Below, piece after piece: positions 1 through 64,000 of a stretch of 64,000 nt of DNA. Below the pieces are notes generated by a model. It was not told where the DNA came from, made no database searches, and saw only the letters and a program-made list of their open reading frames with translations. Each line of letters starts with the position of its first letter. Within the stretch, counting starts at the first letter, position 1. The translations under genes were made by a program, and so were the position numbers. The stretch is taken from assembly GCA_964478755.1 (NCBI GenBank), contig CAYZJP010000004.1:16738-80737 (forward strand). Reading direction: 5' to 3'. Source of the stretch: an uncultured Klebsiella sp. GTDB taxonomy: Bacteria; Verrucomicrobiota; Verrucomicrobiia; Limisphaerales; SXTU01.

Positions 1-89
1 GCCTTACCCTTTTCCTCCGGTCAAATGCGGATTTGTCAGCGGCACGGGTTGTGGCACATTCCCGGCAGACAACCCAAATCCGTCGCGCC

Positions 90-1514
90 ATGAAAACCTT
101 CCCGAACGGCCTCTGCACGCCGCCCGCGCCCGCCGACTGGTTCCGCACGCGCCGGGAGTTTCTCGCGCAGTCGGGCCTGGGTTTCGGCGCGGTGAGCCTG
201 GCCGCGCTCGCAGGGCTGGGCCTGATGCCCGCGCTGCCGGGACAGGCCGCAGAGGTCAACGCGACTTCGCCGCTGGCACCGAAGAAGCCGCATTTCCCGG
301 CCAAGGCCAAACGCGTGCTGCACATCTTCGCCCAGGGCGCGCCGTCGCATCTCGACACGTGGGATCCGAAACCGGAGCTGGTGAAGTTCGACGGCAAGTC
401 GTTGCCTAACGGCGGCACGGGCTTCGGCTCGCCGTTCAAATTTCCGAAGCAAGGCAAGTCCGGCCTCGAGATCAGCGAGGTCTGGCCTGCGTTGAGCCAG
501 CACGCGGACCGGCTCGCGGTCATCCGCTCGGCCTACACGGACATCCCGGCGCACGACCAGGCGACCATCTTCATGAACACCGGCTCGCTGCGCTTCTCGC
601 GGCCCAGCGTCGGCGCGTGGGTGCTCTATGGACTCGGCAGCGAGAACCAAAGCTTGCCCGGTTTCGTCGCGCTCTCGCCCGGCAACGTGGACGCGCAGAA
701 TCTCCGCTCGGCGTTTCTGCCCGGCGCGTTTCAGGGCACGGCGGTCAACTCCACGCGCAACCGCCCGGAGGAACTCATCGAGAACATCCGCAACAAGTTC
801 GTCTCGATGCCGGAGCAAAGGCGACAGCTCGATTTGCTGAACCAACTGAACGAAGTTCACGCGCAGAAGATGCGGAAGGACGGCCAGCTTGAGGCGCGAT
901 TGCAGGCGTATGAACTCGCGTTCCAGATGCAGATGGAAGCCGTGGACGCGTTCGATCTCACGAAGGAGCCGCAGGCGATGCACGACCTCTACGGCTCGAA
1001 TACGCAGCAGGGCCGGCAGATGCTCATCGCGCGGCGGCTCCTGCAAAAGGGCGTGCGCTTCGTGCAGGCCTGGCACGGCGGCTGGGACCATCACAACAAC
1101 ATGGCGACGAACATGCGCAACACCGCCGGCGCGATGGACAAGCCCTTCGCCGCGCTGCTCACCGACCTCGCGCAACGCGGAATGCTCGATGAAACGCTCG
1201 TCATCTGGGGCGGTGAGTTTGGCCGCACGCCATCAGCCGACGGAAATGCGATGGGCAACCCTGGCCGCAATCACAACGCGAAGGCGATGAGCGTGGTGCT
1301 CGCGGGCGGCGGCGTGAAAGGCGGCCTCGCGCACGGCCAGACAGACGAACTCGGTGCGATGGCCGTCGAGGACAAGGTCCACATCCACGACGTGCATGCG
1401 ACCATCCTGCACCTGCTGGGCTTTGATCACGAGAAGCTGACCTTCCGCCACAACGGCCGCGATTTCCGTCTGACGGACGTGTATGGGAGCGTCGTGCGGC
1501 AAGTGGTGGCGTGA
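90..1514 (+). CDS. DUF1501 domain protein (sulfatase-fold, Tat-type signal)
   Basis: The ATG at 90 (MKTFPNG) precedes a twin-arginine-like signal, RREFLAQSGLGFGAVSLAA. The body reads as typical DUF1501: HIFAQGAPSHLDTWDPKPE ... WGGEFGRTP ... GRNHN. It is a clear paralog of 31561..33033. The track start at 33 is an alternative-codon extension. Confidence 0.85.
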   Translation: MKTFPNGLCTPPAPADWFRTRREFLAQSGLGFGAVSLAALAGLGLMPALPGQAAEVNATSPLAPKKPHFPAKAKRVLHIFAQGAPSHLDTWDPKPELVKFDGKSLPNGGTGFGSPFKFPKQGKSGLEISEVWPALSQHADRLAVIRSAYTDIPAHDQATIFMNTGSLRFSRPSVGAWVLYGLGSENQSLPGFVALSPGNVDAQNLRSAFLPGAFQGTAVNSTRNRPEELIENIRNKFVSMPEQRRQLDLLNQLNEVHAQKMRKDGQLEARLQAYELAFQMQMEAVDAFDLTKEPQAMHDLYGSNTQQGRQMLIARRLLQKGVRFVQAWHGGWDHHNNMATNMRNTAGAMDKPFAALLTDLAQRGMLDETLVIWGGEFGRTPSADGNAMGNPGRNHNAKAMSVVLAGGGVKGGLAHGQTDELGAMAVEDKVHIHDVHATILHLLGFDHEKLTFRHNGRDFRLTDVYGSVVRQVVA

Positions 1515-1906
1515 AGACAGAACACGAAGAAGTTCATGGCCCTGTGGCTAGACACCTCAGCGACGCAGGAGGCCTGTTCGTTTCGTTTATCGTGCTCGTC
1601 TCGCTCGTGGTTTCCATGTTGCTGGTGCCCTTGGTTGTCGTGTCAGCGCGAGGTGTTTGGGATGATGGTGGGGCGCGGTTCTTTTCAACAATTTGGTTGA
1701 ACTTGGCCTTCCCCGTTGCCTTGGTCTGCGTGCTCATTCATTACCTCACTCCGGGAGGCGAATCACGCCGGGTTTGGTTTCCAAAGTTCGTTGAAGCATT
1801 TTTCTGGGCGAACGCACTCGGTTGGCTTTGTGTTGCCGTCTGGCTTTCGGGCGGTATCGAGATGTTCTCCAGAAGCGTTTGGTGGCTCGCGTGGCTGTGG
1901 AGCTGA
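1511..1906 (+). CDS. hypothetical small membrane protein (3-4 predicted TM segments)
   Basis: Its GTG start overlaps the DUF1501 stop (GTGA at 1511-1514). The ORF is hydrophobic and Trp-rich, and the stretch is visibly lower in GC and T-rich compared with its flanks. I recognise no family. Confidence 0.45.
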   Translation: MKTEHEEVHGPVARHLSDAGGLFVSFIVLVSLVVSMLLVPLVVVSARGVWDDGGARFFSTIWLNLAFPVALVCVLIHYLTPGGESRRVWFPKFVEAFFWANALGWLCVAVWLSGGIEMFSRSVWWLAWLWS

Positions 1907-2051
1907 AGAGCGAGGATTTGGAGCGCGGCGTTCACGCCGCAGGGGTGTCCGAGTGAAAAGGCGCGTCCTGCAATCTTATGCAGACTCAGCCTGCTGCGGC
2001 CTGAAGGCCGCGCTCCTGTCGCCTTACTGCGAAACGGCCAGCGGCTGGTCT

Positions 2052-3272
2052 TTACGCGGCTTGGTCCTTCTTCCCCTCCAGCAAATAGGTGCGGATTTCG
2101 CCGACGCCTTTGCAGGTGACCGTGCCTCGCTCAGTGAGTTCGAACTTCTCTCGCAGGCGTTCGCGGGTGTCGGCGGGGACGTGGATGCGGTCGGGCAGGC
2201 CGCTGGATTGCATACGGCTGGCGAGGTTGACTGTTCTGCCCCACAAGTCGTAGGTGAATTTTTTTCGTCCGATGACACCGGCGACGACAGGACCGGAATT
2301 CAACCCGATGCGGATATGCAGGCTGGTGCCGCGCTCGCGGTTGAGGTCGGCGGTGGCCGCCAACATCGCCAGCGCCATCTCCGCCACCGCCTCGGCATGG
2401 TCGGGATTTGGCACCGGCAGACCACCGACCGCGAAATAGTTGTCGCCGATGGTTTTGATCTTCTCCAGGCCGTGCTGCTCCGCGAGGCGGTCGAAGCGGG
2501 AAAACAGGTCGTTGAGCAGCGCGACGAGTTCTTCCGGTTCGGTCTGGTTGGTGAGCGCGGTGAAGTCCACGATGTCGGCGAAGAGCACGGTGACTTCCGT
2601 GAAGCGCTCGGCGATGGTGCGCTCCCCGTGTTTGAGGCGCTCGGCGATGGCGTGCGGCAGGATGTTGAGCAGGAGACGCTCGGACTTTTCCTTCTCGATT
2701 TCGAGGAGCGACTTCTCCTGCTGCAACTCAATGACGCGCAGGCGTTCGAGGTCGCGGAGGCGCTTGCGTTCAAGCGACGCGGAGACGCGCGCGCGGAGAA
2801 TGGTGCCATTGACGGGCTTGGGCAGGAAGTCCTCCGCACCGAGTTCGATGCAGCGCGCGACAGACTCCAGCTCGTTCATGCCGGAGGCGACGACGACCGG
2901 CAGATGATGCAGAAAGGGATCGTTCTTGATGGCTGTCAGCAGCGCGAACCCGTCCATCACCGGCATCTGCATGTCGGTGATCAGGAGGTCGAACTCGCGC
3001 TCGCGCAGCGCGGCGAGCGCCTGTTCACCGTCGCGCGCCTCGGCGACATTCTGATAGCCCAGCGCGCGGAGCATGAGCGCAAGCACGTTGCGCATGGCGT
3101 CCTCGTCGTCGGCGACGAGGATGGCCGCCTGCTGGCCTGACTGGTCGGTTTGGGCGCGCTGCAACTGGAGCGCCTGTTCGGGCGACAGACCGCCCTGCGC
3201 CGCCGTGCGCAGGAGGCGGAAGGTGCTGGTTTCCTCGTGCGTCGGGAGTGGGAGGTTGCGGTCCTCTTCCAT
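2052..3272 (-). CDS. response-regulator receiver fused to a class III adenylate/guanylate cyclase
   Basis: The receiver domain shows ILVADDEDAMRNVL...DLLITDMQMPVMDG...KP. A coiled-coil linker follows. The cyclase core shows VTVLFADIVDFT...KTIGDNYFAVGG...GLNSGPVVAGVIG...YDLWGRTVNLASRM. The start is an ATG. Confidence 0.87.
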   Translation of the reverse strand: MEEDRNLPLPTHEETSTFRLLRTAAQGGLSPEQALQLQRAQTDQSGQQAAILVADDEDAMRNVLALMLRALGYQNVAEARDGEQALAALREREFDLLITDMQMPVMDGFALLTAIKNDPFLHHLPVVVASGMNELESVARCIELGAEDFLPKPVNGTILRARVSASLERKRLRDLERLRVIELQQEKSLLEIEKEKSERLLLNILPHAIAERLKHGERTIAERFTEVTVLFADIVDFTALTNQTEPEELVALLNDLFSRFDRLAEQHGLEKIKTIGDNYFAVGGLPVPNPDHAEAVAEMALAMLAATADLNRERGTSLHIRIGLNSGPVVAGVIGRKKFTYDLWGRTVNLASRMQSSGLPDRIHVPADTRERLREKFELTERGTVTCKGVGEIRTYLLEGKKDQAA

Positions 3273-3404
3273 GAGTGTTGCCGGTGGCGGATGTTCGGGT
3301 TGCGCGGCGGCATCATGGGCACGAACACGCAGAAGGCTGCCAGCAAATTGCGTCGAAATTCTGCCTGAGCAAGAGGCTTTTCCCGGCTCAGTCCGTTCTC
3401 CGGG

Positions 3405-4187
3405 CTACAAGGAGACCGTCGGACTCGGTGCGTCCTGCGAAGTGGACTCGATGGCGATGTGCGTCGCGCCGAGGCGCCGCAAACGCCCGCCCACAGCCTC
3501 GCGCGCCAGCTCCGGGCGATTGCAGTCGCGGCTGAGGTGGCCGAGATAAATCCGCGCCAGCGTGGCCGAGACGATCTGCTCGGCCACTTCGGCGGCGGCG
3601 GCGTTCGACAGATGGCCATGACGGCTGAGGATGCGTTGTTTCGTGCTCCACGGGCGCTTGGTGTCGTCCTGGAGCAGCTTCAAATCGTGGTTTGCCTCCA
3701 GCACGAGCAAGTGCGCGGGACGAACGCGTTCGAGCACTAGTTTCGTCGCGTGGCCGAGGTCGGTGAGGAAGCCGATGTTGCCCGCCGTCGTGCGAAGCAA
3801 AAAGCCGACAGGGTCTTGCGCGTCGTGCGGGACGCTGAAGGTGTCCACCGTCACGTCGCCGAGGTCAAAGCTCGCGCCCGTGGTGAAATGCCGCCCCTCG
3901 AAGCGCGTCTCCAACTGCCGCTCGGTGGCTTCCTGCGTAAGCCGGTTGCAGTAAACGGGGATGCGCAGCTTCGCCGCGAGCGCGGTCAGCCCTTGCGTGT
4001 GGTCCTGGTGCTCGTGCGTGAGCAGGATGCCCGTGAGCGTCTCCGGCGTGCGGCTGATGGAGGCGAGGCGCTGGCGGATTTGCCGGCCACTGAAGCCGGC
4101 GTCAATCAGCAGGCGAACCTCGGGTGTCTCCAAGTAGGCACAATTGCCGCCGGAACCGCTGCCGAGGATGGTGAAGTGAACGGACAC
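3405..4187 (-). CDS. MBL-fold metallo-hydrolase
   Basis: Motifs are FTILGSGSGGNCAYLE, LLIDAGFS and the HxHxDH motif LTHEHQDHTQG. I prefer the GTG at 4187, just before the conserved N-terminus. The track start at 4247 is a TTG that reads through the GTTGAAA heptamer run. Confidence 0.78.
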   Translation of the reverse strand: MSVHFTILGSGSGGNCAYLETPEVRLLIDAGFSGRQIRQRLASISRTPETLTGILLTHEHQDHTQGLTALAAKLRIPVYCNRLTQEATERQLETRFEGRHFTTGASFDLGDVTVDTFSVPHDAQDPVGFLLRTTAGNIGFLTDLGHATKLVLERVRPAHLLVLEANHDLKLLQDDTKRPWSTKQRILSRHGHLSNAAAAEVAEQIVSATLARIYLGHLSRDCNRPELAREAVGGRLRRLGATHIAIESTSQDAPSPTVSL

Positions 4188-4207
4188 GCGGCGACGGTAG
4201 GAGATAA

Positions 4208-4288
4208 GTTGAAAGTTGAAAGTTGAAAGCTGAACGGACGCGCCCAACTCGACCGAGCGAGCCTGACCTCTCCTTCAACTTTCAACTC
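4208..4288. repeat. tandem-heptamer hairpin: GTTGAAA x3 plus GCTGAAC (4208-4235), opposed by TTCAAC-T-TTCAAC (4274-4286)
   Basis: Read directly from the sequence. The period is 7 nt. The second arm is the complement of the first unit. It lies between the MBL gene and apaG. Confidence 0.8.
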
Positions 4289-4296
4289 GCCTAACC

Positions 4297-4830
4297 TTAT
4301 GCCCACATCTCCTTCGGCCCCGCGCCGCCTGGCACGACCATCTCGAACGTCGGGATGCGCACGACGACGCGCACGCCCTGCTCGTCCACGCCAAGGTAGC
4401 TGCCTTCGGCGATGGCGCGCGAGGTGTCGAGGATGTGGCGGCTGTTGTAGCTAAACTTCTCGCCGGGCCGCAGCACGGGGAACTCGCCCACCACACCGTC
4501 GCCCTCGATGACCGTGACTTCGCCGCGCGCATTCGTGACGACCCACTTGCGGCCTTTGATGGTCACGGTGCGGTCGGAGCCGTTGTGAATGCTGATGAAA
4601 TAGACGAACGAGTGCGGCTTGTCTGGCGGCGCTGGTAGCTCTGGCGCGTAAACAAGGCGATCCAAAGTCACGCTCAGGCCGGGCAGTTCGAGAAGGTCGT
4701 TTTTCAAGGTGTCGTTCAACCCGGAATTCCGGGCGAGCGGAGCGTGCCGGATCGCGCGGAGAATTGCGACGGCGGATGCGCGACTCCCGCCGCTTCGGGC
4801 AAGTGTGGCTTGAGCACTGTCCCCATTCAT
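4297..4830 (-). CDS. apaG: ApaG (DUF525) domain protein
   Basis: The C-terminal 120 aa match the ApaG pattern: FVYFISIHNGSDRTVTIKGRKWVVTNARGEVTVIEGDGVVGEFPVLRPGEKFSYNS. The N-terminal extension and the exact start are uncertain. Confidence 0.75.
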   Translation of the reverse strand: MNGDSAQATLARSGGSRASAVAILRAIRHAPLARNSGLNDTLKNDLLELPGLSVTLDRLVYAPELPAPPDKPHSFVYFISIHNGSDRTVTIKGRKWVVTNARGEVTVIEGDGVVGEFPVLRPGEKFSYNSRHILDTSRAIAEGSYLGVDEQGVRVVVRIPTFEMVVPGGAGPKEMWA

Positions 4831-4844
4831 CGCACTCTCTCGCC

Positions 4845-6281
4845 ATGCACGCCCGATTTGCTCTAGTCCTGCTCTGCCTCGCCGCCGCCGTTCCCCTCAA
4901 CGCCGCGCCGAAGCCCAACGTCCTCTTCCTCGTCGCCGACGACTTGAACACGCGGCTGGGTTGTTACGGTGATCCGCTCGCGTTCTCGCCGAACATTGAC
5001 CGGCTTGCGAAGCGCGGCGTGCGCTTCGAGCGCGCGTATTGCCAGTATCCGCTGTGCAACCCGTCGCGCTCGTCGTTCATGTCCGGCCTGCGGCCCGACA
5101 CCACGCGCGTCTTCGAGAACGTCACGCACTTCCGCAAGGCCGTGCCCGACGCGCAGACGTTGCCGCAGACATTTCAACAAGCCGGCTACTCCGTCGTGCG
5201 CGCTGGCAAGCTCTACCACTACAACGTCCCCGCCAGCATTGGCACGGATGGCTTCGACGACGCGCCGTCGTGGCAGCGCACCATCAACCCGTCGGGCCGC
5301 GACAAGGTCGAGGAGAAATCCATCCTGAACTACACGCCCAAGATCGGCCTCGGCGCGGCGCTGGCGTGGCACGCCACGGCGGGCGACGGCACGGACCACA
5401 CGGATGGAAAAATCGCCGCCGAGGTCATCCAGCTTCTGGAGCAGCACGCCGCGCAGCCGGACAAACCGTTCTTCATCGGCTGCGGCTTCTTCCGGCCACA
5501 CGTGCCGTGCGTCGCGAGCCAGAAGTTTTTCGATTTGCACCCACTGGAGAAGTTCTCGCTGCCCAACGAGCCGGCAGAGCATCTGGCGAATATTCCGTCC
5601 GTCTCGTTCCTTGTGCGGCCGCCGAACTATGGCGTCGCCGAGCCGGACCTCCGCAACTTCCTCCGCGCCTACTACGCCAGCGTGAGCCAGACGGACGCGC
5701 AGGTTGGCCGCGTGCTCGACGCGCTCGAACGGCTCAAGCTCACGGACAAGACCATTGTCGTCTTTCTCAGCGATCACGGCTGGCTGCTTGGCGAGCACGG
5801 TGGGCAATGGCAGAAGCGCAGTCTCTTCGAGGAATCCGCACGCGTGCCGTTGGTGATTTCCGTTCCAGGCAACAAGAACAACGGCCAGAGCAGCCGTCAC
5901 CCGGTGGAACTCGTGGACTTGCACCCGACGCTTGCGGAACTCTGCGGTCTGCCCATCCATCCGAGTCTCGAAGGCAAGAGCCTTCAACCGCTGCTCGCCA
6001 ATCCGCAGGCTGCGTGGGACAAGCCCGCGTTCACGCAGGTCACGCGCAACGCCGAGGTCAGTCTGACTGTCGGCGTGGATCCAAAAAAGAAATCCCTCAT
6101 GGGCCGCAGCATCCGCACTGACCGCTGGTGCTACATCGAGTGGGACGAAGGCCGCGCGGGCACGGAGCTTTACGACGCGCAGGCGGACCCGAAGCAATAT
6201 CACAACCTCGCCTCCGACCCGCGCCACGCGGAGGATGTCGCCGGGCTGAAGGCGAAATTGAAGGCCCGGGCCAGCCGTTAA
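4845..6281 (+). CDS. sulfatase (formylglycine-dependent, iduronate-2-sulfatase-like)
   Basis: The ATG at 4845 gives a signal peptide, MHARFALVLLCLAAAVPLNA. This is followed by NVLFLVADDL and the CxPxR motif (PLCNPSRSSFMSG), then FLSDHGW further on. Confidence 0.87.
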   Translation: MHARFALVLLCLAAAVPLNAAPKPNVLFLVADDLNTRLGCYGDPLAFSPNIDRLAKRGVRFERAYCQYPLCNPSRSSFMSGLRPDTTRVFENVTHFRKAVPDAQTLPQTFQQAGYSVVRAGKLYHYNVPASIGTDGFDDAPSWQRTINPSGRDKVEEKSILNYTPKIGLGAALAWHATAGDGTDHTDGKIAAEVIQLLEQHAAQPDKPFFIGCGFFRPHVPCVASQKFFDLHPLEKFSLPNEPAEHLANIPSVSFLVRPPNYGVAEPDLRNFLRAYYASVSQTDAQVGRVLDALERLKLTDKTIVVFLSDHGWLLGEHGGQWQKRSLFEESARVPLVISVPGNKNNGQSSRHPVELVDLHPTLAELCGLPIHPSLEGKSLQPLLANPQAAWDKPAFTQVTRNAEVSLTVGVDPKKKSLMGRSIRTDRWCYIEWDEGRAGTELYDAQADPKQYHNLASDPRHAEDVAGLKAKLKARASR

Positions 6282-6400
6282 AATCCCGCTGATGAGGTCG
6301 TAGAAAGCGGCGACAGGTCAGGGCTTCGCCGTAGCGCCCGAGGGGTGAGAAGATTTGCAATCGCGCCGGTGCTTGTTCATCGTCTGCGCCGCTATTTGTC

Positions 6401-7930
6401 ATGGAAGCCTCGGCAAAAAAAATTTTCCGCGTTCACGAACTCGGCCCGGCACTGGAACCGCACCGCGCCAGCGGGAAGACCATCGTGCATTGCCACGGCG
6501 TCTTTGACCTGCTGCACATCGGACACATCAAGCACCTCGAAGCGGCGAAGCAGCTCGGCGACGTGCTCGTCGTGACGACCACGCCCGACCGCTTCGTGAA
6601 CAAGGGGCCACACCGGCCCGCATTTCCCGAGAAGCTCCGCGCGGAGGCGCTCGCGTCGCTGGCGTGCGTGGATTACGTGGCCATCAACGAGTGGCCCACC
6701 GCGGTTGAGACGATCAAAATCGTCCGTCCGTCGCTCTACGTGAAGGGCATGGTGCGCGAGGAGGGCAAGCGCGACCACACAAATGCCATCTCGGACGAGG
6801 AGCAGGCCGTCATCAACTGTGGCGGTAAGCTGCACCTGACCGATGAGGAGACCTTCAGCGCGTCCACGCTCATCAACCGCTTCATGGACGTCTTCTCGCC
6901 GAAGACCAAGGACTTCCTCGAAACCTTCCGCGCGAAGCACCCGCCCGAGGAGGTCATCGGGCACTTGCAGGCGGTGCGGAAACTGAAGGTGCTCGTCATC
7001 GGCGAGACCATCATTGACGAGTATCAGTTCTGCGGCGTGCTGGGCAAATCCAGCAAGGAGCCGGTGCTCGCGGCGCTGCATCACCGCACCGAGCAATACG
7101 CCGGCGGCGTGCTGGCCATCGCGAACCACGTCGCAAATTTCTGCGACGAGGTGGGTCTCCTGAGCGCACTGGGCACCGAGAATTCCCGAGAGGACTTCGT
7201 GCAGGCGAAGCTGAACAAGAACGTCCGTCCACACTTCCTCCGCCTGCCCAACGCGCCGACCATCGTGAAGCGGCGTTTCCTCGAAGAGCACCTTTCGGCG
7301 AAGCTGTTCGAGGTTTACGAGATGCGGAACGAGCGACTCACGCCCGCGCTCGAAGAACAGTTCCTCAAGCAGCTCGACGAGCTGCTGCCGCAATACGACG
7401 TCGTGGTCGTCGCTGACTATGGGCACGGCCTGCTGACCGAGCGCGCGGTGCATCTCATCTGCGCGCGCGCGAAGTTCCTCGCCGTGAACGTGCAGGTCAA
7501 CGCCGGCAACCGGGGTTTCAACCTCATCTCCAAGTATCCGCGCGCCGACTTTGTCTCGCTTGGCGAACCGGAGGTGCGCCTTGACGCGCGCAAGATGACC
7601 GACGACCTCGCCGCCATCACCCGCACGGCGGCGGCGCGTGTGGGCAGCCAATACTTCCTCGTCACCCGCGGTGGCTCCGGCTGCTACTGCTGTGACCGGC
7701 AGCAGAACATCGCTGAAGTGCCGGCCTTCGCCATCCGCGTTGTGGACCGCGTGGGCGCTGGCGATGCGGTGTTCGCTGTGACCGCCCCGTGCGCAGCGCT
7801 GGGTATCCCGGCGGAGACGCTGGGCTTCATCGCCAACGTCGTCGGCGCGGAGGCGTGCATGATCATGGGCCACCGGAGCTTCATTGATCCGACGAGCCTG
7901 TTCCGGCATTTCACGTCGCTGATGAAATGA
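6401..7930 (+). CDS. bifunctional sugar-phosphate nucleotidyltransferase (cytidylyl/adenylyltransferase fold) / PfkB-family sugar kinase
   Basis: The N-terminus shows HCHGVFDLLHIGHIKHLEAAK, the HxGH nucleotidyltransferase motif. The C-terminus shows the PfkB signature VVDRVGAGDAVFAV. The content resembles HldE/RfaE, but the domain order is swapped. Confidence 0.8.
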   Translation: MEASAKKIFRVHELGPALEPHRASGKTIVHCHGVFDLLHIGHIKHLEAAKQLGDVLVVTTTPDRFVNKGPHRPAFPEKLRAEALASLACVDYVAINEWPTAVETIKIVRPSLYVKGMVREEGKRDHTNAISDEEQAVINCGGKLHLTDEETFSASTLINRFMDVFSPKTKDFLETFRAKHPPEEVIGHLQAVRKLKVLVIGETIIDEYQFCGVLGKSSKEPVLAALHHRTEQYAGGVLAIANHVANFCDEVGLLSALGTENSREDFVQAKLNKNVRPHFLRLPNAPTIVKRRFLEEHLSAKLFEVYEMRNERLTPALEEQFLKQLDELLPQYDVVVVADYGHGLLTERAVHLICARAKFLAVNVQVNAGNRGFNLISKYPRADFVSLGEPEVRLDARKMTDDLAAITRTAAARVGSQYFLVTRGGSGCYCCDRQQNIAEVPAFAIRVVDRVGAGDAVFAVTAPCAALGIPAETLGFIANVVGAEACMIMGHRSFIDPTSLFRHFTSLMK

Positions 7931-7941
7931 CTTCGTTCCAT

Positions 7942-8004
7942 GTTCAAGGTTCAAGGTTCCAAGTGAGCCGCCCAACCTTGAACTTTGAACCTTAAACTTT
8001 GAAC
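7942..8004. repeat. tandem-heptamer hairpin: GTTCAAG-type units (7942-7963) opposed by CTTGAAC/CTTTGAA units (7976-8004)
   Basis: Read directly. There are three units in one arm and four in the other, with an approximately 12-nt loop. It fills the 80-nt gap between two co-directional genes and may also act as a terminator. Confidence 0.8.
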
Positions 8005-8010
8005 TCACAG

Positions 8011-9021
8011 ATGAATCCCAACGGCTACAAGCAACTCCTCGTCACCGGCGGTGGCGGCTACGTCGGCAGCGCGCTTGTGCCGGCGCTGCTTGATGCCGGC
8101 TATCGCGTGCGCGTGCTCGATACTTTCTGGTATGGCAAAAGCGTCTTCGGTGACTACGCCAAGCGTCCTGAGTTGGAGCTGCTGGAGCTGGACCTGCGCG
8201 ACGGCAAGCGCGTCGGCGAAGCGATGAAGGGCGTGGATGCCGTCATCCACCTCGCCTGCATCTCGAACGACCCGAGCTTCGAGCTGAACCCGAACCTCGG
8301 CAAATCCATCAACTACGACTGCTTCGCCGGGCTGATGGATGGTGCCATTGCCGCGGGCGTGAAGCGCTTCATCTACGCGAGTTCATCCAGCATCTACGGC
8401 GTGAAGGAAACGCCCGACGTGCGCGAGGATGCCGAGCCGCTGCCGCTCACCGACTACTCGCGCTTCAAGCTCGACTGCGAACGCGACCTCCTCGCCCGCA
8501 CCGACGTGCGCGGCATGGACCGCGTCATCATCCGGCCCGCGACTGTCTGTGGCTACGCGCCGCGCCTGCGCCTCGACCTCTCGGTGAACATCCTCACCAT
8601 TCACGCGCTGGTGAATCACAAGATCCGCATCTTCGGCGGCAAGCAGCTTCGCCCGAACCTGAACATCAAGGACATGGTGCGCGCCTACCTGATGTTCCTC
8701 GAAGCGCCCACCGCGAAGGTGGACCGCGAGGCGTTCAACGTCGGCTTCCAAAACCTCGCGATCGAGAAGATCGCCTTCCTCGTGCGCGACACGATTGGCG
8801 ACCCGACCATCGAGCTGGAATACACGCCGAGCGACGACAACCGCAGCTACCACGTCAATTCCGACAAGGTGCGCCGCGTGCTCGGCTTCGCGCCGCAGTT
8901 CGGCATCGAGGACGCCATCCAGAGCATCGTCACCGCCTATCGCGCGGGCAAGATTCCCGACCCGTTCAAGAACACGCTCTACTCCAACATCAAGCGGATG
9001 CAGGAGCTGAAAATTAGCTAG
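8011..9021 (+). CDS. NAD-dependent epimerase/dehydratase (extended SDR)
   Basis: A Rossmann motif (LVTGGGGYVGSALV) is present, followed by SSSSIYG and YSRFK (YxxxK). The ATG at 8011 is preferred over the TTG at 7999. Confidence 0.86.
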   Translation: MNPNGYKQLLVTGGGGYVGSALVPALLDAGYRVRVLDTFWYGKSVFGDYAKRPELELLELDLRDGKRVGEAMKGVDAVIHLACISNDPSFELNPNLGKSINYDCFAGLMDGAIAAGVKRFIYASSSSIYGVKETPDVREDAEPLPLTDYSRFKLDCERDLLARTDVRGMDRVIIRPATVCGYAPRLRLDLSVNILTIHALVNHKIRIFGGKQLRPNLNIKDMVRAYLMFLEAPTAKVDREAFNVGFQNLAIEKIAFLVRDTIGDPTIELEYTPSDDNRSYHVNSDKVRRVLGFAPQFGIEDAIQSIVTAYRAGKIPDPFKNTLYSNIKRMQELKIS

Positions 9022-9077
9022 GCGTGTATGCGCCGTGTGTGAGCCATGAACCAATCATCCGTTCTCCCTCACCCTAG

Positions 9078-9287
9078 CCCTCTCCCGCTGGGAGAGGGAA
9101 CCGCTTCGACCGCGTCTCTCGTCACCGCACGCGCCCTTTCGCTCCACCGCTGGCTGCCTTTCTCCCTCTCCCTTTGCGGAGCAAAGGGAGAGGGCCGGGG
9201 TGAGGGGTTGCGTGCGACGGCGTTGGCGGCCCCTCCCCTCATCCGGCCTGCGGCCACCTTCTCCCCTCGCTCTGCGAAGGGAGAAGG
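9078..9287. repeat. cluster of three REP-like stem-loops (CCCTCTCCC/GGGAGAGGG type)
   Basis: The hairpins are at 9078-9098, 9164-9194 and 9257-9287. Translation gives the familiar bogus peptides SPLPLGEG and GEGRGEG, so the track ORFs 9046..9384 and 9055..9336 are artefacts. Confidence 0.8.
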
Positions 9288-9334
9288 CTCGCTCCGAAAC
9301 TTTACCATTTTCGCTACATCGCTTCCTTCTCCAC

Positions 9335-9376
9335 ATTGGAAGTTGAATGTTGAGCGTTGGACGTTGGGCGTTTCCC
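9335..9376 (+). repeat. degenerating heptamer run: ATTGGAA GTTGAAT GTTGAGC GTTGGAC GTTGGGC GTTTCCC
   Basis: Read directly. It shows period 7 over six units, with no opposing arm. It ends just upstream of the first DegT gene start. Confidence 0.7.
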
Positions 9377-9380
9377 TGCT

Positions 9381-10499
9381 GTGAAAAAGGACCGCCCCAA
9401 GATTCCCTACGTTGACATCGCGCGGCAGCACGCGCCGTTGAAGCAGGATTTGCTCGCGGCGGTGGAACAAGTTCTCGACCAAGGCAGCTTCATCCTTGGT
9501 CCGCAGGTCGCGGAGTTTGAAGCGCAGTTCGCGAAGCTCGTGCAAGTCCCCTTCGCCGTCGGCGTGAACTCCGGCACGGACGCTCTAATTCTCGCCCTTC
9601 GCGCGCTCGGCGTCGGCCCCGGCGACGAGGTCATCACGGCGGTGAACTCCTTCGTCGCAAGTGCGAGTTGCATCGCGCTCGTCGGCGCAAAGCCTGTCCT
9701 CGCGGACGTTGGCCCCGACTACAACCTCGACCCCGCCGCCGCCGCCGCCGCCATCACGCCGCGCACAAAGGCCATCATCCCCGTTCACCTCACCGGCCGT
9801 CCAGCGGACATGGATGCCATCATGGCCCTCGCGCGGAAGCACAACCTCTTCGTCATCGAAGACGCCGCGCAAGCCGTCGCCGCCCAGTATCGCGGCCAGC
9901 CCGTCGGCTCGTTCGGTGATGTGAACGCCTTCAGCCTCCACCCGCTCAAGACGCTGAACGCCTGTGGCGATGGCGGCGTGCTCACGACCCGCAGCCAAGC
10001 CATTGCGGACAAGGTCGCCGTGCTCCGCAACCTCGGCTTGAAGTCTCGCGAGAACTGCGTCGAGTGGAGCAGCAACTCGCGCCTCGACACCATTCAAGCC
10101 GCGATGTTGCTCGTGAAACTCCGCCACCTCAAAGCCTGGACCGAGCAGCGCCGCGCGAACGCCCGCTTCTACCGCGAACGCCTCGCGGGCGTGCCCGGCG
10201 TGCAGTTGCCCGACGACCCGCCGCACTTGCGCAGCGTTCATCACACGTTCGTCGTGCAAGTGGACCGCCGCGAGGAACTCCGCGACTTCCTCCTCGCCCG
10301 CGGCGTCGGCACGCAAGTCCACTACCCGAATCCGATCCACCTCCAGGACTGCGCGAAGGAACTCGGATACAAGCCCGGCGACTTCCCCGTGGCCGAAGCC
10401 CAGGCCAAGCGCATCCTCAGCCTGCCGGTATATCCCGAGCTGTCCGAAGCGGAACTGGAGACGGTGGTGGAGGGCGTCCGCGATTTCTTCGGCGCATGA
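9381..10499 (+). CDS. DegT/DnrJ/EryC1/StrS family aminotransferase
   Basis: Family hallmarks are present: [52 protein letters not shown]. The GTG at 9381 is the likely start ([11 protein letters not shown]). Confidence 0.86.
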
Positions 10500-10510
10500 G
10501 TGCGGTCCTT

Positions 10511-10540
10511 GCATCTGTGTTCATCTGTGCCCATCTGTGG
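10511..10540 (+). repeat. three tandem decamers containing CATCTGTG
   Basis: The sequence GCATCTGTGT TCATCTGTGC CCATCTGTGG was read directly. The same unit forms the hairpin at 21682..21799. Confidence 0.75.
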
Positions 10541-10554
10541 CAAAATCTCCCCGC

Positions 10555-11658
10555 ATGAAAGTCCCGTTCTCCTATCTCGACCGCCAGTTCGCGAGTCTCG
10601 AAGATTACCTCGCCGATCTCCGCGCCTTCGTGCCGACTGGCGACTTCACGCTCGGCGAGCCGCTGGAACAGTTCGAGGCGAGCTTCGCGAAATTGATGGA
10701 AGCGCCGCACGCCATCGGTGTCGGCACGGGCACGGACGCCATTGCGATGTCGTTGAAATGCCTCGGCGTCGGGCCGGGCGACGAGGTCATCACCACGCCA
10801 AACACCTTCGTCGCCACCGTTGGCGCGATCGTGCAGACCGGCGCGCGGCCCGTCTTCGTGGACAGCGCGGACGGCTACGTGATTGACGTGACGAAGATTG
10901 AGGCCGCTCTTACGCCGCGCACGCGCGCGATTGTGCCCGTGCATTACACCGGCAACGTCGCCGACATGCCGGCCATCATGGCGATTTCGAAGCGGCGCGG
11001 CCTGCACGTCGTCGAGGACGCCTGCCAGGCCATCATGGGCGCGATCGACGGCAAGCTCGTCGGCTCGTGGGGCGCGACGGCGGCGTTCAGCCTGCACCCG
11101 TTGAAGAATCTTAACGTCTGGTCCGACGGCGGCGTCATCGTCACGCACGACGACGCGCTCGCCGCGAAGCTGCGCAAGTATCGCAACCACGGCCTGCGCA
11201 ACCGCGACGAGGTCGAGTTCTACGGCGTCAACTGCCGCCTCGACACCGTCCAAGCCGTCATCGGCAACCGCCTCATTCCCACGACGCCGGAAATCACCCG
11301 CAAGCGCATCGCCAATGCCGCGCGCTATGACGCCGCGTTCGCCGACCTCGGCGAGTTCATCAAGATTCCCAAGCGCCGCCCCGGCGTCCGCCACGTGTAT
11401 CACCTCTACTCGCTCCATGTGCAGCGCCGCGACGAACTGCTCGCCTTCCTCGTGAAGAACGGCGTGCAGGCGAAGATTCATTATCCCATCCCGATGCACC
11501 TCCAGCCTGCGTCAGCGTATCTCGGCTACAAGGCCGGCGACTTCCCCGATGCGGAAAATCACAGCCGCGTCTGCCTCACGCTCCCCGGCCACTCGTATCT
11601 CACCGAGGCTGAAGTGGACTACGCCATCGAGATGGTGCGGAAGTTTTACCTCGGGTGA
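10555..11658 (+). CDS. DegT/DnrJ/EryC1/StrS family aminotransferase (second copy)
   Basis: The protein starts [12 protein letters not shown]. Motifs are [25 protein letters not shown] and [18 protein letters not shown]. It is a paralog of the preceding gene. Confidence 0.86.
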
Positions 11659-11690
11659 ACCCCGTGCGATTATTCGGAAGAACCATCGCG

Positions 11691-11766
11691 GGTAGGGCGC
11701 GTCACTCCGTGCGCGCCGTCTCGATTTATCGAACGCGGCGGCGGGCAGAGGACTGCCCGCCCTACC
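11691..11766. repeat. REP-like element with GGTAGGGCG / CGCCCTACC termini and an internal GCGGGCAG..CTGCCCGC hairpin
   Basis: Read directly from the intergenic sequence. Confidence 0.65.
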
Positions 11767-11790
11767 TTTCTGGTTGATCTTGCCTGACGC

Positions 11791-13476
11791 ATGAACGCCA
11801 ACCTTCCTCTTCGTCTTGGCCTCGATTTCGACGGCACGGTGGTGGTGTATGACGAGGTCTTCCACCGCCACGCCATCGAGCGATTCGGGATGCCGCGTGA
11901 AATGGCGGTAAACAAGACCGCTGTGCGCGACTGGCTGCGGAGCCAGCCAGACGGCGAGGCGAAGTGGATTGAACTTCAAGGCTTGGTCTATGGCCTAAAG
12001 ATGAGCGAAGCGAAGCTGGCTCCCGGCCTCGCAGATTTTCTCCGGGCCATCCGCGCCGCACAAATTCCGGTCTGCATCATCAGCCACAAGACCGAGTTCT
12101 CCGTGGCCGAGCCGCGTATGAATCTGCGCACGGCTGCGCTGGCGTGGCTGGAAGCCAACAGCTTCTTTGCGCCGGACGGGTTCGGCCTTCAGCGTGAAGA
12201 GGTGTTCTTCGAGTCCACGCGTGCCGCGAAGCTCCAGCGCATCGCCGCGCAAGGCTGCACTGTGTTCGTGGATGACCTGGAGGAAGTGCTGATGGAACCG
12301 GCATTTCCGAAGGGAGTGGAGCGGTGGCTTTATCAACCGGCCGGAACTGAATCTGAGCAGAATGAGATTCGCTCGTTTTCCGATTGGACCATGTTGCAGA
12401 CAAGGCTCACCAACCTGGACGAACCTCTCCTCGCCGTCGTCGCAGCCGCGCTCGGCCAGCGACCCGATTCAGTGACGCGTCTTGCCGGCGGGGCGAACAA
12501 CGTCGTCGCCCGCGTGGATGTGGGTGGAAAGCCGTTGTTGGCGAAGTTTTACTTCATCCACGCCCGCGACCCGCGTGACCGGCTCGGCACCGAGTTCGGC
12601 GTGCTGGAATTTCTCTGGGGTAACGGTGTGCGATGCGTGCCGGAGCCGCTGCGGATGAGTCGAGAACACAACCTTGGCCTTTACGAGTTCATCGTCGGCA
12701 CGCGCGTCGCAACGGGTCAGGTGACTTGGCCGGACGTGGAACAGCTCGTGGACTTGCTCGCCGAGATGTGGCGGCTGCGTTTCCAACCCGGCGCAGAGAA
12801 ATTGCCACCTGCCTCCGAGGCGGCGTTCACGCTCAACGGCTATTGGGCCAATGTTGAGCGGCGCTTGAATCGCGTTCGGACCACGCTGGCAAGTGAACCA
12901 AAGCAGGACGCGCAGCAGCGCGTCCCTATCGGCGTGCATGAGTTCGTCGAGCGCGAGTTGGTGCCGGTGGCCGAAGCCGTGCGTGAGTTCCTAAATGCAC
13001 AAGCCCAGCATCTCGGCGCTGATTTGGATTCTGAATTGCCGCCCGGCCAGCGCACGTTAAGTCCGGCGGATCACGGCTTCCACAACGTGCTCCGCCGGGC
13101 GGCTGGCCGGCTGACCTTCCTCGATTTCGAGTATGCCGGCTGGGACGACCCGGCGCAGACGCTGGCAAACGCGCTGTTGCTGCCGGAAGTTCCGCTGCCC
13201 GCAGAACATCGCGTTGTTTTTTTGCGCGAGATGCTTGCGCGGCTGGAAGGAGCGCGCGGCGTCGCTGCGCGGCTGCGGCTGATCTATCCGATGCTCGCGC
13301 TCAAATGGAGCCTCATCATGTTGAACGAGTTTCTGCCCGTGGGCGGCGAGCGCCGCGCGTTCGCAGGTGCGAACGAGGATGCGCGGCGGGCGGCGCAGTT
13401 GGAGAAGTCGCGGCGGCAGCTTGAGGTGGTGCGGGAGTCGCTGAAGCCGGACTGCTTTCTCAACCAGGTCGTCTGA
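11791..13476 (+). CDS. HAD-like hydrolase fused to an aminoglycoside/choline-kinase-like phosphotransferase
   Basis: The N-terminus has HAD motif I (LGLDFDGTVV), ISHK, and FVDDLEE. The C-terminus has a kinase catalytic loop (SPADHGFHN) and LDFEYAGWDDP. Confidence 0.72.
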   Translation: MNANLPLRLGLDFDGTVVVYDEVFHRHAIERFGMPREMAVNKTAVRDWLRSQPDGEAKWIELQGLVYGLKMSEAKLAPGLADFLRAIRAAQIPVCIISHKTEFSVAEPRMNLRTAALAWLEANSFFAPDGFGLQREEVFFESTRAAKLQRIAAQGCTVFVDDLEEVLMEPAFPKGVERWLYQPAGTESEQNEIRSFSDWTMLQTRLTNLDEPLLAVVAAALGQRPDSVTRLAGGANNVVARVDVGGKPLLAKFYFIHARDPRDRLGTEFGVLEFLWGNGVRCVPEPLRMSREHNLGLYEFIVGTRVATGQVTWPDVEQLVDLLAEMWRLRFQPGAEKLPPASEAAFTLNGYWANVERRLNRVRTTLASEPKQDAQQRVPIGVHEFVERELVPVAEAVREFLNAQAQHLGADLDSELPPGQRTLSPADHGFHNVLRRAAGRLTFLDFEYAGWDDPAQTLANALLLPEVPLPAEHRVVFLREMLARLEGARGVAARLRLIYPMLALKWSLIMLNEFLPVGGERRAFAGANEDARRAAQLEKSRRQLEVVRESLKPDCFLNQVV

Positions 13477-13511
13477 CGAGGAGCCGCGGGCAGCGTGCGC
13501 CGGCCACAATT

Positions 13512-16500
13512 CTACTTCGCTGAGATCGCCTCGGACGGGGACGCGGGGGTTTGCATCGCGGCGTGTTTGCGGTGGAAGACCTGTGCGAAGTCGTCGAGGT
13601 AGGAATAGACGACCGGCGTGACGAGCAGCGTGAGCAGGAGGCAGAGAGTCTGTCCACCGATGACGACGACGGCGACGGCGCGGCGTTCCTCTGCGCCCGG
13701 GCCGGTGCCGAGGGCGAGCGGAATCATGCCGGCGACGAGCGTGAGCGTGGTCATCAGGATGGGGCGGAGGCGGTCGCGGTTGCCGTCCATGATGGCTTGC
13801 AGGCGCTCCAAGCCGTGACGGCGGAGGTTGTTCATGTGGTCAATCTGAAGGATGGCGTTTTTCTTCACGACACCAAAGAGCACGAGCAGGCCGAGCGCGG
13901 AGTAGAGGTTGAGCGTGTTGTTCGTCACCCACAGGGAGAAGAGCGCGAAGGGCAGCGAGAGCGGCAGCGAGAGCAGGATGGTGAACGGGTGAACGAGACT
14001 CTCGTATTGCGAGGCGAGAATCATATACATGAAAATGACGGAGAGGAGGAACGCCCAGAGGAATTCCTTGAAGGTGCGCTCCAGCTCGCGGCCGCGACCG
14101 GAGACCTTCGTGCTGTAGGTGGCGGGGAGATTCATTTCCTTGAAGGCCTCCTCCAAGGCTTCGAGCCGGTCCTTCAGCGCGTAACCGGGCGCGATGCTGC
14201 CGCGGAGGCTCACTTGCCGCTGACGGTCGAGGCGGTCAATGCGCGACGCGGTCTCGCCCTCGACGATGTCCACGACGTTGTCGAGTCGCACGAGGCCGCC
14301 GCCCTGGCGATGGACGTAGAGGCGCGAGATGGTCTCGCGGTCGTTGCGCTTGCCGTCGGCGAGGCGCACCTGCACATCGTAGTCGTCGCCCACGCTCGCA
14401 TCGTGGAAGCGCGAGACGCGCTCGTCGCCGCCGACCATGATGCGGAGGGCGATGGCAATGTCCTCGACGGAAACGCCCAGCGCGGCGGCGCGCTCGCGGT
14501 TGACGTGGACACGGAACTCGGGCTTGTCGAGCTTGAGCGTGGTGTCGGCGTCGGCCAGACCAAGTTCGGCGGAGCGGGCGCGGAGTTCCTCGGCGTATTT
14601 GGAAAGTGATTCGAGGTCGGGGCCGAGGATGGAGAAATCAATGTCGTAGTTCGGACCGCCGAGGTTGATGGAGCCGTTGGTGGGCCGCGCGGAGACGCGC
14701 ACGCCGGGAACTTTCCGCAGCCGCGCGCGGACTTCCTGCAGGACGTCGCGCTGGGAGTAGTTGCCCTTGAAGGCGTCGAGCGGATGCAGCGAGGCGAGCC
14801 GCGACCACATGAAGACGCGCTCCTTGTGCGGCGCGAGGCGGACGTAGAAACGCGCGTAGTTCGGGCCGCCGATGCGGCTGGAGCCGATGCCGCACTGGAC
14901 GAGGCGGATTTGCGCCATCTCGCGCAGCTCGCGTTCGGCCATGAGCGCGACCTCGTCCATCTGTGTGAGGCTGGTGCCCTCCTTTGCGGTGAGACCGATC
15001 TCGAACTCACCCTCGTCGGTGTTGCCGGGCGTGAACTCCTGGCGCAGCGATTGGTAAAGCGGCACGGAGGACGCCATGACGAGAATGGCCAGCACCAGCA
15101 CAGAAAGACGGTGCTTCATGCAGAAGCCCAGCACCGTCATGTAGAGTCCCTCCATCCAGCCGTAGAGTCCGCCGCGCGACTTCGGCCCGCCGTGCGCGGC
15201 CTTGCTGACTTCGCCGAGGTTGAACAGCCGCGCGCTCATCAGTGGCGTGAGCGTGAAGGACACCAGCAGGCTGACCATCACCGCCACGCCCGCCGTGATG
15301 CCGAACTGAAAGAGGAACCGTCCCGCGATGCTCGACATGAACGACACCGGGACAAAGATGACGACGAGGCTCAACGTGGTCGCGAGCACCGCCGTGCCGA
15401 TTTCCTTCGTCGCCTCGCGCGCGGCCTCAAACGGGTGCATCTTCTTCTCCTCGACGAAGCGGAAGATGTTTTCGAGCACGACGATGGCGTCATCAATCAC
15501 GATGCCGACCATCAGCACGAGCGCGAGCATTGTGACGCTGTTCAGTGTGAAGTGCAGCGCCCACATCACGCCGAAGGTGGAGATGACCGAGCAGGGAATT
15601 GCCACCGCCGCGATGAGCGTCGAACGCCAGCTCCGCATGAAGGCGAAGACGACGAGGCTGGCAAGGATGCTGCCGAGGACGAGATGGACGTTGATTTCAT
15701 GCAGCGCCTCGTAAATGTAGCGTGACTGGTCTTCGATGACCTCGAACCGCACGTCTGCCGGGAGCTGCGCCTGGATGCCTGGAAGTTTTTTCTTCACCGC
15801 CTCGATGACCTCGACGGTGTTGGCGTCGGCCTGACGCTTGACCACGAGCGTGACGGACGGACGGCCGTTCAGACGCGACACGGTGCGCTGCTCCTTTGTG
15901 CCGTCCTCGGCCCAGCCGATGTCGCGGATGCGCACGGGCGAGTTGCTGACGGTGGTGATGACGAGGTCGTTGAACTCCTGCGCGCTGGCGATCCGGCCCA
16001 CGGTGCGCAGCGCGTGCTCGCGGACGTTGGAGGTGACGTTGCCGCCGGGGATGTTCGCGTTCTGGCGCGCGACGGCGTCGCGCACGGCGGTGATGGGAAT
16101 CCGGTAGGCCGCGAGCCGGTCCGGGTCCACCCAGATGCTGATGGCGCGCAGGAGGCCGCCGCTGATTTCCACCTCGCCAACGCCGAGCGCGCGTTCGAGC
16201 TGCACCTTCACAATCTTGTCCCCCAGCTCGGTCAGCTCGCGCTGCGAACGGTCGCCGGAGAGCGAGACGGTGATGACGCCGTTGCGCTCGGTGTCGAACT
16301 TGGTGACCTGCGACGGGTCGGCGTCGCGCGGCAATTCGTTGCCCATGATGGAGACGCGGTTGCGCACGTCCTCGAGGGCCTCGTTGACCTTGCGGCTGAG
16401 GTCGAACTGGATGATGACGAACGAGCTGCCGACGCCGGAAATCGAGCGCAGCTCGGTGATGCCCTCGACGGTGTTGACCTGCTCCTCAAGCGGCTGGGAG

Positions 16501-16691
16501 ATGAGCGACTCGACCTCGACGGGCGATGCGCCGGGCAGCCGCGTGCCGACGTAAATCTGCGGGATGTCCACCGGCGGCGAGCGGTCCACGCCGAGCTTGA
16601 GGTAGCCGGCCGCGCCAATGACGACCAGCGCCAGCACGATCATCGTGCCGAACACCGGCCGGCGGATGGAGATTTCAGCGAGCTTTTGCAT
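13512..16691 (-). CDS. RND efflux permease (AcrB/HAE1-like)
   Basis: It is 1059 aa with a 12-TM architecture. Typical N-terminal (IRRPVFGTMIVLALVVIG) and VVLENIFR motifs are present. Confidence 0.9.
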   Translation of the reverse strand: MQKLAEISIRRPVFGTMIVLALVVIGAAGYLKLGVDRSPPVDIPQIYVGTRLPGASPVEVESLISQPLEEQVNTVEGITELRSISGVGSSFVIIQFDLSRKVNEALEDVRNRVSIMGNELPRDADPSQVTKFDTERNGVITVSLSGDRSQRELTELGDKIVKVQLERALGVGEVEISGGLLRAISIWVDPDRLAAYRIPITAVRDAVARQNANIPGGNVTSNVREHALRTVGRIASAQEFNDLVITTVSNSPVRIRDIGWAEDGTKEQRTVSRLNGRPSVTLVVKRQADANTVEVIEAVKKKLPGIQAQLPADVRFEVIEDQSRYIYEALHEINVHLVLGSILASLVVFAFMRSWRSTLIAAVAIPCSVISTFGVMWALHFTLNSVTMLALVLMVGIVIDDAIVVLENIFRFVEEKKMHPFEAAREATKEIGTAVLATTLSLVVIFVPVSFMSSIAGRFLFQFGITAGVAVMVSLLVSFTLTPLMSARLFNLGEVSKAAHGGPKSRGGLYGWMEGLYMTVLGFCMKHRLSVLVLAILVMASSVPLYQSLRQEFTPGNTDEGEFEIGLTAKEGTSLTQMDEVALMAERELREMAQIRLVQCGIGSSRIGGPNYARFYVRLAPHKERVFMWSRLASLHPLDAFKGNYSQRDVLQEVRARLRKVPGVRVSARPTNGSINLGGPNYDIDFSILGPDLESLSKYAEELRARSAELGLADADTTLKLDKPEFRVHVNRERAAALGVSVEDIAIALRIMVGGDERVSRFHDASVGDDYDVQVRLADGKRNDRETISRLYVHRQGGGLVRLDNVVDIVEGETASRIDRLDRQRQVSLRGSIAPGYALKDRLEALEEAFKEMNLPATYSTKVSGRGRELERTFKEFLWAFLLSVIFMYMILASQYESLVHPFTILLSLPLSLPFALFSLWVTNNTLNLYSALGLLVLFGVVKKNAILQIDHMNNLRRHGLERLQAIMDGNRDRLRPILMTTLTLVAGMIPLALGTGPGAEERRAVAVVVIGGQTLCLLLTLLVTPVVYSYLDDFAQVFHRKHAAMQTPASPSEAISAK

Positions 16692-16706
16692 GGCCGGTCG
16701 GCTGTG

Positions 16707-18065
16707 TCACTGGGATGCCGATGAGCCACTGGCGACGGAAGGCTTCTGCTTGCCCGTGCCGGTCGCCTGTTTTTGCTTCTTCGTGCCGCTGGCGGACGCT
16801 GCCTTGACAGGAAGCTCGACTGTCACCGATTGCCCGTTTTGCAAATTGCCGGGACTCACCACAACCAAGTCCCCTGGCTTGATGTCAAGGACTTCGATGA
16901 AACCGCCCGCCCGCCGGCCAGTGGCAATGTTCTTCTCCACCGCCTTGCCGTCCTTCACGAGGAAGATTTTCTCGATGCCGGCGAAGGTCACGAGCGCGTC
17001 CTTGGGGATGGCCGTGCCCGGCTCGACCTCGGCCAGCACGATGTCCGCGCGGGCGAAGGCGCCGGGCCGCAGCGCGCCGTCCTTGTTCGGGATGTCCGCC
17101 TCGACGATGAGCATCCGGCTCAACTCCGTGATGGCCGGGCTGAGGCGCGCGATGGCGCCGGTGTATTTGTTGGTGTCGCCCTCGATGGCGAGCCGGACCT
17201 TCTGGCCGGGCCGCACGCCGGCCGCGTTGCGTTCGGGCACCTCCACCCGCAGCCGGAGCGGATCCACCTTCACAAGCGTGACGATGGGCGCGGCGGTGTT
17301 GAGGAACTCGCCGGGGCTGGCCTTGCGCTCCTGCACAATGCCGTCGAACGGCGCGACGAGCCGCGTGTCCGCGAGCTGCTGCCGGTCCATCTCCACCTCG
17401 GCGCGGCGCTGCTGGAGCACGCCTTGGCGCTGACGGATGTCTTCGAGCGCCTCGAGGTGGCGGTTGAAGGCGATCTCGTAATTGGCCTCCACGACTTCCA
17501 AGTCCGACTGCGAGCTGATGCCGCGCTTGGCCAGCTCGCGAATGCGGTCACGCTGCTTTTGCGATTCAAGCAAGGACGCCTTCGCCTGCCGCACGGTGCT
17601 GGTTTCCTCCGCCTTGACCGTGTCGTCGGTGCCGACCAGCGGCAGGCCGAGCCGCGCGCGGGCCTGGGCGAGCAGCGCCTCGGCGGACTTGAGCTTCAGC
17701 TCATAGTCCACCGGCTCGATTTGCGCGACCAACTCGTCCGCGCGCACGCGCGAGCCGAGGTCCACGCTGATGCTCTGCAGCCGTCCCGTGACCTTCACGC
17801 TCAAGGTCGCCTGGTCAATCGCCGCCAGCGATCCGATGACGGAGACGACGCGCTCCATCGGACGGGACTCGACTCGTTCGACGGTCACGGCGCGCGGAGG
17901 CAGGGTGGGCGCGGTTTTGCCGTCCTTCTTGCCAGTCTTCGGCGCATCGGGTGGATTGCAGCCGGCGAGCAGGACGGCGAGCAGTGGAAGAAATGTTTGT
18001 CTGGTCACGAGAGCGTGGGACGATAGCGCGGCGTTGAAAATGCGGGCAACGAATTTTGCCTTCAT
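16707..18065 (-). CDS. RND efflux periplasmic adaptor (MFP), lipoprotein
   Basis: The ATG at 18065 (MKAKFV...) precedes a lipobox, LLAGC. A coiled-coil hairpin and beta-barrel regions follow. The start overlaps the upstream regulator's stop (ATGA). The track's 117-aa N-terminal extension is Arg/Ala-rich and non-coding in character. Confidence 0.85.
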   Translation of the reverse strand: MKAKFVARIFNAALSSHALVTRQTFLPLLAVLLAGCNPPDAPKTGKKDGKTAPTLPPRAVTVERVESRPMERVVSVIGSLAAIDQATLSVKVTGRLQSISVDLGSRVRADELVAQIEPVDYELKLKSAEALLAQARARLGLPLVGTDDTVKAEETSTVRQAKASLLESQKQRDRIRELAKRGISSQSDLEVVEANYEIAFNRHLEALEDIRQRQGVLQQRRAEVEMDRQQLADTRLVAPFDGIVQERKASPGEFLNTAAPIVTLVKVDPLRLRVEVPERNAAGVRPGQKVRLAIEGDTNKYTGAIARLSPAITELSRMLIVEADIPNKDGALRPGAFARADIVLAEVEPGTAIPKDALVTFAGIEKIFLVKDGKAVEKNIATGRRAGGFIEVLDIKPGDLVVVSPGNLQNGQSVTVELPVKAASASGTKKQKQATGTGKQKPSVASGSSASQ

Positions 18066-18601
18066 GCCTTTGCGGCGCAGGCCGGACAGGTTCCCAGCAC
18101 GGGCTTCAACTCCGGGCGCGAGGCGAGGAAGTCCTGCAACCGCCGGGAGGTGACCGGGTCGCTTTGAATCGTGTCGCACGCGCCGCAGAACGGCAGCGCC
18201 GCCGCGAGCGCCCGCAGCTCGTGCTGCATCGCCAGCACGCGCTGTGCGACCCGGATGCGGCAGCGCAGCATCTCCGGCTCGAAGGGCTTCACGATGAAGT
18301 CGTCCGCTCCGGCGGCCATGCCGGTGACGAAGTTCTTCAGGCCGTCGAGCGCCGTCACCATCATGATGTAAGTATAGCCGGGGCGTTGGACTGCGGCTTT
18401 GCGGACGCGGCGGCACAGCTCCAGGCCGTCCATCTCCGGCATGATCCAGTCGGAGATGAGAAGGGAAATCTCCTCGCGCTGGAATATGTTCCAGGCCTCC
18501 AGCCCGTGTTCGGCGGTGAGCACTTCAAAATCCATTTCCTCCAGAATGGCGCCCATGAGGTTGCGCGAAACCCGCGAGTCGTCGGCGACGAGTATTTTCA
18601 T
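18062..18601 (-). CDS. CheY-like response regulator with a C-terminal four-Cys tail
   Basis: The receiver shows MKILVADDSRV...LLISDWIMPEMDG...KP. The C-terminus is LPFCGACD...GTCPACAAK. The ATG at 18601 is preferred over the TTG at 18607. Confidence 0.85.
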   Translation of the reverse strand: MKILVADDSRVSRNLMGAILEEMDFEVLTAEHGLEAWNIFQREEISLLISDWIMPEMDGLELCRRVRKAAVQRPGYTYIMMVTALDGLKNFVTGMAAGADDFIVKPFEPEMLRCRIRVAQRVLAMQHELRALAAALPFCGACDTIQSDPVTSRRLQDFLASRPELKPVLGTCPACAAKA

Positions 18602-18631
18602 AGGCAATCAGTTTCCCGCAAGATGCGGTCC

Positions 18632-20884
18632 TCAGTGATTGAACACAAACTCAACCGTGTTCAACAGGCTCCACGCGTAGTCCTCGACGGCCTGCTGGCG
18701 GTCGGGGTTCGCGGAGAAATGCCTCACCGCCAACTGCCGTTCTGCATCGTTCGGCAGGCGGCTGAAATAAGTCAGGTAAAGTTCGTCGGCGAGCTTCACA
18801 TTGTCCGGCTGTTCAGCGACGAGTCGCGCGAGCTGGCCGTCGGCGTGCGACAGTTTCGCCTGGAGGTTCGGCGAGTTCAGCAGGTGCAGCACCTGCGCGA
18901 TGCTGGCCTCGCTGTTGCGCTCGCACTCGCACGCGGTCACTCGCACAGGACGGCCGAAGAGTTTCAGAAAGTAGTGCTGCGTCTGGCTGTCCCAGAGCTG
19001 GATGGCGCGCGTGCCGCTTGGCACTCCGTCAAACTTCTCCGGCACGCCCGTCACTTGGCAGACCGCGTCGAGCAGCACCTCGGCGGGCAGCCGCTTGAAG
19101 AGCGCGCGGGAATAATTTTGCTCATCCTGCGCGTTGGTTTCGTTCGGCGTCGCGGAAAGCTGGTAGGTGCGCGACGCCGTGAGCGTGCGAATGAATTGCT
19201 TGAGGTCGAAGCGCGCGTCCAGGAGCGCCTTGGCCAGCGCGTCGAGCAGCGCGGGGTTGCCCGGCGGGTTCGTCGCGCGCACATCGTCCACCGGCTCGAT
19301 GACGCCACGACCGAAGAAGTGCGCGACGAGACGGTTCGCCAAGTTCCGCGCGAACCACGGATTCTCCGGCGCGGTGAACCACTCGGCCAGCGCGCGACGG
19401 CGGTCGCCCGCGTCCTTTGCCGGCTCGGCATCCAGCGCGTGCGGCGGGACATTCTCGCCCGTGCGCGGATGCTTCGTCGTGGGATTGCCTTCAGCCAGCA
19501 GCGTCTCGCCCAGCGCGCCCTTGCGGATGCTCACCTGCGCGAACAGGCCGGACATGCCGTAGTAATCCGTCTGGCTCCAGCGGTCGAAGGGATGATGATG
19601 GCACTCCGCGCACGCAATGCGAATGCCGAGGAAGACTTGCGAGACCGCGTTGGCCATGTCGCCGGGGCGCGTGACGACCTTGTAGAAATGTCCGGCGGGC
19701 GCGTCGTCCAGCGGCCCCTCGGCCGTGAGCAGCGCGCGCGCGAACTGGTCGAGCGGACGGTTCGCGGCGAACTGCTCGCGAATCCACCGGTAGTAGGCGT
19801 AGGCGTCGCGCTGGCCGAGCTTCTGCCGGTCCACGCGCAACAGGTCGGCCCACTTCAGCGCCCAGAAGTCCGCGTATTCGGGCCGCTCCAGCAACGCGTC
19901 CACCAGCCGCGCGCGTTTGTCGGACGCCTTGTCCACAAGAAAGCGCCGCGCCTCGTCTGCTGTAGGCAACGTGCCGATGATGTCGAGATGCGCGCGGCGG
20001 AGGAACGTCGCGTCGTCGCAGACTTCGCTCGGGCGCAAGTTCAGTTTCTTCAAGTGCGCATTGACGTGTCCGTCAATGAAGTTGAACTCCGCGAAGCCCG
20101 CGTCGCCGACCGGCTTGCCCGGACGCGGCACGATGGCCATGAACGAAGTCACCTCGCCGAGATAGCGCGCCATCACCGAGGTCTGCCCCGGCAGCGAGCC
20201 AATGCTCACCGCACCGTTCTCGTCCACTTTCGCGAGCGAATCGTTGTTCGACTGGAAGATGCAAAAGCGCGTCACGTCGGCCTTGCGCCCGTCGCTGTAG
20301 GTGGCGTTGACGCGAAGCTGGAGTTTCGCGCCCGGCGCGAGGCTGCGCTCGCGTGGCTCCAACTCGACGCGGACGACCTTCGCGTCGTTGGTCGAGCCAA
20401 ACGGCGCGCCCGCTGCGAGCCACGCGCGGAAGGTCTCGTAATCGGGCGAGTCAACGGGAATGCGCGCGCCGCCCTGATGCGGCATCGCGCCGCTGGCCTT
20501 CGCGAGAAAGAGACTTTGCTCCGGCACGGCGGGCGAGGCGCGGCGGCCCTTGCTCTCAACCGTCAGCGCGCGGAAGTCCGCGAGCGGGTCGTAGCCGAAG
20601 ACAGAGAGCTTGAAACCGTTCTGTCCCTCGGCCTTGCCGTGGCACGGCGAGCTGTTGCAGCCGTAGCGCGTGAGCAACGGACTGAGGTCATTCTCGAAGT
20701 TGAAGGTGCGCGGCACCGCGACCTTCGCGGGCGCGGCACTGAGCGACGCGGCGGCGAGCACAACGACGGCCAACACTGGTTTGAACAACGGACTCAAGCG
20801 TTTGACGATGGGGTTCAGACGGCGGGTCGCGATGGGTGCTTCACAGCCTCTGCGGACCGTTATCCAGCCGCGCGTCGCCGGCAT
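18632..20884 (-). CDS. DUF1549 (PSCyt2) / Ig-like / DUF1553 (PSD1) protein
   Basis: Motifs are LLTRYGCNSSPCHGKAEGQNGFKLS, a Big_2-like segment, CAECHHHPFDRWSQTDYYG, and a DUF1553-type C-terminus. The only ATG start (20884) overlaps the fdhD 3' end by 44 nt, so the start is uncertain. Confidence 0.85.
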   Translation of the reverse strand: MPATRGWITVRRGCEAPIATRRLNPIVKRLSPLFKPVLAVVVLAAASLSAAPAKVAVPRTFNFENDLSPLLTRYGCNSSPCHGKAEGQNGFKLSVFGYDPLADFRALTVESKGRRASPAVPEQSLFLAKASGAMPHQGGARIPVDSPDYETFRAWLAAGAPFGSTNDAKVVRVELEPRERSLAPGAKLQLRVNATYSDGRKADVTRFCIFQSNNDSLAKVDENGAVSIGSLPGQTSVMARYLGEVTSFMAIVPRPGKPVGDAGFAEFNFIDGHVNAHLKKLNLRPSEVCDDATFLRRAHLDIIGTLPTADEARRFLVDKASDKRARLVDALLERPEYADFWALKWADLLRVDRQKLGQRDAYAYYRWIREQFAANRPLDQFARALLTAEGPLDDAPAGHFYKVVTRPGDMANAVSQVFLGIRIACAECHHHPFDRWSQTDYYGMSGLFAQVSIRKGALGETLLAEGNPTTKHPRTGENVPPHALDAEPAKDAGDRRRALAEWFTAPENPWFARNLANRLVAHFFGRGVIEPVDDVRATNPPGNPALLDALAKALLDARFDLKQFIRTLTASRTYQLSATPNETNAQDEQNYSRALFKRLPAEVLLDAVCQVTGVPEKFDGVPSGTRAIQLWDSQTQHYFLKLFGRPVRVTACECERNSEASIAQVLHLLNSPNLQAKLSHADGQLARLVAEQPDNVKLADELYLTYFSRLPNDAERQLAVRHFSANPDRQQAVEDYAWSLLNTVEFVFNH

Positions 20885-21677
20885 AGATGTTCATCCCTTC
20901 GCCGCGCAGGAAGCCCACGAGCGTCTGCCCGCTCTGCTGCGCGAACTCGACCGCGAGACTCGACGGCGCGGAGACAGCCGCCACCACCGGCACTCGTGCC
21001 GCGAGCGCCTTCTGCATGATTTCAAACGACGCCCGTCCGCTCACGAGCAGGATGTGGTCAGCCAGTGGAAACTGGCCGTTCAGGAATGCCCAGCCGAGCA
21101 CTTTGTCCACGGCGTTGTGCCGGCCCACGTCTTCGCGGAGCACGAGGAGTTCGCCGCTCGCAGTGAAGAGCGCGGCCGCGTGCAGGCCGCCGGTCTGGTC
21201 GAAGGTCGCTTGCTGCGCGGAAAGCTTGGCCGGGAGTTGGAGCAAAACTTCCGGCGCGATGCGCAGCTCGGCACTGACCGGCGGAAACTGCCGATGCACG
21301 GATTCAATCGTCGCCTTGCCGCACAGCCCGCAGCTCGACGAGGCGAAGACGTGCCGCGTGAGCCGCGCGAAGTCCACGGCCACCGACGGCGCGAGAAAGA
21401 CGTTGAGCGTGTTGCTGAGGTGCGCGGCTTCGCCCTGCTGGCAATGAGCGATTTCGATAATATCCTCGTGACGTTGGATCAACCCCTCCGTCAGCAGAAA
21501 GCCAGCGGCCAGCTCCGCGTCGTGGCCCGGCGTCCGCATCGTCACCGCGATGCTCTGCCCGCGCACTCGAACCTCCAGCGGCTCCTCGCGCGCGAGCGCG
21601 TCCAGCTCGCGACGCGGCGCTTCACCCCTCCGCCAGCGGAGGATCTCAGCGCTCTCAATTTCCGGGGAGGAAGACAT
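20841..21677 (-). CDS. fdhD: formate dehydrogenase accessory sulfurtransferase FdhD
   Basis: Motifs are MRTPGHDAELAAGFLLTEG, SSSCGLCGK, EDVGRHNAVDK and VSGRASFEI. The ATG at 21677 is preferred, because the sequence upstream of it is the CATCTGTG repeat. Confidence 0.86.
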   Translation of the reverse strand: MSSSPEIESAEILRWRRGEAPRRELDALAREEPLEVRVRGQSIAVTMRTPGHDAELAAGFLLTEGLIQRHEDIIEIAHCQQGEAAHLSNTLNVFLAPSVAVDFARLTRHVFASSSCGLCGKATIESVHRQFPPVSAELRIAPEVLLQLPAKLSAQQATFDQTGGLHAAALFTASGELLVLREDVGRHNAVDKVLGWAFLNGQFPLADHILLVSGRASFEIMQKALAARVPVVAAVSAPSSLAVEFAQQSGQTLVGFLRGEGMNIYAGDARLDNGPQRL

Positions 21678-21681
21678 CGGG

Positions 21682-21799
21682 GCCACAGATTGACACAGAT
21701 GAAACACAGATTTGGGAAAGCGGCCACAGCAAGTCACAGAACTTCTCGCACAGCACCGACCGCGCAGTCATCTGTGTGCCATCTGTGTTCATCTGTGGC
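21682..21799. repeat. hairpin with decamer-unit arms (CACAGAT x3 versus CATCTGTG x3)
   Basis: The left arm (21682-21711) is the reverse complement of the right arm (21768-21799). The spacer is about 55 nt. Confidence 0.8.
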
Positions 21800-22416
21800 T
21801 AAAACCAGTTGTAGTTAAAACTCACGCTCACGCGCTCGGCTTCGACCGGGTTCGCCGGAACTTCGTGGCGCAGCCAGCTCTCGAAGAGGATCACGTTGCC
21901 CGCTTCTGCTGCGTAGTGCGCGAAGGTCTGGTTCTCGCGGCTCGCCTCCGCCTTGCGCGGCGGCGCGGCCATGAAGCGGTCGAGACGCGGGTCTTCAAAC
22001 TTGATCGCGGCGCAGCCCTTGGGCGTTTTCACGTAGTAGGTGCCGCTGATCGTCGAGGTGGGATGCAGGTGCAGGCCGTGCGCGGTCTGGCGCGGCATGA
22101 TGTTCACCCAGCAGTCGGTCATCTCCAGCCGGCGGTTCGTGAGATCGAAGTCCAGCTTGCTGGCGAATGCCTTCACATGCCGGTCAATGCGCCGTTGCAG
22201 CTCCGTGAACGTGGACGAGGACTGGTGCAGCTTGTCCATCGACCCGTAGCTCGTGAAGCCGCCGGGGTAGTTCTTCTTCGACCAGCGCTGGCCGGCGCGG
22301 TCGAAGTCGCGGAGCTGATAGGCTTCCTTGAGCAGCTCCGCGTTGAACCGCGCCGCGCCCGTGCGGAGCAGCGGCGCGCAGTAGATGAACGTCGGGAACC
22401 AAGCTTTGATGCGCAC
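21799..22416 (-). CDS. 2OG-Fe(II) oxygenase-like protein (TIGR02466-type)
   Basis: Motifs are CWVNIMPRQTAHGLHLHPTSTISGTYYV and LFESWLRHEVPAN...VSFNYNW, recognised from memory of the family. The start is a GTG. Confidence 0.68.
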   Translation of the reverse strand: MRIKAWFPTFIYCAPLLRTGAARFNAELLKEAYQLRDFDRAGQRWSKKNYPGGFTSYGSMDKLHQSSSTFTELQRRIDRHVKAFASKLDFDLTNRRLEMTDCWVNIMPRQTAHGLHLHPTSTISGTYYVKTPKGCAAIKFEDPRLDRFMAAPPRKAEASRENQTFAHYAAEAGNVILFESWLRHEVPANPVEAERVSVSFNYNWF

Positions 22417-22434
22417 GCGGCGACGCTACCAAAC

Positions 22435-22615
22435 GTAGGTCAGGCTTCCAGCCTGACCTCAAACCCCTCCGTCGCGTGGGGGGAGGTGAGCATCCACATC
22501 AATGAAACCGGAAACGCCTTGAGGCGAAACTTGGAGCTGCTCGTGAAACCAAACCCATGCCGTGTGAATCAACCTCTTCGTGACAGATGGATGTCAGGCT
22601 GGAAGCCTGACCTAC
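22435..22615. mobile_element. MITE-like 181-bp element with perfect 23-nt terminal inverted repeats
   Basis: GTAGGTCAGGCTTCCAGCCTGAC (22435-22457) is the exact reverse complement of 22593-22615. Each terminus is itself a hairpin. The element lies in the divergent intergenic region. Confidence 0.6.
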
Positions 22616-22636
22616 TTGGCTGCTAGTCTCCCGCGC

Positions 22637-23431
22637 GTGAAAATCCTCTTCATCGGCGACGTGGTCGGAGCGCCGGGTCGCAAGGCCGTGGATGTGCTGG
22701 TGCCTGTCCTTCGCGCTCGGCACGCGCTCGATGTCGTCATCGCCAACGGAGAGAATTCCGCCGGCGGTTCCGGCATTACGCCCGATACGGCGGCGGACCT
22801 CTTCGCGGCGGGCGTGGACATCATCACCACCGGCGACCATCTGTGGGATCAGAAGGAAGTCAGCGTCCTGCTCACCAACGAGCCGCGCTTCGTGCGCCCG
22901 CTGAACTATCCGCCCGGCTCGCCCGGCCAGGGCAGCGCCACGCATCGCCTGCCGGACGGCCGCCTGCTGGCCGTCATCAATCTGCAAGGGCGCACCTTCA
23001 TGCCGCCGCTGGACAACCCGTTCATCCGCGTGCGTCCCGAGGTCGAGCGGCTCCGCCAGCACACGCCCTTCATCTTCGTGGACATGCACGCCGAGGCGAC
23101 CTCGGAGAAAATCGCCCTCGCGCGGATGCTCGACGGTCAGGTCAGCGCGGTGGTGGGCACGCACACGCACGTGCAGACGGCGGACGAGCAAATCTTCCCC
23201 GGCGGCACGGCCTTCCTGTGCGACGCGGGCTTCACCGGCCCGCACGAAAGCTGCCTGGGCCGCGACATCCAGCCCATCATCGAGCGCTTCCTGACGAACC
23301 AGCCGCGCCGCTTCACCGTCGCGCGCGACCGCGTGCTGCTGCAAGGCGTGGTCATCGAGCTGGACGACGCGACGGGCAAGGCGAAGGCCATTCACCGGGT
23401 GTCTGAGGCGCTCCTAACTCAAAAACAATAA
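22637..23431 (+). CDS. ymdB: YmdB-like metallophosphoesterase (TIGR00282 family)
   Basis: The GTG start gives VKILFIGDVVGAPGRKAV, then ANGENSAGGSGIT and TTGDHLWDQKE, closely matching B. subtilis YmdB. Confidence 0.86.
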   Translation: MKILFIGDVVGAPGRKAVDVLVPVLRARHALDVVIANGENSAGGSGITPDTAADLFAAGVDIITTGDHLWDQKEVSVLLTNEPRFVRPLNYPPGSPGQGSATHRLPDGRLLAVINLQGRTFMPPLDNPFIRVRPEVERLRQHTPFIFVDMHAEATSEKIALARMLDGQVSAVVGTHTHVQTADEQIFPGGTAFLCDAGFTGPHESCLGRDIQPIIERFLTNQPRRFTVARDRVLLQGVVIELDDATGKAKAIHRVSEALLTQKQ

Positions 23432-24237
23432 TGGAGCCATTTTCAACAGGTCCCACATTCAATATCGAAACCTCGGTCTCTCCACTCAAGTTTGAGACTG
23501 AGGGCGGGGGAGCTTGGAAGGTATGGAATCGGTATCTGTCCATTGAGGGCAAGAAGGCTTTCCACATCGGGAACATCTGCGAAACTTGCACGTTCTTTTT
23601 TGAGCGGCTCGAAGGAGCGAATCAAAAAGTGTCGGCCCGTGAGGTTTCCAATGAACTTCGTGAAGGACTCCAAAGCGCTGATTCCCCAGTTGTGACAAAG
23701 TTACAACGGCTGCTGCCGTCAGGGAACTTCACCCCTGTGCTTTGGCGCTGTAAGCCATCACTTACAGTTCCTGGCACAGCGACAGATTACTTCTCACACG
23801 AGCAAATCGACTTGTGGGGCGTTGATGGATTTTGGGGATTACCACACAATCCGAAAGCTGAATACTATCGGTCGCCGGTGTCTCGGCTGGAGGCGAAGGT
23901 CGGGCTGTTCAACTTCTTGATTCCCATCTACCCGCACACTTGGCTGGAGGCCGCGACAGTTCAGCTTTATCAGGAGCGACTGCGCAAGGGCGGCCATCCG
24001 ACTGCCGTTTCGATTTCGGTTCTCGATGTGAAATCGCCGGCAACGGGCGGAGATGATTCCGATTACTATTCTCACTATTGCTTCGCGCACTACCTTATTG
24101 ACGGCCATCACAAAGTGCATGCGGCTTCTAGCTTGGGCGTTGAATGCGGCCTCTTGAGTTTCGTGGCGCTTGATGAAGGAATCTCTTCAGCGGACGAGTT
24201 GCACCGAATTATCACCGGCAAGCCGGGTAAAGCGTGA
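23431..24237 (+). CDS. hypothetical protein with a C-terminal ParB/Srx-like LIDGHHK motif
   Basis: The ATG overlaps the ymdB stop (TAATG). The ORF is clean and clearly lower in GC than its surroundings. The only motif I see is HYLIDGHHKVHAA. Confidence 0.6.
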   Translation: MEPFSTGPTFNIETSVSPLKFETEGGGAWKVWNRYLSIEGKKAFHIGNICETCTFFFERLEGANQKVSAREVSNELREGLQSADSPVVTKLQRLLPSGNFTPVLWRCKPSLTVPGTATDYFSHEQIDLWGVDGFWGLPHNPKAEYYRSPVSRLEAKVGLFNFLIPIYPHTWLEAATVQLYQERLRKGGHPTAVSISVLDVKSPATGGDDSDYYSHYCFAHYLIDGHHKVHAASSLGVECGLLSFVALDEGISSADELHRIITGKPGKA

Positions 24238-24306
24238 AATAGGCAATGCGAGCAAAATCTCAATGGGACTTCGGCGAACTCTTCCCGACGGAGACGATGC
24301 GCACGG

Positions 24307-25053
24307 CGCGGCGCACCCCAACGGGGTGCCGTCCTCCAGCCCTGGGTTTGGCGCGCAATCCGGGTGTGCCCTGTCGGGGCACCCGCATGCGTCGTGTTTC
24401 TTCGCGGCTTCGCCGCCCCTTCAGGGCGGGAGATTTGTTGGGGCCGGGTTCCCAGGGTAGCGCTGCGCGCAACCCTGGGCTGTATTCCGTTGCCCCCTTG
24501 GGGCAAGGGAGCGGGCCGACCGCGCGGGCCGCGCGATGGTGGCGCACCGGAGGTGCGCTTGAAGGTAGCCGGTGGGAAGCCTGCGACCGCAGGCGCGCCC
24601 ACCGGTTCGCTGGCCGAGCGGAGAGCGCCCCGGCGGGGCGCATGAACGTTCCGGCGAGTTCCGTTTCATCCGCCCCGCTGGGGCGGCGGGCATCGGCTCG
24701 CGTTTCCGGTGGGTGCAGCGCTCCCGTTGGTCGCGCCTTCCCACCGGCTACCTTCAGTTGCCCTTCCGGGGCAGAACCATCGTGCCGAGCGAGGACTTCG
24801 TCCCCCTTCTGCTTTGCGCCCCATGCACTGCCAGCTCCCCACTTCATCCTAAGCCGGAAGGGTTTTTTCCAACGCAGAGGATGCGAAGGACGCAGAGATG
24901 GCGCAGAGACAGAGGAGAGATGTCCGTCTCTGCGGCTCTCTGCGGTCTCTGCGCACTTTGCGTTAAAGCGAGTCGTCCGGCCACTTTGGTTGGGCTTCCG
25001 CCCCGCTGGGCTCTTTCGCGGCTAAATCATTTTCTTCCTGTGGCCAAACCTTC
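24307..25053. repeat. 0.75-kb island made only of REP-like palindromes
   Basis: There are many short GC hairpins, for example GCGCCCCGGCGGGGCGC and CCGCCCCGCTGGGGCGG. GAAGGTAGCCGGTGGGAAG (about 24570) has a 19-nt inverted partner at about 24737. A CGCAGAGA/TCTCTGCG decamer hairpin lies at 24873-24954. The track ORFs across it have Arg/Pro/Gly junk composition. Confidence 0.8.
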
Positions 25054-26386
25054 CAAAACCCAGTGGGACTTCGGCGCGGAACTCTTCCCGACCGAGGCGG
25101 TGCGCAAGGTGCTTTCCGTCTCTGAGCTGACCGGGCAAATCAAGCGGCTGCTGGAGAAGCAGGTCGGGCAGGTCGCGGTGTCCGGCGAAATCACGAACCT
25201 GCGCGCGCAGGCGTCGGGGCACGTCTATTTCACGCTCAAGGACGCCGGCGCGCAGCTCGCGTGCGTGCTCTTCCGCAACACGCCCGTGCCGCACCGCGCG
25301 CTGCTCGCGGACGGCCAGAAGGTGCTGCTTACCGGCGACGTGACGGTCTATGAGGCGCGCGGCCAGTATCAGCTCATCGTCAGCGCGGTGGAGCTGCAGG
25401 GCGTGGGCGCGTTGCAGGCGGCGTTCGAGCGGCTCAAGGAAAAGCTCGCGGCGGAAGGCCTCTTCAAGCTGGAGCGCAAGCGCAGGCTCCCGCGTTACCC
25501 GCAACGCATCGGCCTTGTCACCTCGCCCACCGGCGCGGCCATCCGCGACGTGCTGCACGTCATCGCGCGCCGCCAGCCGGGCCTCGAAGTCATCCTCGCC
25601 CCGTGCCGCGTGCAGGGGGAAGGAGCGGCGGCGGAAGTCGCGACGGCCATCGAGCGCCTCAACAAATTCGCAATTCGCAATTCGCAATTCGCAATTGACC
25701 TCATCCTCATCACGCGCGGCGGCGGCTCGCTCGAAGACCTGTGTGCGTTCAACGAAGAGGCCGTCGCGCGGGCCATCTTCGCGTCAGCGGTGCCGGTGGT
25801 GTCAGCGGTCGGCCACGAGATTGACTTCACCATCGCGGACTTCGTCGCGGACCTGCGTGCGGCCACGCCCAGCGCGGCGGCGGGGTTGATTACGGAAGGC
25901 GCGTTCGCCAGCCGGGAGTTCGTCGCGGAAGCCACAGTTCGATTGCGGCAACTGGCGAGGCAGCACTTGGAGGCGGCGGAAGAAAGTTTCGGGCAAGTGC
26001 ATCACAGGCTCGCGCTCGCGCATCCGCAGCGGCGCTTGCAGGAATGGGCACAGCGGCTGGACGACGCGGGCACCGCGCTGAACCGTGAAGCGAAGACGCA
26101 CCTGCGCGAGCGGCGGCATCGCCTCACACAGGCCGCGCTGCATCTACAACGGCTCAAGCCCGTAGCCCAACTCGCCCTGCGATGCGAGCACCTCGGCGCA
26201 TTGATTGACCGCCTGCGTCTGCTTTCGCCTGACAATGTCCTCGCGCGCGGCTACTCCATCACCACGGACGCGGCAACCGGCAAAGTCGTCCGCCGCGCTG
26301 AACAGGCCAAGCCCGGCCAGAGGCTCAGCACCCGTGTCCAGCATGGAAAAATTGAGAGCGTGGTGCGTGATGCAGGCTCACTGTAG
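25040..26386 (+). CDS. xseA: exodeoxyribonuclease VII large subunit
   Basis: Motifs are LSVSELTGQIKRLLE, an OB fold (VSGEITNLRAQASGHVYFTLKD), RIGLVTSPTGAAIRD and ITRGGGSLEDL. The GTG at 25040 is the preferred start, because upstream of it the frame translates the REP island. Confidence 0.86.
   Translation: MAKPSKTQWDFGAELFPTEAVRKVLSVSELTGQIKRLLEKQVGQVAVSGEITNLRAQASGHVYFTLKDAGAQLACVLFRNTPVPHRALLADGQKVLLTGDVTVYEARGQYQLIVSAVELQGVGALQAAFERLKEKLAAEGLFKLERKRRLPRYPQRIGLVTSPTGAAIRDVLHVIARRQPGLEVILAPCRVQGEGAAAEVATAIERLNKFAIRNSQFAIDLILITRGGGSLEDLCAFNEEAVARAIFASAVPVVSAVGHEIDFTIADFVADLRAATPSAAAGLITEGAFASREFVAEATVRLRQLARQHLEAAEESFGQVHHRLALAHPQRRLQEWAQRLDDAGTALNREAKTHLRERRHRLTQAALHLQRLKPVAQLALRCEHLGALIDRLRLLSPDNVLARGYSITTDAATGKVVRRAEQAKPGQRLSTRVQHGKIESVVRDAGSL
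25665..25697 (+). repeat. AATTCGC x4.7 tandem heptamers, in frame inside xseA
   Basis: Read directly. The run encodes KFAIRNSQFAI, immediately before the conserved ITRGGGSLEDL block. Confidence 0.85.
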
Positions 26387-26454
26387 CGGCGGTCTGTGAC
26401 CGCCGTTCGGCCTCACGTTTGCCATCGAACGGCGGTCACAGACCGCCGCTACAG
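26381..26454. repeat. perfect 29-nt inverted repeat (CTGTAGCGGCGGTCTGTGACCGCCGTTCG) with a 16-nt loop
   Basis: Arm 1 is 26381-26409 and contains the xseA TAG stop. Arm 2 is 26426-26454. Each arm contains its own GGCGGTC..GACCGCC hairpin. It could act as a terminator. Confidence 0.85.
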
Positions 26455-26510
26455 GTGGAGGACAGAAATCTTCGTTGCTTTTCCTGCTGCCGCTCCGCTC
26501 ACAATCCGCC

Positions 26511-27512
26511 ATGCGCTCCACTTGTTTCGCCGCCCTGCTTGGCCTGCTCGTCTCCGCTTCCGCCGCCGATCTGCCTGAGGGCGTCCGGCGCGTGAAGGTT
26601 TTGAACTACCCGGACTGCTTCGAACTCTTCAACGCCGACACGCGCGTGACCCTCTGCCACCAAGTCGGCGGACGCGTGCTGGAGTATGAGCATAAAGGCA
26701 AGAACGCGCTTTACCTCGACCCCAAGGAGGCAAAGTGGAACACCCCGGGCGGGCCGAAAGCACCGTCCAGCGCGGGCCGGTTCGACATCGGGCCGGAGTA
26801 TCTGATCCCCACGCGCAACACGCTCTGGGTCGGCGAATGGCAGGCCGAGGCCATCGGACCGCGCGCCGTGCGGCTGACGAGCAAACCCGACGACGCGACT
26901 GGCGTGCAACTAGTCCGCGAGTTCACGCTCGACGCGAAGTCCTCGCATCTCGCCTGCAAACAAGTCATCAAGAACGTTTCATCCGAGACGAAGTTCTGGA
27001 CGCACTGGAGCCGCACGTTCGGGGTGCATGGTGGCATTGGCGTCATCCCGCAGACGCCGGACACGCGCCGGTTTCCGAACGGCTTCGTGATGTATAACCA
27101 AGGCGCGGAGCACTCGATCATCTTGAAGCCCACGGACCCAAACGTGCGGATGCGCGGGAATTTCCTTGAAGTGCTCGGCCCGACGAAGCAGCCCAAGCTC
27201 GGCTTCGACTCGAACGCCGGGTGGTTTGCCTACGTGATGCCGCACGACCAGGCGTTCGTGAAGCGCTACCCGTCACCGAAGGACGGCGTGTATCCCGAGA
27301 TCGCCGGGCTGACGCTGTGCTTCTGGTATCCGCAGGCGAGCTTCGTGCCCGCGTGCGAGCTGGAGCCGCACGGCCCGCGCAAGCCCATCGCGCCCGGCGC
27401 GAGCGTGAGCTTCACCGAGGACTGGTATCTGCTCCCGCACAAGTTCCCGGCGGCGGGCGAGCAGATGGATTTGGAAAAGCTCGCAGCGCAGGTCGAGCGG
27501 GCAATCAAGTAA
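26511..27512 (+). CDS. hypothetical exported protein
   Basis: A signal peptide (MRSTCFAALLGLLVSASA) is present, and composition is coding-like throughout. I cannot name a family confidently, though a mutarotase-like beta-sandwich is possible. Confidence 0.65.
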   Translation: MRSTCFAALLGLLVSASAADLPEGVRRVKVLNYPDCFELFNADTRVTLCHQVGGRVLEYEHKGKNALYLDPKEAKWNTPGGPKAPSSAGRFDIGPEYLIPTRNTLWVGEWQAEAIGPRAVRLTSKPDDATGVQLVREFTLDAKSSHLACKQVIKNVSSETKFWTHWSRTFGVHGGIGVIPQTPDTRRFPNGFVMYNQGAEHSIILKPTDPNVRMRGNFLEVLGPTKQPKLGFDSNAGWFAYVMPHDQAFVKRYPSPKDGVYPEIAGLTLCFWYPQASFVPACELEPHGPRKPIAPGASVSFTEDWYLLPHKFPAAGEQMDLEKLAAQVERAIK

Positions 27513-27528
27513 ACTGAACTTTCTTGCC

Positions 27529-28566
27529 ATGCCCATTCCCGTCGCCGTTCTCACTCACGCCGGTGGTCCGCATCTCGACGCCTATCTCGTCGGTCTTGCA
27601 GCCAGCAGCGAAGTGGGCGAAGTTTCCCTTGCTGATCCGAGTGGAGCCACTTTCGCCGCCGCGCAAAAGTCACTCGGGCCGAAGCTGAAGGCCACGGGCA
27701 AGGACGTCGCCACTGTGCTGCTCGAGTCGAAGCCGCAGCTCGCGCTCGTCACGATGGAGGCCGTGCTCGCGCCGCCGGCGATCGACGCGGCGCTGGAGCA
27801 GGGCTGCCACGTGATGGCCGAGAAGCCCGCGTGCGTGCGCGCGGCGGACTTCGAGCCGCTCGTGCGCAAGGCCGAGGGCAAGCATCTCCATCTCACGCTC
27901 GCGTTTGCGAATCGTCTGCTCCCGGAGGCGCGCGAGGCGCGGCGGCTCGTGAGCGAAGGCCGCTTCGGCAAGCTCTACGGCGTCGAGATTCATCTCGTTG
28001 CGGACCAGACGCGGCTGAAGAGCGAGAGCTATCGCAAGAACTGGTTCGCGCAGAAGTCGCGCGCGGGCGGCGGACACTTCACGTGGCTGGGCATTCACTG
28101 GCTGGACTTGGCGCTCTTCATCACCGGCGCGGAAGTCGAGGCCGTCGCGGGCTTCTCAGGAAACGTCGGTGGGCAGCCGTTGGACGTGGAAGACTCGAAC
28201 GCCGCGGCGTTGCGATTCAACAACGGTATGTTCGGCATGATGATCAGCGGCTACTACTTGGATCGCGGCTATCATCAGCACATCAAGCTCTGGGGCGCAC
28301 AGGGCTGGCTGGAGATGAACGAGCAGAGCGAGGTTCCCCTCAAGTGGTATTCCACCGCCGACCCGAAGGTGAGCGGCGTGCAGAGCTTCACGCCGCCAAA
28401 GGAGCCGACGGGCTACACGCCGTGGGTCCACGCCTGCACGCGCGCCGCCGCCGGCCTGCAAGCCCCGCCGGTGACGGGTCGCGAAGGTCTGCGCGTGCTC
28501 GATACGATCTACGCCTTCTACGACGCGGCGAAGACAGGCCGCACGATGTCGGTGCGGCGCAACTGA
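27529..28566 (+). CDS. Gfo/Idh/MocA family oxidoreductase
   Basis: It has an N-terminal Rossmann-like segment, CHVMAEKPAC (the EKP motif), and a C-terminal alpha/beta domain. Confidence 0.82.
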   Translation: MPIPVAVLTHAGGPHLDAYLVGLAASSEVGEVSLADPSGATFAAAQKSLGPKLKATGKDVATVLLESKPQLALVTMEAVLAPPAIDAALEQGCHVMAEKPACVRAADFEPLVRKAEGKHLHLTLAFANRLLPEAREARRLVSEGRFGKLYGVEIHLVADQTRLKSESYRKNWFAQKSRAGGGHFTWLGIHWLDLALFITGAEVEAVAGFSGNVGGQPLDVEDSNAAALRFNNGMFGMMISGYYLDRGYHQHIKLWGAQGWLEMNEQSEVPLKWYSTADPKVSGVQSFTPPKEPTGYTPWVHACTRAAAGLQAPPVTGREGLRVLDTIYAFYDAAKTGRTMSVRRN

Positions 28567-28688
28567 GCTGCCCGCCCGGCATCCGGTGCTTGAACCTCCG
28601 TCACCTCGCCGCGTATCACTTCACCGTGCCACAGCCCTTGTCAGCCTCAACGCAGGCCCGCGCGCGAGTCCGCCAGCGCGCGTTTGTC

Positions 28689-31220
28689 ATGGCTGTGCTG
28701 CTCGTGCCTCTCGTGGTGGTGGCCGCGCCGCCGGTGGACTTCGCGCGCGAGGTGCGTCCGCTGCTGGTGAAGCGCTGCCTCTCGTGCCACGACGCGGAAC
28801 ACGCGAAGGGCGGTCTGCGCCTCGACTCCCGCGAAGCGGCCTTCAAAGGCGGCAAGTCGAAGCAACCCGCGCTCGTCCCCGGCACGCCCGCGAAGAGCGA
28901 ACTGGTCAAGCGCATCATCACGCCCGACGCGGACGAGCTGATGCCGCCGAAGGGCGGCGCGCTGACTGCGGCGCAGATCGCCTTGCTCACGCGCTGGATC
29001 GAGCAGGGTGCGAACTGGCCGGCCGACAGCGCGGCGAGGCACTGGGCCTTCGTGCCGCCCGTTCGCCCGCCTGTCCCAGCGGTGAAAAGCAAGTCATGGC
29101 CGCGCAACGCCATTGACCACTTCGTCCTCGCGAAACTGGAGGAGCGCGGCTGGCAGCCGTCAGCCCAGGCCGAGCAGCGCGTGCTGCTCCGGCGCGTGTT
29201 CCTCGACCTCACAGGCCTGCCACCAACGCTGGCGGAACAGGACAAGTTCCTCGCCGACAATTCGTCCGACGCCTTCACGCGGCTCGTGGATGAGTTGCTC
29301 GCTCGCACAAGCTACGGCGAACGCTGGGGCCGTCACTGGCTCGACCTCGCGCGATACGCGGAGACCAACGGCTACGAGCGCGACGCCATCAAGCCCAGCG
29401 TCTGGCGCTACCGAGATTACGTCATCGCCGCCTTCAACTCGGACAAGCCCTACGACCGCTTCATCCGCGAGCAACTCGCCGGCGACGAGTTGCCCGATGC
29501 GAACGCCGAGACGCTCATCGCCACCGGCTTCCTCCGCCTCGGCCCGTGGGACGACGAGCCGGCCGACCCCGTGCAGGACCGCGCGGACCAGGTGGACGAC
29601 ATGATCCGCACGACGGCGCAGGCCTTCCTCGGCGTCACGCTCGGCTGCGCGCGCTGCCACGACCACAAGTTCGACCCGCTCACCGCGCGCGATTACTACA
29701 GCCTTGCCGCCGTCTTCGCGCCGCTGAAGCGCACGCAGTCCGGCCGCAGCGACCTCGACGCGCCCGCCGGGACGCGCGCGGAACTCAAGGCGCTAGCTGC
29801 CTGTGACCAACGCATCGCGGCGCTGACGAAGGAGATTGAGGCCGCTCGCAGTGAGTTTCGTAACGCCTTCCTCTCAGGCGGCAAGTCTGCCTTACCCGCC
29901 GACGCGCTCACCGCCTTCCGCACGGATGCGAAGCAACAGTCACCCGCGCAGAAGGAACTCGTGAAACAGTTCACGCCACAGCTAGACGCGGAGCTTGCCA
30001 AGGCCCTGCCCGCCGAAGCCCGCACCCGCATCGCCGCCGCCGAAGCCACCATCGCCGAGCTGCGCCGCGCCACACCCGATCTGCCGCGCGGCTACTTCCC
30101 CAGCGAGCCGAGCGGCGTGCCACCGAAGAGCTACGTCCTGCTGCGCGGGAGCGCGCACAGCCCCGGCGCGGAGGTCTTCCCCGCTGTCCCGGTCGCGCTG
30201 ACTGTGAAGCAGCCCGTCTTCCCGTCACCCGATGAGTTCACGATGCACAGACGCTTGGTGCTTGCGAACTGGATTGCCAGCCCCGACAACCCGCTCACCG
30301 CGCGCGTGATCGTCAACCGCGTCTGGCAGCACCATTTCGGGGAAGGCCTCGTGCGGACGCCCAGCGACTTCGGCCTCATCGGGGCCGCGCCCACGCACCC
30401 GGAGTTGCTCGACTGGCTGGCGGATTGGTTCGTGAAGGAAGGCGGCTGGTCAGTGAAGAAGTTGCACCGGCTGATTCTGGCAAGCGCGACGTGGCAGCAG
30501 CGGGGGGCAGTCGAGAGTCGAGAGTCGAGAGTCGAAGGGCCGAAGGCACGAATGTCCGTAGCCCTCGACCCTCGACCTTCGACCCTCGACCCAGAAAACC
30601 TTCTGCTCGCCCGCTTCCCCTACCGCCGACTCGAAGTCGAGGCCATCCGGGACTCGATGCTTGCCGTGAGCGGGCGGCTCAACCCCCGCGTCGGCGGGCC
30701 GAGCATGTATCCCGAAGTGCCGAAGGAAGCCCTCGCCGGCAGCAGCGACCCGGGCAGCATCTGGAAGCCCTTCGATGAAGCCGACGCCTCGCGTCGCACC
30801 GTGTATGCCTTCCTGAAACGCTCGTTCGTCGTGCCGATGCTCGAAGTGCTGGACGTGTGCGACACCACGCAGAGCAGCGACAAACGCGCCGTCACCAGCA
30901 TCGCCCCGCAGGCGCTCACGCTCTTCAACGGCGAGTTCGTGAACCGCCAGGCCAGCCATTTCGCCGACCGCCTCCGCCGCGAGGCCGGGCCGCTGCCGGC
31001 GGACAAAATCCAGCTCGCGTGGCGGCTCGCTCTGTCCCGCCCGCCCAAGCCCGAAGAACTCGCCGCGATGCAACGCTTCCTCGCCGAGGAAACCGCCAGC
31101 CAGCTCCGCGAAGCCACCGTCGCAAGTCGCAACATCTCCACCGACGAAGCCGCCCAAGCCGCCCTCACCCAACTATGCCGCGTGGTTCTGAACCTCAACG
31201 AGTTTGTCTATCCCGATTGA
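28689..31220 (+). CDS. PSCyt1 / DUF1549 / DUF1553 protein
   Basis: The ATG at 28689 gives a signal peptide, then [22 protein letters not shown] (PSCyt1), [18 protein letters not shown], and a DUF1553 C-terminus. It pairs with the downstream DUF1501 gene. Confidence 0.9.
30510..30591. repeat. complete tandem-heptamer hairpin, in frame inside the DUF1553 gene
   Basis: The left arm is GTCGAGA x3 plus GTCGAAG-GGC (30510-30540). The loop is 20 nt. The right arm is GCC-CTCGACC CTCGACC TTCGACC CTCGACC (30561-30591). It encodes [28 protein letters not shown]. Confidence 0.88.
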
Positions 31221-31232
31221 GGAGCTGAACGA

Positions 31233-31547
31233 GTGAGCACACTGAAGACTATTTGCAGGGTGGTTTGGTTCGGTATCATCGCCGAGGCAGTTGCACTGTT
31301 GGCATCGGTCGCACTCTATTCGTTGAGGCATGGACGGGAGCCGATGCAACCGCCTTTCAATTGGACTGCCACAGTGCTTCAGATGCCGGGGATATTCGTT
31401 GCCGAATGGCTGGCTGGGGCATCGACAATCTACTCGGCCTGGATCCAATGGGGTGTGATATTCTGCGTTCAGTCCCTGCTATGGAGCTGTATCGGCCTCG
31501 GGTTACTGGCATGGCGGAATAGGAAGGGTCGGAAGGCGAAAACCTAA
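31233..31547 (+). CDS. hypothetical small membrane protein
   Basis: The GTG start has a GGAG 9 nt upstream. It has three hydrophobic segments and is lower in GC. It is wedged between the DUF1553 and DUF1501 partner genes. Confidence 0.5.
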   Translation: MSTLKTICRVVWFGIIAEAVALLASVALYSLRHGREPMQPPFNWTATVLQMPGIFVAEWLAGASTIYSAWIQWGVIFCVQSLLWSCIGLGLLAWRNRKGRKAKT

Positions 31548-31560
31548 CTACAACTAAACC

Positions 31561-33033
31561 ATGCGCCCACACCACACCTTCCGCCCGCAGCCGACCCCTT
31601 GCGGACGCACACGCAGGGAATTCCTCTGGCAGGCTGGCGCGGGGTTCGCCGGACTGGGACTGCTCGACCTTCTCCTGCGCGATGGCTTCTTCTCCACCGC
31701 ACAGGCGGCGTCGCCCGCCGCCACATCCCCGCTGGCTCCGCGTGTGCCGCACTTCGCGGCGAAGGCCAAGCACGTCATCTTCCTCTTCATGAACGGTGCG
31801 CCCAGCCAGGTGGACACCTTTGACCCCAAGCCCGAGCTGGCGAAGCACCACGGGCAACCCTACGCCGGCAAGGTCAAGGCCGTCGGCTCCAATGGCCGTC
31901 CCGTGGGCTACCTCATGCAGTCACCCTTCGCCTTTCAGCCCCACGGGCAGAGCGGCCTGCCCATCAGCAGCCTGTTCCCCCACACGTCAAAGTTCGCCGA
32001 TGACCTCTGCGTGCTCCGCTCCCTCTACACGGACACGGCGGCGCACGCCTCGGGATGCCTTCAGATGAACACAGGCAGCATCTTCATCGGCAAGCCCAGC
32101 CTGGGCGCGTGGCTCAGCTATGGCCTTGGCTCCCTGAATGCCGTCCTCCCGAGCTTCGTGGTCATGACGGACCCGCGCGGCGGGCCTATCGGCAGCGCCT
32201 CGAACTGGACTGCCGGCTACATGCCCGCTGCCTATCAAGGCACGCTCTTCCGTAGCAAGGGCAGCCCGCTCCTGGACCTCTCGGCCCCGGAGGGTGTCAC
32301 CCCGCGCGGCCAGCGGCGTTCCCTTGACCTTCTCAGGGAGTTGAACGAGCAGCACCACCGTGACCGTCCGCAGGAGAGCGAGTTATCCGCGCGCATCCTC
32401 TCCTATGAGCTGGCGTATCAAATGCAGACCAGTGCGGCGGGCATCGTGGATTTGAAGGACGAACCGGCAGCCACCCGCGAGCTATACGGCCTTGACCAGC
32501 CGCTCACCGCCGACTTCGGCGCCAAGTGCCTGCTGGCCAGGCGGCTGGTGGAGAAGGGGGTGCGCTTCGTGCAGCTCTACTCAGGCGGCGGCCATCTGGA
32601 GGACACCTGGGACGGCCACAGCGATTGCACGAAGAACCACACCCTCCATGCCGGCGAGACCGACCGCCCCATAGCCGCGCTCATAACGGACCTCAAGCGG
32701 ACGGGCCTCTGGGGTGAGACGCTGCTCGTGTGGGGCGGGGAGTTCGGCCGAACGCCTACCAGTGAGGGCGTCGGCAAGCCGGGCCGCGACCATAACTGGC
32801 ACGGTTTCTCAATGTGGCTGGCCGGGGGGGGCGTGCGCGGAGGGCAGGCCATCGGGGCCACGGATGACTTGGGCTTCGAGGCGGTGGATGACCGGCACCA
32901 CGTCTCCGACCTGCACGCGACCGTCCTGCACCTCATGGGCCTCGACCACGAGAAGCTCACGTATTTCTACCAGGGCCTGGAGCAGCGCATCACCGGCGTG
33001 CGCGGGGAAGTCATCAAGCGAGCGCTGGCGTGA
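31561..33033 (+). CDS. DUF1501 domain protein (sulfatase-fold, Tat-type signal)
   Basis: Motifs are RREFLWQAGAGFAGLGLL, FLFMNGAPSQVDTFDPKPE and WGGEFGRTP...GRDHN. Confidence 0.9.
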   Translation: MRPHHTFRPQPTPCGRTRREFLWQAGAGFAGLGLLDLLLRDGFFSTAQAASPAATSPLAPRVPHFAAKAKHVIFLFMNGAPSQVDTFDPKPELAKHHGQPYAGKVKAVGSNGRPVGYLMQSPFAFQPHGQSGLPISSLFPHTSKFADDLCVLRSLYTDTAAHASGCLQMNTGSIFIGKPSLGAWLSYGLGSLNAVLPSFVVMTDPRGGPIGSASNWTAGYMPAAYQGTLFRSKGSPLLDLSAPEGVTPRGQRRSLDLLRELNEQHHRDRPQESELSARILSYELAYQMQTSAAGIVDLKDEPAATRELYGLDQPLTADFGAKCLLARRLVEKGVRFVQLYSGGGHLEDTWDGHSDCTKNHTLHAGETDRPIAALITDLKRTGLWGETLLVWGGEFGRTPTSEGVGKPGRDHNWHGFSMWLAGGGVRGGQAIGATDDLGFEAVDDRHHVSDLHATVLHLMGLDHEKLTYFYQGLEQRITGVRGEVIKRALA

Positions 33034-33080
33034 GGCGATTTTCCGTGGTGTGGTTCATGCGGGCTAAGGCGGAGGGAAGG

Positions 33081-33341
33081 TCACCAAAGTGGTGCCCATA
33101 GCTCCATGTATGCTTGCACTGGGCCTAACAGGCCGGGTGGCAAATAGTCGAACGGAAGATAAACGAGGTTGAAGGTCTTCCTGCTATCTTGATCATGATT
33201 TAGCAGCCACCAGGCAGGCCCGATGCTCAAAACGTAGAGCACGAATGCGAGCACAGCACTCATGATTAGGCGCACGTAGGAATTGCCGGAGCCGCCCGGT
33301 GCGGAGGAATCGTCGTCGCGCTCTGGCGGGGTGTGGCTCAT
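33081..33341 (-). CDS. hypothetical small membrane protein (MSHTPPERD family)
   Basis: It is an 86-aa ORF with one or two TM segments. A paralogous, frameshifted copy lies at 50241..50503, and the first 28 nt of the two are identical. Confidence 0.55.
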   Translation of the reverse strand: MSHTPPERDDDSSAPGGSGNSYVRLIMSAVLAFVLYVLSIGPAWWLLNHDQDSRKTFNLVYLPFDYLPPGLLGPVQAYMELWAPLW

Positions 33342-33401
33342 GCGGGTTGGCGCTTGAAAATAGTGCGCACGTGGCGTGGGTCAAGGCCACGGGCCGAAAA
33401 G

Positions 33402-35834
33402 TCATTCCCGCACCGTCGCGGAGAGCTTCTGCTTCAGCGCGTCCACGGCCTTCGCGTGTGCTGCGTTCACGTCGGCATCAGTCAGCGTCTTGTCAGCGGC
33501 GCGGTAGGTGAAGGCGTAGGCGAGGCTCTTCTGGCCGGCAGGGACGTTCTTGCCACGGAATATGTCGAACAGCTCCACACTCTCCAAGTTCGCGGGCTTG
33601 GCTTGCTTCACGGCCATCAAGACGGCGTCGTGCGTCGTTGCCTCTGCTACGAGCATCGCCACGTCGCGACGGCTTGCGGGGAACTGCGGCAGCGGCTTGA
33701 AGGACTTGTTTCGGTTGCCGCGCGCGAGGAGTTCGTCGAGGCGAAGTTCCGCGAGGAAGACGGCGTCGCGCAGGTCGTATTGCTTCGCGAGCGTCGGGAG
33801 AAGCTGCCCGAGTTCGCCGAGTTGGACCTTGCCGCCGAGCGTGATGGCGGCGGATTCAAGGAAGAGCGCGTTCGGCTCGGCGCGCTTGCCGAACTGCACG
33901 CCGCGCAGGCCGAAGTGCTCCAGCACATCCTCGACAAGCCCCTTCAAGTCCATCGCGTCAAACTTCGCATCGCGGTCGTCGCCGCTCCAGAAGGCGGGCG
34001 CGCGCTGGCCGGTCAGGGCGATGGCCACGCGGCGCTCCTCCTTCGGCTGGCCGTTCACGCTCGTGAACACGCGGCCCATCTCGAACAGCGCCACATCGTT
34101 GTTCTTGCGGTTCAGATTGTGCCGCAGGGAGTGGATGAGTCCCGGCAACAGCGACGGCCGCAGCACGTCCATGTCGGAACTCAGCGGGTTCGAGAGCGCT
34201 ACGACTTCTTCTGACTTCTGACTTCTGACTTCTGACTTCCCAATCAGCGTCTGCCCCTGTGCCTCGTTCAGCCCGAGGCCGGTGAGCAACCGCCGCACGG
34301 CGGCGATTTCGTCATACACGGCATCGAACGCATTAGTGCCAACCGCGCCGCGCGGGGCGGTGCTGGGAATCTTGTCCACGCCGTGCAGCCGGGCGATTTC
34401 CTCGATGAGGTCCACCTCGCGCTTGAGGTCCACGCGGAAGGTGGGGATGGAAAAGGTTGCCGATTGCGGATTGCCAGTTGCCGATTGAGTGAGGCCGAGG
34501 CTGGTCAAAAACTTCGCCTGCTGCTCCGGCGCGATGGCGAGGCCGAGCAACTCGTCGGTCTTGGCAAACCGCAGGGAAATTTCCTTCGCCTTCGCAGGCT
34601 GCGGGAAGGCATCCACCACGCCCGGCACGAGCGTGCCGCCGGCAGTTTCAAGGACGAGCTGCGCCGCGCGCTGGCTCGCGTAGTCCGCGATGCCGACATC
34701 GCAGCCGCGCTCGAAGCGGTAGCTGGACTCGCTGCGCAGGCCGAGGGCCTTGCTGGTGCGGCGGATATTCGTCGGCGCGAAGTAGGCGCTCTCGATGAGC
34801 ACATCCTTCGTGTCGTCGCGAATCTCCGTGTTCACGCCGCCCATCACGCCCGCAAGCGCAATGCCCTTCTGCTCGTCGGCGATGAGGAGCATATCGCCGG
34901 TGAGCGCGCGCTCCTGATTGTCGAGCGTCTTGAACTTCTCGTCCGCCGCCGCGCGACGGATGACGATAGTGGGTTTGCCATCCGCGCCCTTGGCGATGAG
35001 GTGATAATCGAACGCGTGCAGCGGCTGGCCAGTTTCCAGCATGACGTAGTTCGTCACGTCCACCACGTTGCTGATGCTGCGGATGCCGACCTTCTCCAAC
35101 GTCTGCCGCAGCCAGTCGGGACTCGGCCCGACCTTCACGCCCGTCACGACGCGCGCGGTGTAGCGCGGGCAAAGCTCAGATTCTTCCAAACGCACTGCGA
35201 CGTGCTCCTGAATTCCGACTCCTGACTCCTGACTTCTGACTTCAGGCACCTTCAACGGATTCCCCGTCACCGCCGCAATCTCCCGCGCGATGCCGATGAC
35301 GCTGTTCAAGTCCGGTCGGTTCGGCGTGACTTCGAGGTCATACACCACGTCGCTGCCCGCACGGCCCAGATGCTCCGCGAACGGCTGACCTACTTTCGCG
35401 TCCGGCGGCAGGATGATGATGCCGTCGCCGTCCTCGCCGAGGCCGAGTTCCTTCTTCGAGCACATCATGCCCTGGCTCACGACGCCGAAGACTTTGCGCT
35501 CCTTGATGACGAACGGCTCCTTCTCACCGGCCTTCAGCGGCAGCGCGAAGTTCGGGAGGATGAGCGCGACCTTGTCGCCCGGCTGATGGTTGGGCGCGCC
35601 GCAGATGATGGTGCGCTCGCCGGTGCCGTCGTGGACGCGGTTGACGGAGAGCTTGTCCGAGCCGGCGACCTTGTCCTTCGCGAGCACTTGCGCGACGACG
35701 ACGCCCTCGAACTCGCCGCCGAGCCGCTGCACGCCCTCGACTTCGAGACCGAGCATCGTGAGCCGCTCCGCGAGTTCCGCTGGCGACCAGTTGAAATCAA
35801 CGTATTGCTTGAGCCAGTTAAGGGTGACTTTCAT
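33402..35834 (-). CDS. pheT: phenylalanine--tRNA ligase beta subunit
   Basis: The protein starts MKVTLNWLKQYV. It has a tRNA-binding OB domain, B3/4, B5 and FDX-ACB regions, and CPRYTARV. Confidence 0.93.
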   Translation of the reverse strand: MKVTLNWLKQYVDFNWSPAELAERLTMLGLEVEGVQRLGGEFEGVVVAQVLAKDKVAGSDKLSVNRVHDGTGERTIICGAPNHQPGDKVALILPNFALPLKAGEKEPFVIKERKVFGVVSQGMMCSKKELGLGEDGDGIIILPPDAKVGQPFAEHLGRAGSDVVYDLEVTPNRPDLNSVIGIAREIAAVTGNPLKVPEVRSQESGVGIQEHVAVRLEESELCPRYTARVVTGVKVGPSPDWLRQTLEKVGIRSISNVVDVTNYVMLETGQPLHAFDYHLIAKGADGKPTIVIRRAAADEKFKTLDNQERALTGDMLLIADEQKGIALAGVMGGVNTEIRDDTKDVLIESAYFAPTNIRRTSKALGLRSESSYRFERGCDVGIADYASQRAAQLVLETAGGTLVPGVVDAFPQPAKAKEISLRFAKTDELLGLAIAPEQQAKFLTSLGLTQSATGNPQSATFSIPTFRVDLKREVDLIEEIARLHGVDKIPSTAPRGAVGTNAFDAVYDEIAAVRRLLTGLGLNEAQGQTLIGKSEVRSQKSEEVVALSNPLSSDMDVLRPSLLPGLIHSLRHNLNRKNNDVALFEMGRVFTSVNGQPKEERRVAIALTGQRAPAFWSGDDRDAKFDAMDLKGLVEDVLEHFGLRGVQFGKRAEPNALFLESAAITLGGKVQLGELGQLLPTLAKQYDLRDAVFLAELRLDELLARGNRNKSFKPLPQFPASRRDVAMLVAEATTHDAVLMAVKQAKPANLESVELFDIFRGKNVPAGQKSLAYAFTYRAADKTLTDADVNAAHAKAVDALKQKLSATVRE
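34203..34240 (-). repeat. TCTGACT x4-5 tandem heptamers (AGTCAGA on the coding strand), in frame inside pheT
   Basis: Read directly. The run encodes KSEVRSQKSEEV. Confidence 0.85.
35206..35247 (-). repeat. TCCTGAC-type heptamers x6, in frame inside pheT
   Basis: The units are TCCTGAA TTCCGAC TCCTGAC TCCTGAC TTCTGAC TTCAGGC. The run encodes PEVRSQESGVGIQE. Confidence 0.85.
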
Positions 35835-36055
35835 TTTAATTTTGAGTCCGCAAGGACGGCTTGGCTTCGGTAGGCGCTTGGATTTTCGCTGAGTCGGCCA
35901 CGTTGCACTCCAATGACGTATGCTTCGCAACACGCCGCACAAAGCCTCCGCTTGGAATCCCCGGCTCGACGAACGGATACCTGCACCGTCTTGATGGCTT
36001 CGCTCTCACAAAACCGGTTGTCGCAGTATTTCGTCTTCATCGCTTTGCAGAGCAT
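35831..36055 (-). CDS. hypothetical Cys-rich small protein (possible zinc ribbon)
   Basis: It has the pattern CDNRFC...CAACC. Its stop overlaps the pheT ATG (ATGA at 35831-35834). It starts 3 nt after the upstream ORF's stop. Confidence 0.45.
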   Translation of the reverse strand: MLCKAMKTKYCDNRFCESEAIKTVQVSVRRAGDSKRRLCAACCEAYVIGVQRGRLSENPSAYRSQAVLADSKLK

Positions 36056-36058
36056 CCT

Positions 36059-36946
36059 TCACGAAAAGCTTCCGAGAAATGCAATGGCTTCGGCACGCTT
36101 TGGGAAAGTTGCCTCAATCTTCGCTCCGGTGTTGAACCGCACTTGGATTTCAAACGCCTCGCGTTGTTCGCCGTAGTCACGCAATCGATACGACTTCCCC
36201 TCCTTGACCAAATAGGCAATCGCGCTCCGAACATCGGAGCACTCCACCGAGTGTCCGCGCAACACGGTCAGTCGAACCGAAGCCACTTGACGGTTGAGCG
36301 CGGCTTCAAGGCGCTGTTTGAAATCCGAAATCTCATGTTGGTGCAACGCATGGAGTTTCGCCAGCAGACGATTGGTCGCCTGTGGTTGTGGCAGCGATTC
36401 CCATCTCCCAATCTTTTGCCGAAACTGCCGCTCAGTTGTGCCGCCCGCGCCATCTTCAGAGGAAGCGTCAATGCCGAGTTCCCGAAACGCAGCCAGAATC
36501 GAGTCGTAAGGGATATGCAACACGCCAAAACCTTTCGATTCCAACTGATGCAGGGCGCTTCGCGTGAACTCGCCCGCCAACACCGCACCGCAGAACGGTT
36601 GATGCCGTGAGAACGTCAATGCGACGGGCATGACCGCCGCTTCGATTTCTTGCACCTTGTTCTTCGAGTGCTTCGTGTATCGTCGCCATGCCGACTCAAT
36701 GAAAGCGATGGGAACACCAAGCGCCTCTTCGGTTCCACCGCGCTCCAAGACGTAGTCGAGGTCGTGCTTGTTCCCGTAGCCGTCCTGCCAAGTCACTTTG
36801 CCTTGGCCATCCCGCGTGGCGCGTGGCCGCTTGAAGTCAAGGTAGAGCCCGTGCCGCTGCGCAACTTCGCCAAGGATGTTACGGACGAGCACTTCCAAGC
36901 TGTCGCCGATGATTTGTCCCCAACGATGAGCGAGTGATTCGGCCAT
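36059..36946 (-). CDS. hypothetical protein, candidate PD-(D/E)XK restriction endonuclease partner of the adjacent methyltransferase
   Basis: The call rests on its position 11 nt downstream of the methyltransferase, and on an N-terminal HDLDYVLE...IAFIESAWRRYTKHSK segment compatible with a D...ExK-like core. The motif is not canonical, and no other similarity was recognised. Confidence 0.45.
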   Translation of the reverse strand: MAESLAHRWGQIIGDSLEVLVRNILGEVAQRHGLYLDFKRPRATRDGQGKVTWQDGYGNKHDLDYVLERGGTEEALGVPIAFIESAWRRYTKHSKNKVQEIEAAVMPVALTFSRHQPFCGAVLAGEFTRSALHQLESKGFGVLHIPYDSILAAFRELGIDASSEDGAGGTTERQFRQKIGRWESLPQPQATNRLLAKLHALHQHEISDFKQRLEAALNRQVASVRLTVLRGHSVECSDVRSAIAYLVKEGKSYRLRDYGEQREAFEIQVRFNTGAKIEATFPKRAEAIAFLGSFS

Positions 36947-36957
36947 GATGTCTCTTG

Positions 36958-38319
36958 TTAGCCGCAGACCCAAAGATGTCCCTCGCAGAGCGGCACGCGG
37001 TGCTTACGGTTCTTCCACTTGTTGTTCCGGTCACGAAGCTTCTCGAATGTCCACGACTCAAAGCCAGCGGCCAACGCCAGCTTGCCGAGCCATTCGACGA
37101 CCGGCACGTAAACGCCATACGGCGCGGAATCGCCGATGACGAAACACACCTCGGAAGGTGATGCACACACTCGTCGCAGCGCCTTCCACGTCTGCGCCAT
37201 GTCGAGGAAGTAGCACGCGATCATGTTGTTGTAAGTCTTCTTGCCCCCACGTTCCAACCGCACTGAAGAAAGCTCGCGGCAAACCGGCACGATGTCGTCG
37301 CGGATGGGCACGAGTTCTGGCGAGGCAAGAATTTCATCCAAGTTGACGGAGTTTGGCGGGACGTGTTGCGAGCAGGCACGCACAAGATGCCGCCGCACCG
37401 TTTCTTGCAAATCCCCCCAGCCCCGGATCTCCCCCATAAAGGCCATCTCCAAACGAGTAGCATCAGCGTAGTCGTAGTTGTTTGCGTAGGGCGGCGAGGT
37501 GATGACCATCGTTGCCCATCGATCCGATACAGTCGCGCATTTGCGGGCGTCATCCGCGCGCAACTTCGCAACCGGTTTGGCATGGCGGGCCATGAAACGA
37601 ATGTCGGCGGCGATCATCTGCACTGTCTTGTGCAAAGCGACCTCAGGAGATGGGGGCACCGTTTTGCGTCGTCCTGGCAGCACGTATTGCCACGGTGCTG
37701 TGCCGGCCTCAGACACCACGCGCAGTGAAGATACGAGCGCCATCCAAAGCAGTTCGGCCTCGGGGGTGCCGTCCTGCTCCCGCTCAACAGCTTGTCGGAA
37801 GCAATCGAGGTATCTCAATGTCTCCTGCCCATAACACTTCTGGATGATTTCCGGGTAGTGCTCTGTTTCAGATTCTGCCTTCCGAGCTCGTTTGAATGCG
37901 CTGTCGGCCTTTGAATTGAAATGCCCGGAATCGGTAGTGTAACTCAACTTGGCCCGTGCAACGCGATGCACGAAGGGATGCGCCTCGATGCCAATGGACG
38001 GCACGCCCATTTCATCGCACGCAAGGCACGTTGTGCCCGAGCCGACAAACGGGTCGAGGACGCAAAGATCGCGGCCTTTACGCTCCGCCAACAACCACTT
38101 CACCCATTCCGCAGAAAAGCCCGCGCTGTAACGGAACCACCGGTGGACCGGCAGCCGCATATTGTCGAGAAAGTTGGAGGTATGGCCAACGAAGTCCAAT
38201 TTTGGGCGACCTTCTTTGACCTCGTGATCGGCTTCAAACAAGTCGAGAACGGCTTGTCTGTAATCATCGCGTAGGCGCGGAAGAACCCCATCACCTTCCT
38301 TTGGCTCTGGATATTTCAT
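36958..38319 (-). CDS. DNA methyltransferase (N6-adenine or N4-cytosine; SPPY type)
   Basis: The AdoMet motif LDPFVGSGTT lies about 170 aa before the catalytic motif ITSPPYANNYDY. An HRWFRYSAGFS segment, typical of these enzymes, is also present. Confidence 0.8.
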   Translation of the reverse strand: MKYPEPKEGDGVLPRLRDDYRQAVLDLFEADHEVKEGRPKLDFVGHTSNFLDNMRLPVHRWFRYSAGFSAEWVKWLLAERKGRDLCVLDPFVGSGTTCLACDEMGVPSIGIEAHPFVHRVARAKLSYTTDSGHFNSKADSAFKRARKAESETEHYPEIIQKCYGQETLRYLDCFRQAVEREQDGTPEAELLWMALVSSLRVVSEAGTAPWQYVLPGRRKTVPPSPEVALHKTVQMIAADIRFMARHAKPVAKLRADDARKCATVSDRWATMVITSPPYANNYDYADATRLEMAFMGEIRGWGDLQETVRRHLVRACSQHVPPNSVNLDEILASPELVPIRDDIVPVCRELSSVRLERGGKKTYNNMIACYFLDMAQTWKALRRVCASPSEVCFVIGDSAPYGVYVPVVEWLGKLALAAGFESWTFEKLRDRNNKWKNRKHRVPLCEGHLWVCG

Positions 38320-38372
38320 TGAGGAGGCAATATGCCCGTGAGTTTACTTCGCTCGCAAACAAACGCGAGTTT

Positions 38373-38448
38373 TCAGAACTGCCTCAAAAACCGCACATCA
38401 TTTTCGTAGAACAGCCGAATGTCCGTGATGCCGTAGCGGAGCGTGGCG
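38373..38448 (-). pseudogene. displaced copy of the last 24 codons plus stop of pheS
   Basis: It matches 39127-39202 at 71 of 76 nt and translates to ATLRYGITDIRLFYENDVRFLRQF*. Confidence 0.85.
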
Positions 38449-38466
38449 TTGGGTTGGTTCATCGGT

Positions 38467-38844
38467 TCAGAGCGCCCTCGCCAGCGGCATGATGTCATTG
38501 AAGTGACCATCTTTGTGCTCCAGTTCGATCTCGTGATGCACCGCGCAGGCGACGATGAGGATGTCCGCCGCCGGGATAGTCTTGCCCTTGTCGCGGCAGC
38601 GCACTGCCAATTTGTGTGCCAGTTCCCAGACTACTGATGTGGTTTCGAGGCGGGGCGCAACGGCGGAGAGATCGGCGAGCTTGCGCTTCTCCTCGGCCCC
38701 GCGAGCGCCGTTCCAAAGTTCCAGCATGACCATGTCACACCACGCGGCCTCGTCGTCCAAAACAAGCTCCTCGACCCGCTCGCCGACCTCGCTCAGGCCC
38801 GGGCGCAGGTATTCCACCCATGCGGAGGTGTCCACGAGTTTCAT
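38467..38844 (-). CDS. vapC: PIN-domain toxin VapC
   Basis: The protein starts MKLVDTSAWVEYL, with acidic PIN residues. Its ATG overlaps the vapB stop (ATGA). Confidence 0.8.
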   Translation of the reverse strand: MKLVDTSAWVEYLRPGLSEVGERVEELVLDDEAAWCDMVMLELWNGARGAEEKRKLADLSAVAPRLETTSVVWELAHKLAVRCRDKGKTIPAADILIVACAVHHEIELEHKDGHFNDIMPLARAL

Positions 38845-39065
38845 GTGGTCTTCGCCCACTTGGCATCCTCGCGCATGACCTTGAGGTCATCCTGGGTCAT
38901 GAAGTCAACGAACGTGCCCTTGATTTTTGCGTTTAACTCCCGGAGCCGCTGAAGCCGGTTAAACTTCTCCAGCGCGGTGACGACGGCGTCCCGCTTGGTC
39001 TTGGCGTTGGTCCGCTTGATGGTTTCGCGCAGCAGCTTGTCGGGAATATCAATTGTCGTCTTCAT
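38841..39065 (-). CDS. vapB: VapB-family antitoxin
   Basis: It is a 74-aa protein starting MKTTIDIPDKLLRE, typical of VapB/DUF2191-type antitoxins, and lies upstream of a PIN gene. Confidence 0.75.
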   Translation of the reverse strand: MKTTIDIPDKLLRETIKRTNAKTKRDAVVTALEKFNRLQRLRELNAKIKGTFVDFMTQDDLKVMREDAKWAKTT

Positions 39066-39087
39066 GCATCCAGTATCCGGGACATTG

Positions 39088-39116
39088 GGATTCCGTCAAA
39101 CAGCGATTTGGAATCC
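39088..39116. promoter_or_regulatory. candidate vapBC operator: GGATTCC-N15-GGAATCC
   Basis: A 7-bp inverted repeat lies 23-51 nt upstream of the vapB ATG. TA antitoxins usually autoregulate through such palindromes. This evidence is weak. Confidence 0.3.
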
Positions 39117-39126
39117 TTCTTCATCC

Positions 39127-40155
39127 TCAAAACTGCCTCAAAAACCGCACATCATTCTCGTAGAACAGCCGGATGTCGGTGATGCCGTAGCGGAGCATGG
39201 CGATGCGCTCGATGCCGAAGCCGAAGGCCCAGCCGGTCCAGACCTCGGGATCGTAGCCGACGTTCTCGAAGACTTGCGGGTGCACCATGCCGCAGCCGGC
39301 GATCTCCAGCCAGTCCTTGCCGAGCTTCTTCACGAGCGCGTTGGTGAAATCAATCTCCAGGCTCGGCTCGGTGTAGCTGAAGTAGTGCGGTCGGAAGCGG
39401 AGCTTCACGTCGCTGCCGAGCACGTCCTTGAACACGGCTTCCACAGTGCCTTTGAGGTCGCCGACGGTGACGTTCTTGTCCACATAGAGGCCCTCGATCT
39501 GGTGGAAGGTCGGGTTGTGCGTGGCGTCGGCGTTGTCGCGGCGATAAACGCGACCCGGCACGATGATGCGGATGGGCGGCGGCTGCGACTGCATCACGCG
39601 GATTTGCACGGAGGAGGTGTGCGTGCGAAGCAGTTGAGAGTTCTTAGTTGAGAGTTGAGAGCCGGAAGCTGGCGCGACGTAGAATGTGTCTTGGCTGTCG
39701 CGCGCGGGGTGGTCGGTGGGCGTATTCAGCGCATCGAAGCAGTGATACTCGTCCTCGATCTCCGGGCCGTCGGCGACGGCGAAGCCGACTTTGCGGAACG
39801 CGCGGACGATGTCGTCGGTGACTTGCGTGAGCGGATGCAAGCGGCCCACGGCGCGGCGGCGGCCGGGGAGCGTCCAGTCGGTCGGTTCCTTGGGCAGCGC
39901 GGCCTTGAGTTCGAGTTCGCTGCGACGCACGGCGAGTGCGGCTTCGAGTTCGACTTTCGCGGCGTTGATGGCTTTGCCGGCGGCGGGGCGATCTTCCTTG
40001 GGCAGCGAGCCAAGCTGCTTCATCAGCGCGGTGAACTTGCCATCACCGCCGAGGAACGCGCCTTTGGTCTGCTCCAGCGCGGGCAGGTCGGTGGCGGCGG
40101 CGAGGGCGGCGAGCGCCTCAGATTTCAAAGGGTCGAGCTGGGCCAGGAGTGACAT
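39127..40155 (-). CDS. pheS: phenylalanine--tRNA ligase alpha subunit
   Basis: Motifs are HPLTQV, DTFYV, LLRTHTSSVQIR, GRVYRRD and GFGIERIAMLRYGI. Confidence 0.93.
   Translation of the reverse strand: MSLLAQLDPLKSEALAALAAATDLPALEQTKGAFLGGDGKFTALMKQLGSLPKEDRPAAGKAINAAKVELEAALAVRRSELELKAALPKEPTDWTLPGRRRAVGRLHPLTQVTDDIVRAFRKVGFAVADGPEIEDEYHCFDALNTPTDHPARDSQDTFYVAPASGSQLSTKNSQLLRTHTSSVQIRVMQSQPPPIRIIVPGRVYRRDNADATHNPTFHQIEGLYVDKNVTVGDLKGTVEAVFKDVLGSDVKLRFRPHYFSYTEPSLEIDFTNALVKKLGKDWLEIAGCGMVHPQVFENVGYDPEVWTGWAFGFGIERIAMLRYGITDIRLFYENDVRFLRQF
39633..39660 (-). repeat. GTTGAGA-type heptamers x4 (TCTCAAC on the coding strand), in frame inside pheS
   Basis: The units are GTTGAGA GTTCTTA GTTGAGA GTTGAGA. 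The run encodes SQLSTKNSQL, just before the conserved LLRTHTS. Confidence 0.85.
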
Positions 40156-40241
40156 GACGTTGCAGGGAGTTTTATAAGAAGGGCAGGAGATAAGGAATCA
40201 AAGACTTGCGGCGAAACATCTCTTGCGCTCCTGTTTTCCTC

Positions 40242-40279
40242 AAAAAAAAACGGGCGGCCCGTCTGCGGGGCCGCCCGTC
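40242..40279 (-). terminator. intrinsic terminator between rplT and pheS
   Basis: On the minus strand the sequence is ACGGGCGGCCC-cgcagac-GGGCCGCCCGT followed by T9, giving an 11-bp perfect GC stem. Confidence 0.7.
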
Positions 40280-40300
40280 GCTTGAGGGGTTGGAACTTGG

Positions 40301-40684
40301 TCAGGCCTTCGCGAGCGTGGCGGCGGGCTTGGCCGCGAGCGCGGTCTTCGCGGCGTTGATCAGCTCGCCAAACGCGGCGGCGTCGGTGGCGGCGAGGTCG
40401 GAGAGCACCTTGCGGTCGAGGCCGATCTTGGCGGCCTTGAGACCTTCCATGAAACGGCTGTAGGTCAAACCGGCCTCGCGGACGGCGGCGTTGATGCGGA
40501 CCTGCCAGAGGCGGCGATAGATGCGCTTCTTGGTCTTGCGGTCGCGGTAGGCGTATTGCCGCGCGTGGTCAACGGCGTCGGAGGCGTAGCGGTAAAGTTT
40601 GGAACGCTTGAGACGGAAGCCTTTGGCGGCTGTCAGAATGCGTTTACGACGTTTGCGGGAGGCGGGAGCGTTAGTGACGCGCAT
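40301..40684 (-). CDS. rplT: 50S ribosomal protein L20
   Basis: The translation MRVTNAPASRKRRKRILTAAKGFRLKRSKLYR... is unmistakably L20. Confidence 0.95.
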   Translation of the reverse strand: MRVTNAPASRKRRKRILTAAKGFRLKRSKLYRYASDAVDHARQYAYRDRKTKKRIYRRLWQVRINAAVREAGLTYSRFMEGLKAAKIGLDRKVLSDLAATDAAAFGELINAAKTALAAKPAATLAKA

Positions 40685-40714
40685 GGATCAGTGAGTAGTT
40701 GAAAGTTGAACGGC

Positions 40715-40924
40715 TCAGTGGCTGAAGGGCAGGCTCGACGTGATGCGATAGGCGTCGGTCTTGGACACGAGGGAACGTTTGCCGAGGGAGCGACGACGCT
40801 TGGCGCTCTTGCCGGAGAGCAGATGGCGGCGGCCGGCGCGGGACCGGAGAATCTTCCCGGTGCCGGTGATCTTGAACCGTTTGGCGACGGATTTTTTGGT
40901 CTTAATGCCTTTGGGACGACGCAT
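40715..40924 (-). CDS. rpmI: 50S ribosomal protein L35
   Basis: The translation shows KGIKTKKSVAKRFKITGTGKILRSRAGRRHLL. Confidence 0.95.
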   Translation of the reverse strand: MRRPKGIKTKKSVAKRFKITGTGKILRSRAGRRHLLSGKSAKRRRSLGKRSLVSKTDAYRITSSLPFSH

Positions 40925-41014
40925 AAATTGAACTGGTTCTCAAAAAAGAGGGCGCACTGTAGGCAACGGACACAGGCGGTGCAAGGGGTAATTTCGCCAA
41001 TGACGAAGGCACGC

Positions 41015-41998
41015 CTACGCGCTGCCCAGCAGCGCCAGTTCCGCCCGCGTCATCTCCTCGATCAACTGCCGGAACGTGGTTGTCGGCTCCCAGTTCAGGA
41101 GGCGGCGGGCCTTGGCGGGGTTGCCTTGCAGGCGCTGCGGCTCGGCGGGACGCAGGAGGCGGTTGTCTTTGCGGACGTGCTGCCGCCAGTCGAGGTTCAT
41201 CGCGGCGAAGGCCGTCTCCACCACGTCCTGCACGCTGTGGAGCTTGCCGGTGGCGAAGATGTAATCCTCGGCCGTCGCGTGCTGGAGCGAGAGCCACATG
41301 CCACGCACGTAATCCTTGGCGAAGCCCCAGTCGCGCTTGGCGGAGGTGTCGCCGAGGAGCAGTTCCTTCTGCTGGCCGAGCTTGATGGCGGCGGCGGCGC
41401 GGCAGATTTTCCGCGTCACGAAGTTTTCGCCACGGCGCGGCGACTCATGGTTGAACATGATGCCGTTGACCGCGAAGTGCCCGAAGGTCTTGCGGTAGAT
41501 CGTGACCATCTGCGCGGCGAAGGCCTTGGCGCAGCCGTAGGGATTCACCGGCGCGAAGGGCGTGTTCTCGTCCTGTGGCATCACGGCGGGCTGGCCGAAG
41601 ATTTCCGATGACGCGGCGTGGAAGAAGCGCGGCTTGCGCCTCATGTCCTGCACCATCTCCAGCAGGCGCAGCGTGCCCATCGCGGTGAGATCGCACGTGG
41701 ACTCGGGAATCTCGAAGCTCAGGCCGACGTGCGACTGGCCAGCGAGGTGATACAGCTCGTCTGGCTCCACGGACATGAGCACGCGCCGCATCGTGGTCGG
41801 GTCGTCGAGGTCGGCGTAGTGGAGGAAGAGGCGTTGCCCGTAAATCTTCGGGTCGCGATAGAGATGGACGAGGCGCGAGCGTTCGAGCGAGCTGGTGCGG
41901 CGCACCATGCCATGGATTTCATAGCCTTTCTCCAGGAGCAATTCGCTGAGGTAGGAGCCGTCCTGGCCGGTGATGCCGGTGATGAGTGCGCGTGGCAT
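41015..41998 (-). CDS. gmd: GDP-mannose 4,6-dehydratase (copy 2)
   Basis: Motifs are [52 protein letters not shown] and [11 protein letters not shown]. Confidence 0.9.
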   Translation of the reverse strand: MPRALITGITGQDGSYLSELLLEKGYEIHGMVRRTSSLERSRLVHLYRDPKIYGQRLFLHYADLDDPTTMRRVLMSVEPDELYHLAGQSHVGLSFEIPESTCDLTAMGTLRLLEMVQDMRRKPRFFHAASSEIFGQPAVMPQDENTPFAPVNPYGCAKAFAAQMVTIYRKTFGHFAVNGIMFNHESPRRGENFVTRKICRAAAAIKLGQQKELLLGDTSAKRDWGFAKDYVRGMWLSLQHATAEDYIFATGKLHSVQDVVETAFAAMNLDWRQHVRKDNRLLRPAEPQRLQGNPAKARRLLNWEPTTTFRQLIEEMTRAELALLGSA

Positions 41999-42044
41999 GG
42001 CAAATCGTGTTTGAACGGTCGCGTCCGCGCCCAAGCTGTCGCGG

Positions 42045-43058
42045 CTACTCGGAAATTCTCACCTTGCCGGCGAGTTGATCCTGCAAGGCCTGCATGTCCG
42101 CGTCCACCATCAGCTTGGTGAGTTCCACGAACGTCGTCTTCGGCGACCAGCCGAGCTTGCGCTTCGCCTTGCCGGGATCGCCGATGAGCAAATCCACTTC
42201 CGCCGGCCGGTAATAGCGCGGGTCAATCTCAACGTGCTTCTTCCAGTCCAGCCCCGCGTGGCCGAAGGCGACTTCGAGGAACTCCCGCACCGAATGCGTC
42301 TGGCCGGTGGCGATGACATAGTCGTCCGGCTCCTGCTGCTGGAGCATGAGCCACATGGCCTCGACGTATTCCTTCGCGAAGCCCCAGTCGCGCTTCGCGT
42401 CGAGATTGCCAAGGAAGACCTTGTCCTGCCGGCCGAGTTTGATCGCCGCGACGGCGCGGGTGATCTTGCGCGTGACGAAAGTCTCGCCACGGCGCGGCGA
42501 CTCGTGGTTGAAAAGAATGCCGTTGCTGGCGTGCATGCCGTAGGACTCGCGGTAGTTCACCGTGATCCAATAGGAATAAACCTTCGCGCACGCATAGGGA
42601 CTGCGCGGATAGAAAGGCGTCGTCTCCGTTTGAGGCACCTCCATCACCTTGCCATACATCTCCGAGGACGAGGCCTGGTAAAACTTCGGCTTGATGCCGA
42701 CTTCGCGGATGGATTCGAGCAGACGGATGGTGCCTGTGCCGACGATGTCCGCCGTGTATTCCGGCGCGTCGAAGCTCACGCGCACGTGGCTCTGCGCGGC
42801 AAGGTTGTAAACCTCGTCGGGCTGCGTCTTGGAGATGAGCCGCGCCAGACCGCTGGCATCGCTGAGGTCGCCGTAGTGGAGGAAGAGCTTGTGCTTCGGC
42901 GCGTGCGGATCGGAGTAGATGTGGTCGAGCCGATGTGTGTTGAACGTGCTCGCGCGCCGGATGATGCCGTGGACTTCGTATCCTTTGCCAAGCAGCAGTT
43001 CCGCGAGATAAGAGCCGTCCTGGCCGGTAATGCCAGTAATCAACGCCTTTTTGGACAT
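42045..43058 (-). CDS. gmd: GDP-mannose 4,6-dehydratase (copy 1)
   Basis: Motifs are [54 protein letters not shown] and [11 protein letters not shown]. Confidence 0.9.
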
Positions 43059-43131
43059 ATTTGGTGTGCGGACGATGGGCCATCGTTGCACGCCGTGGCA
43101 AGAATAGAATCCAGCGGACGCCACCGCAGCG

Positions 43132-43788
43132 CTACGTCCTCACCCCGACGCGCGGGCAAAGCTCCTTCAACTCACAGCCGTCGCAGTCCGGCTTGCGCGC
43201 GTCGCACCGCCGCCGCCCGTGCCAGATCAGCCAGTGGCTGAACTGCGCCCACTGGGCGCGCGGCACGAGTTTCATCAACGCCTGCTCGATTTTTTCCGGC
43301 GTCGTCTCCTTCGTCAGCCCGAGCCGCCGCGAGAGCCGCGCGACGTGCGTGTCCACGACGACGCCCACGTTGATGCCAAACGCATTTCCCAACACCACGT
43401 TCGCCGTCTTGCGGCCCGCTCCGTCGAGCGCCGTGAGTTCCTCCATCGTGCGCGGCACCTCGCCGCCGTGGCGCTCGACAAGCTTGCGGCAGCAGGCCTG
43501 GATGTTCTTCGCCTTGTTCCGGTAAAACCCCGTGCTCCTCACCGCCAGCTCCAAGTCCGCGAGTGGCGCGTCCGCGAAGTCCTGCGCAGTGCGATAGAGC
43601 TTGAACAACTCCGCCGTGACCACGTTCACACGCTTGTCCGTGCATTGCGCCGAGAGGATCGTTGCGACCAGCAACTGCACCGGATTCGCGTGGTTCAGCT
43701 CACAATAGGCGTCCGGGTAAGTGCGCTGGAGCACGGTGATCACCTGTGCCGCGTGGCGTGCTTTTGCCTCAAATGACAAATGATTCAC
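43132..43788 (-). CDS. nth: endonuclease III
   Basis: It has an HhH-GPD region ([17 protein letters not shown]) and a 4Fe-4S cluster ([17 protein letters not shown]). The GTG at 43788 is preferred. The alternative GTG at 43845 would overlap the divergent czcC start. Confidence 0.87.
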
Positions 43789-43835
43789 GTGACATGATTT
43801 GGCCGTGCAGAATAGTGTCCGGGGCGTTCGCGTCA

Positions 43836-45311
43836 ATGCAACCACGCCGCACTGAAATCTTCCCGCGCCGGGCTGGTGATGTCCTTGCCGCAGGCCTTTC
43901 CCTCGCCCTTCTCGCCGGTTGCGCCACCTACGAGCCGAACCCGCTCGTGCCCACGGAGACGGCGGCGGCTTTCGAGAAGCGCTCGCTTGAATCGCCGGAG
44001 CTGCGGAAGTTTATTGAAGAACAATTGGGGCGCGAGTTGAACGCCTGGCCCCCGGACGCGCAAGCACCGGGCTGGACGCTGAACTTGCTGACGCTGGCCG
44101 CTTACTACTACCAGCCTTCGCTCGACGTCGCCCGCGCGAACTGGGCGGAAACCCGCGCGGCGCTGATTACCGCCGGCGGCCGGCCAAATCCAATCGTCGG
44201 CATTCAGCCCGGATACAATTTCAACCCCGCCGCCGGCGCGCTTTCGCCGTGGATTCCCGGCGCCACGATTGACTTGCCGATTGAAACCGCTGGCAAACGT
44301 GGGTATCGCGTGACGCACGCCCGTCAGCTTGCCGCGGCCGCCCGCTGGCAACTCGCTGGCGTCGCGTGGCAGGTGCGCGCAGGCGTCCGCGACGCCTTAC
44401 TTAATTTCAGCGACGCGATGCGGCGCGAGGAATTGCTGGGCGAACAATTTCGTCTGCAGGAACAGTGGGTCGCGCGCTTGCAGCAGCGCGTCGAGGCGGG
44501 CGCGATTCCGCGCGCCGATGTCACGCCCGCGAAGATTACCTTGGAAAAGCTGCGGCTCGAAGTCGCCGGCCTGCGCCAGCTCAAGGGCGAATCCACTGTG
44601 CGACTCGCCGAGGCCGTCGGCATTTCTGTCGCCGCTTTGAATCAAGCAAAAGGCATCGCGCTCGCCTGGAACTTCCCTGTGGCGACAAAACTCACCTCCG
44701 AGGCCGCGCGCCAGCGTGCCTTAACGCATCGCACCGATGTCGCCGCCACGCTCGCCGAATACGAGGCCGCGCAGACCGCGCTCCAGCTTGAAATCGCCAA
44801 GCAATATCCCGACGTGCATCTTGGCACGGGCTACCAGTGGGATCAGGGCGAAAGCAAATGGTCGTTCCCCAACCTCTCCGCCGAGCTGCCCTTGCTCAAC
44901 CGCAATCAGGGTCCCATCGCCGAAGCGCAAGCGCGCCGCGCCACGGCCGCCGTGCGCGTGGAAGCGGCGCAGGCCAAGGCCATCACGGAAATTGATGCCG
45001 CGCTGGCGGCGCACCAAGCCGCGCGTGGACGGCTCGGCACGATGGAGCTTTTGGCCGCCGAGCAGGAAAAACAGGCGGCCGCCATCGAGGCGCAGGCCCG
45101 CGCCGGCGCGTTGGACGGACTCGACTTGATCTCCGCGAAGATTGAGCTGGCGCAACTTCATCTCGCACAATGGGACGCCGGGGTGAAGGCGTTGCAAGCG
45201 GCGGGCCGCCTCGAGGACGCGCTGCAAACGCCACTCGAATCGGAATCCACCGCCGCGGCACCGGGCAACTTCATCGAGACAAATCCGCGCACCCAAAAGC
45301 AGCAGCCATGA
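43836..45311 (+). CDS. TolC/CzcC-family outer-membrane efflux protein
   Basis: It has a lipobox (LLAGC) and two OEP repeats with the typical coiled helices. It is first in the operon with the MFP and CzcA-like pump. Confidence 0.8.
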   Translation: MQPRRTEIFPRRAGDVLAAGLSLALLAGCATYEPNPLVPTETAAAFEKRSLESPELRKFIEEQLGRELNAWPPDAQAPGWTLNLLTLAAYYYQPSLDVARANWAETRAALITAGGRPNPIVGIQPGYNFNPAAGALSPWIPGATIDLPIETAGKRGYRVTHARQLAAAARWQLAGVAWQVRAGVRDALLNFSDAMRREELLGEQFRLQEQWVARLQQRVEAGAIPRADVTPAKITLEKLRLEVAGLRQLKGESTVRLAEAVGISVAALNQAKGIALAWNFPVATKLTSEAARQRALTHRTDVAATLAEYEAAQTALQLEIAKQYPDVHLGTGYQWDQGESKWSFPNLSAELPLLNRNQGPIAEAQARRATAAVRVEAAQAKAITEIDAALAAHQAARGRLGTMELLAAEQEKQAAAIEAQARAGALDGLDLISAKIELAQLHLAQWDAGVKALQAAGRLEDALQTPLESESTAAAPGNFIETNPRTQKQQP

Positions 45312-46576
45312 ACGCGATCAAACTCATCCTGTTCGCAACTTGCCTCGCGCTCGCCGCGTGCAAGCCACCCGAAAACACGCCTGCCGAAAAGAAAGAGCCG
45401 GAGAAGTCGTCGCCCGTCTCGCACAACGACAAGGGCGAGACGGTCATCAAACTCGATGCCGAAGCATTGAAGCGCGCCGACGTGAAGACGGAGCCGCTCG
45501 CGGCGGCGGACTTCAGCCCGGAGACGAAGGGCTTTGGTCGCGTGCTCGACCCAGCTCCACTCGTCGCGCTCGTGAGCGAACTCGCCGCAGCGCATTTGAC
45601 CGTCGAAAATTCGCGCCGCGAACTCGAACTCGCGCACAAGCGCCGCGAGAGCGAACTCGCCCTTGCCCGCGCCACGTTGAAACTCGACGAGGACACTGTG
45701 CGACTCACCAAAGCGCAGAGCGCGGCAGAACTCGCCGCCGCCGAGGCCGCGGTGAAAGCATCGTCGCTCGAACTCGAACGCACGAGGACGCTCGCCAAGC
45801 AGAACAACGTCTCCGAACGCGCGCTTCAAGCCGCCGAAGCCACCGCGACGAAGGACAAGGTGGGCATTGAAACCGCGAAGCTCGGCGGCGCACGTGCGAC
45901 TGGCGCTGCTGAACTCGCCGCGCAGAAGGACCGCCTGCAGCTCGACCTCGCTGACGCCACGACTGCACGTGTTGTGCAGACTGCGGAAGCCGCGGTTCAG
46001 CGCGATGAAGTCGCCGCCGGAGCCACGCGTGCGAAGCTCGCCACGGCTTACGGGCGGATGCTCCTCGACCACCCGAACCTCGTCGAGTTCGCGCACTCGC
46101 TCGTCGCCGGCCAGACCGCACTCGTGCGGTTGGACGTGCCCGCCGGCGAACCGCTCAAGGCTGCGCCGCTCGGCGCGAAGCTCATCGCGCCGTCGGACGC
46201 AGGCGAAGTCATCGCCGCGCAGTTGCTCGGTCCGGCGACAACCTCGGACGCGCAGACACAAGGACAAGGTTTTCTCCTGCTCGTGAAATCAGAAGCCGCC
46301 CGGCTCGCCGCTGGCACGATGATTACGGGCTTTCTCCGATTGCCCGGCGAGCTGGAGCACGGCGTCACCGTGCCGCGCGCGGCGATTGTGCGCCACGAAG
46401 GCGAGGCGTTCATCTACATCGCGACCAAGGACGACGAGTTCACGAAGAAAGAAATCGAGCTGGAGCACGCGACCGAGGCCGGATGGTTCGTTCGCGAGGG
46501 CTTGAAGGTCGGAGAGAAAATCGTCGTCGTCGGCGCGCAGCAACTGTTGTCTGAGGAATCGAAAGGAAAGGACTAA
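45308..46576 (+). CDS. efflux RND periplasmic adaptor (CzcB/CusB-like)
   Basis: The ATG overlaps the upstream stop (ATGA). It has a lipobox (LALAAC), a long alpha-hairpin, and a beta-barrel C-terminus. Confidence 0.8.
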   Translation: MNAIKLILFATCLALAACKPPENTPAEKKEPEKSSPVSHNDKGETVIKLDAEALKRADVKTEPLAAADFSPETKGFGRVLDPAPLVALVSELAAAHLTVENSRRELELAHKRRESELALARATLKLDEDTVRLTKAQSAAELAAAEAAVKASSLELERTRTLAKQNNVSERALQAAEATATKDKVGIETAKLGGARATGAAELAAQKDRLQLDLADATTARVVQTAEAAVQRDEVAAGATRAKLATAYGRMLLDHPNLVEFAHSLVAGQTALVRLDVPAGEPLKAAPLGAKLIAPSDAGEVIAAQLLGPATTSDAQTQGQGFLLLVKSEAARLAAGTMITGFLRLPGELEHGVTVPRAAIVRHEGEAFIYIATKDDEFTKKEIELEHATEAGWFVREGLKVGEKIVVVGAQQLLSEESKGKD

Positions 46577-46599
46577 TCAGGAAAGCAGGAAGGCAGGAA
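46575..46599. repeat. left inverted repeat of the GxxExxY cassette (AATCAGGAAAGCAGGAAGGCAGGAA)
   Basis: It matches the reverse complement of 47020-47044 at 23 of 25 nt. Internally it consists of 8-nt CAGGAARG units. It begins inside the czcB TAA stop. Confidence 0.8.
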
Positions 46600-46621
46600 T
46601 GGAAACAGTAACTGAAACGAC

Positions 46622-47008
46622 ATGATGCTGGAGCACGAGGAACTGACGGGGAAGATTATTGCGGCGGCGATTCGGGTTCACAAGGAACTCGGACCGGGCT
46701 TCGTCGAGTCCATCTACGAGGAGGCGATGGCGATTGAACTAACGGCGTCAGGCATTCCGTTCGAGCGGCAGAAGTTGATTCGCGTGCTCTACAGCGGCCA
46801 GCCTGTCGGAGAGCATCGGCTGGACTTGCTCGTGGACAAACTCATCGTAGTCGAGCTGAAAGCCGTGAGTGAACTGCCAGACGTGTTCTTCGCGCGCACT
46901 CGTTCCTATCTCAAGGCGTTGGATCTGAACCACGGCCTGATCTTGAACTTCGCCACCATGCCGCTCACAATCAAACGTGTCCACCGCGAGCCATCCCACA
47001 ACGCCTGA
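46622..47008 (+). CDS. GxxExxY protein (PD-(D/E)XK nuclease-like, PDDEXK_3)
   Basis: It is 128 aa with GPGFVESIYEEA (the G-x-x-E-x-x-Y motif) and DLLVD...VVELK (D...ExK). Confidence 0.85.
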   Translation: MMLEHEELTGKIIAAAIRVHKELGPGFVESIYEEAMAIELTASGIPFERQKLIRVLYSGQPVGEHRLDLLVDKLIVVELKAVSELPDVFFARTRSYLKALDLNHGLILNFATMPLTIKRVHREPSHNA

Positions 47009-47019
47009 ATGAATTCCTT

Positions 47020-47044
47020 TTCCTGCCTTCCTGCCCTCCTGATT
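47020..47044. repeat. right inverted repeat of the GxxExxY cassette
   Basis: The sequence is TTCCTGCCTTCCTGCCCTCCTGATT. A further CCTTCCTGATTC copy (47072-47083) abuts the czcA ATG. Confidence 0.8.
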
Positions 47045-47083
47045 CAGTCCGCATTTGTTCCCGACTTCGCGCCTTCCTGATTC

Positions 47084-50000
47084 ATGCTTTCCCGCATCGT
47101 CAGCTTCTCCCTTCGGCATCGCGGCATCGTGGTCGCGCTCGCCTGCTTGCTGCTCGGCTACGGCCTCTACGTCGCGCGGCACGCGAAGCTCGATGTGTTT
47201 CCCGATTTCGTGCCGCCGCAGGTCACGGTGCAGGCCGAGGCGCCGGGCATGACGCCCGAGCAGGTCGAGGCGCTCGTCACGCGCCCCATCGAGACCGCTG
47301 TCAACGGCCTCGGCTATCTTGAGTCGCTGCGCAGCGAATCCATTCAGGGCGTCTCGGTGGTGACGGTCGTGTTCAAGGAAGGCACGGACATCCTTCCCGC
47401 GCGGCAGTTGCTCGCGGAGAAGCTCGGCACGGTGGCGGCGCAACTGCCCGCCGGCGTTACCGCGCCGACGATGTCGCCGCTCGTGTCGTCCACGATGGAT
47501 TTGCTCAAGGTCGGCCTCGTCTCGGAAAAACTTTCGCCGATGGAACTGCGCACGTTTGCGGACTGGACGCTCAAGCCGCGCCTGCTCTCGGTGCCGGGCG
47601 TCACGCGCTGCATCACGTTCGGCGGCGAAGTGCGGCAGTTGCAAGTGCAGGTGAAGCCCGACCGGCTCATCGCGCATGACCTCGGCTTGCAGGACGTTCT
47701 CGCCGCCGCGCGGCTCGCGACGGGCGTGCGCGGCGCGGGCTTCGTCGAGACGCAGAACCAGCGCATCCTCATCCAGACCGAGGGGCAGGCGCTCACGCCG
47801 GTGGTGCTCAGCGAAGTTGTCGTCACGCACAAGGACGGCGTGCCCGTGCGGCTCAAGGACGTGGCGAACGTCGTCGAGGGCGCGGAGCCGAAATTCGGCG
47901 ACTTCATCGTGCAGGGCAAACCCGGCGTGCTGCTCGCGCTGGCGAGCCAGTTCGGCGCGAACACGCTCGACGCGACGCACGAACTCGAAGCTGCGCTCGA
48001 AGAAATGAAGCCCGTCTTCGAGCGCGAAGGCATCACGGTATTCCCCGCGCTGCACCGGCCCGCGACGTTCATCGAGGAGTCGCTCAAGAGCATTAAGCAC
48101 TCGCTCCTGCTTGGCGGCGTGCTCGTGGCAGTCGTGCTGTTCGTCTTCCTCGGCCACTTCCGCACGGCGTTCATCTCGGTCACGGCGATTCCGCTGTCGC
48201 TGCTTGGAGCCATCGTGGTGCTCGACAAGTTCGGCGTGACACTCAACACCATCACGCTCGGCGGCCTCGCCATCGCCATCGGCGAAGTCGTGGATGACGC
48301 GATCATTGACGTGGAAAACATCTTCCGCCGGCTGCGGGAGAACCAGCTCGCCGCCGCGCCGCGCCCGATGTTCGCGGTCATCCTCGGCGCCTCGCTCGAA
48401 GTCCGCACCGCCGTGGTCTATGCCACGTTCGTCGTCGCGCTCGTGTTCGTGCCGGTGCTCACGCTTACGGGATTGCAGGGGAAATTCTTCGCGCCACTCG
48501 CGCTCGCCTACATCATCGCCATCATGGCGTCGTTGCTGGTCGCGCTCACGCTCACGCCGGCGCTGGCGTTCCTCATGTTCGGACGCGGCGTGCGCGAGGC
48601 GAAGGAGCCTTGGCTGCAGGCGCGGCTCAAGCGCCTCTACCTCGCGGCGCTCGGGCGCATCGCGAAATCACCGGGCGTCGTCATCGCACTGGTCGTGCTC
48701 GTGGTCGCGGCGGCGGCGTTCAAGCTGCCGGGCATGGGCAAGGAATTTCTGCCCGAGTTCCGCGAAGGCCATTTCGTGCTGCAAGTTTCCGCCGCGCCCG
48801 GCACGTCGCTCGCGGAAATGCTGCGCATCGGCAAAAACATCTCCGAGGAACTGCTCAAGGACGCGCACATCGCGACGGTCGAGCAGCAGGTCGGCCGCGC
48901 GTCGCAGGGTGAAGACACGTGGAGTCCGCACCGCTGCGAGTTCCACGTCGAGCTGAAGCCCGGCACGCCCGGCGAGGAGCAGGAAGTTTTGATGAAGGAG
49001 ATTCGTGAGCTGCTGGGCAAGTATCCTGGCATCCAGTTCGAGGTGCTGACCTTCCTCGGCGACCGCATCAGCGAAAGCATCTCCGGCGAGACCGCCGCCG
49101 TGGTGGTGAACGTCTTCGGCGATGACCTCGAGGCGATTGACAAGGGCGCGGGCGACATCGCGAAGCTGCTGGAGAAAATTCCTGGCGCGAAGGACGTGCA
49201 GATGAAGTCCCCGCCCGGCGGCCCGCGCCTCGCGGTGAAGCTCCTGCCCGAGCGGCTCACGCGCTACGGCTTCCGGCCCCTCGAGGTGCTCGAAGGCGTG
49301 CAGGCGGCGTATCAGGGCGTCGTCGTCGCGCAGTCGTATCGCGGCAACCAGGTCGCGGACGTCGCGGTGATTCTCGCGGGCGCGGCGCAGACGGAGCCGG
49401 AGTTGGTGGGCGGCCTGATGCTCCGCAACTCCGCCGGCCTGCGCCTGCCGCTGCGCGAACTCGCCGAGGTCCGTTCCGCGACCGGCCGCGCGCTCATCTC
49501 GCACGAGGGCGCGCGCCGCCGCCAGACCGTGACCTGCAACGTCGCGCGGCCTGACCAAGACCCGCACGGCCGCGATGTCGCGAGCTTCGTCGCCGACGCC
49601 AAGCGTCAGGTGGAGGCCAAGGTGAAGTTCCCGCGTGGCGTGTATCCGCAATTCGCCGGCGAGGCCGAGGCGCGCGAGAAGGCCCAGCAACAAATCCTCC
49701 TGCACTCCGCCATCGCCGCCGTGGGCATCCTGCTGCTGCTCTCCGTCGTCTTCAAGACCGCCCGCAACCTCCTGCTCGTGCTGGCCAACGTCCCCTTCGC
49801 CCTCGTCGGCGGCGCCCTGTTCGTCGTGCTCGCCGGGCTGTTCGACGCCGATGCGGGCGCGTTGAACATCGGCTCGCTCGTCGGCTTCGTCACCCTCTTC
49901 GGCATCACCATGCGCAACAGCATCATGATGATCTCGCACTACGAACACCTCGTGGTGGAGGAAGGCATGCCGTGGGGTCTGGACTGCGCGCTGCGCGGCG

Positions 50001-50212
50001 CGGGCGAACGCCTCGTGCCCATCCTGATGACCGCGCTCGTCACCGGCCTCGGCCTGCTGCCGCTCGCGATCCACAGCGGCGAGGCCGGCGCGGAAATCGA
50101 AGGCCCGATGGCCATCGTCATCCTCGGCGGCCTCGTCACCTCCACGGCGCTTAACCTCCTCGTCCTCCCGACGCTGGCGCTCAAGTTCGGGCGCTTCGCG
50201 AAGCCTGCTTAG
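47084..50212 (+). CDS. CusA/CzcA-family heavy-metal efflux RND pump
   Basis: It is 1042 aa. The N-terminus is MLSRIVSFSLRHRGIVVALA, and GEVVDDAIIDVENIF and the typical HME-RND organisation are present. Confidence 0.92.
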   Translation: MLSRIVSFSLRHRGIVVALACLLLGYGLYVARHAKLDVFPDFVPPQVTVQAEAPGMTPEQVEALVTRPIETAVNGLGYLESLRSESIQGVSVVTVVFKEGTDILPARQLLAEKLGTVAAQLPAGVTAPTMSPLVSSTMDLLKVGLVSEKLSPMELRTFADWTLKPRLLSVPGVTRCITFGGEVRQLQVQVKPDRLIAHDLGLQDVLAAARLATGVRGAGFVETQNQRILIQTEGQALTPVVLSEVVVTHKDGVPVRLKDVANVVEGAEPKFGDFIVQGKPGVLLALASQFGANTLDATHELEAALEEMKPVFEREGITVFPALHRPATFIEESLKSIKHSLLLGGVLVAVVLFVFLGHFRTAFISVTAIPLSLLGAIVVLDKFGVTLNTITLGGLAIAIGEVVDDAIIDVENIFRRLRENQLAAAPRPMFAVILGASLEVRTAVVYATFVVALVFVPVLTLTGLQGKFFAPLALAYIIAIMASLLVALTLTPALAFLMFGRGVREAKEPWLQARLKRLYLAALGRIAKSPGVVIALVVLVVAAAAFKLPGMGKEFLPEFREGHFVLQVSAAPGTSLAEMLRIGKNISEELLKDAHIATVEQQVGRASQGEDTWSPHRCEFHVELKPGTPGEEQEVLMKEIRELLGKYPGIQFEVLTFLGDRISESISGETAAVVVNVFGDDLEAIDKGAGDIAKLLEKIPGAKDVQMKSPPGGPRLAVKLLPERLTRYGFRPLEVLEGVQAAYQGVVVAQSYRGNQVADVAVILAGAAQTEPELVGGLMLRNSAGLRLPLRELAEVRSATGRALISHEGARRRQTVTCNVARPDQDPHGRDVASFVADAKRQVEAKVKFPRGVYPQFAGEAEAREKAQQQILLHSAIAAVGILLLLSVVFKTARNLLLVLANVPFALVGGALFVVLAGLFDADAGALNIGSLVGFVTLFGITMRNSIMMISHYEHLVVEEGMPWGLDCALRGAGERLVPILMTALVTGLGLLPLAIHSGEAGAEIEGPMAIVILGGLVTSTALNLLVLPTLALKFGRFAKPA

Positions 50213-50240
50213 GACGGCTGCGTTTGAAACGGCGCACCGC

Positions 50241-50503
50241 ATGAGCCACACCCCGCCAGAGCGCGACGCCGACTCCCCCGCACCGGGCGGCGCTGGCAAA
50301 GCCTTCGTGCGCCTCCTCGCCTGGCCATGCTCGCGCTCGTGCTGTATGTGATGAGCATCGGCCCGGCGATGTTGCTGATCAGGCACGGTTATCTGCGGGA
50401 AGAGACGTTAGAACCCCTTTACCACCCGCTATGGTTTCTGCCAGACGGCCTGACACGAATGATAGCAGCCTACGCCAACCTTTGGGCACCTTTTCCTCCC
50501 TGA
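50241..50503 (+). pseudogene. frameshifted paralog of the 33081..33341 small membrane ORF
   Basis: Frame 1 gives MSHTPPERDADSPAPGGAGKAFVRLLAWP..., stopping at 50351. Frame 2, from 50327, gives MLALVLYVMSIGPA...YANLWAP. Together they align along the whole 86-aa paralog. Confidence 0.6.
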
Positions 50504-50585
50504 CCCTCGGACGCAGCTCACTGGCTTGCCGGGGCAACTCTGGTTGGCGTTCCCGTTCCAGCGTCGGAGGCGCGTCAGATAGTAG

Positions 50586-50800
50586 CCCCGGGCGTAAGCC
50601 CGGGGTAACCGATGGAAACCAGCCAGCCCCAGCGGGGCGATAGAACCCTCTGCCGCCCCGCTGGGGCTGGGTTGGGCAACGCAGCCCACCCACGGCTCAC
50701 GCCGTGGGCTACTTTCTACCGGTGCTCCGCACCTGTGCCCGCCCGGACCACGACTGGCCTTTGTGACATCTGTGACCTACCCTCCGTGCGGCGGAGGGTC
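50586..50800. repeat. REP-like hairpin cluster
   Basis: Hairpins are CCCCGGGCGTAAGCCCGGGG, a 16-nt perfect inverted repeat (CAGCCCCAGCGGGGCG at 50624-50639 and 50654-50669), CCCACGGC..GCCGTGGG, and CCCTCCG..CGGAGGG. Confidence 0.75.
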
Positions 50801-50996
50801 ACCCACCGTCCATCGCTGCCCCACCCACACGCGGTCTGTGCCATACCCTCGTCTGTGCTGAGACTCACCCTCAGCCGCACTGAATGCCTCAGTTGCCGTG
50901 GCTTCGCCTGCCAGCCAATGCCACCGGGCGACGCCGATGAGGTCGTAATGGTGGTGGCGCGAGGCGCAGCATGACCGGAAGGTCTGGCGGAGAAAC

Positions 50997-51932
50997 TCAG
51001 GGCAGCGAAAAATAATCCACCGCCTGGTAGCGCCCGTCCACGAGCTTGGCGATTTGCATGAGCACGTCGTTGACGAGCGTGCTCGCGCCGAAGCGGAAGA
51101 GGTCGGGCGTGAGCCAGTCGTCGCCGAGGGTTTCCTTCACCATCACGAGATAGGCGAGGGCTTGCTTGCTGGTGCGGATGCCGCCGGCGGGCTTCATGCC
51201 GATGCGCACGCCGGTGGCGAAGAAGTGGTCGCGGATGGCCTCCAGCATCACGAGCGTGACGGGCATGGTGGCGGCGGGCGTGACCTTGCCGGTGCTGGTC
51301 TTGATGAAGTCCGCGCCAGCCTCCATCGCGATCTGGCTCGCGAGGCGGACGTTGTCGTAGGTGACGAGTTCGCCGGTCTCGAAGATGACCTTCAGGTGAG
51401 CGGGGCCGCAGGCTTCTTTCGTCGCGGCGATTTCGTCGTGGACCCGCGCGTGATCGCCGGTGAGGAAGGCGCAGCGGTCAATGACCATGTCGATTTCATC
51501 CGCGCCATCGGCCACGGCGCGGCGGACTTCGGCGAGCTTCGTGGGCAGAGGATACTGGCCGCTGGGGAAGCCAGTGGCGACGGCGGCGACTTTCACCGGC
51601 GAGTTCACGCCGAGGAATTTGTGCGCGTGCTTCACCATGTTCGGATACACGCACACGGCGGCGCAGGACGGCACGTCGAGGCGCGGCTCGGCGGGCGCGA
51701 GGGCCTTGCGGCAGAGGAAGGCAACTTTGCCCGGCGTGTCTTTGCCTTCGAGCGTCGTGAGGTCCATCATGCTGACAGCCATTTTGAGGCCGGCGAGCTT
51801 GGCGGAGGTCTTGATGCTGCGCTTGGCAAAGCTGGCCGCGCGCTCCTCGGCCATGATCTGGTCCACTGTCGGCACGACAGGGACGCGGAACGTGGAACGC
51901 GGCGCGCGGAACGGGATGGTGAGCGCTTTCAT
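50997..51932 (-). CDS. deoC: deoxyribose-phosphate aldolase (long, DERA-like form)
   Basis: Motifs are DLTTLEG, VCVYP, DEIDMVI, LKVIFETGEL and FIKTSTGK (the Schiff-base Lys). The ATG is at 51932. The longer track ORF is an artefact. Confidence 0.88.
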   Translation of the reverse strand: MKALTIPFRAPRSTFRVPVVPTVDQIMAEERAASFAKRSIKTSAKLAGLKMAVSMMDLTTLEGKDTPGKVAFLCRKALAPAEPRLDVPSCAAVCVYPNMVKHAHKFLGVNSPVKVAAVATGFPSGQYPLPTKLAEVRRAVADGADEIDMVIDRCAFLTGDHARVHDEIAATKEACGPAHLKVIFETGELVTYDNVRLASQIAMEAGADFIKTSTGKVTPAATMPVTLVMLEAIRDHFFATGVRIGMKPAGGIRTSKQALAYLVMVKETLGDDWLTPDLFRFGASTLVNDVLMQIAKLVDGRYQAVDYFSLP

Positions 51933-52052
51933 GTCGGTAGAATAACGACGGCGCGGAACCAGCCCAAGCTCAAATCCCATTTTGAACCCAAAGCCACCGT
52001 GCCACCGCAGGAACTGCTGGACGATTCGCTCGCGCTTCTCTCCAATCCCGCC

Positions 52053-54212
52053 ATGCACAAGCAACTCTTCGCCTTCATCGCCGCCACGTTGCTCGCCGCG
52101 TTGCCGGCGCGGGCGGGCGGCAAGTATTTTGAGATCACTTATCCGCCGTCCACGAAGGAGGGCGAGCTGTCGCTCGGCGTGACTTACACGCTCTGGCTGC
52201 CGGATCACGTGCAGAAGGTGCGCGGCGTCATCGTGCATCAGCACGGCTGCGGCGAGGGCGCGTGCAAGGGCGGCGCGACCGCCGCCTACGACCTGCACTG
52301 GCAGGCGCTGGCGAAGAAGTGGGATTGCGCGCTGCTCGGGCCGTCGTATCACCAGAGCGAGAAGGACAACTGCCGCCTCTGGTGCGACCCGCGGAACGGC
52401 TCGCACAAGACGTTCCTCAAGTCGCTCGACGAGTTCGCTGCGAAGTCGGGACACGCGGAAATCGCGCAGGCGCCGTGGTGCCTTTGGGGCCACAGCGGCG
52501 GCGGCTTCTGGGCGAGCCTGATGCAGACGATGTATCCCGAGCGCATCGTGGCGATTTGGTTCCGCTCCGGCACGGCGTTCGCGACGTGGGAGAAGGGCGA
52601 GATTCCCAAGCCGGAAATCCCCGCCGCTGCCTACGGCATCCCAATGATGATGAACCCCGGCGCGAAGGAGAAGGGAGACAAACGCTTTGATGGGGCGTGG
52701 ACCGGCTCGATGGCAATGTTCAAAGCTTTCAGCGCCAAGGATGCACCTGTGAGTTTTGCGCCAGACCCACGCACCAGCCATGAATGCGGTGATTCACGCT
52801 ACTTGGCGATTCCGTTCTTCGACGCGTGCCTTGCATTGCGGTTGCCAGCGAAAAATGCAATCGGGCAGTCGCTCAAGCCCATCAAGAAGCAGAAGGAATT
52901 TGACCCGAACACCCTACATCTGAGCTTTGATGTTCTTTTGGAACTGGCCGGTGAACAACCCACGCCGGAGTATTTGTCATGCTGGAACCCGAATGGGGCC
53001 TTTGTGACAACATGGGGCGAGTATCTAAAGACCGGCGCTACCAGCGACACCACGCCGCCGCCCGCGCCGTTCAACCTGCGGGTCGCCGCCAAGCCCGCCG
53101 GAGCGGAGCTGACGTGGGATGCGGAGGCAGATTTCGAGAGTGGCCTCGCGGGCTTCGTCATCGAACGCGATGGCGTGGAGTTTGCGAAGCTGCCCGAGAA
53201 ACCCGTGGGCCGTTTCGGTCGCGCGCTGTTTCAGACGATGTCGTATCACGACACGCCAGAGAAATCGAAGGACGGGACGTTGCCCGCGATGCGCTTCGTG
53301 GACGCGACGGCGAAAGCGGGCGAGAAGCACGTGTATCGCGTCGCGGCGTTGAACAGCGTCGGCCTCAAGTCCGCAGCGGCGGCGGACAATGCGGCGAACG
53401 CGAAGCGTTTCCTCTGCTGCGATTACAACGGCGGCCAGATCTGCATCGTGTCGGCGAAGGGCGAGATCGAGTGGCGTGCGACGGCGAAGAACCCACAGGA
53501 CTGCTGGCTGCAGCCCGACGGAAACGTGTTGTTCTGCCACGTCGGCGGCGCGATTGAGATGACGCGCGACAATCGCATCGCGTGGGAATACAAGGCTCCG
53601 GAGAAGATCGAGTGCCATGCGTGCCAGCCTTTGCCAGACGGACGTGTGCTGGTCGTCGAGGGCGGCACGGCGCGCATCATCGAGGTGGGCCGCGACGGCA
53701 AGATCGCGAAGGAAGTGAAGCTGCCGACGACAGTGGCGAATATGCACAACCAGTTTCGTGGCACGCGCAAATTGCCCAACGGCCACTACCTCGTCTGCGC
53801 GAAAGGCGAGAGCAAGGTCATCGAAGTGGATGATTCTGGGAAAGTCGTGCGCAGCGTAGGTGTCGCCGGCGACCCGCACGAGGTGCTCGCGTTGCCGAAC
53901 GGCAACCTCCTTATCACCTGCGGCGACGGCCACAAAGTCGTCGAGGTGAATCCCGCCGGCAAAACCGTCTGGGAGCTGAACGAGAACGACGTGCCCGGCA
54001 ACCCGCTCCGCCTCATGGCTGGCGCGCAGCGTTTGCCGAATGGCAACACGGTGTTCTGCAATTATCTCGGCCACGGCCATCTCGGCGAGCAGCCGATGTT
54101 CTTCGAGCTGACGCCGGACAAGAAAGTTGTGTGGCAGTTCGATGACCACGCGCGCTTCCGCACGATCAACCAGATTCAGGTGCTGGACGTGGCCGGCGCG
54201 TCCGTGCGCTAG
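52053..54212 (+). CDS. secreted alpha/beta-hydrolase (esterase-like) - Fn3 - beta-propeller fusion protein
   Basis: It has a signal peptide (MHKQLFAFIAATLLAALPARA) and a nucleophile elbow (GHSGGG). An Fn3-like segment (APFNLRV...YRVAALNSVG) follows, then a C-terminal repeated beta-propeller-like region. Confidence 0.72.
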   Translation: MHKQLFAFIAATLLAALPARAGGKYFEITYPPSTKEGELSLGVTYTLWLPDHVQKVRGVIVHQHGCGEGACKGGATAAYDLHWQALAKKWDCALLGPSYHQSEKDNCRLWCDPRNGSHKTFLKSLDEFAAKSGHAEIAQAPWCLWGHSGGGFWASLMQTMYPERIVAIWFRSGTAFATWEKGEIPKPEIPAAAYGIPMMMNPGAKEKGDKRFDGAWTGSMAMFKAFSAKDAPVSFAPDPRTSHECGDSRYLAIPFFDACLALRLPAKNAIGQSLKPIKKQKEFDPNTLHLSFDVLLELAGEQPTPEYLSCWNPNGAFVTTWGEYLKTGATSDTTPPPAPFNLRVAAKPAGAELTWDAEADFESGLAGFVIERDGVEFAKLPEKPVGRFGRALFQTMSYHDTPEKSKDGTLPAMRFVDATAKAGEKHVYRVAALNSVGLKSAAAADNAANAKRFLCCDYNGGQICIVSAKGEIEWRATAKNPQDCWLQPDGNVLFCHVGGAIEMTRDNRIAWEYKAPEKIECHACQPLPDGRVLVVEGGTARIIEVGRDGKIAKEVKLPTTVANMHNQFRGTRKLPNGHYLVCAKGESKVIEVDDSGKVVRSVGVAGDPHEVLALPNGNLLITCGDGHKVVEVNPAGKTVWELNENDVPGNPLRLMAGAQRLPNGNTVFCNYLGHGHLGEQPMFFELTPDKKVVWQFDDHARFRTINQIQVLDVAGASVR

Positions 54213-54238
54213 CACAACGCCGCGACAACCTCACTGGG

Positions 54239-54274
54239 CACGCACCTGTTTCCGCAGGGGTCGTGCTTTTTTTG
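54239..54274 (+). terminator. possible intrinsic terminator
   Basis: The sequence GCACGCACC-loop-GGGGTCGTGC forms an imperfect stem followed by T7. It lies 27 nt after the stop. Confidence 0.45.
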
Positions 54275-54375
54275 GTGGATTTGAAATATCGGCTGGTGCG
54301 GTGGGTGAGCGCGTGGCCGTTGCTTTCCTTTTCCCCGGTCTGTTTAATGTCGCGGCTTAACCGACACGACTTGAT

Positions 54376-57300
54376 ATGAAGCATCATCTCTTCTCCTCAC
54401 TGGCGCGCGTTGCCTGTGCGCTGTTCTTCGCCGCCGCCTCGCTCACCGCCGCCGAGCCGTTGCGTGTGTTCATTCGTGGCGGGCAATCCAATCGCGGCCA
54501 GGAAGTCCACGCGCACCCGCGCTTCCTCGCCGAATGGACGAAGCTCCTCACCGAGCGCGGCATGAAGGTGGATGGCGGCCTCGAACTCCCCACCGCCGCG
54601 CAGCTCGCGCAGACCGATGTGCTCGTGATGTATGCGCAGGACGGCGGCGGCTTCCCCGTCGAGCAGCGCGCGGGGCTAGACGCGTTTCTCAAGCGCGGCG
54701 GCGGTCTCGTGGTGATCCACACCGCGACGGTGCCGACGCGCTCGATCCCCGACGGCTCGGCGCACTGGAAATCCATCCTCGGCGGCTCATGGGTCAACGG
54801 CACGACGAAATGGCTCGAAGGAAAGATGAACCTTTACTACGTGGATCGCACGCATCCGATCACGACGGGCGTTGCGAACTTCGACCTCGACGACGAGATT
54901 TACTACGACATGGACATCTCGCCCGACGCGCGCGTGCTCGCGGCGGCTTACACGCCGAACGTCTCCGCCGCGCGCCGCAACCAGAAAAACGGCCAGCCTG
55001 CGTCCGGCAAAATCACCGTCTATGACCTCGCGCCGCAGATGTGGACTTACGAGCGCACGCTCGAAGGCGGCCAGCCGTATCGCGCGTTCGTCAGCATTCC
55101 GGGGCACAAGTTCGCGACGTTCGCGATGCCGCAATACCGCGCGGTGCTGCTGCGCGGCATCGCGTGGGCCGCGAAGCGGGCGAACGTGGACGAGTTTTGC
55201 AAACCCGAAGAACTCGACTCGCTGCTCTATCCCGCAGGCGGGCCGTCGCGCCCGGCGGATTCGCTGAAACAACTCGTCATTCATCCTGAATTCAACGTGT
55301 CCCTCGTCGCGAGCGAACCGCTGATCAACAAAGTGATGAACGTGGATTGGGACGCCGCCGGTCGCCTGTGGGTCGCCGAGACGCCCGAGTATCCCGACGG
55401 CCGCTCGGTGAATCCGCGCACCGATTACGTCCAGCGCTGGCAGAAGGACGACAAGCTCACCGACGACGGGAAAAATTACGACCGGCCCGCGTATGACCGC
55501 ATTTCGATTCTGACTTCCTCGAAGGGCGACGGCATGATGGACACGAAAAAAGTTTTCGCCGACTTCGCGCACGGCGTGCCCGGCGGTTTGGAGCGCGTGA
55601 CGAGTTTTGTGTTTCACAAATCCGGTGTCATCGCCGCTGCCGCGCCAGATGTGTGGCTGCTCGAGGACGCGAGCGGCGCGGGCGTGTGCAACAAGGCCAC
55701 CAAGCTCTACACCAACCTCGGCTACGGCGACACGCACGCGGTGATTAACAATTTGCGCTGGGGCTTCGACGGCTGGATTTACGCGACGCACGGCTACAGC
55801 GGCACACGCGACGCGACGAGCGGAGACGGCTCGAAACACTTCGGCCCCATAGGCAGCGGCGTGGTGCGCTTCAAGCCCGACGGCTCGGCATTTGAGCAAT
55901 TCTCCTCGAAGGGCGGCAACACGTGGGGCCTGCAAATCGCGTGGGACAACGAAGTTTTTTGGACGCAGCCCACGAGCGGCGACCTGCTCATGCACACCGT
56001 GATGAGCGAGGAACAGCTCTCTCGCGGCAAGCTGCCCGGCACGCCCAGCTTCGTCGTGTGTGAGAAAAGTTTGAAGACCTTCCCGCTGATTCCCTACGAC
56101 CGCCTGCCGTATGTGCAGATTGACTGGGTCGGATTCTTCACCGCCGCGGCGGGCTGCGTGATTTACGACGGCGGCGCGTGGCCGTCCCCGTGGAACAATC
56201 GCTATTTCACGACCGAGCCGACCATCAACATCGTCCACGACGCCATCGTCACGCGCAACGGCGTGAGCTACGCCGCCGCGCGCGCGCCGGGCCGCGAGGA
56301 AATCGAATTCATCGCGGGCCGCGATTACTGGTTCCGTCCCATCGAAGTGCGCACCGGCCCGGATGGCGCGGTGTATGTCGTGGATTTTTACAACCAAGCC
56401 GTCATCCACAACGACACGCGCGGCCCCAAGCACGGCCCGCGCAACGCCGCCATTCGCCCCGACCGCGATCACTACTACGCCCGCATCTGGCGCGTGGACC
56501 ACAAGGATGCGAAGAAACTCACGGTGCCGAATCTAGCAAAGGCAACGTCCGCCGAACTCGTCGCCGCGCTGGAGAACGTCAATCTGCACGTGCGCCAAAA
56601 TGCCGTTCGCTTGCTTGCGGAGAACAACGCAACTGACGCCGCGCCCGCGTTGAAGCAACTCGTCGCGTCGGCGAAACCGCCGCAGAGCCGTGTCGCCGCG
56701 CTGTGGGCGCTCAATCGCCTCGGTCGCCTCGACGACGCCACGCTAAACGTCGCGGCGAATGACAAGGACGCGTCGCTCCGCAAGAGCGCGATAAAAGTTG
56801 CTGCCGCCGCGCCCGCGACGAGCAAAGCCGCTGCACTGAAACTCGTGAAAGACGGCGACGCGACGGTGCGCCTCGACGCGCTGCTCGCGCTTGCATCGCA
56901 GGAAGTCTCCGCGAGCGAAGCGGGGGAACTCGTTGCCATTTATCCTGCGCTCGATGAAAAGTGGTCGCAGTCCGCGTTCCTCGGCGTCGCGGCGAAGTCG
57001 CCCGCCGCGTTTCTCGACGCCGCGTTCGCGAGCGGCCGGCCCGAACTGGTTTCGCTCGTCACGTCGTTAAGTGGCGCGGTCGCGAATTCCGCCGCGCAAT
57101 CCGGCGCGCTCGTCGTCTCGCTCGCGGGCAAACCCGATTCCGCGAACGCGCTCAAGGCCGGTTTGCTCGAAAGTCTTTCGCCCGCGTTGAAGCTCGCCGA
57201 TTCGCCCGCGTGGAGCGCGGAACTCGAGGCCGCGCTGCGCAAGCTCGCCGCGTCCAGCGATGCGCGCGTCGCTGGCGACGTGCTGCCGTTCATCGCGAAG

Positions 57301-59571
57301 TGGGACACGAAGGGCGCGATGAAAACCATCGTGAATGCGCAAGTCACCGCGCTGCTCGCGAAGCTCGCGGACACCGCGCAGCCCGAGGCCACGCGCGCCG
57401 CGCTCGTGCAAAACCTGCTCGGCCTGCGTTCGGCCAGCGCGGAGATTTTGCCCGCCGTGGTGAAATTGCTCGGCGGCAAAACGCCGACGGGCCTGCAGCA
57501 GCGCGTCGTCGAGGCACTCGCGGAATTGAGCGAGGCGAACGTCGGCGCGAGCCTCGCCACGGCGTATCCGCAGCTTCCCGGCGAGTTGCAGCCGCTCGCG
57601 TTCAACACGCTGCTGCGCCGCAACGACTGGGCGACGGCGCTTCTCAACGCGCTCGAAAGCGGCGCGTTGAAGGCCGAGTCGCTCGGTCCGGCGAACTTGC
57701 ACCGGCTCCGTTATTTCCCGAACGCCGACATCGCGAAGCGCGCGGCCGCGTTGATCGAAAAACTGCGCGGCCCCGAGGCGAAGCAGAAGGATGAGTTGAT
57801 CGCGAAGTTCACGCCGGAAGTGACGAAGCCCGGCAACGTCGCGAAGGGCAAGGAGCTGTTCACCGTGAACTGCGCCGTGTGCCACATGCTCGGCGACCTC
57901 GGCAAGCGCGTCGGCCCGCCGCTCACCGGCATGGGCGCGCACGGCCCGGCGGAGCTGCTCGTCTCCATCCTCGACCCGAACCGCGAGGTGGACGCGAGCT
58001 TCGTCGCCGTCAGCATCGAAACGAAGGATGGCGAACTGCACGACGGCGTGGTGACGCGCGAAAACAACCAGCTCGTCGCGCTCGCGAATGCCGCGGGCGA
58101 ACAGGAAATCAAGAAGAACGACATCAAGAAGCGCACCAGCACGGGCCGTTCGCTGATGCCGGAGGGTTTCGAGGCGCTCGGTGGCGACGCGTTGCGCGAC
58201 ATCCTCGCGTTCATGTGCGAGAGCGATTCGCGTTTCCGTTTCCTTGATCTCACCGCGGCGTTCACCGCGAACACGCGCGACGGCCTCTACATGACGAAGG
58301 AGCCGAACGGCGGCGCGTTGCCGCTTGCGAAGACCGGCATCATCACGGCCTACGGCGTGCCGTTCAACGTCGTTGCGCCGGAGAAATCGCCGACGGGCAA
58401 AAACGTGATGGTGCTCAAGGGCGGCGACCCGCGCGGCTACTCGCGGCGCGAGATGCCGAGGCAGGTCGAGGTGAAGGCGGGCTTCGCGGCGAAGCAACTG
58501 CACTTCCTCGGCAACGTCGGCGGCTGGGCCGCGCCCGTCGGCGAAATCGGCGAGCCGTCGCTGAAAGTCACCGTGCATTACGCGGGCGGCAAGGCCGAGG
58601 ATCTCGTCTTCAAGAACGGCGACGAAATCGCCGACTACATCCGCGAGGTGGACGTGCCGAAATCCAAGCTCGTGCGCGGCATCGCCGAGCGCGGCCAGGT
58701 GCGCTACGCCAGCCGCAAGCTCACCGGCACCGGCGTCATCGAGCGGATCATCTTCGAGAGCGCCGACGGCACGGTCGCGCCGACGACGCTCGCCGTCACG
58801 GCGGATTTCAGCGACGCGCCCATCGCCGGTGGTGACGCGCCCGCGCCGGCTGCGAAGGCCGCTGCGCCGAAGAAGGAAGCGCCGAAGGCACCGGCCCTTC
58901 CGCCGCGCGCCGCGAAGATCGAATGGGGCGCGGGCACGAAGGTCTTCCTCATCGGCGGCGGCAGCTCGCACGACTTCAACAAATTCTTCAACCTCGCCGA
59001 CGTCGCGATGCTCAAGGCGACCGGCAAGTTCTCCGTGAATTACACGGAAAGCCCGCTCGACTTCGTGGAGCACGTGAAGACCGCCGACGTGCTCGTGCTC
59101 AGCGTGAACACGCCCGCCTTCACCACGCCCGCCGCGCGCAAGGCGCTCTTCGACCACGTCGCCGCCGGCAAGGGCGTCGTGCTGCTGCACGCGGGCGTCT
59201 GGTATAACTACGCCGACTGGCCCGAATACAACCGCGAGCTGGCCGGCGGCGGCTCGCGCGGTCACGACCGCCTCGGCGAATACGAGGTGAAGGCGACCGG
59301 CACCGCGCACCCCATCATGAAAGGCGTCCCCGCCAGCTTCCGCATCACGGACGAGCTTTATTACTTCCAGCCCGACGCCAGCGGCACGCCCATCGAAGTC
59401 CTCGCCACCGCGACTTCCACGCTGAAGCCCGGCACCTATCCGCAAGTCTTCGTGGTGAAGCATCCCAAGGCCCGCATCGCCGGCCTCACCCTCGGCCACG
59501 ACGCCCGCGCCCATGACCTGCCGGAGTTCAAGACCCTGCTCGTGAATGCGATTGAGTGGGTGAAGAAATGA
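54376..59571 (+). CDS. PVC-type giant: ThuA-like domain / membrane-bound-dehydrogenase-like propeller / HEAT repeats / heme-binding CxxCH / second ThuA-like domain
   Basis: It is 1731 aa. The N-terminal ThuA-like domain shows LRVFIRGG...VLVMY...GGLVVIHTA. Then come LVASEPLINKVMNVDWDAAGRLWVAE, Ala/Leu-rich HEAT-like repeats, CAVCH (57871-57885), and a C-terminal ThuA-like domain (KVFLIGGGSSHDF...VVLLHAG). Confidence 0.85.
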   Translation: MKHHLFSSLARVACALFFAAASLTAAEPLRVFIRGGQSNRGQEVHAHPRFLAEWTKLLTERGMKVDGGLELPTAAQLAQTDVLVMYAQDGGGFPVEQRAGLDAFLKRGGGLVVIHTATVPTRSIPDGSAHWKSILGGSWVNGTTKWLEGKMNLYYVDRTHPITTGVANFDLDDEIYYDMDISPDARVLAAAYTPNVSAARRNQKNGQPASGKITVYDLAPQMWTYERTLEGGQPYRAFVSIPGHKFATFAMPQYRAVLLRGIAWAAKRANVDEFCKPEELDSLLYPAGGPSRPADSLKQLVIHPEFNVSLVASEPLINKVMNVDWDAAGRLWVAETPEYPDGRSVNPRTDYVQRWQKDDKLTDDGKNYDRPAYDRISILTSSKGDGMMDTKKVFADFAHGVPGGLERVTSFVFHKSGVIAAAAPDVWLLEDASGAGVCNKATKLYTNLGYGDTHAVINNLRWGFDGWIYATHGYSGTRDATSGDGSKHFGPIGSGVVRFKPDGSAFEQFSSKGGNTWGLQIAWDNEVFWTQPTSGDLLMHTVMSEEQLSRGKLPGTPSFVVCEKSLKTFPLIPYDRLPYVQIDWVGFFTAAAGCVIYDGGAWPSPWNNRYFTTEPTINIVHDAIVTRNGVSYAAARAPGREEIEFIAGRDYWFRPIEVRTGPDGAVYVVDFYNQAVIHNDTRGPKHGPRNAAIRPDRDHYYARIWRVDHKDAKKLTVPNLAKATSAELVAALENVNLHVRQNAVRLLAENNATDAAPALKQLVASAKPPQSRVAALWALNRLGRLDDATLNVAANDKDASLRKSAIKVAAAAPATSKAAALKLVKDGDATVRLDALLALASQEVSASEAGELVAIYPALDEKWSQSAFLGVAAKSPAAFLDAAFASGRPELVSLVTSLSGAVANSAAQSGALVVSLAGKPDSANALKAGLLESLSPALKLADSPAWSAELEAALRKLAASSDARVAGDVLPFIAKWDTKGAMKTIVNAQVTALLAKLADTAQPEATRAALVQNLLGLRSASAEILPAVVKLLGGKTPTGLQQRVVEALAELSEANVGASLATAYPQLPGELQPLAFNTLLRRNDWATALLNALESGALKAESLGPANLHRLRYFPNADIAKRAAALIEKLRGPEAKQKDELIAKFTPEVTKPGNVAKGKELFTVNCAVCHMLGDLGKRVGPPLTGMGAHGPAELLVSILDPNREVDASFVAVSIETKDGELHDGVVTRENNQLVALANAAGEQEIKKNDIKKRTSTGRSLMPEGFEALGGDALRDILAFMCESDSRFRFLDLTAAFTANTRDGLYMTKEPNGGALPLAKTGIITAYGVPFNVVAPEKSPTGKNVMVLKGGDPRGYSRREMPRQVEVKAGFAAKQLHFLGNVGGWAAPVGEIGEPSLKVTVHYAGGKAEDLVFKNGDEIADYIREVDVPKSKLVRGIAERGQVRYASRKLTGTGVIERIIFESADGTVAPTTLAVTADFSDAPIAGGDAPAPAAKAAAPKKEAPKAPALPPRAAKIEWGAGTKVFLIGGGSSHDFNKFFNLADVAMLKATGKFSVNYTESPLDFVEHVKTADVLVLSVNTPAFTTPAARKALFDHVAAGKGVVLLHAGVWYNYADWPEYNRELAGGGSRGHDRLGEYEVKATGTAHPIMKGVPASFRITDELYYFQPDASGTPIEVLATATSTLKPGTYPQVFVVKHPKARIAGLTLGHDARAHDLPEFKTLLVNAIEWVKK

Positions 59572-59724
59572 CCCGTGGTTGGACGCGTCACCCTCGCCGC
59601 GCCCTACCAGTGCATTGAACATCGGGGCGTTGCCTGCAAAAGTGCGTCCCGACATATGCGCTTCCTTCCCGATAAACCTCGTCGCCTGCTGACTCTTGTC
59701 GGCGTGCTGGCACATTCTTCGAGC

Positions 59725-60612
59725 ATGAATTTCCGGTGCGCGCTTCTCCTCGCTGCCATCACCGTTTCGCTTTGCCTCGGCGGCTGCGCTTCGGTGTCAT
59801 CGGGACGGATGCGGACGCTGGATTCCTTTGTGCTCGATTACGACACGTCGTGTGATGCGGCGTTGCAGGCGCGGGTGGAGGCGGTTGACGCGTCGCTGCG
59901 CGCGCGGCTGGGCATGACGGAGGAACAGACCGCTGTGGGCGTGCTGGACCTGCGCGGGCTGCGGCTGGCGATGGTGCGACCCGACCGGATTGATTACGCG
60001 GCCAGCGTGCCGAAGATCGGGATTCTCCTCGCGTGGTTTCAGGCGCATCCCGAGGCGGTCACGAACTTGTCCGCCCAGACGCGGCATGAGCTGGGCCTGA
60101 TGGTGAAGGTGTCGAGCAACGAGCTGGCGACGAAGTTTTCGCGCGAGCTGGGCCTGAAGGAGATTCAACAGGTCATCAACCGCCACGGTCTCTACGACGC
60201 GTCGCGCGGCGGCGGCCTGTGGCTGGGCAAGCACTACGGCGCGGGCGGCGAGCGGCTCGGCGATCCGGTGGCGAACCATTCGCACGCGGCGACCGTGCGG
60301 CAGTTGCTGCGCTTTTACCTGCTGCTGGAGCAGGGGCGGCTGGTGTCGCCGGAAGCGTCGCGCGTGATGCGGGAGATTTTCGCATCGCCAGACATCGCGC
60401 CCGTGGACGACAAGTTCGTGAAAGGGCTTGCGGGCCGGGACGTGCAGGTGTTGCGCAAGGCCGGCTGGTGGGAGAACTGGTTCCTCGACTCGGCCATCGT
60501 CACTGGCGCGGGCCGGCACTACATCGTCGTGACGATGACGCATCATCCCAAGGGTGACGCGTATCTGGAGGCGTTCGCGCGGGCGGTGGATGAGGTGATG
60601 GTGGGAAAGTGA
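59725..60612 (+). CDS. class A beta-lactamase-related serine hydrolase, lipoprotein
   Basis: It has a lipobox (LCLGGC), SxxK (ASVPKIG), SxN (SSNE), and a KxG-like RKAGWW. Confidence 0.72.
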   Translation: MNFRCALLLAAITVSLCLGGCASVSSGRMRTLDSFVLDYDTSCDAALQARVEAVDASLRARLGMTEEQTAVGVLDLRGLRLAMVRPDRIDYAASVPKIGILLAWFQAHPEAVTNLSAQTRHELGLMVKVSSNELATKFSRELGLKEIQQVINRHGLYDASRGGGLWLGKHYGAGGERLGDPVANHSHAATVRQLLRFYLLLEQGRLVSPEASRVMREIFASPDIAPVDDKFVKGLAGRDVQVLRKAGWWENWFLDSAIVTGAGRHYIVVTMTHHPKGDAYLEAFARAVDEVMVGK

Positions 60613-61965
60613 TCAGTGCCGGAACTGCGCCTGCTTGCTCACCTTCCCGAGCTGCTGCTCCCACTTGCCCTTGTGTGCGAGCGGGTCGGCGTCGGTGCCC
60701 CAGAGCTTCTTCACCATCTCGCGCTGCGGGACGAACGGGCACTTTGACTTCGGCTGCTTGTGCGCGTCGTCCACCTGACGCAGCGCGAGCTGCGCGCCGG
60801 TCATCAGCGCGGGCTTGTCCGGCTGGCCGAACTGCGTGTTCAGCTTGTGCGCCGCCTCGTCCAGCGCGCCCCAACGCTCGGCGTGCGTCGTTCCCCAGAG
60901 CGTCGGCTGCGTGTCCAGCCGCGCGAGGTTCCAGAACGCGAGGCGGATCTGCCGCACCGGCTTCCACTCGCGGTTCATCAGGTCGCGGAACATTTCTTCC
61001 ACCACGCGGTTCATCACCGAGTTTTGAAACTGCGGATGCCGGAAGCGATGGCTGCTGCCCGTCTCAGTGAAATCACTGAAACGAACCGTCAGCGACAGTT
61101 CGCGCGCCTGCAACTGCTCGCGCCGGAGCTGGCCGACCAGCCGCGTCGCCTCGCTCAACACGAACGTCAGCGCCGCTTCGTAGTCCGGCTCGTCGTAGGG
61201 CAGCGTGGTGTTGCTGGAAATCGTCGTGCGGTCCTTCACTTCGAGCAGCAGCGGCTCGTTCCACTGGCCGTTCGAGAACAGCCAGAGCTGCTGGCCCCAG
61301 ATGCCGAACTTTTGCTTGAGCAGCATTGAGGGCAGTTTCGCCACGTCGCCGAAGGTCTTCGCGCCCAGCGCGGACAACGCGCGCTCGCGCCGCTTCGCGA
61401 TGCCCGACATCTCGCGCACGGGGCGGGTGCGGAGAAATTCCTTTTCCGTGCCGGGCGCGACTTCGAGGAAGCCCGGCTTGCCCGCGTCCGTTGCGAGCTT
61501 CGCCAGCCGCGCGGAATTCGCCAGCCCGCCGGACACCGGCAGCCTCACCTCGCGCCGGATGCGCTCGCCGATGCTGCGGATGTAATCCAGTGGCGTCGTG
61601 TCGCGCCAGACGTGCTGGTCCATCGTGGTGAAGTCGAGGAAGCCCTCGTCAATCGAGACCGGCACCAGCGTCGGCGCATACTGATCGAGGATGTGAAACA
61701 TCTCGCTGGAGAGCCGCCGATACTCGTCGTAATGCGGCCGGCACAGCACGCCTTTCGGACAGCGCTGCTTCGCCTCGAAGCACGCCATGCCCGTCTCGAT
61801 GCCGAACTTTTTCGCCAGCCGGTTCGCCGCGATCACGATGCCATCGCCGCGCCGCCCGCCGCCCACCCACACGGGCCGCCCCTCCAGCTTCGAGTCCAGC
61901 GCGATTTCGCAACTGGCGAAGAAACTGTCGCCGTCCACATGCAGGATGCGGTTGAGCCGGTTCAT
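60613..61965 (-). CDS. dinB: Y-family DNA polymerase (DinB/Pol IV-like) with a C-terminal extension
   Basis: Motifs are ILHVDGDSFFASCE and VSIDEGFLDF, plus a little-finger region. Its stop directly abuts the convergent gene's stop. Confidence 0.84.
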   Translation of the reverse strand: MNRLNRILHVDGDSFFASCEIALDSKLEGRPVWVGGGRRGDGIVIAANRLAKKFGIETGMACFEAKQRCPKGVLCRPHYDEYRRLSSEMFHILDQYAPTLVPVSIDEGFLDFTTMDQHVWRDTTPLDYIRSIGERIRREVRLPVSGGLANSARLAKLATDAGKPGFLEVAPGTEKEFLRTRPVREMSGIAKRRERALSALGAKTFGDVAKLPSMLLKQKFGIWGQQLWLFSNGQWNEPLLLEVKDRTTISSNTTLPYDEPDYEAALTFVLSEATRLVGQLRREQLQARELSLTVRFSDFTETGSSHRFRHPQFQNSVMNRVVEEMFRDLMNREWKPVRQIRLAFWNLARLDTQPTLWGTTHAERWGALDEAAHKLNTQFGQPDKPALMTGAQLALRQVDDAHKQPKSKCPFVPQREMVKKLWGTDADPLAHKGKWEQQLGKVSKQAQFRH

Positions 61966-62116
61966 CTGGCATCGGCCAGCGTAACGCGCCGCGCGCCGGC
62001 TCCAAGCGACAAAGTTGGGAAAAGGTTTGGGCTAGGACCACCGTTGTCCGATGGAGCGTTTGAAAACCAAGCAGCGACCTGCAGATAACGCGGATGACGC
62101 GGACTAAAAATGCCCT

Positions 62117-62196
62117 GACTGTGGCGGCGGTCCGTGACCGCCGTCGGTGCGCCGCATCAGCAACGCAACTCGGCGCTCACAGAGCGCCGTTGCAGA
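62117..62196. repeat. second locus of the CTGYRGCGGCGSTCYGTGASCGCC palindromic family
   Basis: CTGTGGCGGCGGTCCGTGACCGCCGTCGG (62117-62146) faces the reverse-oriented variant CTGCAACGGCGCTCTGTGAGCGCC (62165-62196). Compare 26381..26454. Confidence 0.7.
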
Positions 62197-62209
62197 TTGA
62201 ACGAGACGC

Positions 62210-63103
62210 TCAGTCCTTCTTTGCGTCCGGCCACAGCTCGGCGCTCAAGCGGTCGCAGGCGCGGAGGAGTTCCCGCTGTTCGGGCGTGTCCGGACAGTCG
62301 GGCTGGAAGAAGGCGACGCCGGGCATCGTGGGGAAGCGACGCTTGAGTTCCTCGGCGTGTTCGCGGAGCCATTTCGTCTTGAGGTGATCGCCGCGATGGC
62401 TTTTCTCGGCGGTGATGTGGCCGAAGCTGAAGATGGTTTTCTCCAGCACCTTCGCCTCCGCGAACTTTTCGAGACGCCGCAGCGCACCGTCCCACGTCAT
62501 GCTGTGGCCGGGCTTCACGCTGTGCGTGTAGCCCTCGACGATGAGCAGGTCCGCCGTGCCGTCGCGGGCGAACTCGAAGAGCGCGGGCGTCGGCTCGGTG
62601 CTCCAGATGGCGATGAAGACCTCGGGGTTCTCCTTGCGCCCGGCGCGCAGGCCCTCGGCGAGCCAACGCTCGTTGTCGGGCTGCGCGGGCGGCACCCACT
62701 CGTCCAGCGCGAGGCCGGCGGAGATGCATTGCGGCGCGGCGGTTTTGCGCGGATGCGCACGGCCGGCGCGCGAGCACGCGCGCGACCAGTAATCCGGGCC
62801 TTTGGCGTCGGGATGATTGAGGCCGTAAGCCCAGTCCAGCGCGGTGACGCCGGCGCGCTCGGCAAGTTGCGGGTCGAGCCAGCCGCTGGCGTCCACGGTC
62901 ATGTGTGCGTAAAGGCTCGTGTCGCGGTGCCACAGGCGCGGCTGGAACCACACGCGATACGGCGGCTGCGGACGACGGGCGAGCTTGGGCGGTGCAGGCG
63001 CGTCGGTGGGAGGAGAGTCCGCCGCGCGGGCTGTCGCGCCAACGAGGACACCTAGGCCAAGGAATGTCCGACGAGAAAGCGGCTCTAGCGTGGTGCGAAT
63101 CAC
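62210..63103 (-). CDS. hypothetical Tat-signal protein
   Basis: The GTG at 63103 overlaps the upstream stop (GTGA). A twin-arginine signal (SRRTFLGLGVLVGATARA) is present. I recognise no family. Confidence 0.6.
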   Translation of the reverse strand: MIRTTLEPLSRRTFLGLGVLVGATARAADSPPTDAPAPPKLARRPQPPYRVWFQPRLWHRDTSLYAHMTVDASGWLDPQLAERAGVTALDWAYGLNHPDAKGPDYWSRACSRAGRAHPRKTAAPQCISAGLALDEWVPPAQPDNERWLAEGLRAGRKENPEVFIAIWSTEPTPALFEFARDGTADLLIVEGYTHSVKPGHSMTWDGALRRLEKFAEAKVLEKTIFSFGHITAEKSHRGDHLKTKWLREHAEELKRRFPTMPGVAFFQPDCPDTPEQRELLRACDRLSAELWPDAKKD

Positions 63104-63327
63104 GGCTGCGGCACCGCTGGCCTGGCCTTGGGCGGCTGGAACTTTTTCAACTGTTGCTGCTCGATAAGCTTCAGCTCGCGTTTGAGGCTGTGGAGCACAA
63201 GTTGGTTGCCAGCCATGATCGCGCAAAGGATTACCACGAGAGCGAACACCAGCACGGTGGCGGAACCGCGCTCGCGCGTTCGTTTCGCGTCCTGGGTTTT
63301 GCGCTTCGAGTTTGGGTTCAGGTTCAT
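63100..63327 (-). CDS. hypothetical single-pass membrane protein
   Basis: It is 75 aa with a basic N-terminus and a TM segment (VLVFALVVILCAIMAG). Overlaps of ATGA and GTGA at its two ends tie it into the pseudopilin operon. Confidence 0.55.
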   Translation of the reverse strand: MNLNPNSKRKTQDAKRTRERGSATVLVFALVVILCAIMAGNQLVLHSLKRELKLIEQQQLKKFQPPKARPAVPQP

Positions 63328-63881
63328 GGCTTGGTCTCCGGCGGGGCGGCGGCGAGGAAGGTGAAGAGCGGGGTGACGCGCTTCTTCGGGTCTTTGGTCT
63401 GCAACTCCACTTCCCAGCGCCAGGCGGTGACGTGCTGGCGGGCGTCGGCGTCCATGTGTGAGGACTTCACACGGGCAAGGGCGGGCTGCCACGCGGTGTT
63501 CGTGCTCTCCTGCCGCCAGATGGTGTCCTTGAAGTGGATATAGACCGTCAGGTTCGTGCCGTGCGGGATGGCGAGCCAGTGCTGGCCGTCCTTCTCGACC
63601 GCGCGCGGCGGGGCGGTGGCGGTGCGCACGTCCTCGCGCCAGCGTTCGCCCGCGTGGAGCGCGCGCGTGATGTCGTCGGCGTTGCGGCGGAGCGCGTCCG
63701 CGCCGGCGCGTCCGGAGAAGAAGAGCTGCAGGACGAAGCCGAACATGATGGCGAGCATCGCGATCCAGACGAGGCACTCGATGAGTGTGAAAGCGGGAGA
63801 GCGATTAGTGATGAGTGAATGGGGATTCGTGGAGCGCGAGCGCCCAACTCGAAACCCAAAACTCGGAACTCGGAACTTCAT
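63324..63881 (-). CDS. prepilin-type N-terminal cleavage/methylation domain protein (pseudopilin)
   Basis: It has AFTLIECLVWIAMLAI, preceded by a 25-aa leader encoded partly by a heptamer run. The ATG at 63881 overlaps the upstream stop. Confidence 0.75.
   Translation of the reverse strand: MKFRVPSFGFRVGRSRSTNPHSLITNRSPAFTLIECLVWIAMLAIMFGFVLQLFFSGRAGADALRRNADDITRALHAGERWREDVRTATAPPRAVEKDGQHWLAIPHGTNLTVYIHFKDTIWRQESTNTAWQPALARVKSSHMDADARQHVTAWRWEVELQTKDPKKRVTPLFTFLAAAPPETKP
63846..63880 (-). repeat. AACTCGG-type heptamers x5, forming the 5' end of the pseudopilin ORF
   Basis: The units are AACTCGA AACCCAA AACTCGG AACTCGG AACTTCA. The run encodes MKFRVPSFGFRVG. Confidence 0.8.
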
Positions 63882-64000
63882 TTGACCTCCACCTCCCGCA
63901 CAACAGGCCCGCCCGTGCCGCGTTTCTCGGGAATCCACTCCAGCCGCACGGTCTGGCCGGTGCGTGTCAGCGTGAACTGGCCGGGCGGCAGGCTCTTCGC
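63878..64000 (-). CDS. 3' end of a further (pseudopilin-operon) gene, truncated by the window edge
   Basis: The open frame is ...FTLTRTGQTVRLEWIPEKRGTGGPVVREVEVK*. Its stop overlaps the next ATG. Confidence 0.5.
   Translation of the reverse strand, partial: AKSLPPGQFTLTRTGQTVRLEWIPEKRGTGGPVVREVEVK

Follow-up and report, generated by a model that had tools for sequence, protein, structure and literature searches.

How does an 82-nt hairpin with arms of tandem heptamers come to lie in frame within a conserved protein, and what keeps it there? The question is raised by positions 30510-30591 of the window, by which we mean the whole 64-kb stretch of DNA that was analyzed. The hairpin and the gene that carries it are composed as follows.

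28689..31220, plus strand: host gene, 843 aa, with the Pfam domains PSCyt1, PSCyt2 (DUF1549) and PSD1 (DUF1553)
30510..30540, plus strand: 5' arm of the hairpin, GTCGAGA three times followed by GTCGAAGGGC; 31 nt, G-rich (14 G, 5 C)
30541..30560, plus strand: loop, CGAAGGCACGAATGTCCGTA, 20 nt
30561..30591, plus strand: 3' arm, GCC followed by CTCGACC CTCGACC TTCGACC CTCGACC; 31 nt, C-rich

Structure of the hairpin and of its site in the protein

The preliminary description of this locus as a complete heptamer-arm hairpin lying in frame in a DUF1553 gene was borne out by reading of the sequence, by TRF and by folding, and the reading frame was kept. TRF called both arms as arrays of period 7, with 3.9 and 4.4 copies. 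The arms pair at 6/7 positions per unit, and terminal inverted repeats of 31 nt each are thus present; the unpaired seventh position of each unit is A.C on the plus strand and G.U on the minus strand. The RNA of the plus strand folded at -50 kcal/mol (z -4.5) and that of the minus strand at -65 kcal/mol (z -7.1). Comparison with 200 dinucleotide-preserving shuffles, a check that had been named beforehand, showed that the native hairpin was far better on both strands, and none of the 200 shuffles reached the native energy on either strand. The minus-strand arm contains four GGG tracts, the 20-nt loop contains no ORF, and the final unit of the 3' arm overlaps conserved Leu-Asp-Pro codons of the host gene. 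No second GTCGAGA hairpin was found within the 64-kb window. A promoter and terminator scan at the hairpin site gave no such signal. The Rfam search gave no match at the gathering score; at permissive thresholds there was no family for the hairpin, and only generic long-hairpin miRNA models appeared, at 15-33 bits (cut-offs 70-137).

The hairpin corresponds to codons 608-635 of the 843-aa ORF and is read in frame as 28 hydrophilic residues. Structure prediction had been proposed as a check for a surface loop, and AlphaFold gave a low-confidence loop here: residues 607-645 had pLDDT values below 50 and lay between two confident helices, at residues 589-597 and 647-661. The segment encoded by the hairpin is predicted from this model to be a disordered loop between helices of the PSD1 domain, and hence a permissive site.

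The hairpin codon in orthologs

The segment had been described as an inserted module between two adjacent conserved blocks. We aligned 56 protein sequences and scored the insert between the two flanking blocks. Each of the 35 orthologs with an identity of at least 66% had the insert at the hairpin codon, none of the sequences of 63% identity or less had it, and no empty allele of the PSD1 site was found among orthologs of at least 66% identity. The segment is therefore extra in comparison with distant homologs (63% identity or less) and with the DUF1553 paralog of the window (18632..20884), which lacks it and which lies on the minus strand, a correction to what was written before. However, it is neither private to this genome nor recent, since a segment of similar length stands at this codon in all orthologs at 66-85% identity. 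Nor are the flanking blocks adjacent, because homologs without the insert have a conserved linker of 11-12 aa, MSKxWNPxYGAE, between them. An equally long, alignable segment in homologs had been expected to speak against an insertion; the orthologs were indeed similarly long at this codon, but their segments could not be aligned among themselves. Judged from this distribution, the insert at the PSD1 codon is old.

The DNA of the orthologs was fetched via exact-protein look-ups. Genomes and metagenomes were also scanned with peptide patterns, but because these patterns are generic, nearly all matches were distant paralog-type loci, and L001 was the sole useful one. The hairpins were compared by per-sequence z-scores instead of covariation, because a column-wise alignment across unit types is not possible. 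A significant hairpin (z at or below about -2.5 for one strand or both; best z -9.2) was found in 9 of the 12 orthologs read at the DNA level, while two of the remaining three had a single arm and one had no repeat. At least seven unrelated units of 7-8 nt occurred at the hairpin codon, namely GTCGAGR, GTTGAAGA, GCGGAAT, TTAGTGA, GTGCGAGA, ACGTAAT, and GGAGTGTT. Most unit types at this site, GCGGAAT, TTAGTGA, and ACGTAAT among them, have no G tracts, and the polarity of the ACGTAAT-type hairpin at the PSD1 site of L168 is opposite and weak. In L081, the closest ortholog (85% identity), one arm was left and the z-score of the sense strand was -0.07; L490 had a solo array at the hairpin codon, and in L491 the repeat was absent. 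The hairpin of L165 is the window element inverted, with an alignment score of 82 for the inverted orientation vs 56. For the loop alone these scores were 32 (inverted) and 8, and the reverse complement of CGAAGGCACGAATGTCCGTA matched the L165 loop. Of the 9 orthologs whose hairpin was significant, 8 folded at lower energy on the antisense strand, an effect of the G.U mismatches there. Neighbor-joining and nearest-neighbor analysis, made to see whether the insert type tracks the gene tree, gave a star-like radiation, in which the insert type was shared by the nearest neighbor in 16/32 cases.

Sister arrays in the window and in related genomes

Taken together, the window and eight related loci had 17.9 period-7 arrays per 100 kb, about six times the density of the controls, which comprised 2.4 Mb from other phyla and had 3.0 per 100 kb. 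Among the arrays of the 64-kb window there were more than 10 different repeat units. The sister arrays discussed below are these.

4206..4291, no strand assigned: sister element between MBL-fold and apaG genes, (AAGTTGA)4 paired with an inverted partner of two units
7935..8004, no strand assigned: sister hairpin with heptamer arms of the GTTCAAG / CTTGAAC type, intergenic, between hldE-like and epimerase genes
25665..25696, plus strand: solo perfect array in xseA, (AATTCGC)4.6, in frame
34208..34239, minus strand: solo perfect array at pheT site D, (AGAAGTC)4.6, in frame
34457..34487, minus strand: decayed array at pheT site C, GCAATCG type, in frame
35205..35241, minus strand: array at pheT site A, AGTCAGG/AGTCAGA, in frame
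39632..39661, minus strand: array inside pheS, GTTGAGA type on the plus strand

In the window, pheT alone carries three in-frame arrays, and pheS and xseA hold in-frame arrays too. The site of the intergenic hairpin at 7935..8004 was also occupied in L165, and in L166 it was occupied by another unit. At the xseA site (25665..25696) the orthologs L167 and L232 had a hairpin of the GGGTTGAA type, and at pheT site A the orthologs had perfect arrays of other units in the same place. The array at pheT site D was present without any change of length in comparison with the orthologs. L165 fitted the periodic consensus of this site at 21/33 positions, and the window had the periodic base at all of the positions that differed (11/11), which suggests that the array was homogenized or re-created in place.

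At pheT site B, a 66-nt GGGTTGAA hairpin was found in L168 and L219 and not in the window, L081, or L165. Comparison of the filled and empty sites showed no visible target-site duplication; the flanks had diverged and 12 nt had been replaced. The genome of L083 had GGGTTGAA hairpins at three genes, PSD1, pheT, and xseA, and the genome of L165 had a second GTCGAGG hairpin (L408), the loop of which was unrelated to that of L165. The recurrence of a unit across one genome, together with its presence at two and absence from three of the pheT loci, resembles insertion or templated writing more than local drift. Hairpins were also nested: in L081 a CAGGAAGG hairpin lay within the loop of a CACAGAT hairpin, and the window locus had the outer one only.

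Arm length, polarity, and loops

In unbiased loci, the lengths of period-7 arrays formed a separate mode at 30-32 nt, which was seen for period 7 only, and the copy numbers of arms of this length were non-integer. The G-rich arm was 5' in all 49 of the GTCGARR hairpins listed when arrays were paired by TRF, and the regular-expression search gave 28 F..R and no R..F arrangements. It was also 5' in 11/11 of the GGGTTGAA hairpins listed and in most other period-7 hairpins; the exceptions were one R..F case (L378) and a few more among other units. The loops were unrelated between hairpins of a common unit. The class is thus made up of two convergent arrays, each with some 4.4 copies of a 7-nt unit in about 31 nt, G-rich on the 5' side and C-rich on the 3' side, with a loop specific to each copy.

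Two proposals about the origin of the units were not adopted. Seeding of the unit from the adjacent Leu-Asp-Pro codons (CTCGACC) was set aside, as the unit forms hairpins elsewhere (L408, L388, and L428). Horizontal spread across phyla was considered from matches to (GGGTTGAA)3 and (GTCGAGR)3, of which there were at least 120 each in 596 Gb, a count that comes with no per-unit background rate.

Inverted arrays around GxxExxY nuclease genes

Inverted arrays of another type were found at the following positions of the window.

46622..47008, strand not given: GxxExxY gene, flanked by inverted CAGGAAAG arrays
21682-21799: ORF-less version of the GxxExxY-type inverted arrays
24871-24964: ORF-less version of the GxxExxY-type inverted arrays

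Inverted arrays scoring 14 or more bracketed 49 of 80 GxxExxY genes from many phyla, and the maximum score in the shuffle control was 13. This control replaced a direct-repeat control, which was not a clean null because some GxxExxY loci carry arrays in both orientations. Among the 120 loci listed with GTCGAGR arrays (at least 120 exist), none had a GxxExxY gene beside the arrays. The GxxExxY protein had no match in a sequence search of the PDB, and literature searches found no account of repeats flanking GxxExxY genes. The heptamer hairpins and the GxxExxY nuclease cassettes may form one system.

Origin and maintenance of the hairpin

We prefer the explanation that the element is a DNA-level, self-homogenizing repeat tolerated by a permissive loop and not a gene-specific mRNA regulator, and we give it about an even chance of being correct. 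An ancestral array or hairpin would have arisen once at the permissive PSD1 site, and DNA-level processes would have maintained its periodicity and self-complementarity since then. Mispairing of slipped strands inside an array, a template switch from one arm of the quasi-palindrome to the other, and re-synthesis following breakage at the hairpin are the candidate processes. The spread of a variant unit through both arms, or the rewriting of arms, would outpace divergence of the flanks, and selection would be limited to keeping the insert in frame and stop-free. The arrays suggest a property of DNA across the lineage, because they are dense and occupy intergenic DNA as well as in-frame positions of pheT, pheS, and xseA. 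The gene does not appear to need the hairpin, because L081 and L490 are one-armed, L491 is without the repeat, and L165 is inverted. However, slippage by 7 nt shifts the frame in an essential gene such as pheT, so that simple expansion or contraction would be costly; the 30-32-nt mode, the non-integer copies, and the 5'-G-rich polarity are not obviously due to slippage alone; and the insert type follows flank similarity in part only (16/32 nearest neighbors).

The presence of the pheT site B hairpin in two loci and its absence from three, the occurrence of one unit at three genes of one genome, and the nesting of hairpins in L081 would also be expected of a MITE-like, non-autonomous mobile element, which we regard as rather unlikely. 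Its arms would be candidate sites for a nuclease or transposase acting in trans, possibly the GxxExxY PD-(D/E)xK protein, and its insertion would favor existing hairpins and permissive loops; the inverted arrays around 49/80 GxxExxY genes, and around that of the window itself, fit this proposal. However, hairpins with a common unit have unrelated loops and so are not copies of one element. Near-identical copies including the interior, as expected of MITEs, were not seen, since the GTCGAGA hairpin is single within the 64-kb window and the loops of L408 and L165 are unrelated. In addition, comparison of filled and empty pheT site B, the flanks of which have diverged, shows no visible target-site duplication, and the array at pheT site D replaced sequence at constant length. 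The arrays at GxxExxY genes consist of a conserved core and a variable spacer with a period of 8-10, whereas the hairpin consists of whole units with a period of 7, and a GxxExxY gene stands next to none of the 120 GTCGAGR-array loci listed. A scar of double-strand breaks, which would be compatible with the lack of a target-site duplication, is improbable in our judgment. According to this proposal, a template-directed, repeat-adding polymerase would add about 30 nt of a G-rich heptamer (7-8-nt repeat) to both 3' ends, after which the extended ends would be joined with filler, and breaks would often fall at a pre-existing hairpin. It predicts G-rich strands with their 3' ends toward the center, as in 60/60 hairpins of the two unit families listed and in most other period-7 hairpins; the Xanthomonas pairs are likewise convergent only (PMC4692102). 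It also predicts unique loops between common arms, clustering of arms at 30-32 nt with non-integer copy numbers, solo arrays where a single end was extended, units common to unrelated sites of one genome, and sequence replacement without target-site duplication, and, if true, it also explains why the PSD1 codon was rewritten with new units in each lineage. However, the proposal comes without a named enzyme or template candidate, and we know of no repeat-adding, break-healing activity of such a kind in bacteria. The opposite, weak polarity of the ACGTAAT hairpin at the PSD1 site of L168, the R..F exception L378, and the few others among other units also speak against it, and other causes of the polarity are conceivable.

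There is equally little likelihood, in our estimate, that the hairpin is a functional structure of the gene. It would then act in the sense mRNA, as a brake on ribosomes or a substrate of RNase III, or else as an antisense RNA or a minus-strand G-quadruplex. A stable fold does persist at one codon despite the changing sequence, the antisense fold is the lower one in 8/9 orthologs with a significant hairpin, and four GGG tracts lie on the minus-strand arm. However, the antisense bias can equally be read as selection weakening the hairpin of the sense strand, and G tracts are missing from most unit types at the site. L081, L490, and L491 have lost the structure or half of it, and L165 has it inverted. 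Hairpins of identical architecture are found in unrelated genes and between genes, and neither a promoter-like or terminator-like signal nor an Rfam family was found for the window hairpin.

Significance of the locus

The locus is an unusually clean natural experiment, in which one codon and one architecture are combined with at least seven unrelated units across orthologs. The ortholog series adds inversion, single-arm remnants, and loss, and sister arrays lie in the essential genes pheT, pheS, and xseA. The birth of arrays, their homogenization, and the complementarity of arms can thus be measured at this locus, and the strict 5'-G-rich polarity, the arms of 30-32 nt, and the unrelated loops put constraints on any mechanism. 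For annotation, the data indicate that hypervariable low-complexity loops of verrucomicrobial proteins can be translated DNA repeats, and they flag GxxExxY genes as cargo of tandem-repeat-armed hairpins.

Comparison with known repeat systems

Literature searches found no description of such hairpins in Verrucomicrobia. Abundant tandem heptamers occur in cyanobacteria as STRR sequences. The TAACTGA repeats of Beggiatoaceae are also abundant tandem heptamers of unexplained origin, with typically 2-6 copies per set and occasionally within ORFs, and only a single inverted pair was found among 170 repeat sets in Beggiatoa (PMC4679880). The window element shares with STRR and TAACTGA repeats the tandem heptamers and the sometimes intragenic position; however, most of those repeats are direct arrays that stand alone, are built from one or a few fixed units, and are commonly placed upstream of genes, whereas the window element is an inverted pair. 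REP/REPIN sequences and MITEs resemble the heptamer hairpins as short dispersed hairpin repeats with nesting and presence/absence polymorphism. In contrast, the consensus of a REP or MITE family extends over the entire element, and target-site duplications accompany MITEs. The heptamer hairpins have unrelated loops, and no duplication could be seen at pheT site B, where the flanks have diverged; the variability of the units speaks against a single REP consensus.

The cassettes of GxxExxY genes (TIGR04256, PDDEXK_3-like), which are found in the same genomes, likewise have inverted arms of about 25-35 nt with 3-4 short tandem repeats. However, their arms, which are found in either polarity, combine a conserved core of 6-7 nt with a spacer that varies (period 8-10) and enclose an ORF of 125 aa, whereas the window hairpin repeats whole 7-nt units around a loop of 20 nt. 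Rickettsia palindromic elements (RPE) are palindromes that lie in frame in unrelated genes and are translated and compatible with the protein fold (review PMC10969869). Like RPE, the window hairpin is a palindromic repeat in frame in a coding gene at a structurally tolerant place, but RPE form families of 100-150 bp with a consensus and a conserved peptide, while the hairpin class has only its architecture in common.

An excess of tandem heptamers in bacterial genomes was recognized as early as 2007 and still lacks an explanation (PMC4692102). The GGGAATC arrays of Xanthomonas mostly have four units and form 70-75 convergent pairs, an architecture that was left unexplained (Rehm et al. 2015, PMC4692102). 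These arrays and the GGGGAYT SSRs of Nostoc (PMC4692102) resemble the window element in their G-rich 7-nt tandem units, mostly about four per array, and in the close placement of two convergent arrays on opposite strands, which gives a potential stem-loop or cruciform; their copies are also dispersed, a minority being intragenic, and vary between related species in sequence and length at one locus. In contrast to the one dominant G-tract unit of those genomes, many unrelated units occur per genome here, in a verrucomicrobial host, and most units at the hairpin site are unable to form G-quadruplexes. The window hairpin further differs from the Xanthomonas and Nostoc repeats in lying in frame in a conserved protein, at a site that no ortholog of at least 66% identity leaves empty.

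The hairpin and its host gene

The arm and loop layout claimed for the hairpin in the preliminary description was borne out by reading the sequence and by Tandem Repeats Finder, which called a period-7 array in each arm, with 3.9 and 4.4 copies. The hairpin is translated in frame within a long ORF (coordinates are window positions).

Features of the hairpin and its host ORF
30510-30540, left arm, GTCGAGA x3 then GTCGAAGGGC
30541-30560, loop, 20 nt
30561-30591, right arm, GCC then CTCGACC CTCGACC TTCGACC CTCGACC
28689..31220 (+), host ORF, 843 aa, PSCyt1, PSCyt2/DUF1549 and PSD1/DUF1553; hairpin at codons 608-635

RNA folding was compared with 200 dinucleotide-preserving shuffles. The fold energy was -50 kcal/mol (z -4.5) on the + strand and -65 kcal/mol (z -7.1) on the - strand, and no shuffle matched either value (0/200), so the hairpin proposed earlier folded better than all controls on both strands. 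The - strand fold was lower because the single mismatch per unit is G.U on that strand and A.C on the + strand.

xseA, a DUF4380 gene and a GFO/IDH/MocA oxidoreductase gene lie upstream of the host gene, and a DUF1501 gene and pheT lie downstream. The nearest homologs were found in Verrucomicrobia MAGs (Pedosphaera, Limisphaerales), from which lineage the window therefore probably derives. The organism labels of several verrucomicrobial MAG contigs (L083, L213, L219, L232, L242, L165, L289, and L408) are misleading ('uncultured Klebsiella sp.', 'Proteobacteria bacterium'); these contigs encode close orthologs of window genes.

Insert status in homologs and predicted structure

The hairpin had been described as an apparent inserted module between conserved segments that looked adjacent. 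In an alignment of 56 homologs, 35/35 proteins of 66-85% identity had an insertion or replacement of 17-46 residues precisely where the hairpin lies; these inserts were mutually unalignable, and their flanks were nearly identical. In homologs of ≤63% identity, LHRLIL.S.T and DPEN were joined by a short conserved linker (MSKxWNPxYGAE), and the window paralog at 18632..20884 (minus strand) was without the hairpin segment. The module is thus an insertion relative to the distant homologs and the paralog, but not relative to the nearer orthologs, all of which have a similarly placed segment. The flanking blocks are conserved as claimed, but the linker keeps them from being adjacent in the distant homologs.

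The structure prediction suggested in that description, an AlphaFold2 run on the 56-homolog alignment, placed the segment in a predicted disordered loop. Residues 607-645 had pLDDT <50 and lay between helices 589-597 (block pLDDT 86-93) and 647-661, which fits a disordered surface loop.

The same codon position in orthologous genes

Twelve orthologous genes, including that of the window, were read as DNA at the codon position of the hairpin (the PSD1 site).

Content of the PSD1 site in the window and in loci from other genomes (L numbers)
Window, hairpin, unit GTCGAGA
L165, hairpin, unit GTCGAGG
L083, hairpin, unit GTTGAAGA / CTTCAACC, period 8
L084 and L001, hairpins, unit GCGGAAT
L166, hairpin, unit TTAGTGA
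L167, hairpin, unit GTGCGAGA, period 8
L168, hairpin, unit of ACGTAAT type
L489 (66% identity), hairpin, unit GGAGTGTT
L081 (closest, 85% identity), left array only, sense-strand z -0.07
L490, solo (CAGTGAT)3 array
L491, without repeat

The better-strand z of the nine ortholog-site hairpins ranged from about -2.5 to -9.2. The element of L165 is the window element inverted: its alignment score was 82 as reverse complement and 56 directly, and for the loop alone 32 and 8. The structure thus persists at one codon while its unit turns over, decays or is inverted. Since the gene is kept where the structure is replaced in sequence, inverted, halved or lost, these data argue against a gene-specific requirement, and persistence at one codon, judged from sequence comparison, points to a property of the local DNA.

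Mean flank identity was 0.917 for pairs with the same insert type and 0.866 for pairs with different types, and the nearest neighbour was of the same type in only 16/32 cases. This partial match is compatible either with repeated replacement or with a star-like radiation that diversified early. The antisense strand had the lower fold energy in 8/9 orthologs with a significant hairpin, a bias that antisense function would explain no better than would selection against an overly stable sense hairpin.

Sister arrays and hairpins in the lineage

Many further period-7 arrays, with units differing from that of the hairpin, were present in the window.

Sister elements in the window (A, C, and D are array positions within pheT)
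7935-8004, hairpin between hldE and an epimerase gene
4206-4291, hairpin between an MBL-fold gene and apaG
34208-34239 (-), solo array in frame in pheT, site D, perfect (AGAAGTC)4.6
34457-34487 (-), solo array in frame in pheT, site C, decayed
35205-35241 (-), solo array in frame in pheT, site A
25665-25696, solo array in frame in xseA, perfect (AATTCGC)4.6
39632-39661, solo array in frame in pheS

Heptamer arrays, two of them perfect with 4.6 copies, are thus translated in frame in essential housekeeping genes (pheT, pheS, and xseA). Other period-7 arrays, GTTGGGC, ACGCGGA, and AACTCGG, lie at 9349-9372, 51883-51913, and 63860-63877, close to the start of a gene or in unassigned DNA. One of them, at 51883, has a unit of GCGGAAC type that is similar to the PSD1-site unit of L084. 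Period-7 arrays are abundant in this lineage: the window together with eight related loci had 17.9 per 100 kb, versus 3.0 per 100 kb in 2.4 Mb from other phyla.

At the same pheT, pheS, and xseA sites, orthologs had other units, hairpins or nothing. Orthologs at pheT site A had perfect arrays of differing units; site B held a 66-nt GGGTTGAA hairpin in two genomes and was without it in three; and site C held an equal-length decayed array in three genomes. At site D the array replaced sequence with length unchanged. There, L165 agreed with the periodic consensus of the window at 21/33 positions, and the window had the periodic base at 11/11 differences; the array has therefore been homogenised or re-created in place. 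In xseA, two relatives bear a GGGTTGAA hairpin where the window has its solo array.

The L083 genome had GGGTTGAA hairpins at the PSD1 site, pheT site B, and the xseA site, with three unrelated loops, and the loop of a second GTCGAGG hairpin (L408) in the L165 genome was unrelated to that of the first. Where a GGGTTGAA hairpin lies in a gene, stop-removing substitutions are present in the arm that would otherwise bring TGA in frame (e.g., GTTCAAGG in L083), which shows selection for an open frame.

Array length and arm polarity

In about 3 Mb of loci chosen without regard to repeats, the length of period-7 arrays showed a separate mode at 30-32 nt, whereas periods 6, 8, and 9 merely decayed with length. 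Perfect period-7 and period-8 runs reached a maximum of 32-34 nt, a non-integer number of units.

Polarity was examined in 4.5 Mb of fetched DNA for arrays with an inverted partner within 300 nt. G exceeded C in the 5' arm of 49/49 GTCGARR-family hairpins, 11/11 GGGTTGAA-family hairpins, and 46/75 hairpins of other families; among those 75, a hand tally of the list gave about 30 period-7 hairpins that obeyed the rule and about 5 that did not. A regex count found 28 pairs with the G-rich arm 5' and 0 in the reverse order. The hairpin under study follows this polarity (14 G and 5 C in the 5' arm).

GxxExxY cassettes and other repeats

The window has a GxxExxY gene (TIGR04256, 128.7 bits; PD-(D/E)xK-like) at 46622..47008 (+), with a czcB-like gene to one side and a czcA-like gene to the other. 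Inverted 8-mer arrays flank the ORF, CAGGAAAG x2.8 and TTCCTGCC x2.8 (span 46578-47041). For 80 GxxExxY genes of many phyla, we scored the strongest inverted repeat shared by the left and right flanks. The median score was 16-18 versus 9 for shuffles, and 49/80 genes scored ≥14 (shuffle maximum, 13). In 40 of these 49 the arms had a tandem 6-mer core that recurred with a period of 8-10 and mostly lay no more than 20 nt from the ORF; the cores were CGCCAAG, CACAGAG, CACAGAT, CACGAAT, CGCAAAG, CGGAG, and CAGGAA. No description of this association was found in the searchable literature.

ORF-less hairpins at 21682-21799 and 24871-24964 have core-plus-spacer arms (CACAGAT and CGCAGAG cores, period 9-11); these cores also flank GxxExxY genes at other loci. 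At L081 1861-2040, orthologous to 21682-21799, the loop of the CACAGAT hairpin contains a second, nested hairpin, CAGGAAGG / CTTTCCTG.

Downstream of the czcA-like gene, two Acido-Lenti-1 RNA motifs (Rfam RF01687; cut-off 37) are inverted relative to each other, at 50560-50605 (-; 45.4 bits) and 50689-50734 (+; 53.5 bits); a further 22-nt palindrome (50623-50670) separates them. At 26381-26454, a perfect inverted repeat of 29-nt arms (CTGTAGCGGCGGTCTGTGACCGCCGTTCG, each partly palindromic) and a 16-nt spacer overlaps the stop of the xseA ORF (which ends at 26386) and extends just downstream. The repeats at 22435-22615 and 9066-9287, a GTAGGTCAGGCTTCCAGCCTGACCTC pair with 129 nt between its arms and a palindrome, CCCTCTCCCTTTGCGGAGCAAAGGGAGAGGG, that is present twice, may be further small repeat families.

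Origin of the hairpin

We put about an even chance on the hairpin being a DNA-level, self-homogenising repeat tolerated by a permissive loop. Slippage within arrays, template switching between arms, or re-synthesis after breakage would provide the homogenising process. The presence or absence of the pheT site B hairpin, the units common to several sites of one genome, the nested hairpins, and the GxxExxY cassettes would suit a MITE-like element mobilised in trans; however, the loops are unrelated, no target-site duplication is visible at pheT site B, and replacement is length-neutral, and we consider such an element unlikely.

Polarity, arm length, unique loops, and solo arrays are directly predicted only by a process that heals breaks by adding repeats. 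We know of no enzyme for such repeat addition, which counts against it, and its probability seems low indeed. An equally slight chance is left to a gene-specific RNA, antisense or G-quadruplex function, against which stand the losses at ortholog sites, the inversion in L165, and the generality of the architecture.

Comparison with known systems

Cyanobacterial STRRs are related solo arrays. So are the TAACTGA repeats of Beggiatoaceae (PMC4679880), and Rickettsia palindromic elements (RPEs) are an earlier example of palindromic repeats that are translated in frame (PMC10969869). Over-representation of heptameric repeats in bacteria was reported in 2007; that finding and a polymerase-slippage conjecture are both cited in PMC4692102. 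Two Xanthomonas species each have about 185 GGGAATC arrays, most of four units; the 70-75 close pairs all converge from opposite strands, 7-11% are intragenic, and sequence and length differ among related species (Rehm et al., 2015; PMC4692102).

Our literature search found no description of such hairpins in Verrucomicrobia. The window hairpin shares the architectural features of the Xanthomonas class but not its one dominant G-tract unit, and it lacks the consensus sequences that define RPEs and MITEs and, given its variable unit, probably also that of REPs. It is therefore best regarded as a variant of the known, unexplained Xanthomonas-type arrays.

Follow-up and report, generated by a model that had tools for sequence, protein, structure and literature searches.

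In this verrucomicrobium, a member of subdivision 3 (Limisphaerales/Pedosphaera group), the junction between pheS and pheT is probably a recombination hotspot that collects small cassettes on the operon strand. Within the window, i.e. the whole 64,000 nt stretch of DNA that was analysed, the two genes are separated by 3292 nt, whereas they lie 20–21 nt apart in the closest relatives (L002, L010, L051 and L181). Judged from its sequence, this interval consists of at least three separately acquired units: a VapBC toxin-antitoxin pair, a Type II restriction-modification (R-M) pair and a gene for a zinc-ribbon-like protein (Table 1). The individual genes are ordinary and it is their location that is of interest.

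The original prediction, that an insert of lower GC content splits the two genes, was borne out, as the insert had a GC content of 57.3% compared to 64.4% for the whole window. Every gene that it listed was found, in the same order and on one strand: pheS, vapB-vapC, a 79 nt remnant of the pheS 3′-end, a methyltransferase with an SPPY motif, a 295-amino-acid ORF, a Cys-rich ORF and pheT. Its reading of these as a single selfish insert did not hold, since at least three units make it up and each is found apart from the others in other genomes.

Table 1. Features of the pheS-pheT region, in the order of transcription (positions are those of the window)
Feature	Position	Strand	Basis
Intrinsic terminator-like hairpin	40249..40279	-	12 pairs + T run; rplT-pheS intergenic region
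pheS, intact, 342 aa	39127..40155	-	Pfam tRNA-synt_2d 3.4e-98
Direct repeat copy, final 79 nt of pheS	39127-39205	-	Repeat search
Promoter-like site of vapBC cassette	39072..39099	-	TTGACG-16-GATACT, GGATTCC-type repeats either side
vapB antitoxin, 74 aa	38841..39065	-	PF09957 1.4e-8
vapC PIN-domain toxin, 125 aa	38467..38844	-	PF01850 2e-10
pheS 3′ remnant, last 24 codons + stop	38373..38451	-	92% identity to 39127-39205 over 79 nt
Type II DNA methyltransferase, 453 aa	36958..38319	-	PADLOC MTase_II PDLC03306 1.9e-128; PF01555 5.1e-11
Type II restriction endonuclease, 295 aa	36059..36946	-	PADLOC REase_II PDLC03525 3.6e-56
4-Cys zinc-ribbon-like gene, 69 aa	35831..36040	-	Conserved MKTKYC start; 74 aa if ATG 36055
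pheT, intact, 810 aa	33402..35834	-	Pfam B3_4, tRNA_synthFbeta, FDX-ACB, B5, tRNA_bind

Three units between pheS and pheT

The start codon of vapC overlaps the vapB stop codon as ATGA, and a PIN-domain toxin gene following a small overlapping antitoxin gene (PF01850 and PF09957) is the arrangement of VapBC type II systems, with which the pair agreed in sequence, order and spacing; only its location is notable. The NCBIfam VapC model matched at 1.2e-19 and 70.7 bits, below its 80-bit cutoff. Just 5′ of vapB, and 27 nt past the pheS stop codon, there is a sigma-70-like site, although Verrucomicrobia promoters are poorly defined. A corresponding architecture (TTGACA-17-TATTTT with GGATTCCAAAT repeats) was found at an equal distance from vapB in 10 loci and in L023, such that vapBC appears to carry its own conserved candidate promoter of the autoregulatory type. 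As this site is kept in relatives, the insert is probably not promoter-free.

Together with the end of pheS itself, the pheS 3′ remnant can be read as a long target duplication bracketing vapBC, of which it would be the right-hand copy. The unit between the repeats encoded no further gene and no mobility gene, the repeat exceeded 30 bp and the empty sites in L002, L010 and L051 contained a single copy of the 79 nt sequence, which is the pattern termed insertion with long target duplication. Locus L001 had only vapBC and the remnant, joined in exactly the same way and with a native-like spacer thereafter, and in L023 the vapB promoter, vapBC and pheT stood alone as a unit apart from pheS.

In the window, the R-M pair starts directly at the stop codon of the pheS remnant and is compositionally foreign. 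The third-codon-position GC content was 0.57–0.67 in the methyltransferase, endonuclease and Cys-rich genes, 0.83–0.85 in pheS, pheT and rplT, and 0.79–0.80 in vapBC. In the methyltransferase, an insert of ~180 amino acids separates motif I (DPFVGSGTT), on its N-terminal side, from motif IV (SPPY), on its C-terminal side, which gives one amino-methyltransferase both an AdoMet-binding motif (FxGxG) and a catalytic motif, (D/N/S)PP(Y/F). The PADLOC match covered residues 46–453, and the enzyme had 43% identity to one encoded on small Erwinia plasmids. The separate endonuclease gene follows after 11 nt, and residues 1–294 of its product aligned end to end with positions 1–287 of the 288-position REase_II profile; searches of this protein against Pfam, NCBIfam and the PDB gave no match. 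It has more than 3100 homologues, with the methyltransferase always adjacent in 60+ loci, and the pair is found elsewhere in the genome in ~40 other Verrucomicrobiota as well as on Erwinia plasmids. Because the 295-amino-acid ORF appears to be a full-length Type II endonuclease, the middle of the insert would be a standard, widely mobile R-M pair, agreeing with Type II systems in sequence, order and spacing and notable only for where it sits. The nuclease-like ORF had thus been taken correctly for a defence gene, as it falls in a restriction endonuclease family, and the Pfam and PADLOC matches likewise agreed with the earlier naming of the modules as VapBC and R-M.

The first ATG of the Cys-rich ORF (36055) does lie 3 nt after the endonuclease stop codon, as predicted, but the conserved MKTKYC start at 36040 is the more likely one on sequence grounds. 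Third-position differences in this gene (671) exceeded those at positions 1 and 2 (227 and 195), a coding signature which argues that it encodes a real 4-Cys protein. Consistent with the prediction that it fits no recognised family, no match was obtained in Pfam, NCBIfam or PADLOC; the protein belongs to an uncharacterised and unannotated family, represented in Planctomycetota and Verrucomicrobiota, which forms 236 clusters at 50% identity. In Planctomycetota, its members make up the N-terminal domain of larger proteins found in different contexts. An AlphaFold model made with a deeper alignment (pLDDT 79.7) predicted a beta-hairpin zinc ribbon and a helix, for which a structure search found no fold match. 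The stop codon of the gene overlaps the pheT start codon (ATGA, 35831–35834), and this had been taken as a meaningful coupling. The overlap is found in this genome alone; in relatives the gene ends ~6–10 nt before pheT or, in some, other genes intervene. The region joining the two genes had no significant structure (z = +1.5).

A strand-biased hotspot across the clade

Comparison of 57 related loci, nearly all from metagenome-assembled sequences and with insert ORFs called by a simple longest-ORF rule, revealed inserts of 0.66–8 kb at the junction in 47; pheS and pheT were adjacent in the remaining 10. The cargo ranged from defence genes and toxin-antitoxin pairs to genes for carbonic anhydrase, PAP2, phosphodiesterase and methyltransferase. 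Because ordinary enzyme genes fill the same junction, such an arrangement is not restricted to the addiction modules for which it had been proposed. The methyltransferase, endonuclease and Cys-rich genes were all present at the junction in L012/L134, L084 and L106, and the first two without the third in L100 and L110. Some relatives had the R-M pair but no vapBC. The genes of this insert are partly shared at the junction by five other lineages, but the copies there lack native composition.

The insert ORFs were strongly biased towards the pheST strand, with 110 (25.8k amino acids) on it and 31 (3.8k amino acids) on the opposite strand. Among the ORF clusters seen in at least two gaps, 25 of 27 had the pheST orientation, and the remaining two were antisense shadows of vapBC. 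Ten opposite-strand ORFs gave no credible match when searched against Pfam (the lone sub-threshold match was to a herpesvirus glycoprotein model), and independent gene calls for L081–L087 placed all gap genes on the pheST strand. In L023 and L038 pheT was unlinked from pheS, and in ~14 further loci there was no pheT within ~9–10 kb downstream of pheS, which shows the operon link to be dispensable in the clade.

Many cassettes were bounded by partial copies of the gene ends, these being 24–85 nt of the pheS 3′-end or 26–104 nt of the pheT 5′-end. The pheT remnants ended at 26, 31, 43, 66, 75, 87–93 and 104 nt. Approximately 11 pheS remnants, behind at least five cassette types, started 73–77 nt before the stop codon, a clustering that random illegitimate joints alone fit poorly. 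Many cassette junctions measured only 0–15 nt, and in pheS and pheT alike third-codon-position diversity dropped with proximity to the junction. A Pfam scan of the operon and insert genes plus 10 flanking ORFs (~13 kb each side, spanning ~21.7–50.2 kb of the window) detected no recombinase, integrase or transposase, and hence no intI. The joints between the methyltransferase, endonuclease and Cys-rich genes and pheT (0–18 nt) held no attC, and of the 25 longest inverted repeats listed none lay in the insert.

These features suggest that the three cassettes likely arrived in separate events. Recombination would be anchored in the highly conserved pheS and pheT ends with the other joint illegitimate, thereby producing the partial duplicates of these ends in a pattern of insertion with long target duplication. 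Here, this would have left vapBC bracketed by the 79 nt pheS 3′ duplication, followed by the R-M pair and then by the zinc-ribbon gene running into the pheT start codon.

Expression of pheT and other readings of the locus

A scan of the minus strand of the insert for terminators found two weak 5-pair hairpins, both within the methyltransferase ORF, and the scanned region had 11 terminator-like hairpins compared to 10.7 expected by chance; the claim that no terminator separates pheS and pheT was thus upheld. The sole strong terminator of the scan is the hairpin between rplT and pheS, which gave a weak, sub-threshold Rfam match and is the upstream boundary of the pheS transcription unit. Across the related loci, strong operon-strand terminator-like sites numbered 8 in 97 kb of insert, whereas 25 of 79 loci had one within 260 nt 5′ of pheS. 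As the cassettes are co-oriented, free of terminators and abut pheT, pheT is probably transcribed by read-through from the pheS and vapB promoters. The cassettes would then be expressed as operon passengers, and they may draw some stabilising benefit. Of the prediction that pheT has no separate promoter, the part that stands is that there is no room for a dedicated one; a candidate lies 5′ of vapB, and since Verrucomicrobia promoters are poorly defined, others within the methyltransferase, endonuclease and Cys-rich genes are possible. Similarly, the predicted dependence of pheT on read-through is plausible, but the pheS promoter would not be required for it, given the vapB promoter and the arrangement in L023.

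It was originally proposed that one selfish insert, made up of toxin-antitoxin and R-M modules, is wired into pheT so that its loss costs the cell an essential synthetase subunit, an anchoring favoured by selection. We consider this rather unlikely. Co-orientation, the lack of a terminator and the overlap with pheT all agree with it, as do the position of pheT directly behind vapBC and its promoter in L023 and the frequency of toxin-antitoxin pairs and R-M systems among the junction cargo. However, the parts are found independently, non-addictive enzymes occupy the same junction with equally tight tiling, and the overlap is confined to this genome. Precise deletion would bring back the native pheS-pheT spacing and not kill pheT, and loss appears to be tolerated because the closest relatives have empty sites and the 79 nt repeats permit clean excision of vapBC. 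An artefact of assembly, in the form of a chimeric join at the 79 nt repeat, is extremely improbable. The window is probably from a metagenome-assembled genome and repeats of such size can mislead assemblers, but independent assemblies, made from different samples, share the joints of the pheS stop codon with the vapB promoter, of vapC with the remnant, of the remnant stop codon with the R-M leader, and of endonuclease, Cys-rich gene and pheT.

The clustered remnants could instead point to an integron-like site-specific system with a recombinase acting at a CCATGCTC[C/G]G core, which is present in the pheS 3′ and pheT 5′ ends. The ~11 pheS remnants start no more than 4 nt from CGCCATGCTCC, several pheT remnants stop 5–9 nt beyond CACCATGCTCGG, and the cassettes are in a single orientation and promoter-poor, as in integrons. 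We regard such a system as distinctly improbable, as remnants also start or end at numerous other positions across the ranges given above, the short joints between cassettes hold no attC-like element, no integrase or transposase was among the genes scanned, and the boundary clusters may stem from shared descent of one old duplication. Very unlikely, too, is that the Cys-rich ORF is a regulatory or accessory R-M subunit, e.g. a controller protein. It lies 0–18 nt behind the endonuclease in this window, L012, L084 and L106, and behind a D12-class methyltransferase in L022, but it is absent from ~40 loci with the R-M pair, among them L100 and L110, where the pair occupies the same junction, and it is also found beside phosphodiesterase, PIN and TIR genes and AbiJ. 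Its Planctomycetota relatives are domains of larger proteins elsewhere. A controller (C) protein was rejected, as the predicted model had no helix-turn-helix and the gene and the R-M pair each occur without the other.

A hotspot gathering independent cassettes, the reading we prefer, implies that an essential two-gene operon tolerates changing same-strand cassettes across a bacterial order with no mobile-element machinery in sight. The junction would be a natural setting in which to examine how accessory genes are gained and lost by core operons, whether newly acquired defence genes are generally expressed by read-through from housekeeping promoters, and how long target duplications originate. 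The locus also draws attention to the zinc-ribbon family of Planctomycetota and Verrucomicrobiota.

Comparison with known systems

Insertion of R-M genes with long target duplication, including inside operons, has been described by Furuta, Abe and Kobayashi 2010 (PMC2853133), where Nobusato et al. 2000 and Sekizaki et al. 2001 are cited on the same theme. As in those insertions, a small defence or addiction unit without a transposase or integrase lies within an operon-like gene pair, with a GC content below that of the host and a direct target duplication of >30 bp over the stop codon that leaves the target gene intact. In contrast to them, the duplication here brackets a toxin-antitoxin pair and not the R-M pair, duplications occur on both flanks, at the 3′-end of pheS and the 5′-end of pheT, and the same junction has been reused throughout an order by cargo of many types.

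Variable defence cargo at a fixed core-gene position is also a feature of the defence hotspots of E. coli, which are integration sites of mobile islands (PMC10121019), and of cDHS1 in P. aeruginosa, where a pheS, pheT and rplT cluster neighbours many defence systems in a region also containing ihfA, a MerR-family gene and a proline tRNA (PMC10250203). The passage on cDHS1 does not put it between pheS and pheT. The units here, unlike those of such hotspots, are single cassettes of 0.3–3 kb on one strand, tiled within an essential two-gene operon and devoid of mobility genes.

Integron cassette arrays are similar in being co-oriented, tightly packed, mostly promoterless and of mixed function, including toxin-antitoxin pairs, with expression expected from an upstream promoter. 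They differ from this locus in having intI, attI, attC and a fixed core, where here the boundaries are gene-end duplicates of varying length. It is tempting, although only tentatively, to view the pheST operon of Limisphaerales as a recombinase-free counterpart of the integron. Its conserved gene ends, possibly through the CCATGCTC[C/G]G core, would serve as anchors for operon-oriented, translationally tiled cassettes stripped of terminators and mostly of promoters, with pheT placed under a toxin-antitoxin promoter in some lineages.

Organisation and composition of the pheS–pheT insert

Analysis of the minus strand of the window confirmed the predicted gene order of the pheS–pheT insert at the coordinates given.

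Features of the pheS–pheT region in operon order
Feature	Position	Strand	Remarks
rpmI, rplT		minus	5′ of pheS in operon order
Strong terminator-like hairpin	40249–40279	minus	Between rplT and pheS
pheS	39127–40155	minus	
vapB	38841–39065	minus	Pfam family match
vapC	38467–38844	minus	Pfam family match; start overlaps vapB stop
pheS 3′ remnant	38373–38451	minus	79 nt, 92% identical to 39127–39205
Methyltransferase, 453 aa	36958–38319	minus	PADLOC Type II methyltransferase, 1.9e-128
Endonuclease, 295 aa	36059–36946	minus	Begins 11 nt past methyltransferase; PADLOC Type II endonuclease, 3.6e-56
Cys-rich ORF	35831–36055	minus	
pheT	33402–35834	minus	ATG overlaps Cys-rich ORF stop as ATGA

The insert was 3292 nt in length with a GC content of 57.3%, compared to 64.4% for the window. 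GC3 was 0.83–0.85 in pheS, pheT and rplT and 0.79–0.80 in vapB and vapC; the values for the methyltransferase, endonuclease and small Cys-rich (Cys) genes were 0.67, 0.64 and 0.57 respectively. An Rfam scan of 33000–41500 returned sub-threshold matches only. An ATG at 38461–38463 (minus) frames the pheS remnant as a possible 29-aa ORF (38373–38463), and the same layout was present in the comparison locus L001.

Two runs of GTCAGAA heptamers were found within pheT (34209–34253 and 35199–35257, minus; seven matches compared to 0.23 expected). Translated, they give SEVRSQKSE-like peptides, located in the two PheT loops that vary most, and the EVRSQKSE peptide was also present in one or other loop in several other lineages. 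Additionally, a small PD-(D/E)XK_3 gene (46622–47008, plus strand; PF13366, 2e-35) was flanked by an outer-membrane efflux protein gene (43746–45311) and an AcrB-family gene (47084–50212), possibly a further case of a small gene having entered an operon.

Occupancy of the junction in relatives

The host group is Verrucomicrobia subdivision 3 (Limisphaerales/Pedosphaera group). Comparison of the junction in relatives, as the original prediction had proposed, revealed it to be empty in the closest ones (L002, L010, L051 and L181), where pheS and pheT were 20–21 nt apart, which argues for insertion. Partly filled junctions were also found. L001, with a 95% identical PheS, carried pheS, vapBC, the remnant and pheT and lacked the restriction-modification (R-M) pair; its junctions equalled those of the window and a native-like spacer preceded pheT. 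L012/L134 encoded pheS followed by a HicA-like gene with its partner (a HicB-like antitoxin by Pfam, from cluster representatives), the remnant and then methyltransferase, endonuclease, Cys gene and pheT. The stretch from methyltransferase to pheT was also found in L084 and L106, and in L100 and L110 the methyltransferase and endonuclease genes preceded pheT with the Cys gene absent. As these units occurred separately in relatives, the 3.3 kb insert is, judged from sequence comparison, made up of three or more units that move independently of one another.

Among 57 loci encoding both genes on the same strand, pheS and pheT were adjacent in 10 and separated by 0.66–8 kb in 47; approximately 14 further loci had no pheT within ~9–10 kb downstream of pheS. 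The two genes were mostly adjacent in distant Verrucomicrobia (metagenome set, PheT below ~65% identity). The junction cargo comprised toxin-antitoxin and defence genes (VapBC, other PIN pairs, HicAB, DUF6036 nucleotidyltransferase, Mrr, XhoI and Eco57I-like R-M genes, Abi_alpha and HNH), enzymes (carbonic anhydrase, PAP2, alkaline-phosphatase-family, and SAM and phospholipid methyltransferases) and a 2396-aa CotH/LTD protein. The operon strand encoded 110 of the ORFs in these gaps and the opposite strand 31 (25.8k compared to 3.8k aa); ten of the latter, checked against Pfam, yielded no credible match. The operon strand also carried 25 of the 27 ORF clusters present in at least two gaps; the remaining two were antisense shadows of vapBC. 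The cassettes, small gene units filling the junction, were tiled with gaps of 0–15 nt, and the last lay no more than 15 nt from pheT in most loci. Literature searches returned no earlier description of a hotspot between pheS and pheT.

The rplT–pheS spacer was also enlarged (0.6–9 kb) in 10 of 63 loci (L017, L022, L033, L044, L046, L048, L056, L058, L061 and L067), and this junction in L081 contained a Methyltransf_3 gene (3390–4064). The hotspot behaviour may thus extend along the rpmI-rplT-pheS-pheT cluster. In L023 (1–2150), vapBC and its conserved promoter immediately preceded pheT, which lay on the opposite strand from pheS at a distance of ~8 kb; in L038 (1–2500) pheT was unlinked from pheS and had its own upstream region of ~140 nt.

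The R-M pair and the Cys gene

The PADLOC Type II methyltransferase model covered nearly the whole methyltransferase, and the Type II endonuclease model aligned end to end with the 295-aa ORF, bearing out its earlier description as nuclease-like; Pfam, NCBIfam and PDB sequence searches gave no match for the endonuclease. More than 3100 endonuclease homologues were found, and in every one of over 60 genome loci the gene was directly 3′ of the same methyltransferase gene. The pair was also present on 5.9–10.5 kb mobilizable Erwinia plasmids (43% and 36% identity), and ~40 other Verrucomicrobiota hold it elsewhere in the genome. By homology, these two genes form a mobile Type II R-M system of the conventional kind. 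An R-M pair outside pheST in L109 retained the endonuclease–pheT spacer together with 18 nt from the start of pheT (7886–7960), which suggests that this copy left the pheS–pheT junction by illegitimate recombination.

An alignment of eight Cys gene orthologues showed 671, 227 and 195 differences at codon positions 3, 1 and 2 respectively. As differences concentrate at position 3, the Cys ORF is, on this signature, a real gene. RNA folding of the Cys–pheT junction gave no structure and, together with the codon-position signature, this led us to discard an RNA leader or attenuator at the Cys region. The conserved start was MKTKYC (ATG at 36040, 69 aa), the five codons 5′ of it not being conserved, and the protein contained four invariant cysteines (C-x4-C ... 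C-x2-C). AlphaFold modelled a beta-hairpin plus helix (pLDDT 79.7, 70-sequence alignment; a model from only nine sequences, pLDDT 57.7, was unusable). The ORF had been described as matching no recognised family, which agreed with the absence of matches in Pfam, NCBIfam and PADLOC; Foldseek of the model against the PDB gave nothing better than E = 0.2, with generic zinc-ribbon-like matches only.

A profile search placed the protein in a family of 236 clusters (50% identity), seen in Planctomycetota and Verrucomicrobiota in genome searches. In many members the module forms the N-terminal domain of 100–300 aa proteins without a Pfam domain. The Limisphaerales Cys gene was found only within pheS–pheT gaps, with varying neighbours (phosphodiesterase, PIN and TIR genes, AbiJ and a D12-class methyltransferase). 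We take its product to be a small putative zinc-binding protein of mobile-element origin. The Planctomycetota loci (L158–L180) encoded longer Cys-domain proteins in recurring neighbourhoods of unannotated genes, with several copies in some genomes and a ThiF/E1-like gene in one neighbourhood. A mobile-element context is suspected for these genes; a PRTRC-like one was not established, the sole match being generic ThiF-family.

Expression of pheT and origin of the cassettes

The earlier claim that no terminator separates pheS from pheT holds in that none was convincing: the insert had two weak operon-strand hairpins, both within the methyltransferase ORF, and terminator-like sites across the scanned region were at chance expectation. 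Eight strong operon-strand terminator-like sites were found in 97 kb of inserts, and 25 of 79 loci had one within 260 nt upstream of pheS. The insert does contain a vapBC promoter-like site with flanking repeats, which was conserved in position in 10 loci and heads the vapBC-pheT unit, unlinked from pheS, of L023. The earlier claim that pheT has no obvious separate promoter stands: because the last cassette varies by genome and abuts pheT, a conserved dedicated pheT promoter cannot, from the arrangements compared, exist in occupied junctions. Promoters of Verrucomicrobia are poorly known. Given the few insert terminators, the vapB promoter and the lack of a conserved pheT promoter, the most economical explanation is transcription that starts at the pheS and vapB promoters and reads through into pheT. 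Between the rplT terminator and pheS (40155–40250, minus), TTGATT-19 nt-TATAAA ends ~12 nt before the pheS ATG; these elements may form a pheS promoter, whose leader would be very short and whose spacing is beyond the limits of the scan.

Insertion, selfish-type cargo and, probably, co-transcription therefore survive from the original prediction, and a single element does not. That one insert anchors itself by holding pheT hostage was an over-reading, because clean loss is evidently tolerated, non-addictive cargo occupies the same site and the Cys ORF–pheT coupling is peculiar to this genome, with the overlap found in this window alone among the loci compared.

Many cassettes were followed by a partial pheS 3′-end (24–85 nt) or preceded by a partial pheT 5′-end (26–104 nt). 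No recombinase was present among the operon and insert genes and the 10 flanking ORFs scanned (~13 kb each side). Our favoured route is recombination in which pheS or pheT provides the anchor and the second joint is illegitimate, after which whole cassettes would be swapped between relatives via the conserved flanks. Third-position diversity of pheS and pheT declines towards the junction, which fits frequent recombination through the gene ends, with strong protein conservation as a confounder. A preferred recombination site at these ends is conceivable, since ~11 pheS remnants that follow cassettes of at least five types start within 4 nt of one position and CCATGCTC[C/G]G is common to pheS and pheT at modal remnant boundaries. 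However, junctions added from metagenome loci gave broad boundary distributions, so that a strict site-specific att core at this motif is retained as no more than a minority explanation. Comparing both pheS 3′ copies with relatives was uninformative on transfer direction, the remnant simply being more decayed.

The cassettes thus show the pattern of insertion with long target duplication. This mode was reported for R-M units that lack mobility genes; its repeats frequently cover a start or stop codon, and cases of insertion into operons are recorded (PMC2853133). The genes themselves are of known kinds; what is new, compared to known hotspots and to long target duplication, is a recurrent, one-strand, recombinase-free array in an essential operon.

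Follow-up and report, generated by a model that had tools for sequence, protein, structure and literature searches.

Restriction-modification (R-M) systems have been found to insert with target duplications of considerable and varying length in the company of no other mobile genes (Nobusato et al. 2000; Furuta, Abe and Kobayashi 2010, PMC2853133). The locus described here, between the essential genes pheS and pheT, shares several features with them: the unit is small, selfish and free of mobility genes, and its direct repeats exceed 30 bp, vary in length among loci, lie over the 3' end of a gene, as is often the case for R-M systems, and align with a single copy in relatives with an empty site. 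Unlike those cases, the bracketed cargo is vapBC, although a type II R-M system shares the hotspot; the target is an essential operon in a verrucomicrobial host, cassettes are stacked in arrays, and the repeats have the look of alleles that differ in ancestry, not of a duplication newly made.

Integrative elements that insert at the ends of protein genes, which they restore, represent a second point of comparison. ICESt1 and ICESt3 reside at the 3' end of fda and have decayed derivatives known as CIMEs (PMC5704250), while integrases acting at the 5' end of dusA provide the mirror case (PMC4482086). As in these elements, we observe a duplicated gene end, an intact gene, tandem accretion and cargo that may lack a recombinase, but here no integrase with a matching specificity was found at 72 occupied sites, the repeat length is variable, and cassettes of the same family also stand beside other genes, whose own ends are then duplicated. 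The SXT element, which integrates at the 5' end of prfC, is a further mirror case.

In Escherichia coli, single crossovers of recircularised, non-replicating fragments produced gene-end duplications of 109-950 bp (Amarir-Bouhram et al. 2011, PMC3240628). Such Campbell-type crossovers, like homology-facilitated illegitimate recombination, yield a direct duplication from one stretch of homology with no special enzyme, as we envisage for this locus; our data, unlike the plasmid experiments, consist of comparative anatomy, and the clustered repeat edges that we report are not predicted by such crossovers. Finally, the defence hotspot cDHS1 of Pseudomonas aeruginosa lies next to pheS/pheT/rplT (PMC10250203) and also holds a variable set of defence and addiction genes at a place defined by conserved translation genes. 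Whereas cDHS1 flanks the operon and has a tRNA gene nearby, the cassettes reported here separate pheS from pheT, share their orientation and leave gene-end fossils. A search of the literature on pheS/pheT with toxin-antitoxin systems and direct repeats yielded no description of such a hotspot.

Organization of the locus

In the window, that is, the whole analysed stretch of 64,000 nucleotides, the minus-strand gene order is rpmI, rplT, pheS, a vapB-vapC cassette, a fossil of the pheS tail, a second cassette of methylase, restriction enzyme and small Cys-rich ORF, and pheT (Table 1). The window PheS is 92-96% identical to PheS of Limisphaerales metagenome-assembled genomes (MAGs). The pheS-pheT junction of the closest relatives measures only 20-24 nt, and the G+C content of the insert (0.51-0.63, mostly 0.54-0.60) is lower than that of its flanks (0.58-0.69, mostly 0.60-0.69). 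Besides vapB, vapC, the methyltransferase, the endonuclease and the small ORF, the insert contains no other gene and, in particular, no mobility gene; of the hallmarks of transposons and insertion sequences, neither a transposase nor terminal inverted repeats nor a short target duplication was found. The vapBC leader holds the only promoter-like site found in 35700-40300, and the cassettes are probably co-transcribed and translationally coupled with pheST.

Table 1. Predicted features of the pheS-pheT region, in window coordinates
Feature	Position	Strand	Basis
pheT, beta subunit, start MKVTLNWLKQ	33402..35834	-	Pfam B3_4, tRNA_synthFbeta, FDX-ACB, B5, tRNA_bind; start codon set by comparison across 57 loci
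Small Cys-rich ORF, 74 aa	35831..36055	-	ORF list
Whole insert, pheS stop to pheT start (two cassettes and fossil)	35835..39126	-	Lower G+C; short junctions of relatives
Type II restriction endonuclease, overlapping the end of the methylase gene	36059..36973	-	PADLOC REase_II 4e-56; no Pfam match
Type II DNA methyltransferase	36958..38319	-	PADLOC MTase_II 1.9e-128; Pfam N6_N4_Mtase
pheS tail fossil (second repeat copy, without pheS body)	38373..38448	-	Alignment
vapC, PIN-domain toxin	38467..38859	-	Pfam PIN 2e-10; NCBIfam TA_toxin_VapC 1.2e-19 (70.7 bits, under the model's curated cutoff of 80)
vapB antitoxin, 74 aa	38841..39065	-	Pfam VapB_antitoxin (PF09957) 1.4e-08
vapBC leader	39066..39126	-	Sigma-70-like promoter and inverted repeat
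Functional repeat copy (last 24 codons of pheS and TGA)	39127..39202	-	Alignment
Full-length pheS, alpha subunit of phenylalanyl-tRNA synthetase, 342 aa	39127..40155	-	Pfam tRNA-synt_2d 3.4e-98 and Phe_tRNA-synt_N

The first cassette has the makings of a VapBC type II toxin-antitoxin module, as judged from the overlap of the antitoxin and PIN genes and from the acidic residues D10, E47, D99 and D117 of VapC, invariant in our alignment (A1). The vapC reading frame opens at a GTG (38859), and translation likely starts from the ATG at 38844, in an ATGA overlap with the stop codon of vapB. Upstream of vapB, the leader carries a sigma-70-like promoter (TTGACG, 39099-39094; GATACT, 39077-39072; 16-nt spacer) and an inverted repeat (GGATTCC, 39116-39110; GGAATCC, 39094-39088) that is likely the VapB operator. 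This leader is conserved in loci L001 and L081, and VapB is 95% identical to the L081 copy.

As a correction to the earlier note on this DNA, the pheS remnant is followed downstream by a second cassette and not by pheT. This cassette starts 53 nt upstream of the methyltransferase gene and extends exactly to the pheT start codon. Its two adjacent genes, which matched type II methyltransferase and endonuclease models, are predicted to form a type II R-M system, and the cassette is also present in L012, with 78% nucleotide identity. The small Cys-rich ORF, whose TGA overlaps the pheT ATG (ATGA), is conserved in L012 and had no family match among Pfam, NCBIfam and PADLOC profiles.

The duplicated pheS tail

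Coordinates and alignment bore out the note's description of a repeat of the pheS 3' end around vapBC: the two copies agree at 71 of 76 nt, a match with a chance expectation of about 1e-25 by our own estimate, and weak similarity extends to 79 nt. Both copies finish in TGA, and the match breaks at the stop codon (TGAaaac versus TGAggat); the other boundary falls just upstream of a GCC (Ala) codon, 24 codons before the stop. Read codon by codon, the five differences are, as had been stated, one second-position change (ATG/ACG, Met/Thr) and four synonymous third-position changes (ACC/ACG, ATC/ATT, GAG/GAA and TTT/TTC). The fossil lies within a 29-codon ORF (38373-38462), and the same fossil is present in L001, L081 and L108-L111. 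The only remaining long direct repeats of the window belong to two paralogous dehydratase genes.

The repeat edge does not coincide with an edge of conservation in pheS, the last 240 nt of the gene being uniformly conserved. A tRNA, tmRNA or known RNA as the true target, and with it a tRNA- or tmRNA-targeting island, was rejected: the repeat overlaps none of these, no tRNA or tmRNA occurs in 30000-46000 and no Rfam family in 33000-42000. An integron gene cassette was also discarded, given that neither copy, on either strand, surpassed shuffled sequences in folding into attC-like structures (z from -0.05 to +1.05) and that no inverted repeats were found within the pheS tail. Among the assembled contigs of four public runs, searched over 35500-40500, the two runs holding the sequence showed no credible joint skipping the cassette, and neither an excised circle nor an empty allele was seen in assembled contigs of the source runs.

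A recurrent hotspot between pheS and pheT

We examined 57 loci of Limisphaerales and Pedosphaera with both genes, 47 of which were occupied and 10 empty (16-54 nt). The close relatives L002, L010 and L051 have an empty site made up of one tail, a 20-nt spacer and pheT, and L001 and L081 hold related vapBC cassettes in the same junction; both observations agree with the note's proposal of an insertion at the pheS 3' end. Its suggestion to look for other pheS-associated cassettes was also fruitful. Fossils of the pheS tail occur in 16 loci, behind at least seven cassette types and at most three in a row, as in L021, where each of three cassettes ends in a fossil. The cassettes in question are vapBC (three subtypes), hicAB, an AbiEii-like nucleotidyltransferase pair, AbrB-PIN, a PIN-like pair, a carbonic anhydrase and a lone 69-aa ORF. 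The remaining 31 of the 47 occupied loci had no detectable pheS-tail fossil. Five loci have mirror-image fossils of the pheT head, and L011 still has a pheT head joined to a decayed pheS tail, as a stranded native junction.

The cargo of the hotspot as a whole comprises toxin-antitoxin, R-M, Mrr, GmrSD, Abi, HEPN and similar genes, with an XhoI-family enzyme among them. The window locus is one case of a recurrent, recombinase-free addiction and defence hotspot across an order of Verrucomicrobia. Small selfish modules of these kinds (toxin-antitoxin, type II R-M, Mrr/GmrSD, Abi/HEPN) can colonize the interior of an essential operon without a mobility gene, and the pheS-pheT junction becomes a predictable place for mining defence systems in Limisphaerales.

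The earlier note assumed that the mobilising function acts in trans or was lost. A dedicated recombinase finds no support in our data: no integrase, resolvase or transposase was present among 56 representative ORFs of the 72 occupied junctions, and viral contigs had no match to the pheS tail, so that a viral or proviral carrier with this tail as its attP was rejected; the folding results point the same way. Nor is pheS the only target, since pheT 5' ends are duplicated in mirror image and the 3' ends of two unrelated genes were used by the same vapBC family. In L146 the brackets around this family consist of 123 nt from the 3' end of a different gene (seven of nine differences synonymous), and in L158 of 56 nt from the 3' end of an rsmA-like gene; among other loci with the family, 22 of 24 had no flanking repeat.

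Across loci the repeat length ranges from 43 to more than 130 nt, and the left edges of the fossils are clustered, 32 of 49 falling at 69-83 nt from the stop. The best-preserved tail edges begin at the CGA of a TCGA located 80-83 nt before the pheS stop. At the other side, the pheT-head fossils end at +91 in four loci, and head fossils finish at the TCG inside a CTCGAG that lies at +88 of pheT. Such clustering may reflect a site favoured for breakage or recognition, shared descent from a single old fossil, or selection.

Ancestry of the two tails

Pooled over 19 fossils, differences between functional and fossil tails number 27, 18 and 76 at codon positions 1, 2 and 3, and third-position divergence is at the level found between species. 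The excess of the fossils over the functional consensus, on the other hand, is evenly spread (12, 15 and 19), corresponding to about 2-3% neutral decay, with an estimate near 2.7%. Together these values suggest that the tails are functional-type alleles of different ancestry. The note had argued that the pattern is unlike the decay of a simple duplication, and had named randomness with respect to codon position in a larger sample as evidence to the contrary; in the pooled sample the differences are not random.

For the window itself the picture is different. The synonymous bias that the note saw there dissolves: at all five differing sites the functional copy has the allele of L002, the nearest relative with an empty site, and the three differences private to the remnant (one non-synonymous, two synonymous) are compatible with neutral decay. 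The mixed ancestry of the pooled tails agrees with the note's 3' end from a different lineage. In the window the functional copy looks native, and the foreign copy, if any, would be the remnant and not the functional end. Residues typical of the host clade occur in both window tails. We also rejected the functional tail as an outlier relative to close relatives, for it shows 10 differences in 72 nt against 2-14 elsewhere in the gene in a sliding-window comparison. Over 72 sites, the same copy has 2 differences from the L081 fossil and 9 from the L081 functional copy. Regressions of tail distances on host and cassette distances, meant to show which copy moves together with the cassette, gave a weak and equivocal outcome, with FF at about 0.58 host + 0.12 cassette and RR at about 0.48 host + 0.30 cassette. 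Chimeras can arise in MAG assemblies where a 76-nt repeat is conserved, which weakens allele-based arguments at fine scale.

Possible routes of insertion

From this comparative anatomy we infer an insertion with long target duplication that came about by general recombination anchored in homology. We give this reading about an even chance of being right and favour it over a pheS-specific integrase acting in trans. Incoming DNA in which a pheS 3' end was joined to the vapBC cassette would recombine with its resident counterpart, the strongly conserved end of the gene serving as the homologous anchor. Two routes are compatible with this: the fragment may have circularised and entered by one Campbell-type crossover, or homologous exchange at one end may have been completed by illegitimate joining. 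The outcome would be an intact pheS and, behind the cassette, a bodiless second tail left as a slowly decaying fossil. With pheT as the anchor, the same process would generate the pheT-head fossils, and no dedicated recombinase would be necessary. The 76-nt repeats would permit precise loss of the cassette by homologous recombination and also, by way of the flanking essential genes, its transfer between relatives.

The repeats longer than 30 bp, the single copy at empty sites and the lack of a mobility gene are those of long target duplications. Counting against general recombination are the clustered edges, which random fragment ends would have scattered more, the sharp cassette ends at the pheS and vapC stops, and the lack of an excised circle or empty allele among assembled contigs of the source runs. 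How the cassette was originally placed beside pheS lies outside what the model explains. If general recombination is the correct reading, essential-gene ends act as recombination handles and leave datable fossils behind. Long target duplication, earlier described mostly for R-M systems in Proteobacteria, would then also cover toxin-antitoxin cassettes, arrays and the Verrucomicrobiota. Target duplication, homology-anchored recombination and hidden site-specific activity can be weighed against each other on a natural test set of more than 50 independent junctions.

The best placed of the other explanations, in our view still an unlikely one, is a true long target duplication, in which a double-strand break in pheS, staggered or processed, was filled in round the cassette, leaving two host-derived tails that were first identical. 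This model has been put forward for R-M systems (PMC2853133), and the edges at TCGA and CTCGAG, the XhoI-family enzyme in the cargo, the strong avoidance of CTCGAG in the window and the host-clade residues of both window tails would fit it. The synonymous differences would then come from later replacement of a pheS allele by ordinary recombination, but third-position divergence set against some 2-3% decay makes this an obligatory extra step, with one copy wholly replaced. Moreover, TCGA is not avoided in the window, no such motif occurs at the L146 or L158 junctions, and the TCGA match is post hoc, with a chance probability of about 0.5% by our own estimate.

Next, and likewise improbable, comes a cis-mobilizable, CIME-like element with the pheS tails as attL and attR, an integrase elsewhere acting in trans, and arrays growing by repeated integration at the site proximal to pheS. 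Direct repeats of gene 3' ends, tandem arrays such as that of L021 and clustered edges recall accretion at att sites (PMC5704250). The type of stop codon tracks the downstream cassette (for instance, TAG followed by a GATTCC leader), and the 8-mer CCATGCTC occurs at the inner edge of both kinds of repeat. Against this stand the negative searches of junctions and viral contigs, the variable repeat length, and a repeat without inverted binding sites or folds; a single att-specific enzyme would also not yield the 123-nt and 56-nt flanks from two other genes.

We consider it quite improbable that selection, and not youth, keeps the fossils intact as translated mini-ORFs that, like the native pheS end, take over ribosomes from the last cassette gene and pass them on to pheT or whichever gene follows. 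Several features speak for it. Frameshifts and in-frame stops are absent from all 19 fossils compared, the ATG overlaps the upstream stop (TTATGA) in L018, L027, L058 and L146 and lies 4 nt past it in the window (after vapC), L001 and L081, and the first gene of most cassettes begins 1-15 nt past a tail's stop; the overlap of the small ORF with the pheT start is of the same kind. In addition, orthologous fossils differ at positions 1 and 2 about three times less than third-position divergence predicts. However, fossils carry residue changes unseen in functional PheS; the stop is lost in L094, L097 and L119, L101 has indels, and the Met codon is ACG in the window. Coupling demands an open frame and not a conserved peptide, and many occupied loci lack a detectable pheS-tail fossil.

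A bolder version, to which we assign the same low probability, would make the fossils working parts of a native cassette system, with translated gene-end copies that plug cassettes into pheST coupling and insertion directed by a favoured site of breakage or recognition at TCGA and CTCGAG. If true, addiction and defence genes would have a platform within an essential operon that resembles an integron but is recombinase-free.

It is extremely improbable that the second tail consists of mis-joined reads of co-occurring strains, as the metagenomic source and the high conservation of the tail among co-occurring relatives might suggest: independent Logan contigs from two public rock-metagenome runs span the fossil, the vapBC cassette and the functional tail with no differences, excluding a one-off assembly artefact, and the same architecture recurs across unrelated studies, where dozens of MAGs and metagenomic contigs show it.

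Structure of the pheS-pheT region

The copies of the pheS repeat at 38373-38448 and 39127-39202 are identical at 71 of 76 nt, as the earlier note had described, and the match is sharply bounded by the stop codon and by an Ala codon 24 codons upstream of it; weaker similarity extends to 79 nt. Their five differences are indeed one Met/Thr change and four silent third-position changes. The copy at 39127 is the genuine end of pheS and the other has no pheS body, and we refer to such bodiless gene ends as fossils. Contigs from two public runs match this structure, with both tails and the cassette, exactly. From the pheS stop to the pheT start the G+C content is lower than in the flanks, and all genes of the region lie on the minus strand.

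Features of the pheS-pheT region and other sites in the window
Feature	Position	Strand	Remark
GDP-mannose-dehydratase-like paralogues	41015-43124		two, adjacent
rpmI	40715-40924	minus
rplT	40301-40684	minus
Intrinsic terminator	40249-40279	minus	12-bp G+C-rich stem and T run
pheS	39127-40155	minus
Heptamer arrays	4208-4286, 30510-30531, 39633-39661, 40698-40712		39633-39661 within pheS
pheS site at edge of best-preserved tail fossils	~39209-39212		TCGA, 80-83 nt before stop
vapB	38841-39065	minus
vapC	38467-38859	minus	start probably 38844
Second pheS tail (fossil)	38373-38448	minus
Type II methyltransferase	36958-38319	minus
Type II restriction enzyme	36059-36973	minus
74-aa Cys-rich ORF	35831-36055	minus	TGA overlaps pheT ATG
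pheT site at edge of head fossils	~35743-35746		TCGA within CTCGAG, +89..+92
pheT	33402-35834	minus

No further repeat of the pheS-tail kind was found in the 64-kb window, where the only two other long direct repeats (296 nt at 72% and 99 nt at 75%) represent the GDP-mannose-dehydratase-like paralogues. Searches near the repeat revealed no tRNA, tmRNA or Rfam family, and the repeat itself showed no fold. The last gene of the restriction-modification cassette, the zinc-ribbon-like Cys-rich ORF (CDNRFC...CAAC), has no family match in Pfam, NCBIfam or PADLOC, is kept in the related locus L012, and may encode a controller protein.

Recurrence of the insertions

A PheS scan of species-representative genomes returned 80 loci, nearly all from Limisphaerales/Pedosphaera MAGs (Verrucomicrobiota). 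Nine of these records (L001, L008, L011, L015, L020, L035, L036, L047 and L073) are evidently mislabelled bins; titles such as Akkermansia muciniphila, Klebsiella sp., Bifidobacterium and Bifidobacteriaceae are attached to a verrucomicrobial pheS locus. The earlier note had proposed looking in relatives for pheS-associated cassettes and empty sites, and both were found among the 57 loci with both pheS and pheT, the window included. The junction is occupied in 47 of them, by inserts of 0.7-8 kb, and empty in 10, including the close relatives L002, L010 and L051, with a pheS-pheT distance of 16-54 nt. One or more extra pheS tails occur in 16 of the 57 loci and extra pheT 5' ends in five.

At least seven kinds of cargo precede the extra pheS tails: three subtypes of the window's vapBC family, hicAB, an AbiEii-like nucleotidyltransferase with a small partner, an AbrB-type VapB with a PIN toxin, a PIN-like protein with a 62-aa partner, a beta-carbonic anhydrase and a single 69-aa ORF. 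In L021 (11056-13315) three toxin-antitoxin-type cassettes (nucleotidyltransferase pair, AbrB-PIN and vapBC) form an array with a pheS tail fossil after each, and fossil decay rises stepwise with distance from pheS. In L001 a tail behind a related vapBC is joined to pheT through the native 20-nt spacer, and L012 has the methylase, restriction enzyme and small ORF of the window, with hicAB replacing vapBC. The pheT-head fossils consist of the first 91 nt of pheT; those of L015, L027, L049 and L080 terminate in ...GGCCTCG, and at least three different sequences follow. L011 retains the native junction, a decayed pheS tail separated by two bases from a pheT head, now isolated between cassettes by insertions on both sides.

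A VapC-alignment scan of metagenomes added 80 loci, and those with sufficient flank lie mostly between pheS and pheT. The closest, L081 (VapB 95%, VapC 87% and PheS 93% identical to the window), carries one more, different cassette beyond the fossil. Twelve or more long-flanked vapBC relatives are away from pheS and have no pheS tail. Two of these show the same architecture at other genes: in L146 (480-1430) the repeat on both sides of vapBC is a 123-nt 3' end of a nucleotidyltransferase-like gene, with seven of nine repeat differences synonymous and the fossil ATG overlapping the vapC stop, and in L158 (4940-5830) it is a 56-nt 3' end of an rsmA/ksgA-like gene. The insertion process is therefore not tied to a single attachment site. 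Several non-pheS cassettes have a short stretch upstream that resembles the last pheS codons (..CAATTYTAG before GATTCC), a hint that they were formerly located at pheS.

The cargo survey matched representative ORFs of 72 occupied junctions to protein families. It recovered PIN, HicAB-like, AbiEii-like, Abi_alpha and HEPN families; Mrr, GmrSD, HNH, XhoI-family and other type II restriction-modification proteins and an Eco57I-like methylase; and ORF6N, carbonic anhydrase and PAP2/phosphodiesterase. Integrase, resolvase and transposase families were absent among the strong matches listed for these ORFs, families beyond those listed all having E > 6e-14, and the ten largest unassigned junction ORFs, scanned one by one, contained no recombinase.

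Ancestry of the two tails

The earlier note took the mostly synonymous differences as the mark of a replacement 3' end brought by an integrating element. The window alone does not bear out such a bias: its functional tail has the allele of L002, the nearest empty-site relative, at all five differing sites, and three differences (one non-synonymous, two synonymous) are private to the fossil, a pattern compatible with neutral decay. Of the remaining two, one is homoplastic and the other (ACG, 49 nt from the stop) also occurs in the L001, L081 and L108 fossils.

The bias does appear in a larger sample. Compared with the functional tail of their own genomes, 19 fossils show 27, 18 and 76 differences at codon positions 1, 2 and 3, a non-random distribution, and 66 synonymous versus 33 non-synonymous differences by codon. 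Distances to the functional-tail consensus at the three positions are 18/20/97 for functional copies and 30/35/116 for fossils; the excess of 12/15/19 is even across codon positions and corresponds to about 2.7% neutral decay. Decay is also visible as residue changes not seen in any PheS, and some fossils have indels or have lost the stop. Two tails within one genome differ at about 17% of third positions, equal to the level between species. Duplication in situ followed by decay predicts that third positions hold some 45% of the differences, whereas 63% was observed (z about 3-4, lower once related loci are allowed for). From this excess, the two tails behave as functional-type alleles of unlike ancestry, one of them apparently retired recently, and this central point of the earlier note holds in the larger sample.

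Either tail may be the imported one. Distances of both copies follow the host more than the cassette, and the functional tail of the window is no outlier against its relatives; it lies 2 of 72 sites from the fossil of L081 and 9 from the functional tail of that locus. In the near-identical genomes L001, L108, L109 and L111 differences are confined to the 3' half of the fossil, where one fossil equals its own functional copy, a sign that the copies have recently exchanged sequence or that the assembly is chimeric.

Possible routes of insertion

Mixed tail ancestry fits all routes of import: a Campbell single crossover, a one-ended homologous exchange with an illegitimate join, or the action of a site-specific enzyme. 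We favour the two recombinase-free routes, by which a cassette would arrive with its own gene end, because no recombinase gene was found at occupied sites, repeat length varies (from 43 to more than 130 nt at pheS, 123 and 56 nt at other genes), several genes are targets and the pheT side mirrors the pheS side. An experimental precedent comes from E. coli, where a non-replicating molecule sharing one block of homology integrated mostly by single crossover of recircularised fragments, with gene-end duplications of 109-950 bp left behind (PMC3240628). No carrier of a pheS tail was found in viral contigs.

The main evidence against purely random fragment ends is the clustering of fossil edges: in 32 of 49 tail fossils the start falls 69-83 nt from the stop, and those best preserved open with the CGA of a TCGA; pheT-head fossils end within CTCGAG. 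This may reflect a preferred break site, descent from a single old fossil with cargo turnover, or selection; the coincidence with TCGA sites may be due to chance. An XhoI-family restriction enzyme is one cargo of the hotspot (L016), and the pheT edge site is CTCGAG.

Among known systems, the closest are insertion with long target duplication, a comparative class defined on restriction-modification systems without any mobility gene (PMC2853133), and CIME-like accretion at a gene 3' end. The window has the anatomy of both, but it is doubtful that both copies derive from the target, as the former implies, and no recombinase of the kind that the latter requires was found in the 72 occupied junctions. 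We found no description of a hotspot at the pheS-pheT junction in the literature; a Pseudomonas defence hotspot lies beside the pheS/pheT operon (PMC10250203), whereas the verrucomicrobial one lies inside it. Beyond the single locus, these junctions form a large natural collection that could help to decide between mechanisms.

Expression and other sequence features

The vapBC leader has a promoter-like site of its own. Gene starts follow the preceding stops by a few bases throughout, and the only terminator-like sites between pheS and pheT are weak and intragenic, so that the cassettes are probably read through with pheST and, we infer, probably translationally chained to it. The strong intrinsic terminator in the 145-nt rplT-pheS gap, with no Rfam match, is a candidate pheS leader/attenuator or rplT terminator.

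Tandem GTTGAGA-type heptamer arrays number 11 in the window against 1.2 expected. The one in pheS corresponds to an insertion of 8 codons in frame (..SGSQLSTKNSQ..), which the window shares with L001, L002 and L010 and which L003 and L012 lack. GTAC does not occur in the window (1-64000; 75 expected), CTAG (0.33) and GATC (0.43) are depleted, and so are all four NTCGAN' palindromes (found/expected: CTCGAG 9/63, GTCGAC 0/20, TTCGAA 3/21, ATCGAT 2/7), with TCGA itself at expectation. Such a pattern points to a long history of restriction by RsaI-like and XhoI/SalI/BstBI/ClaI-like enzymes.
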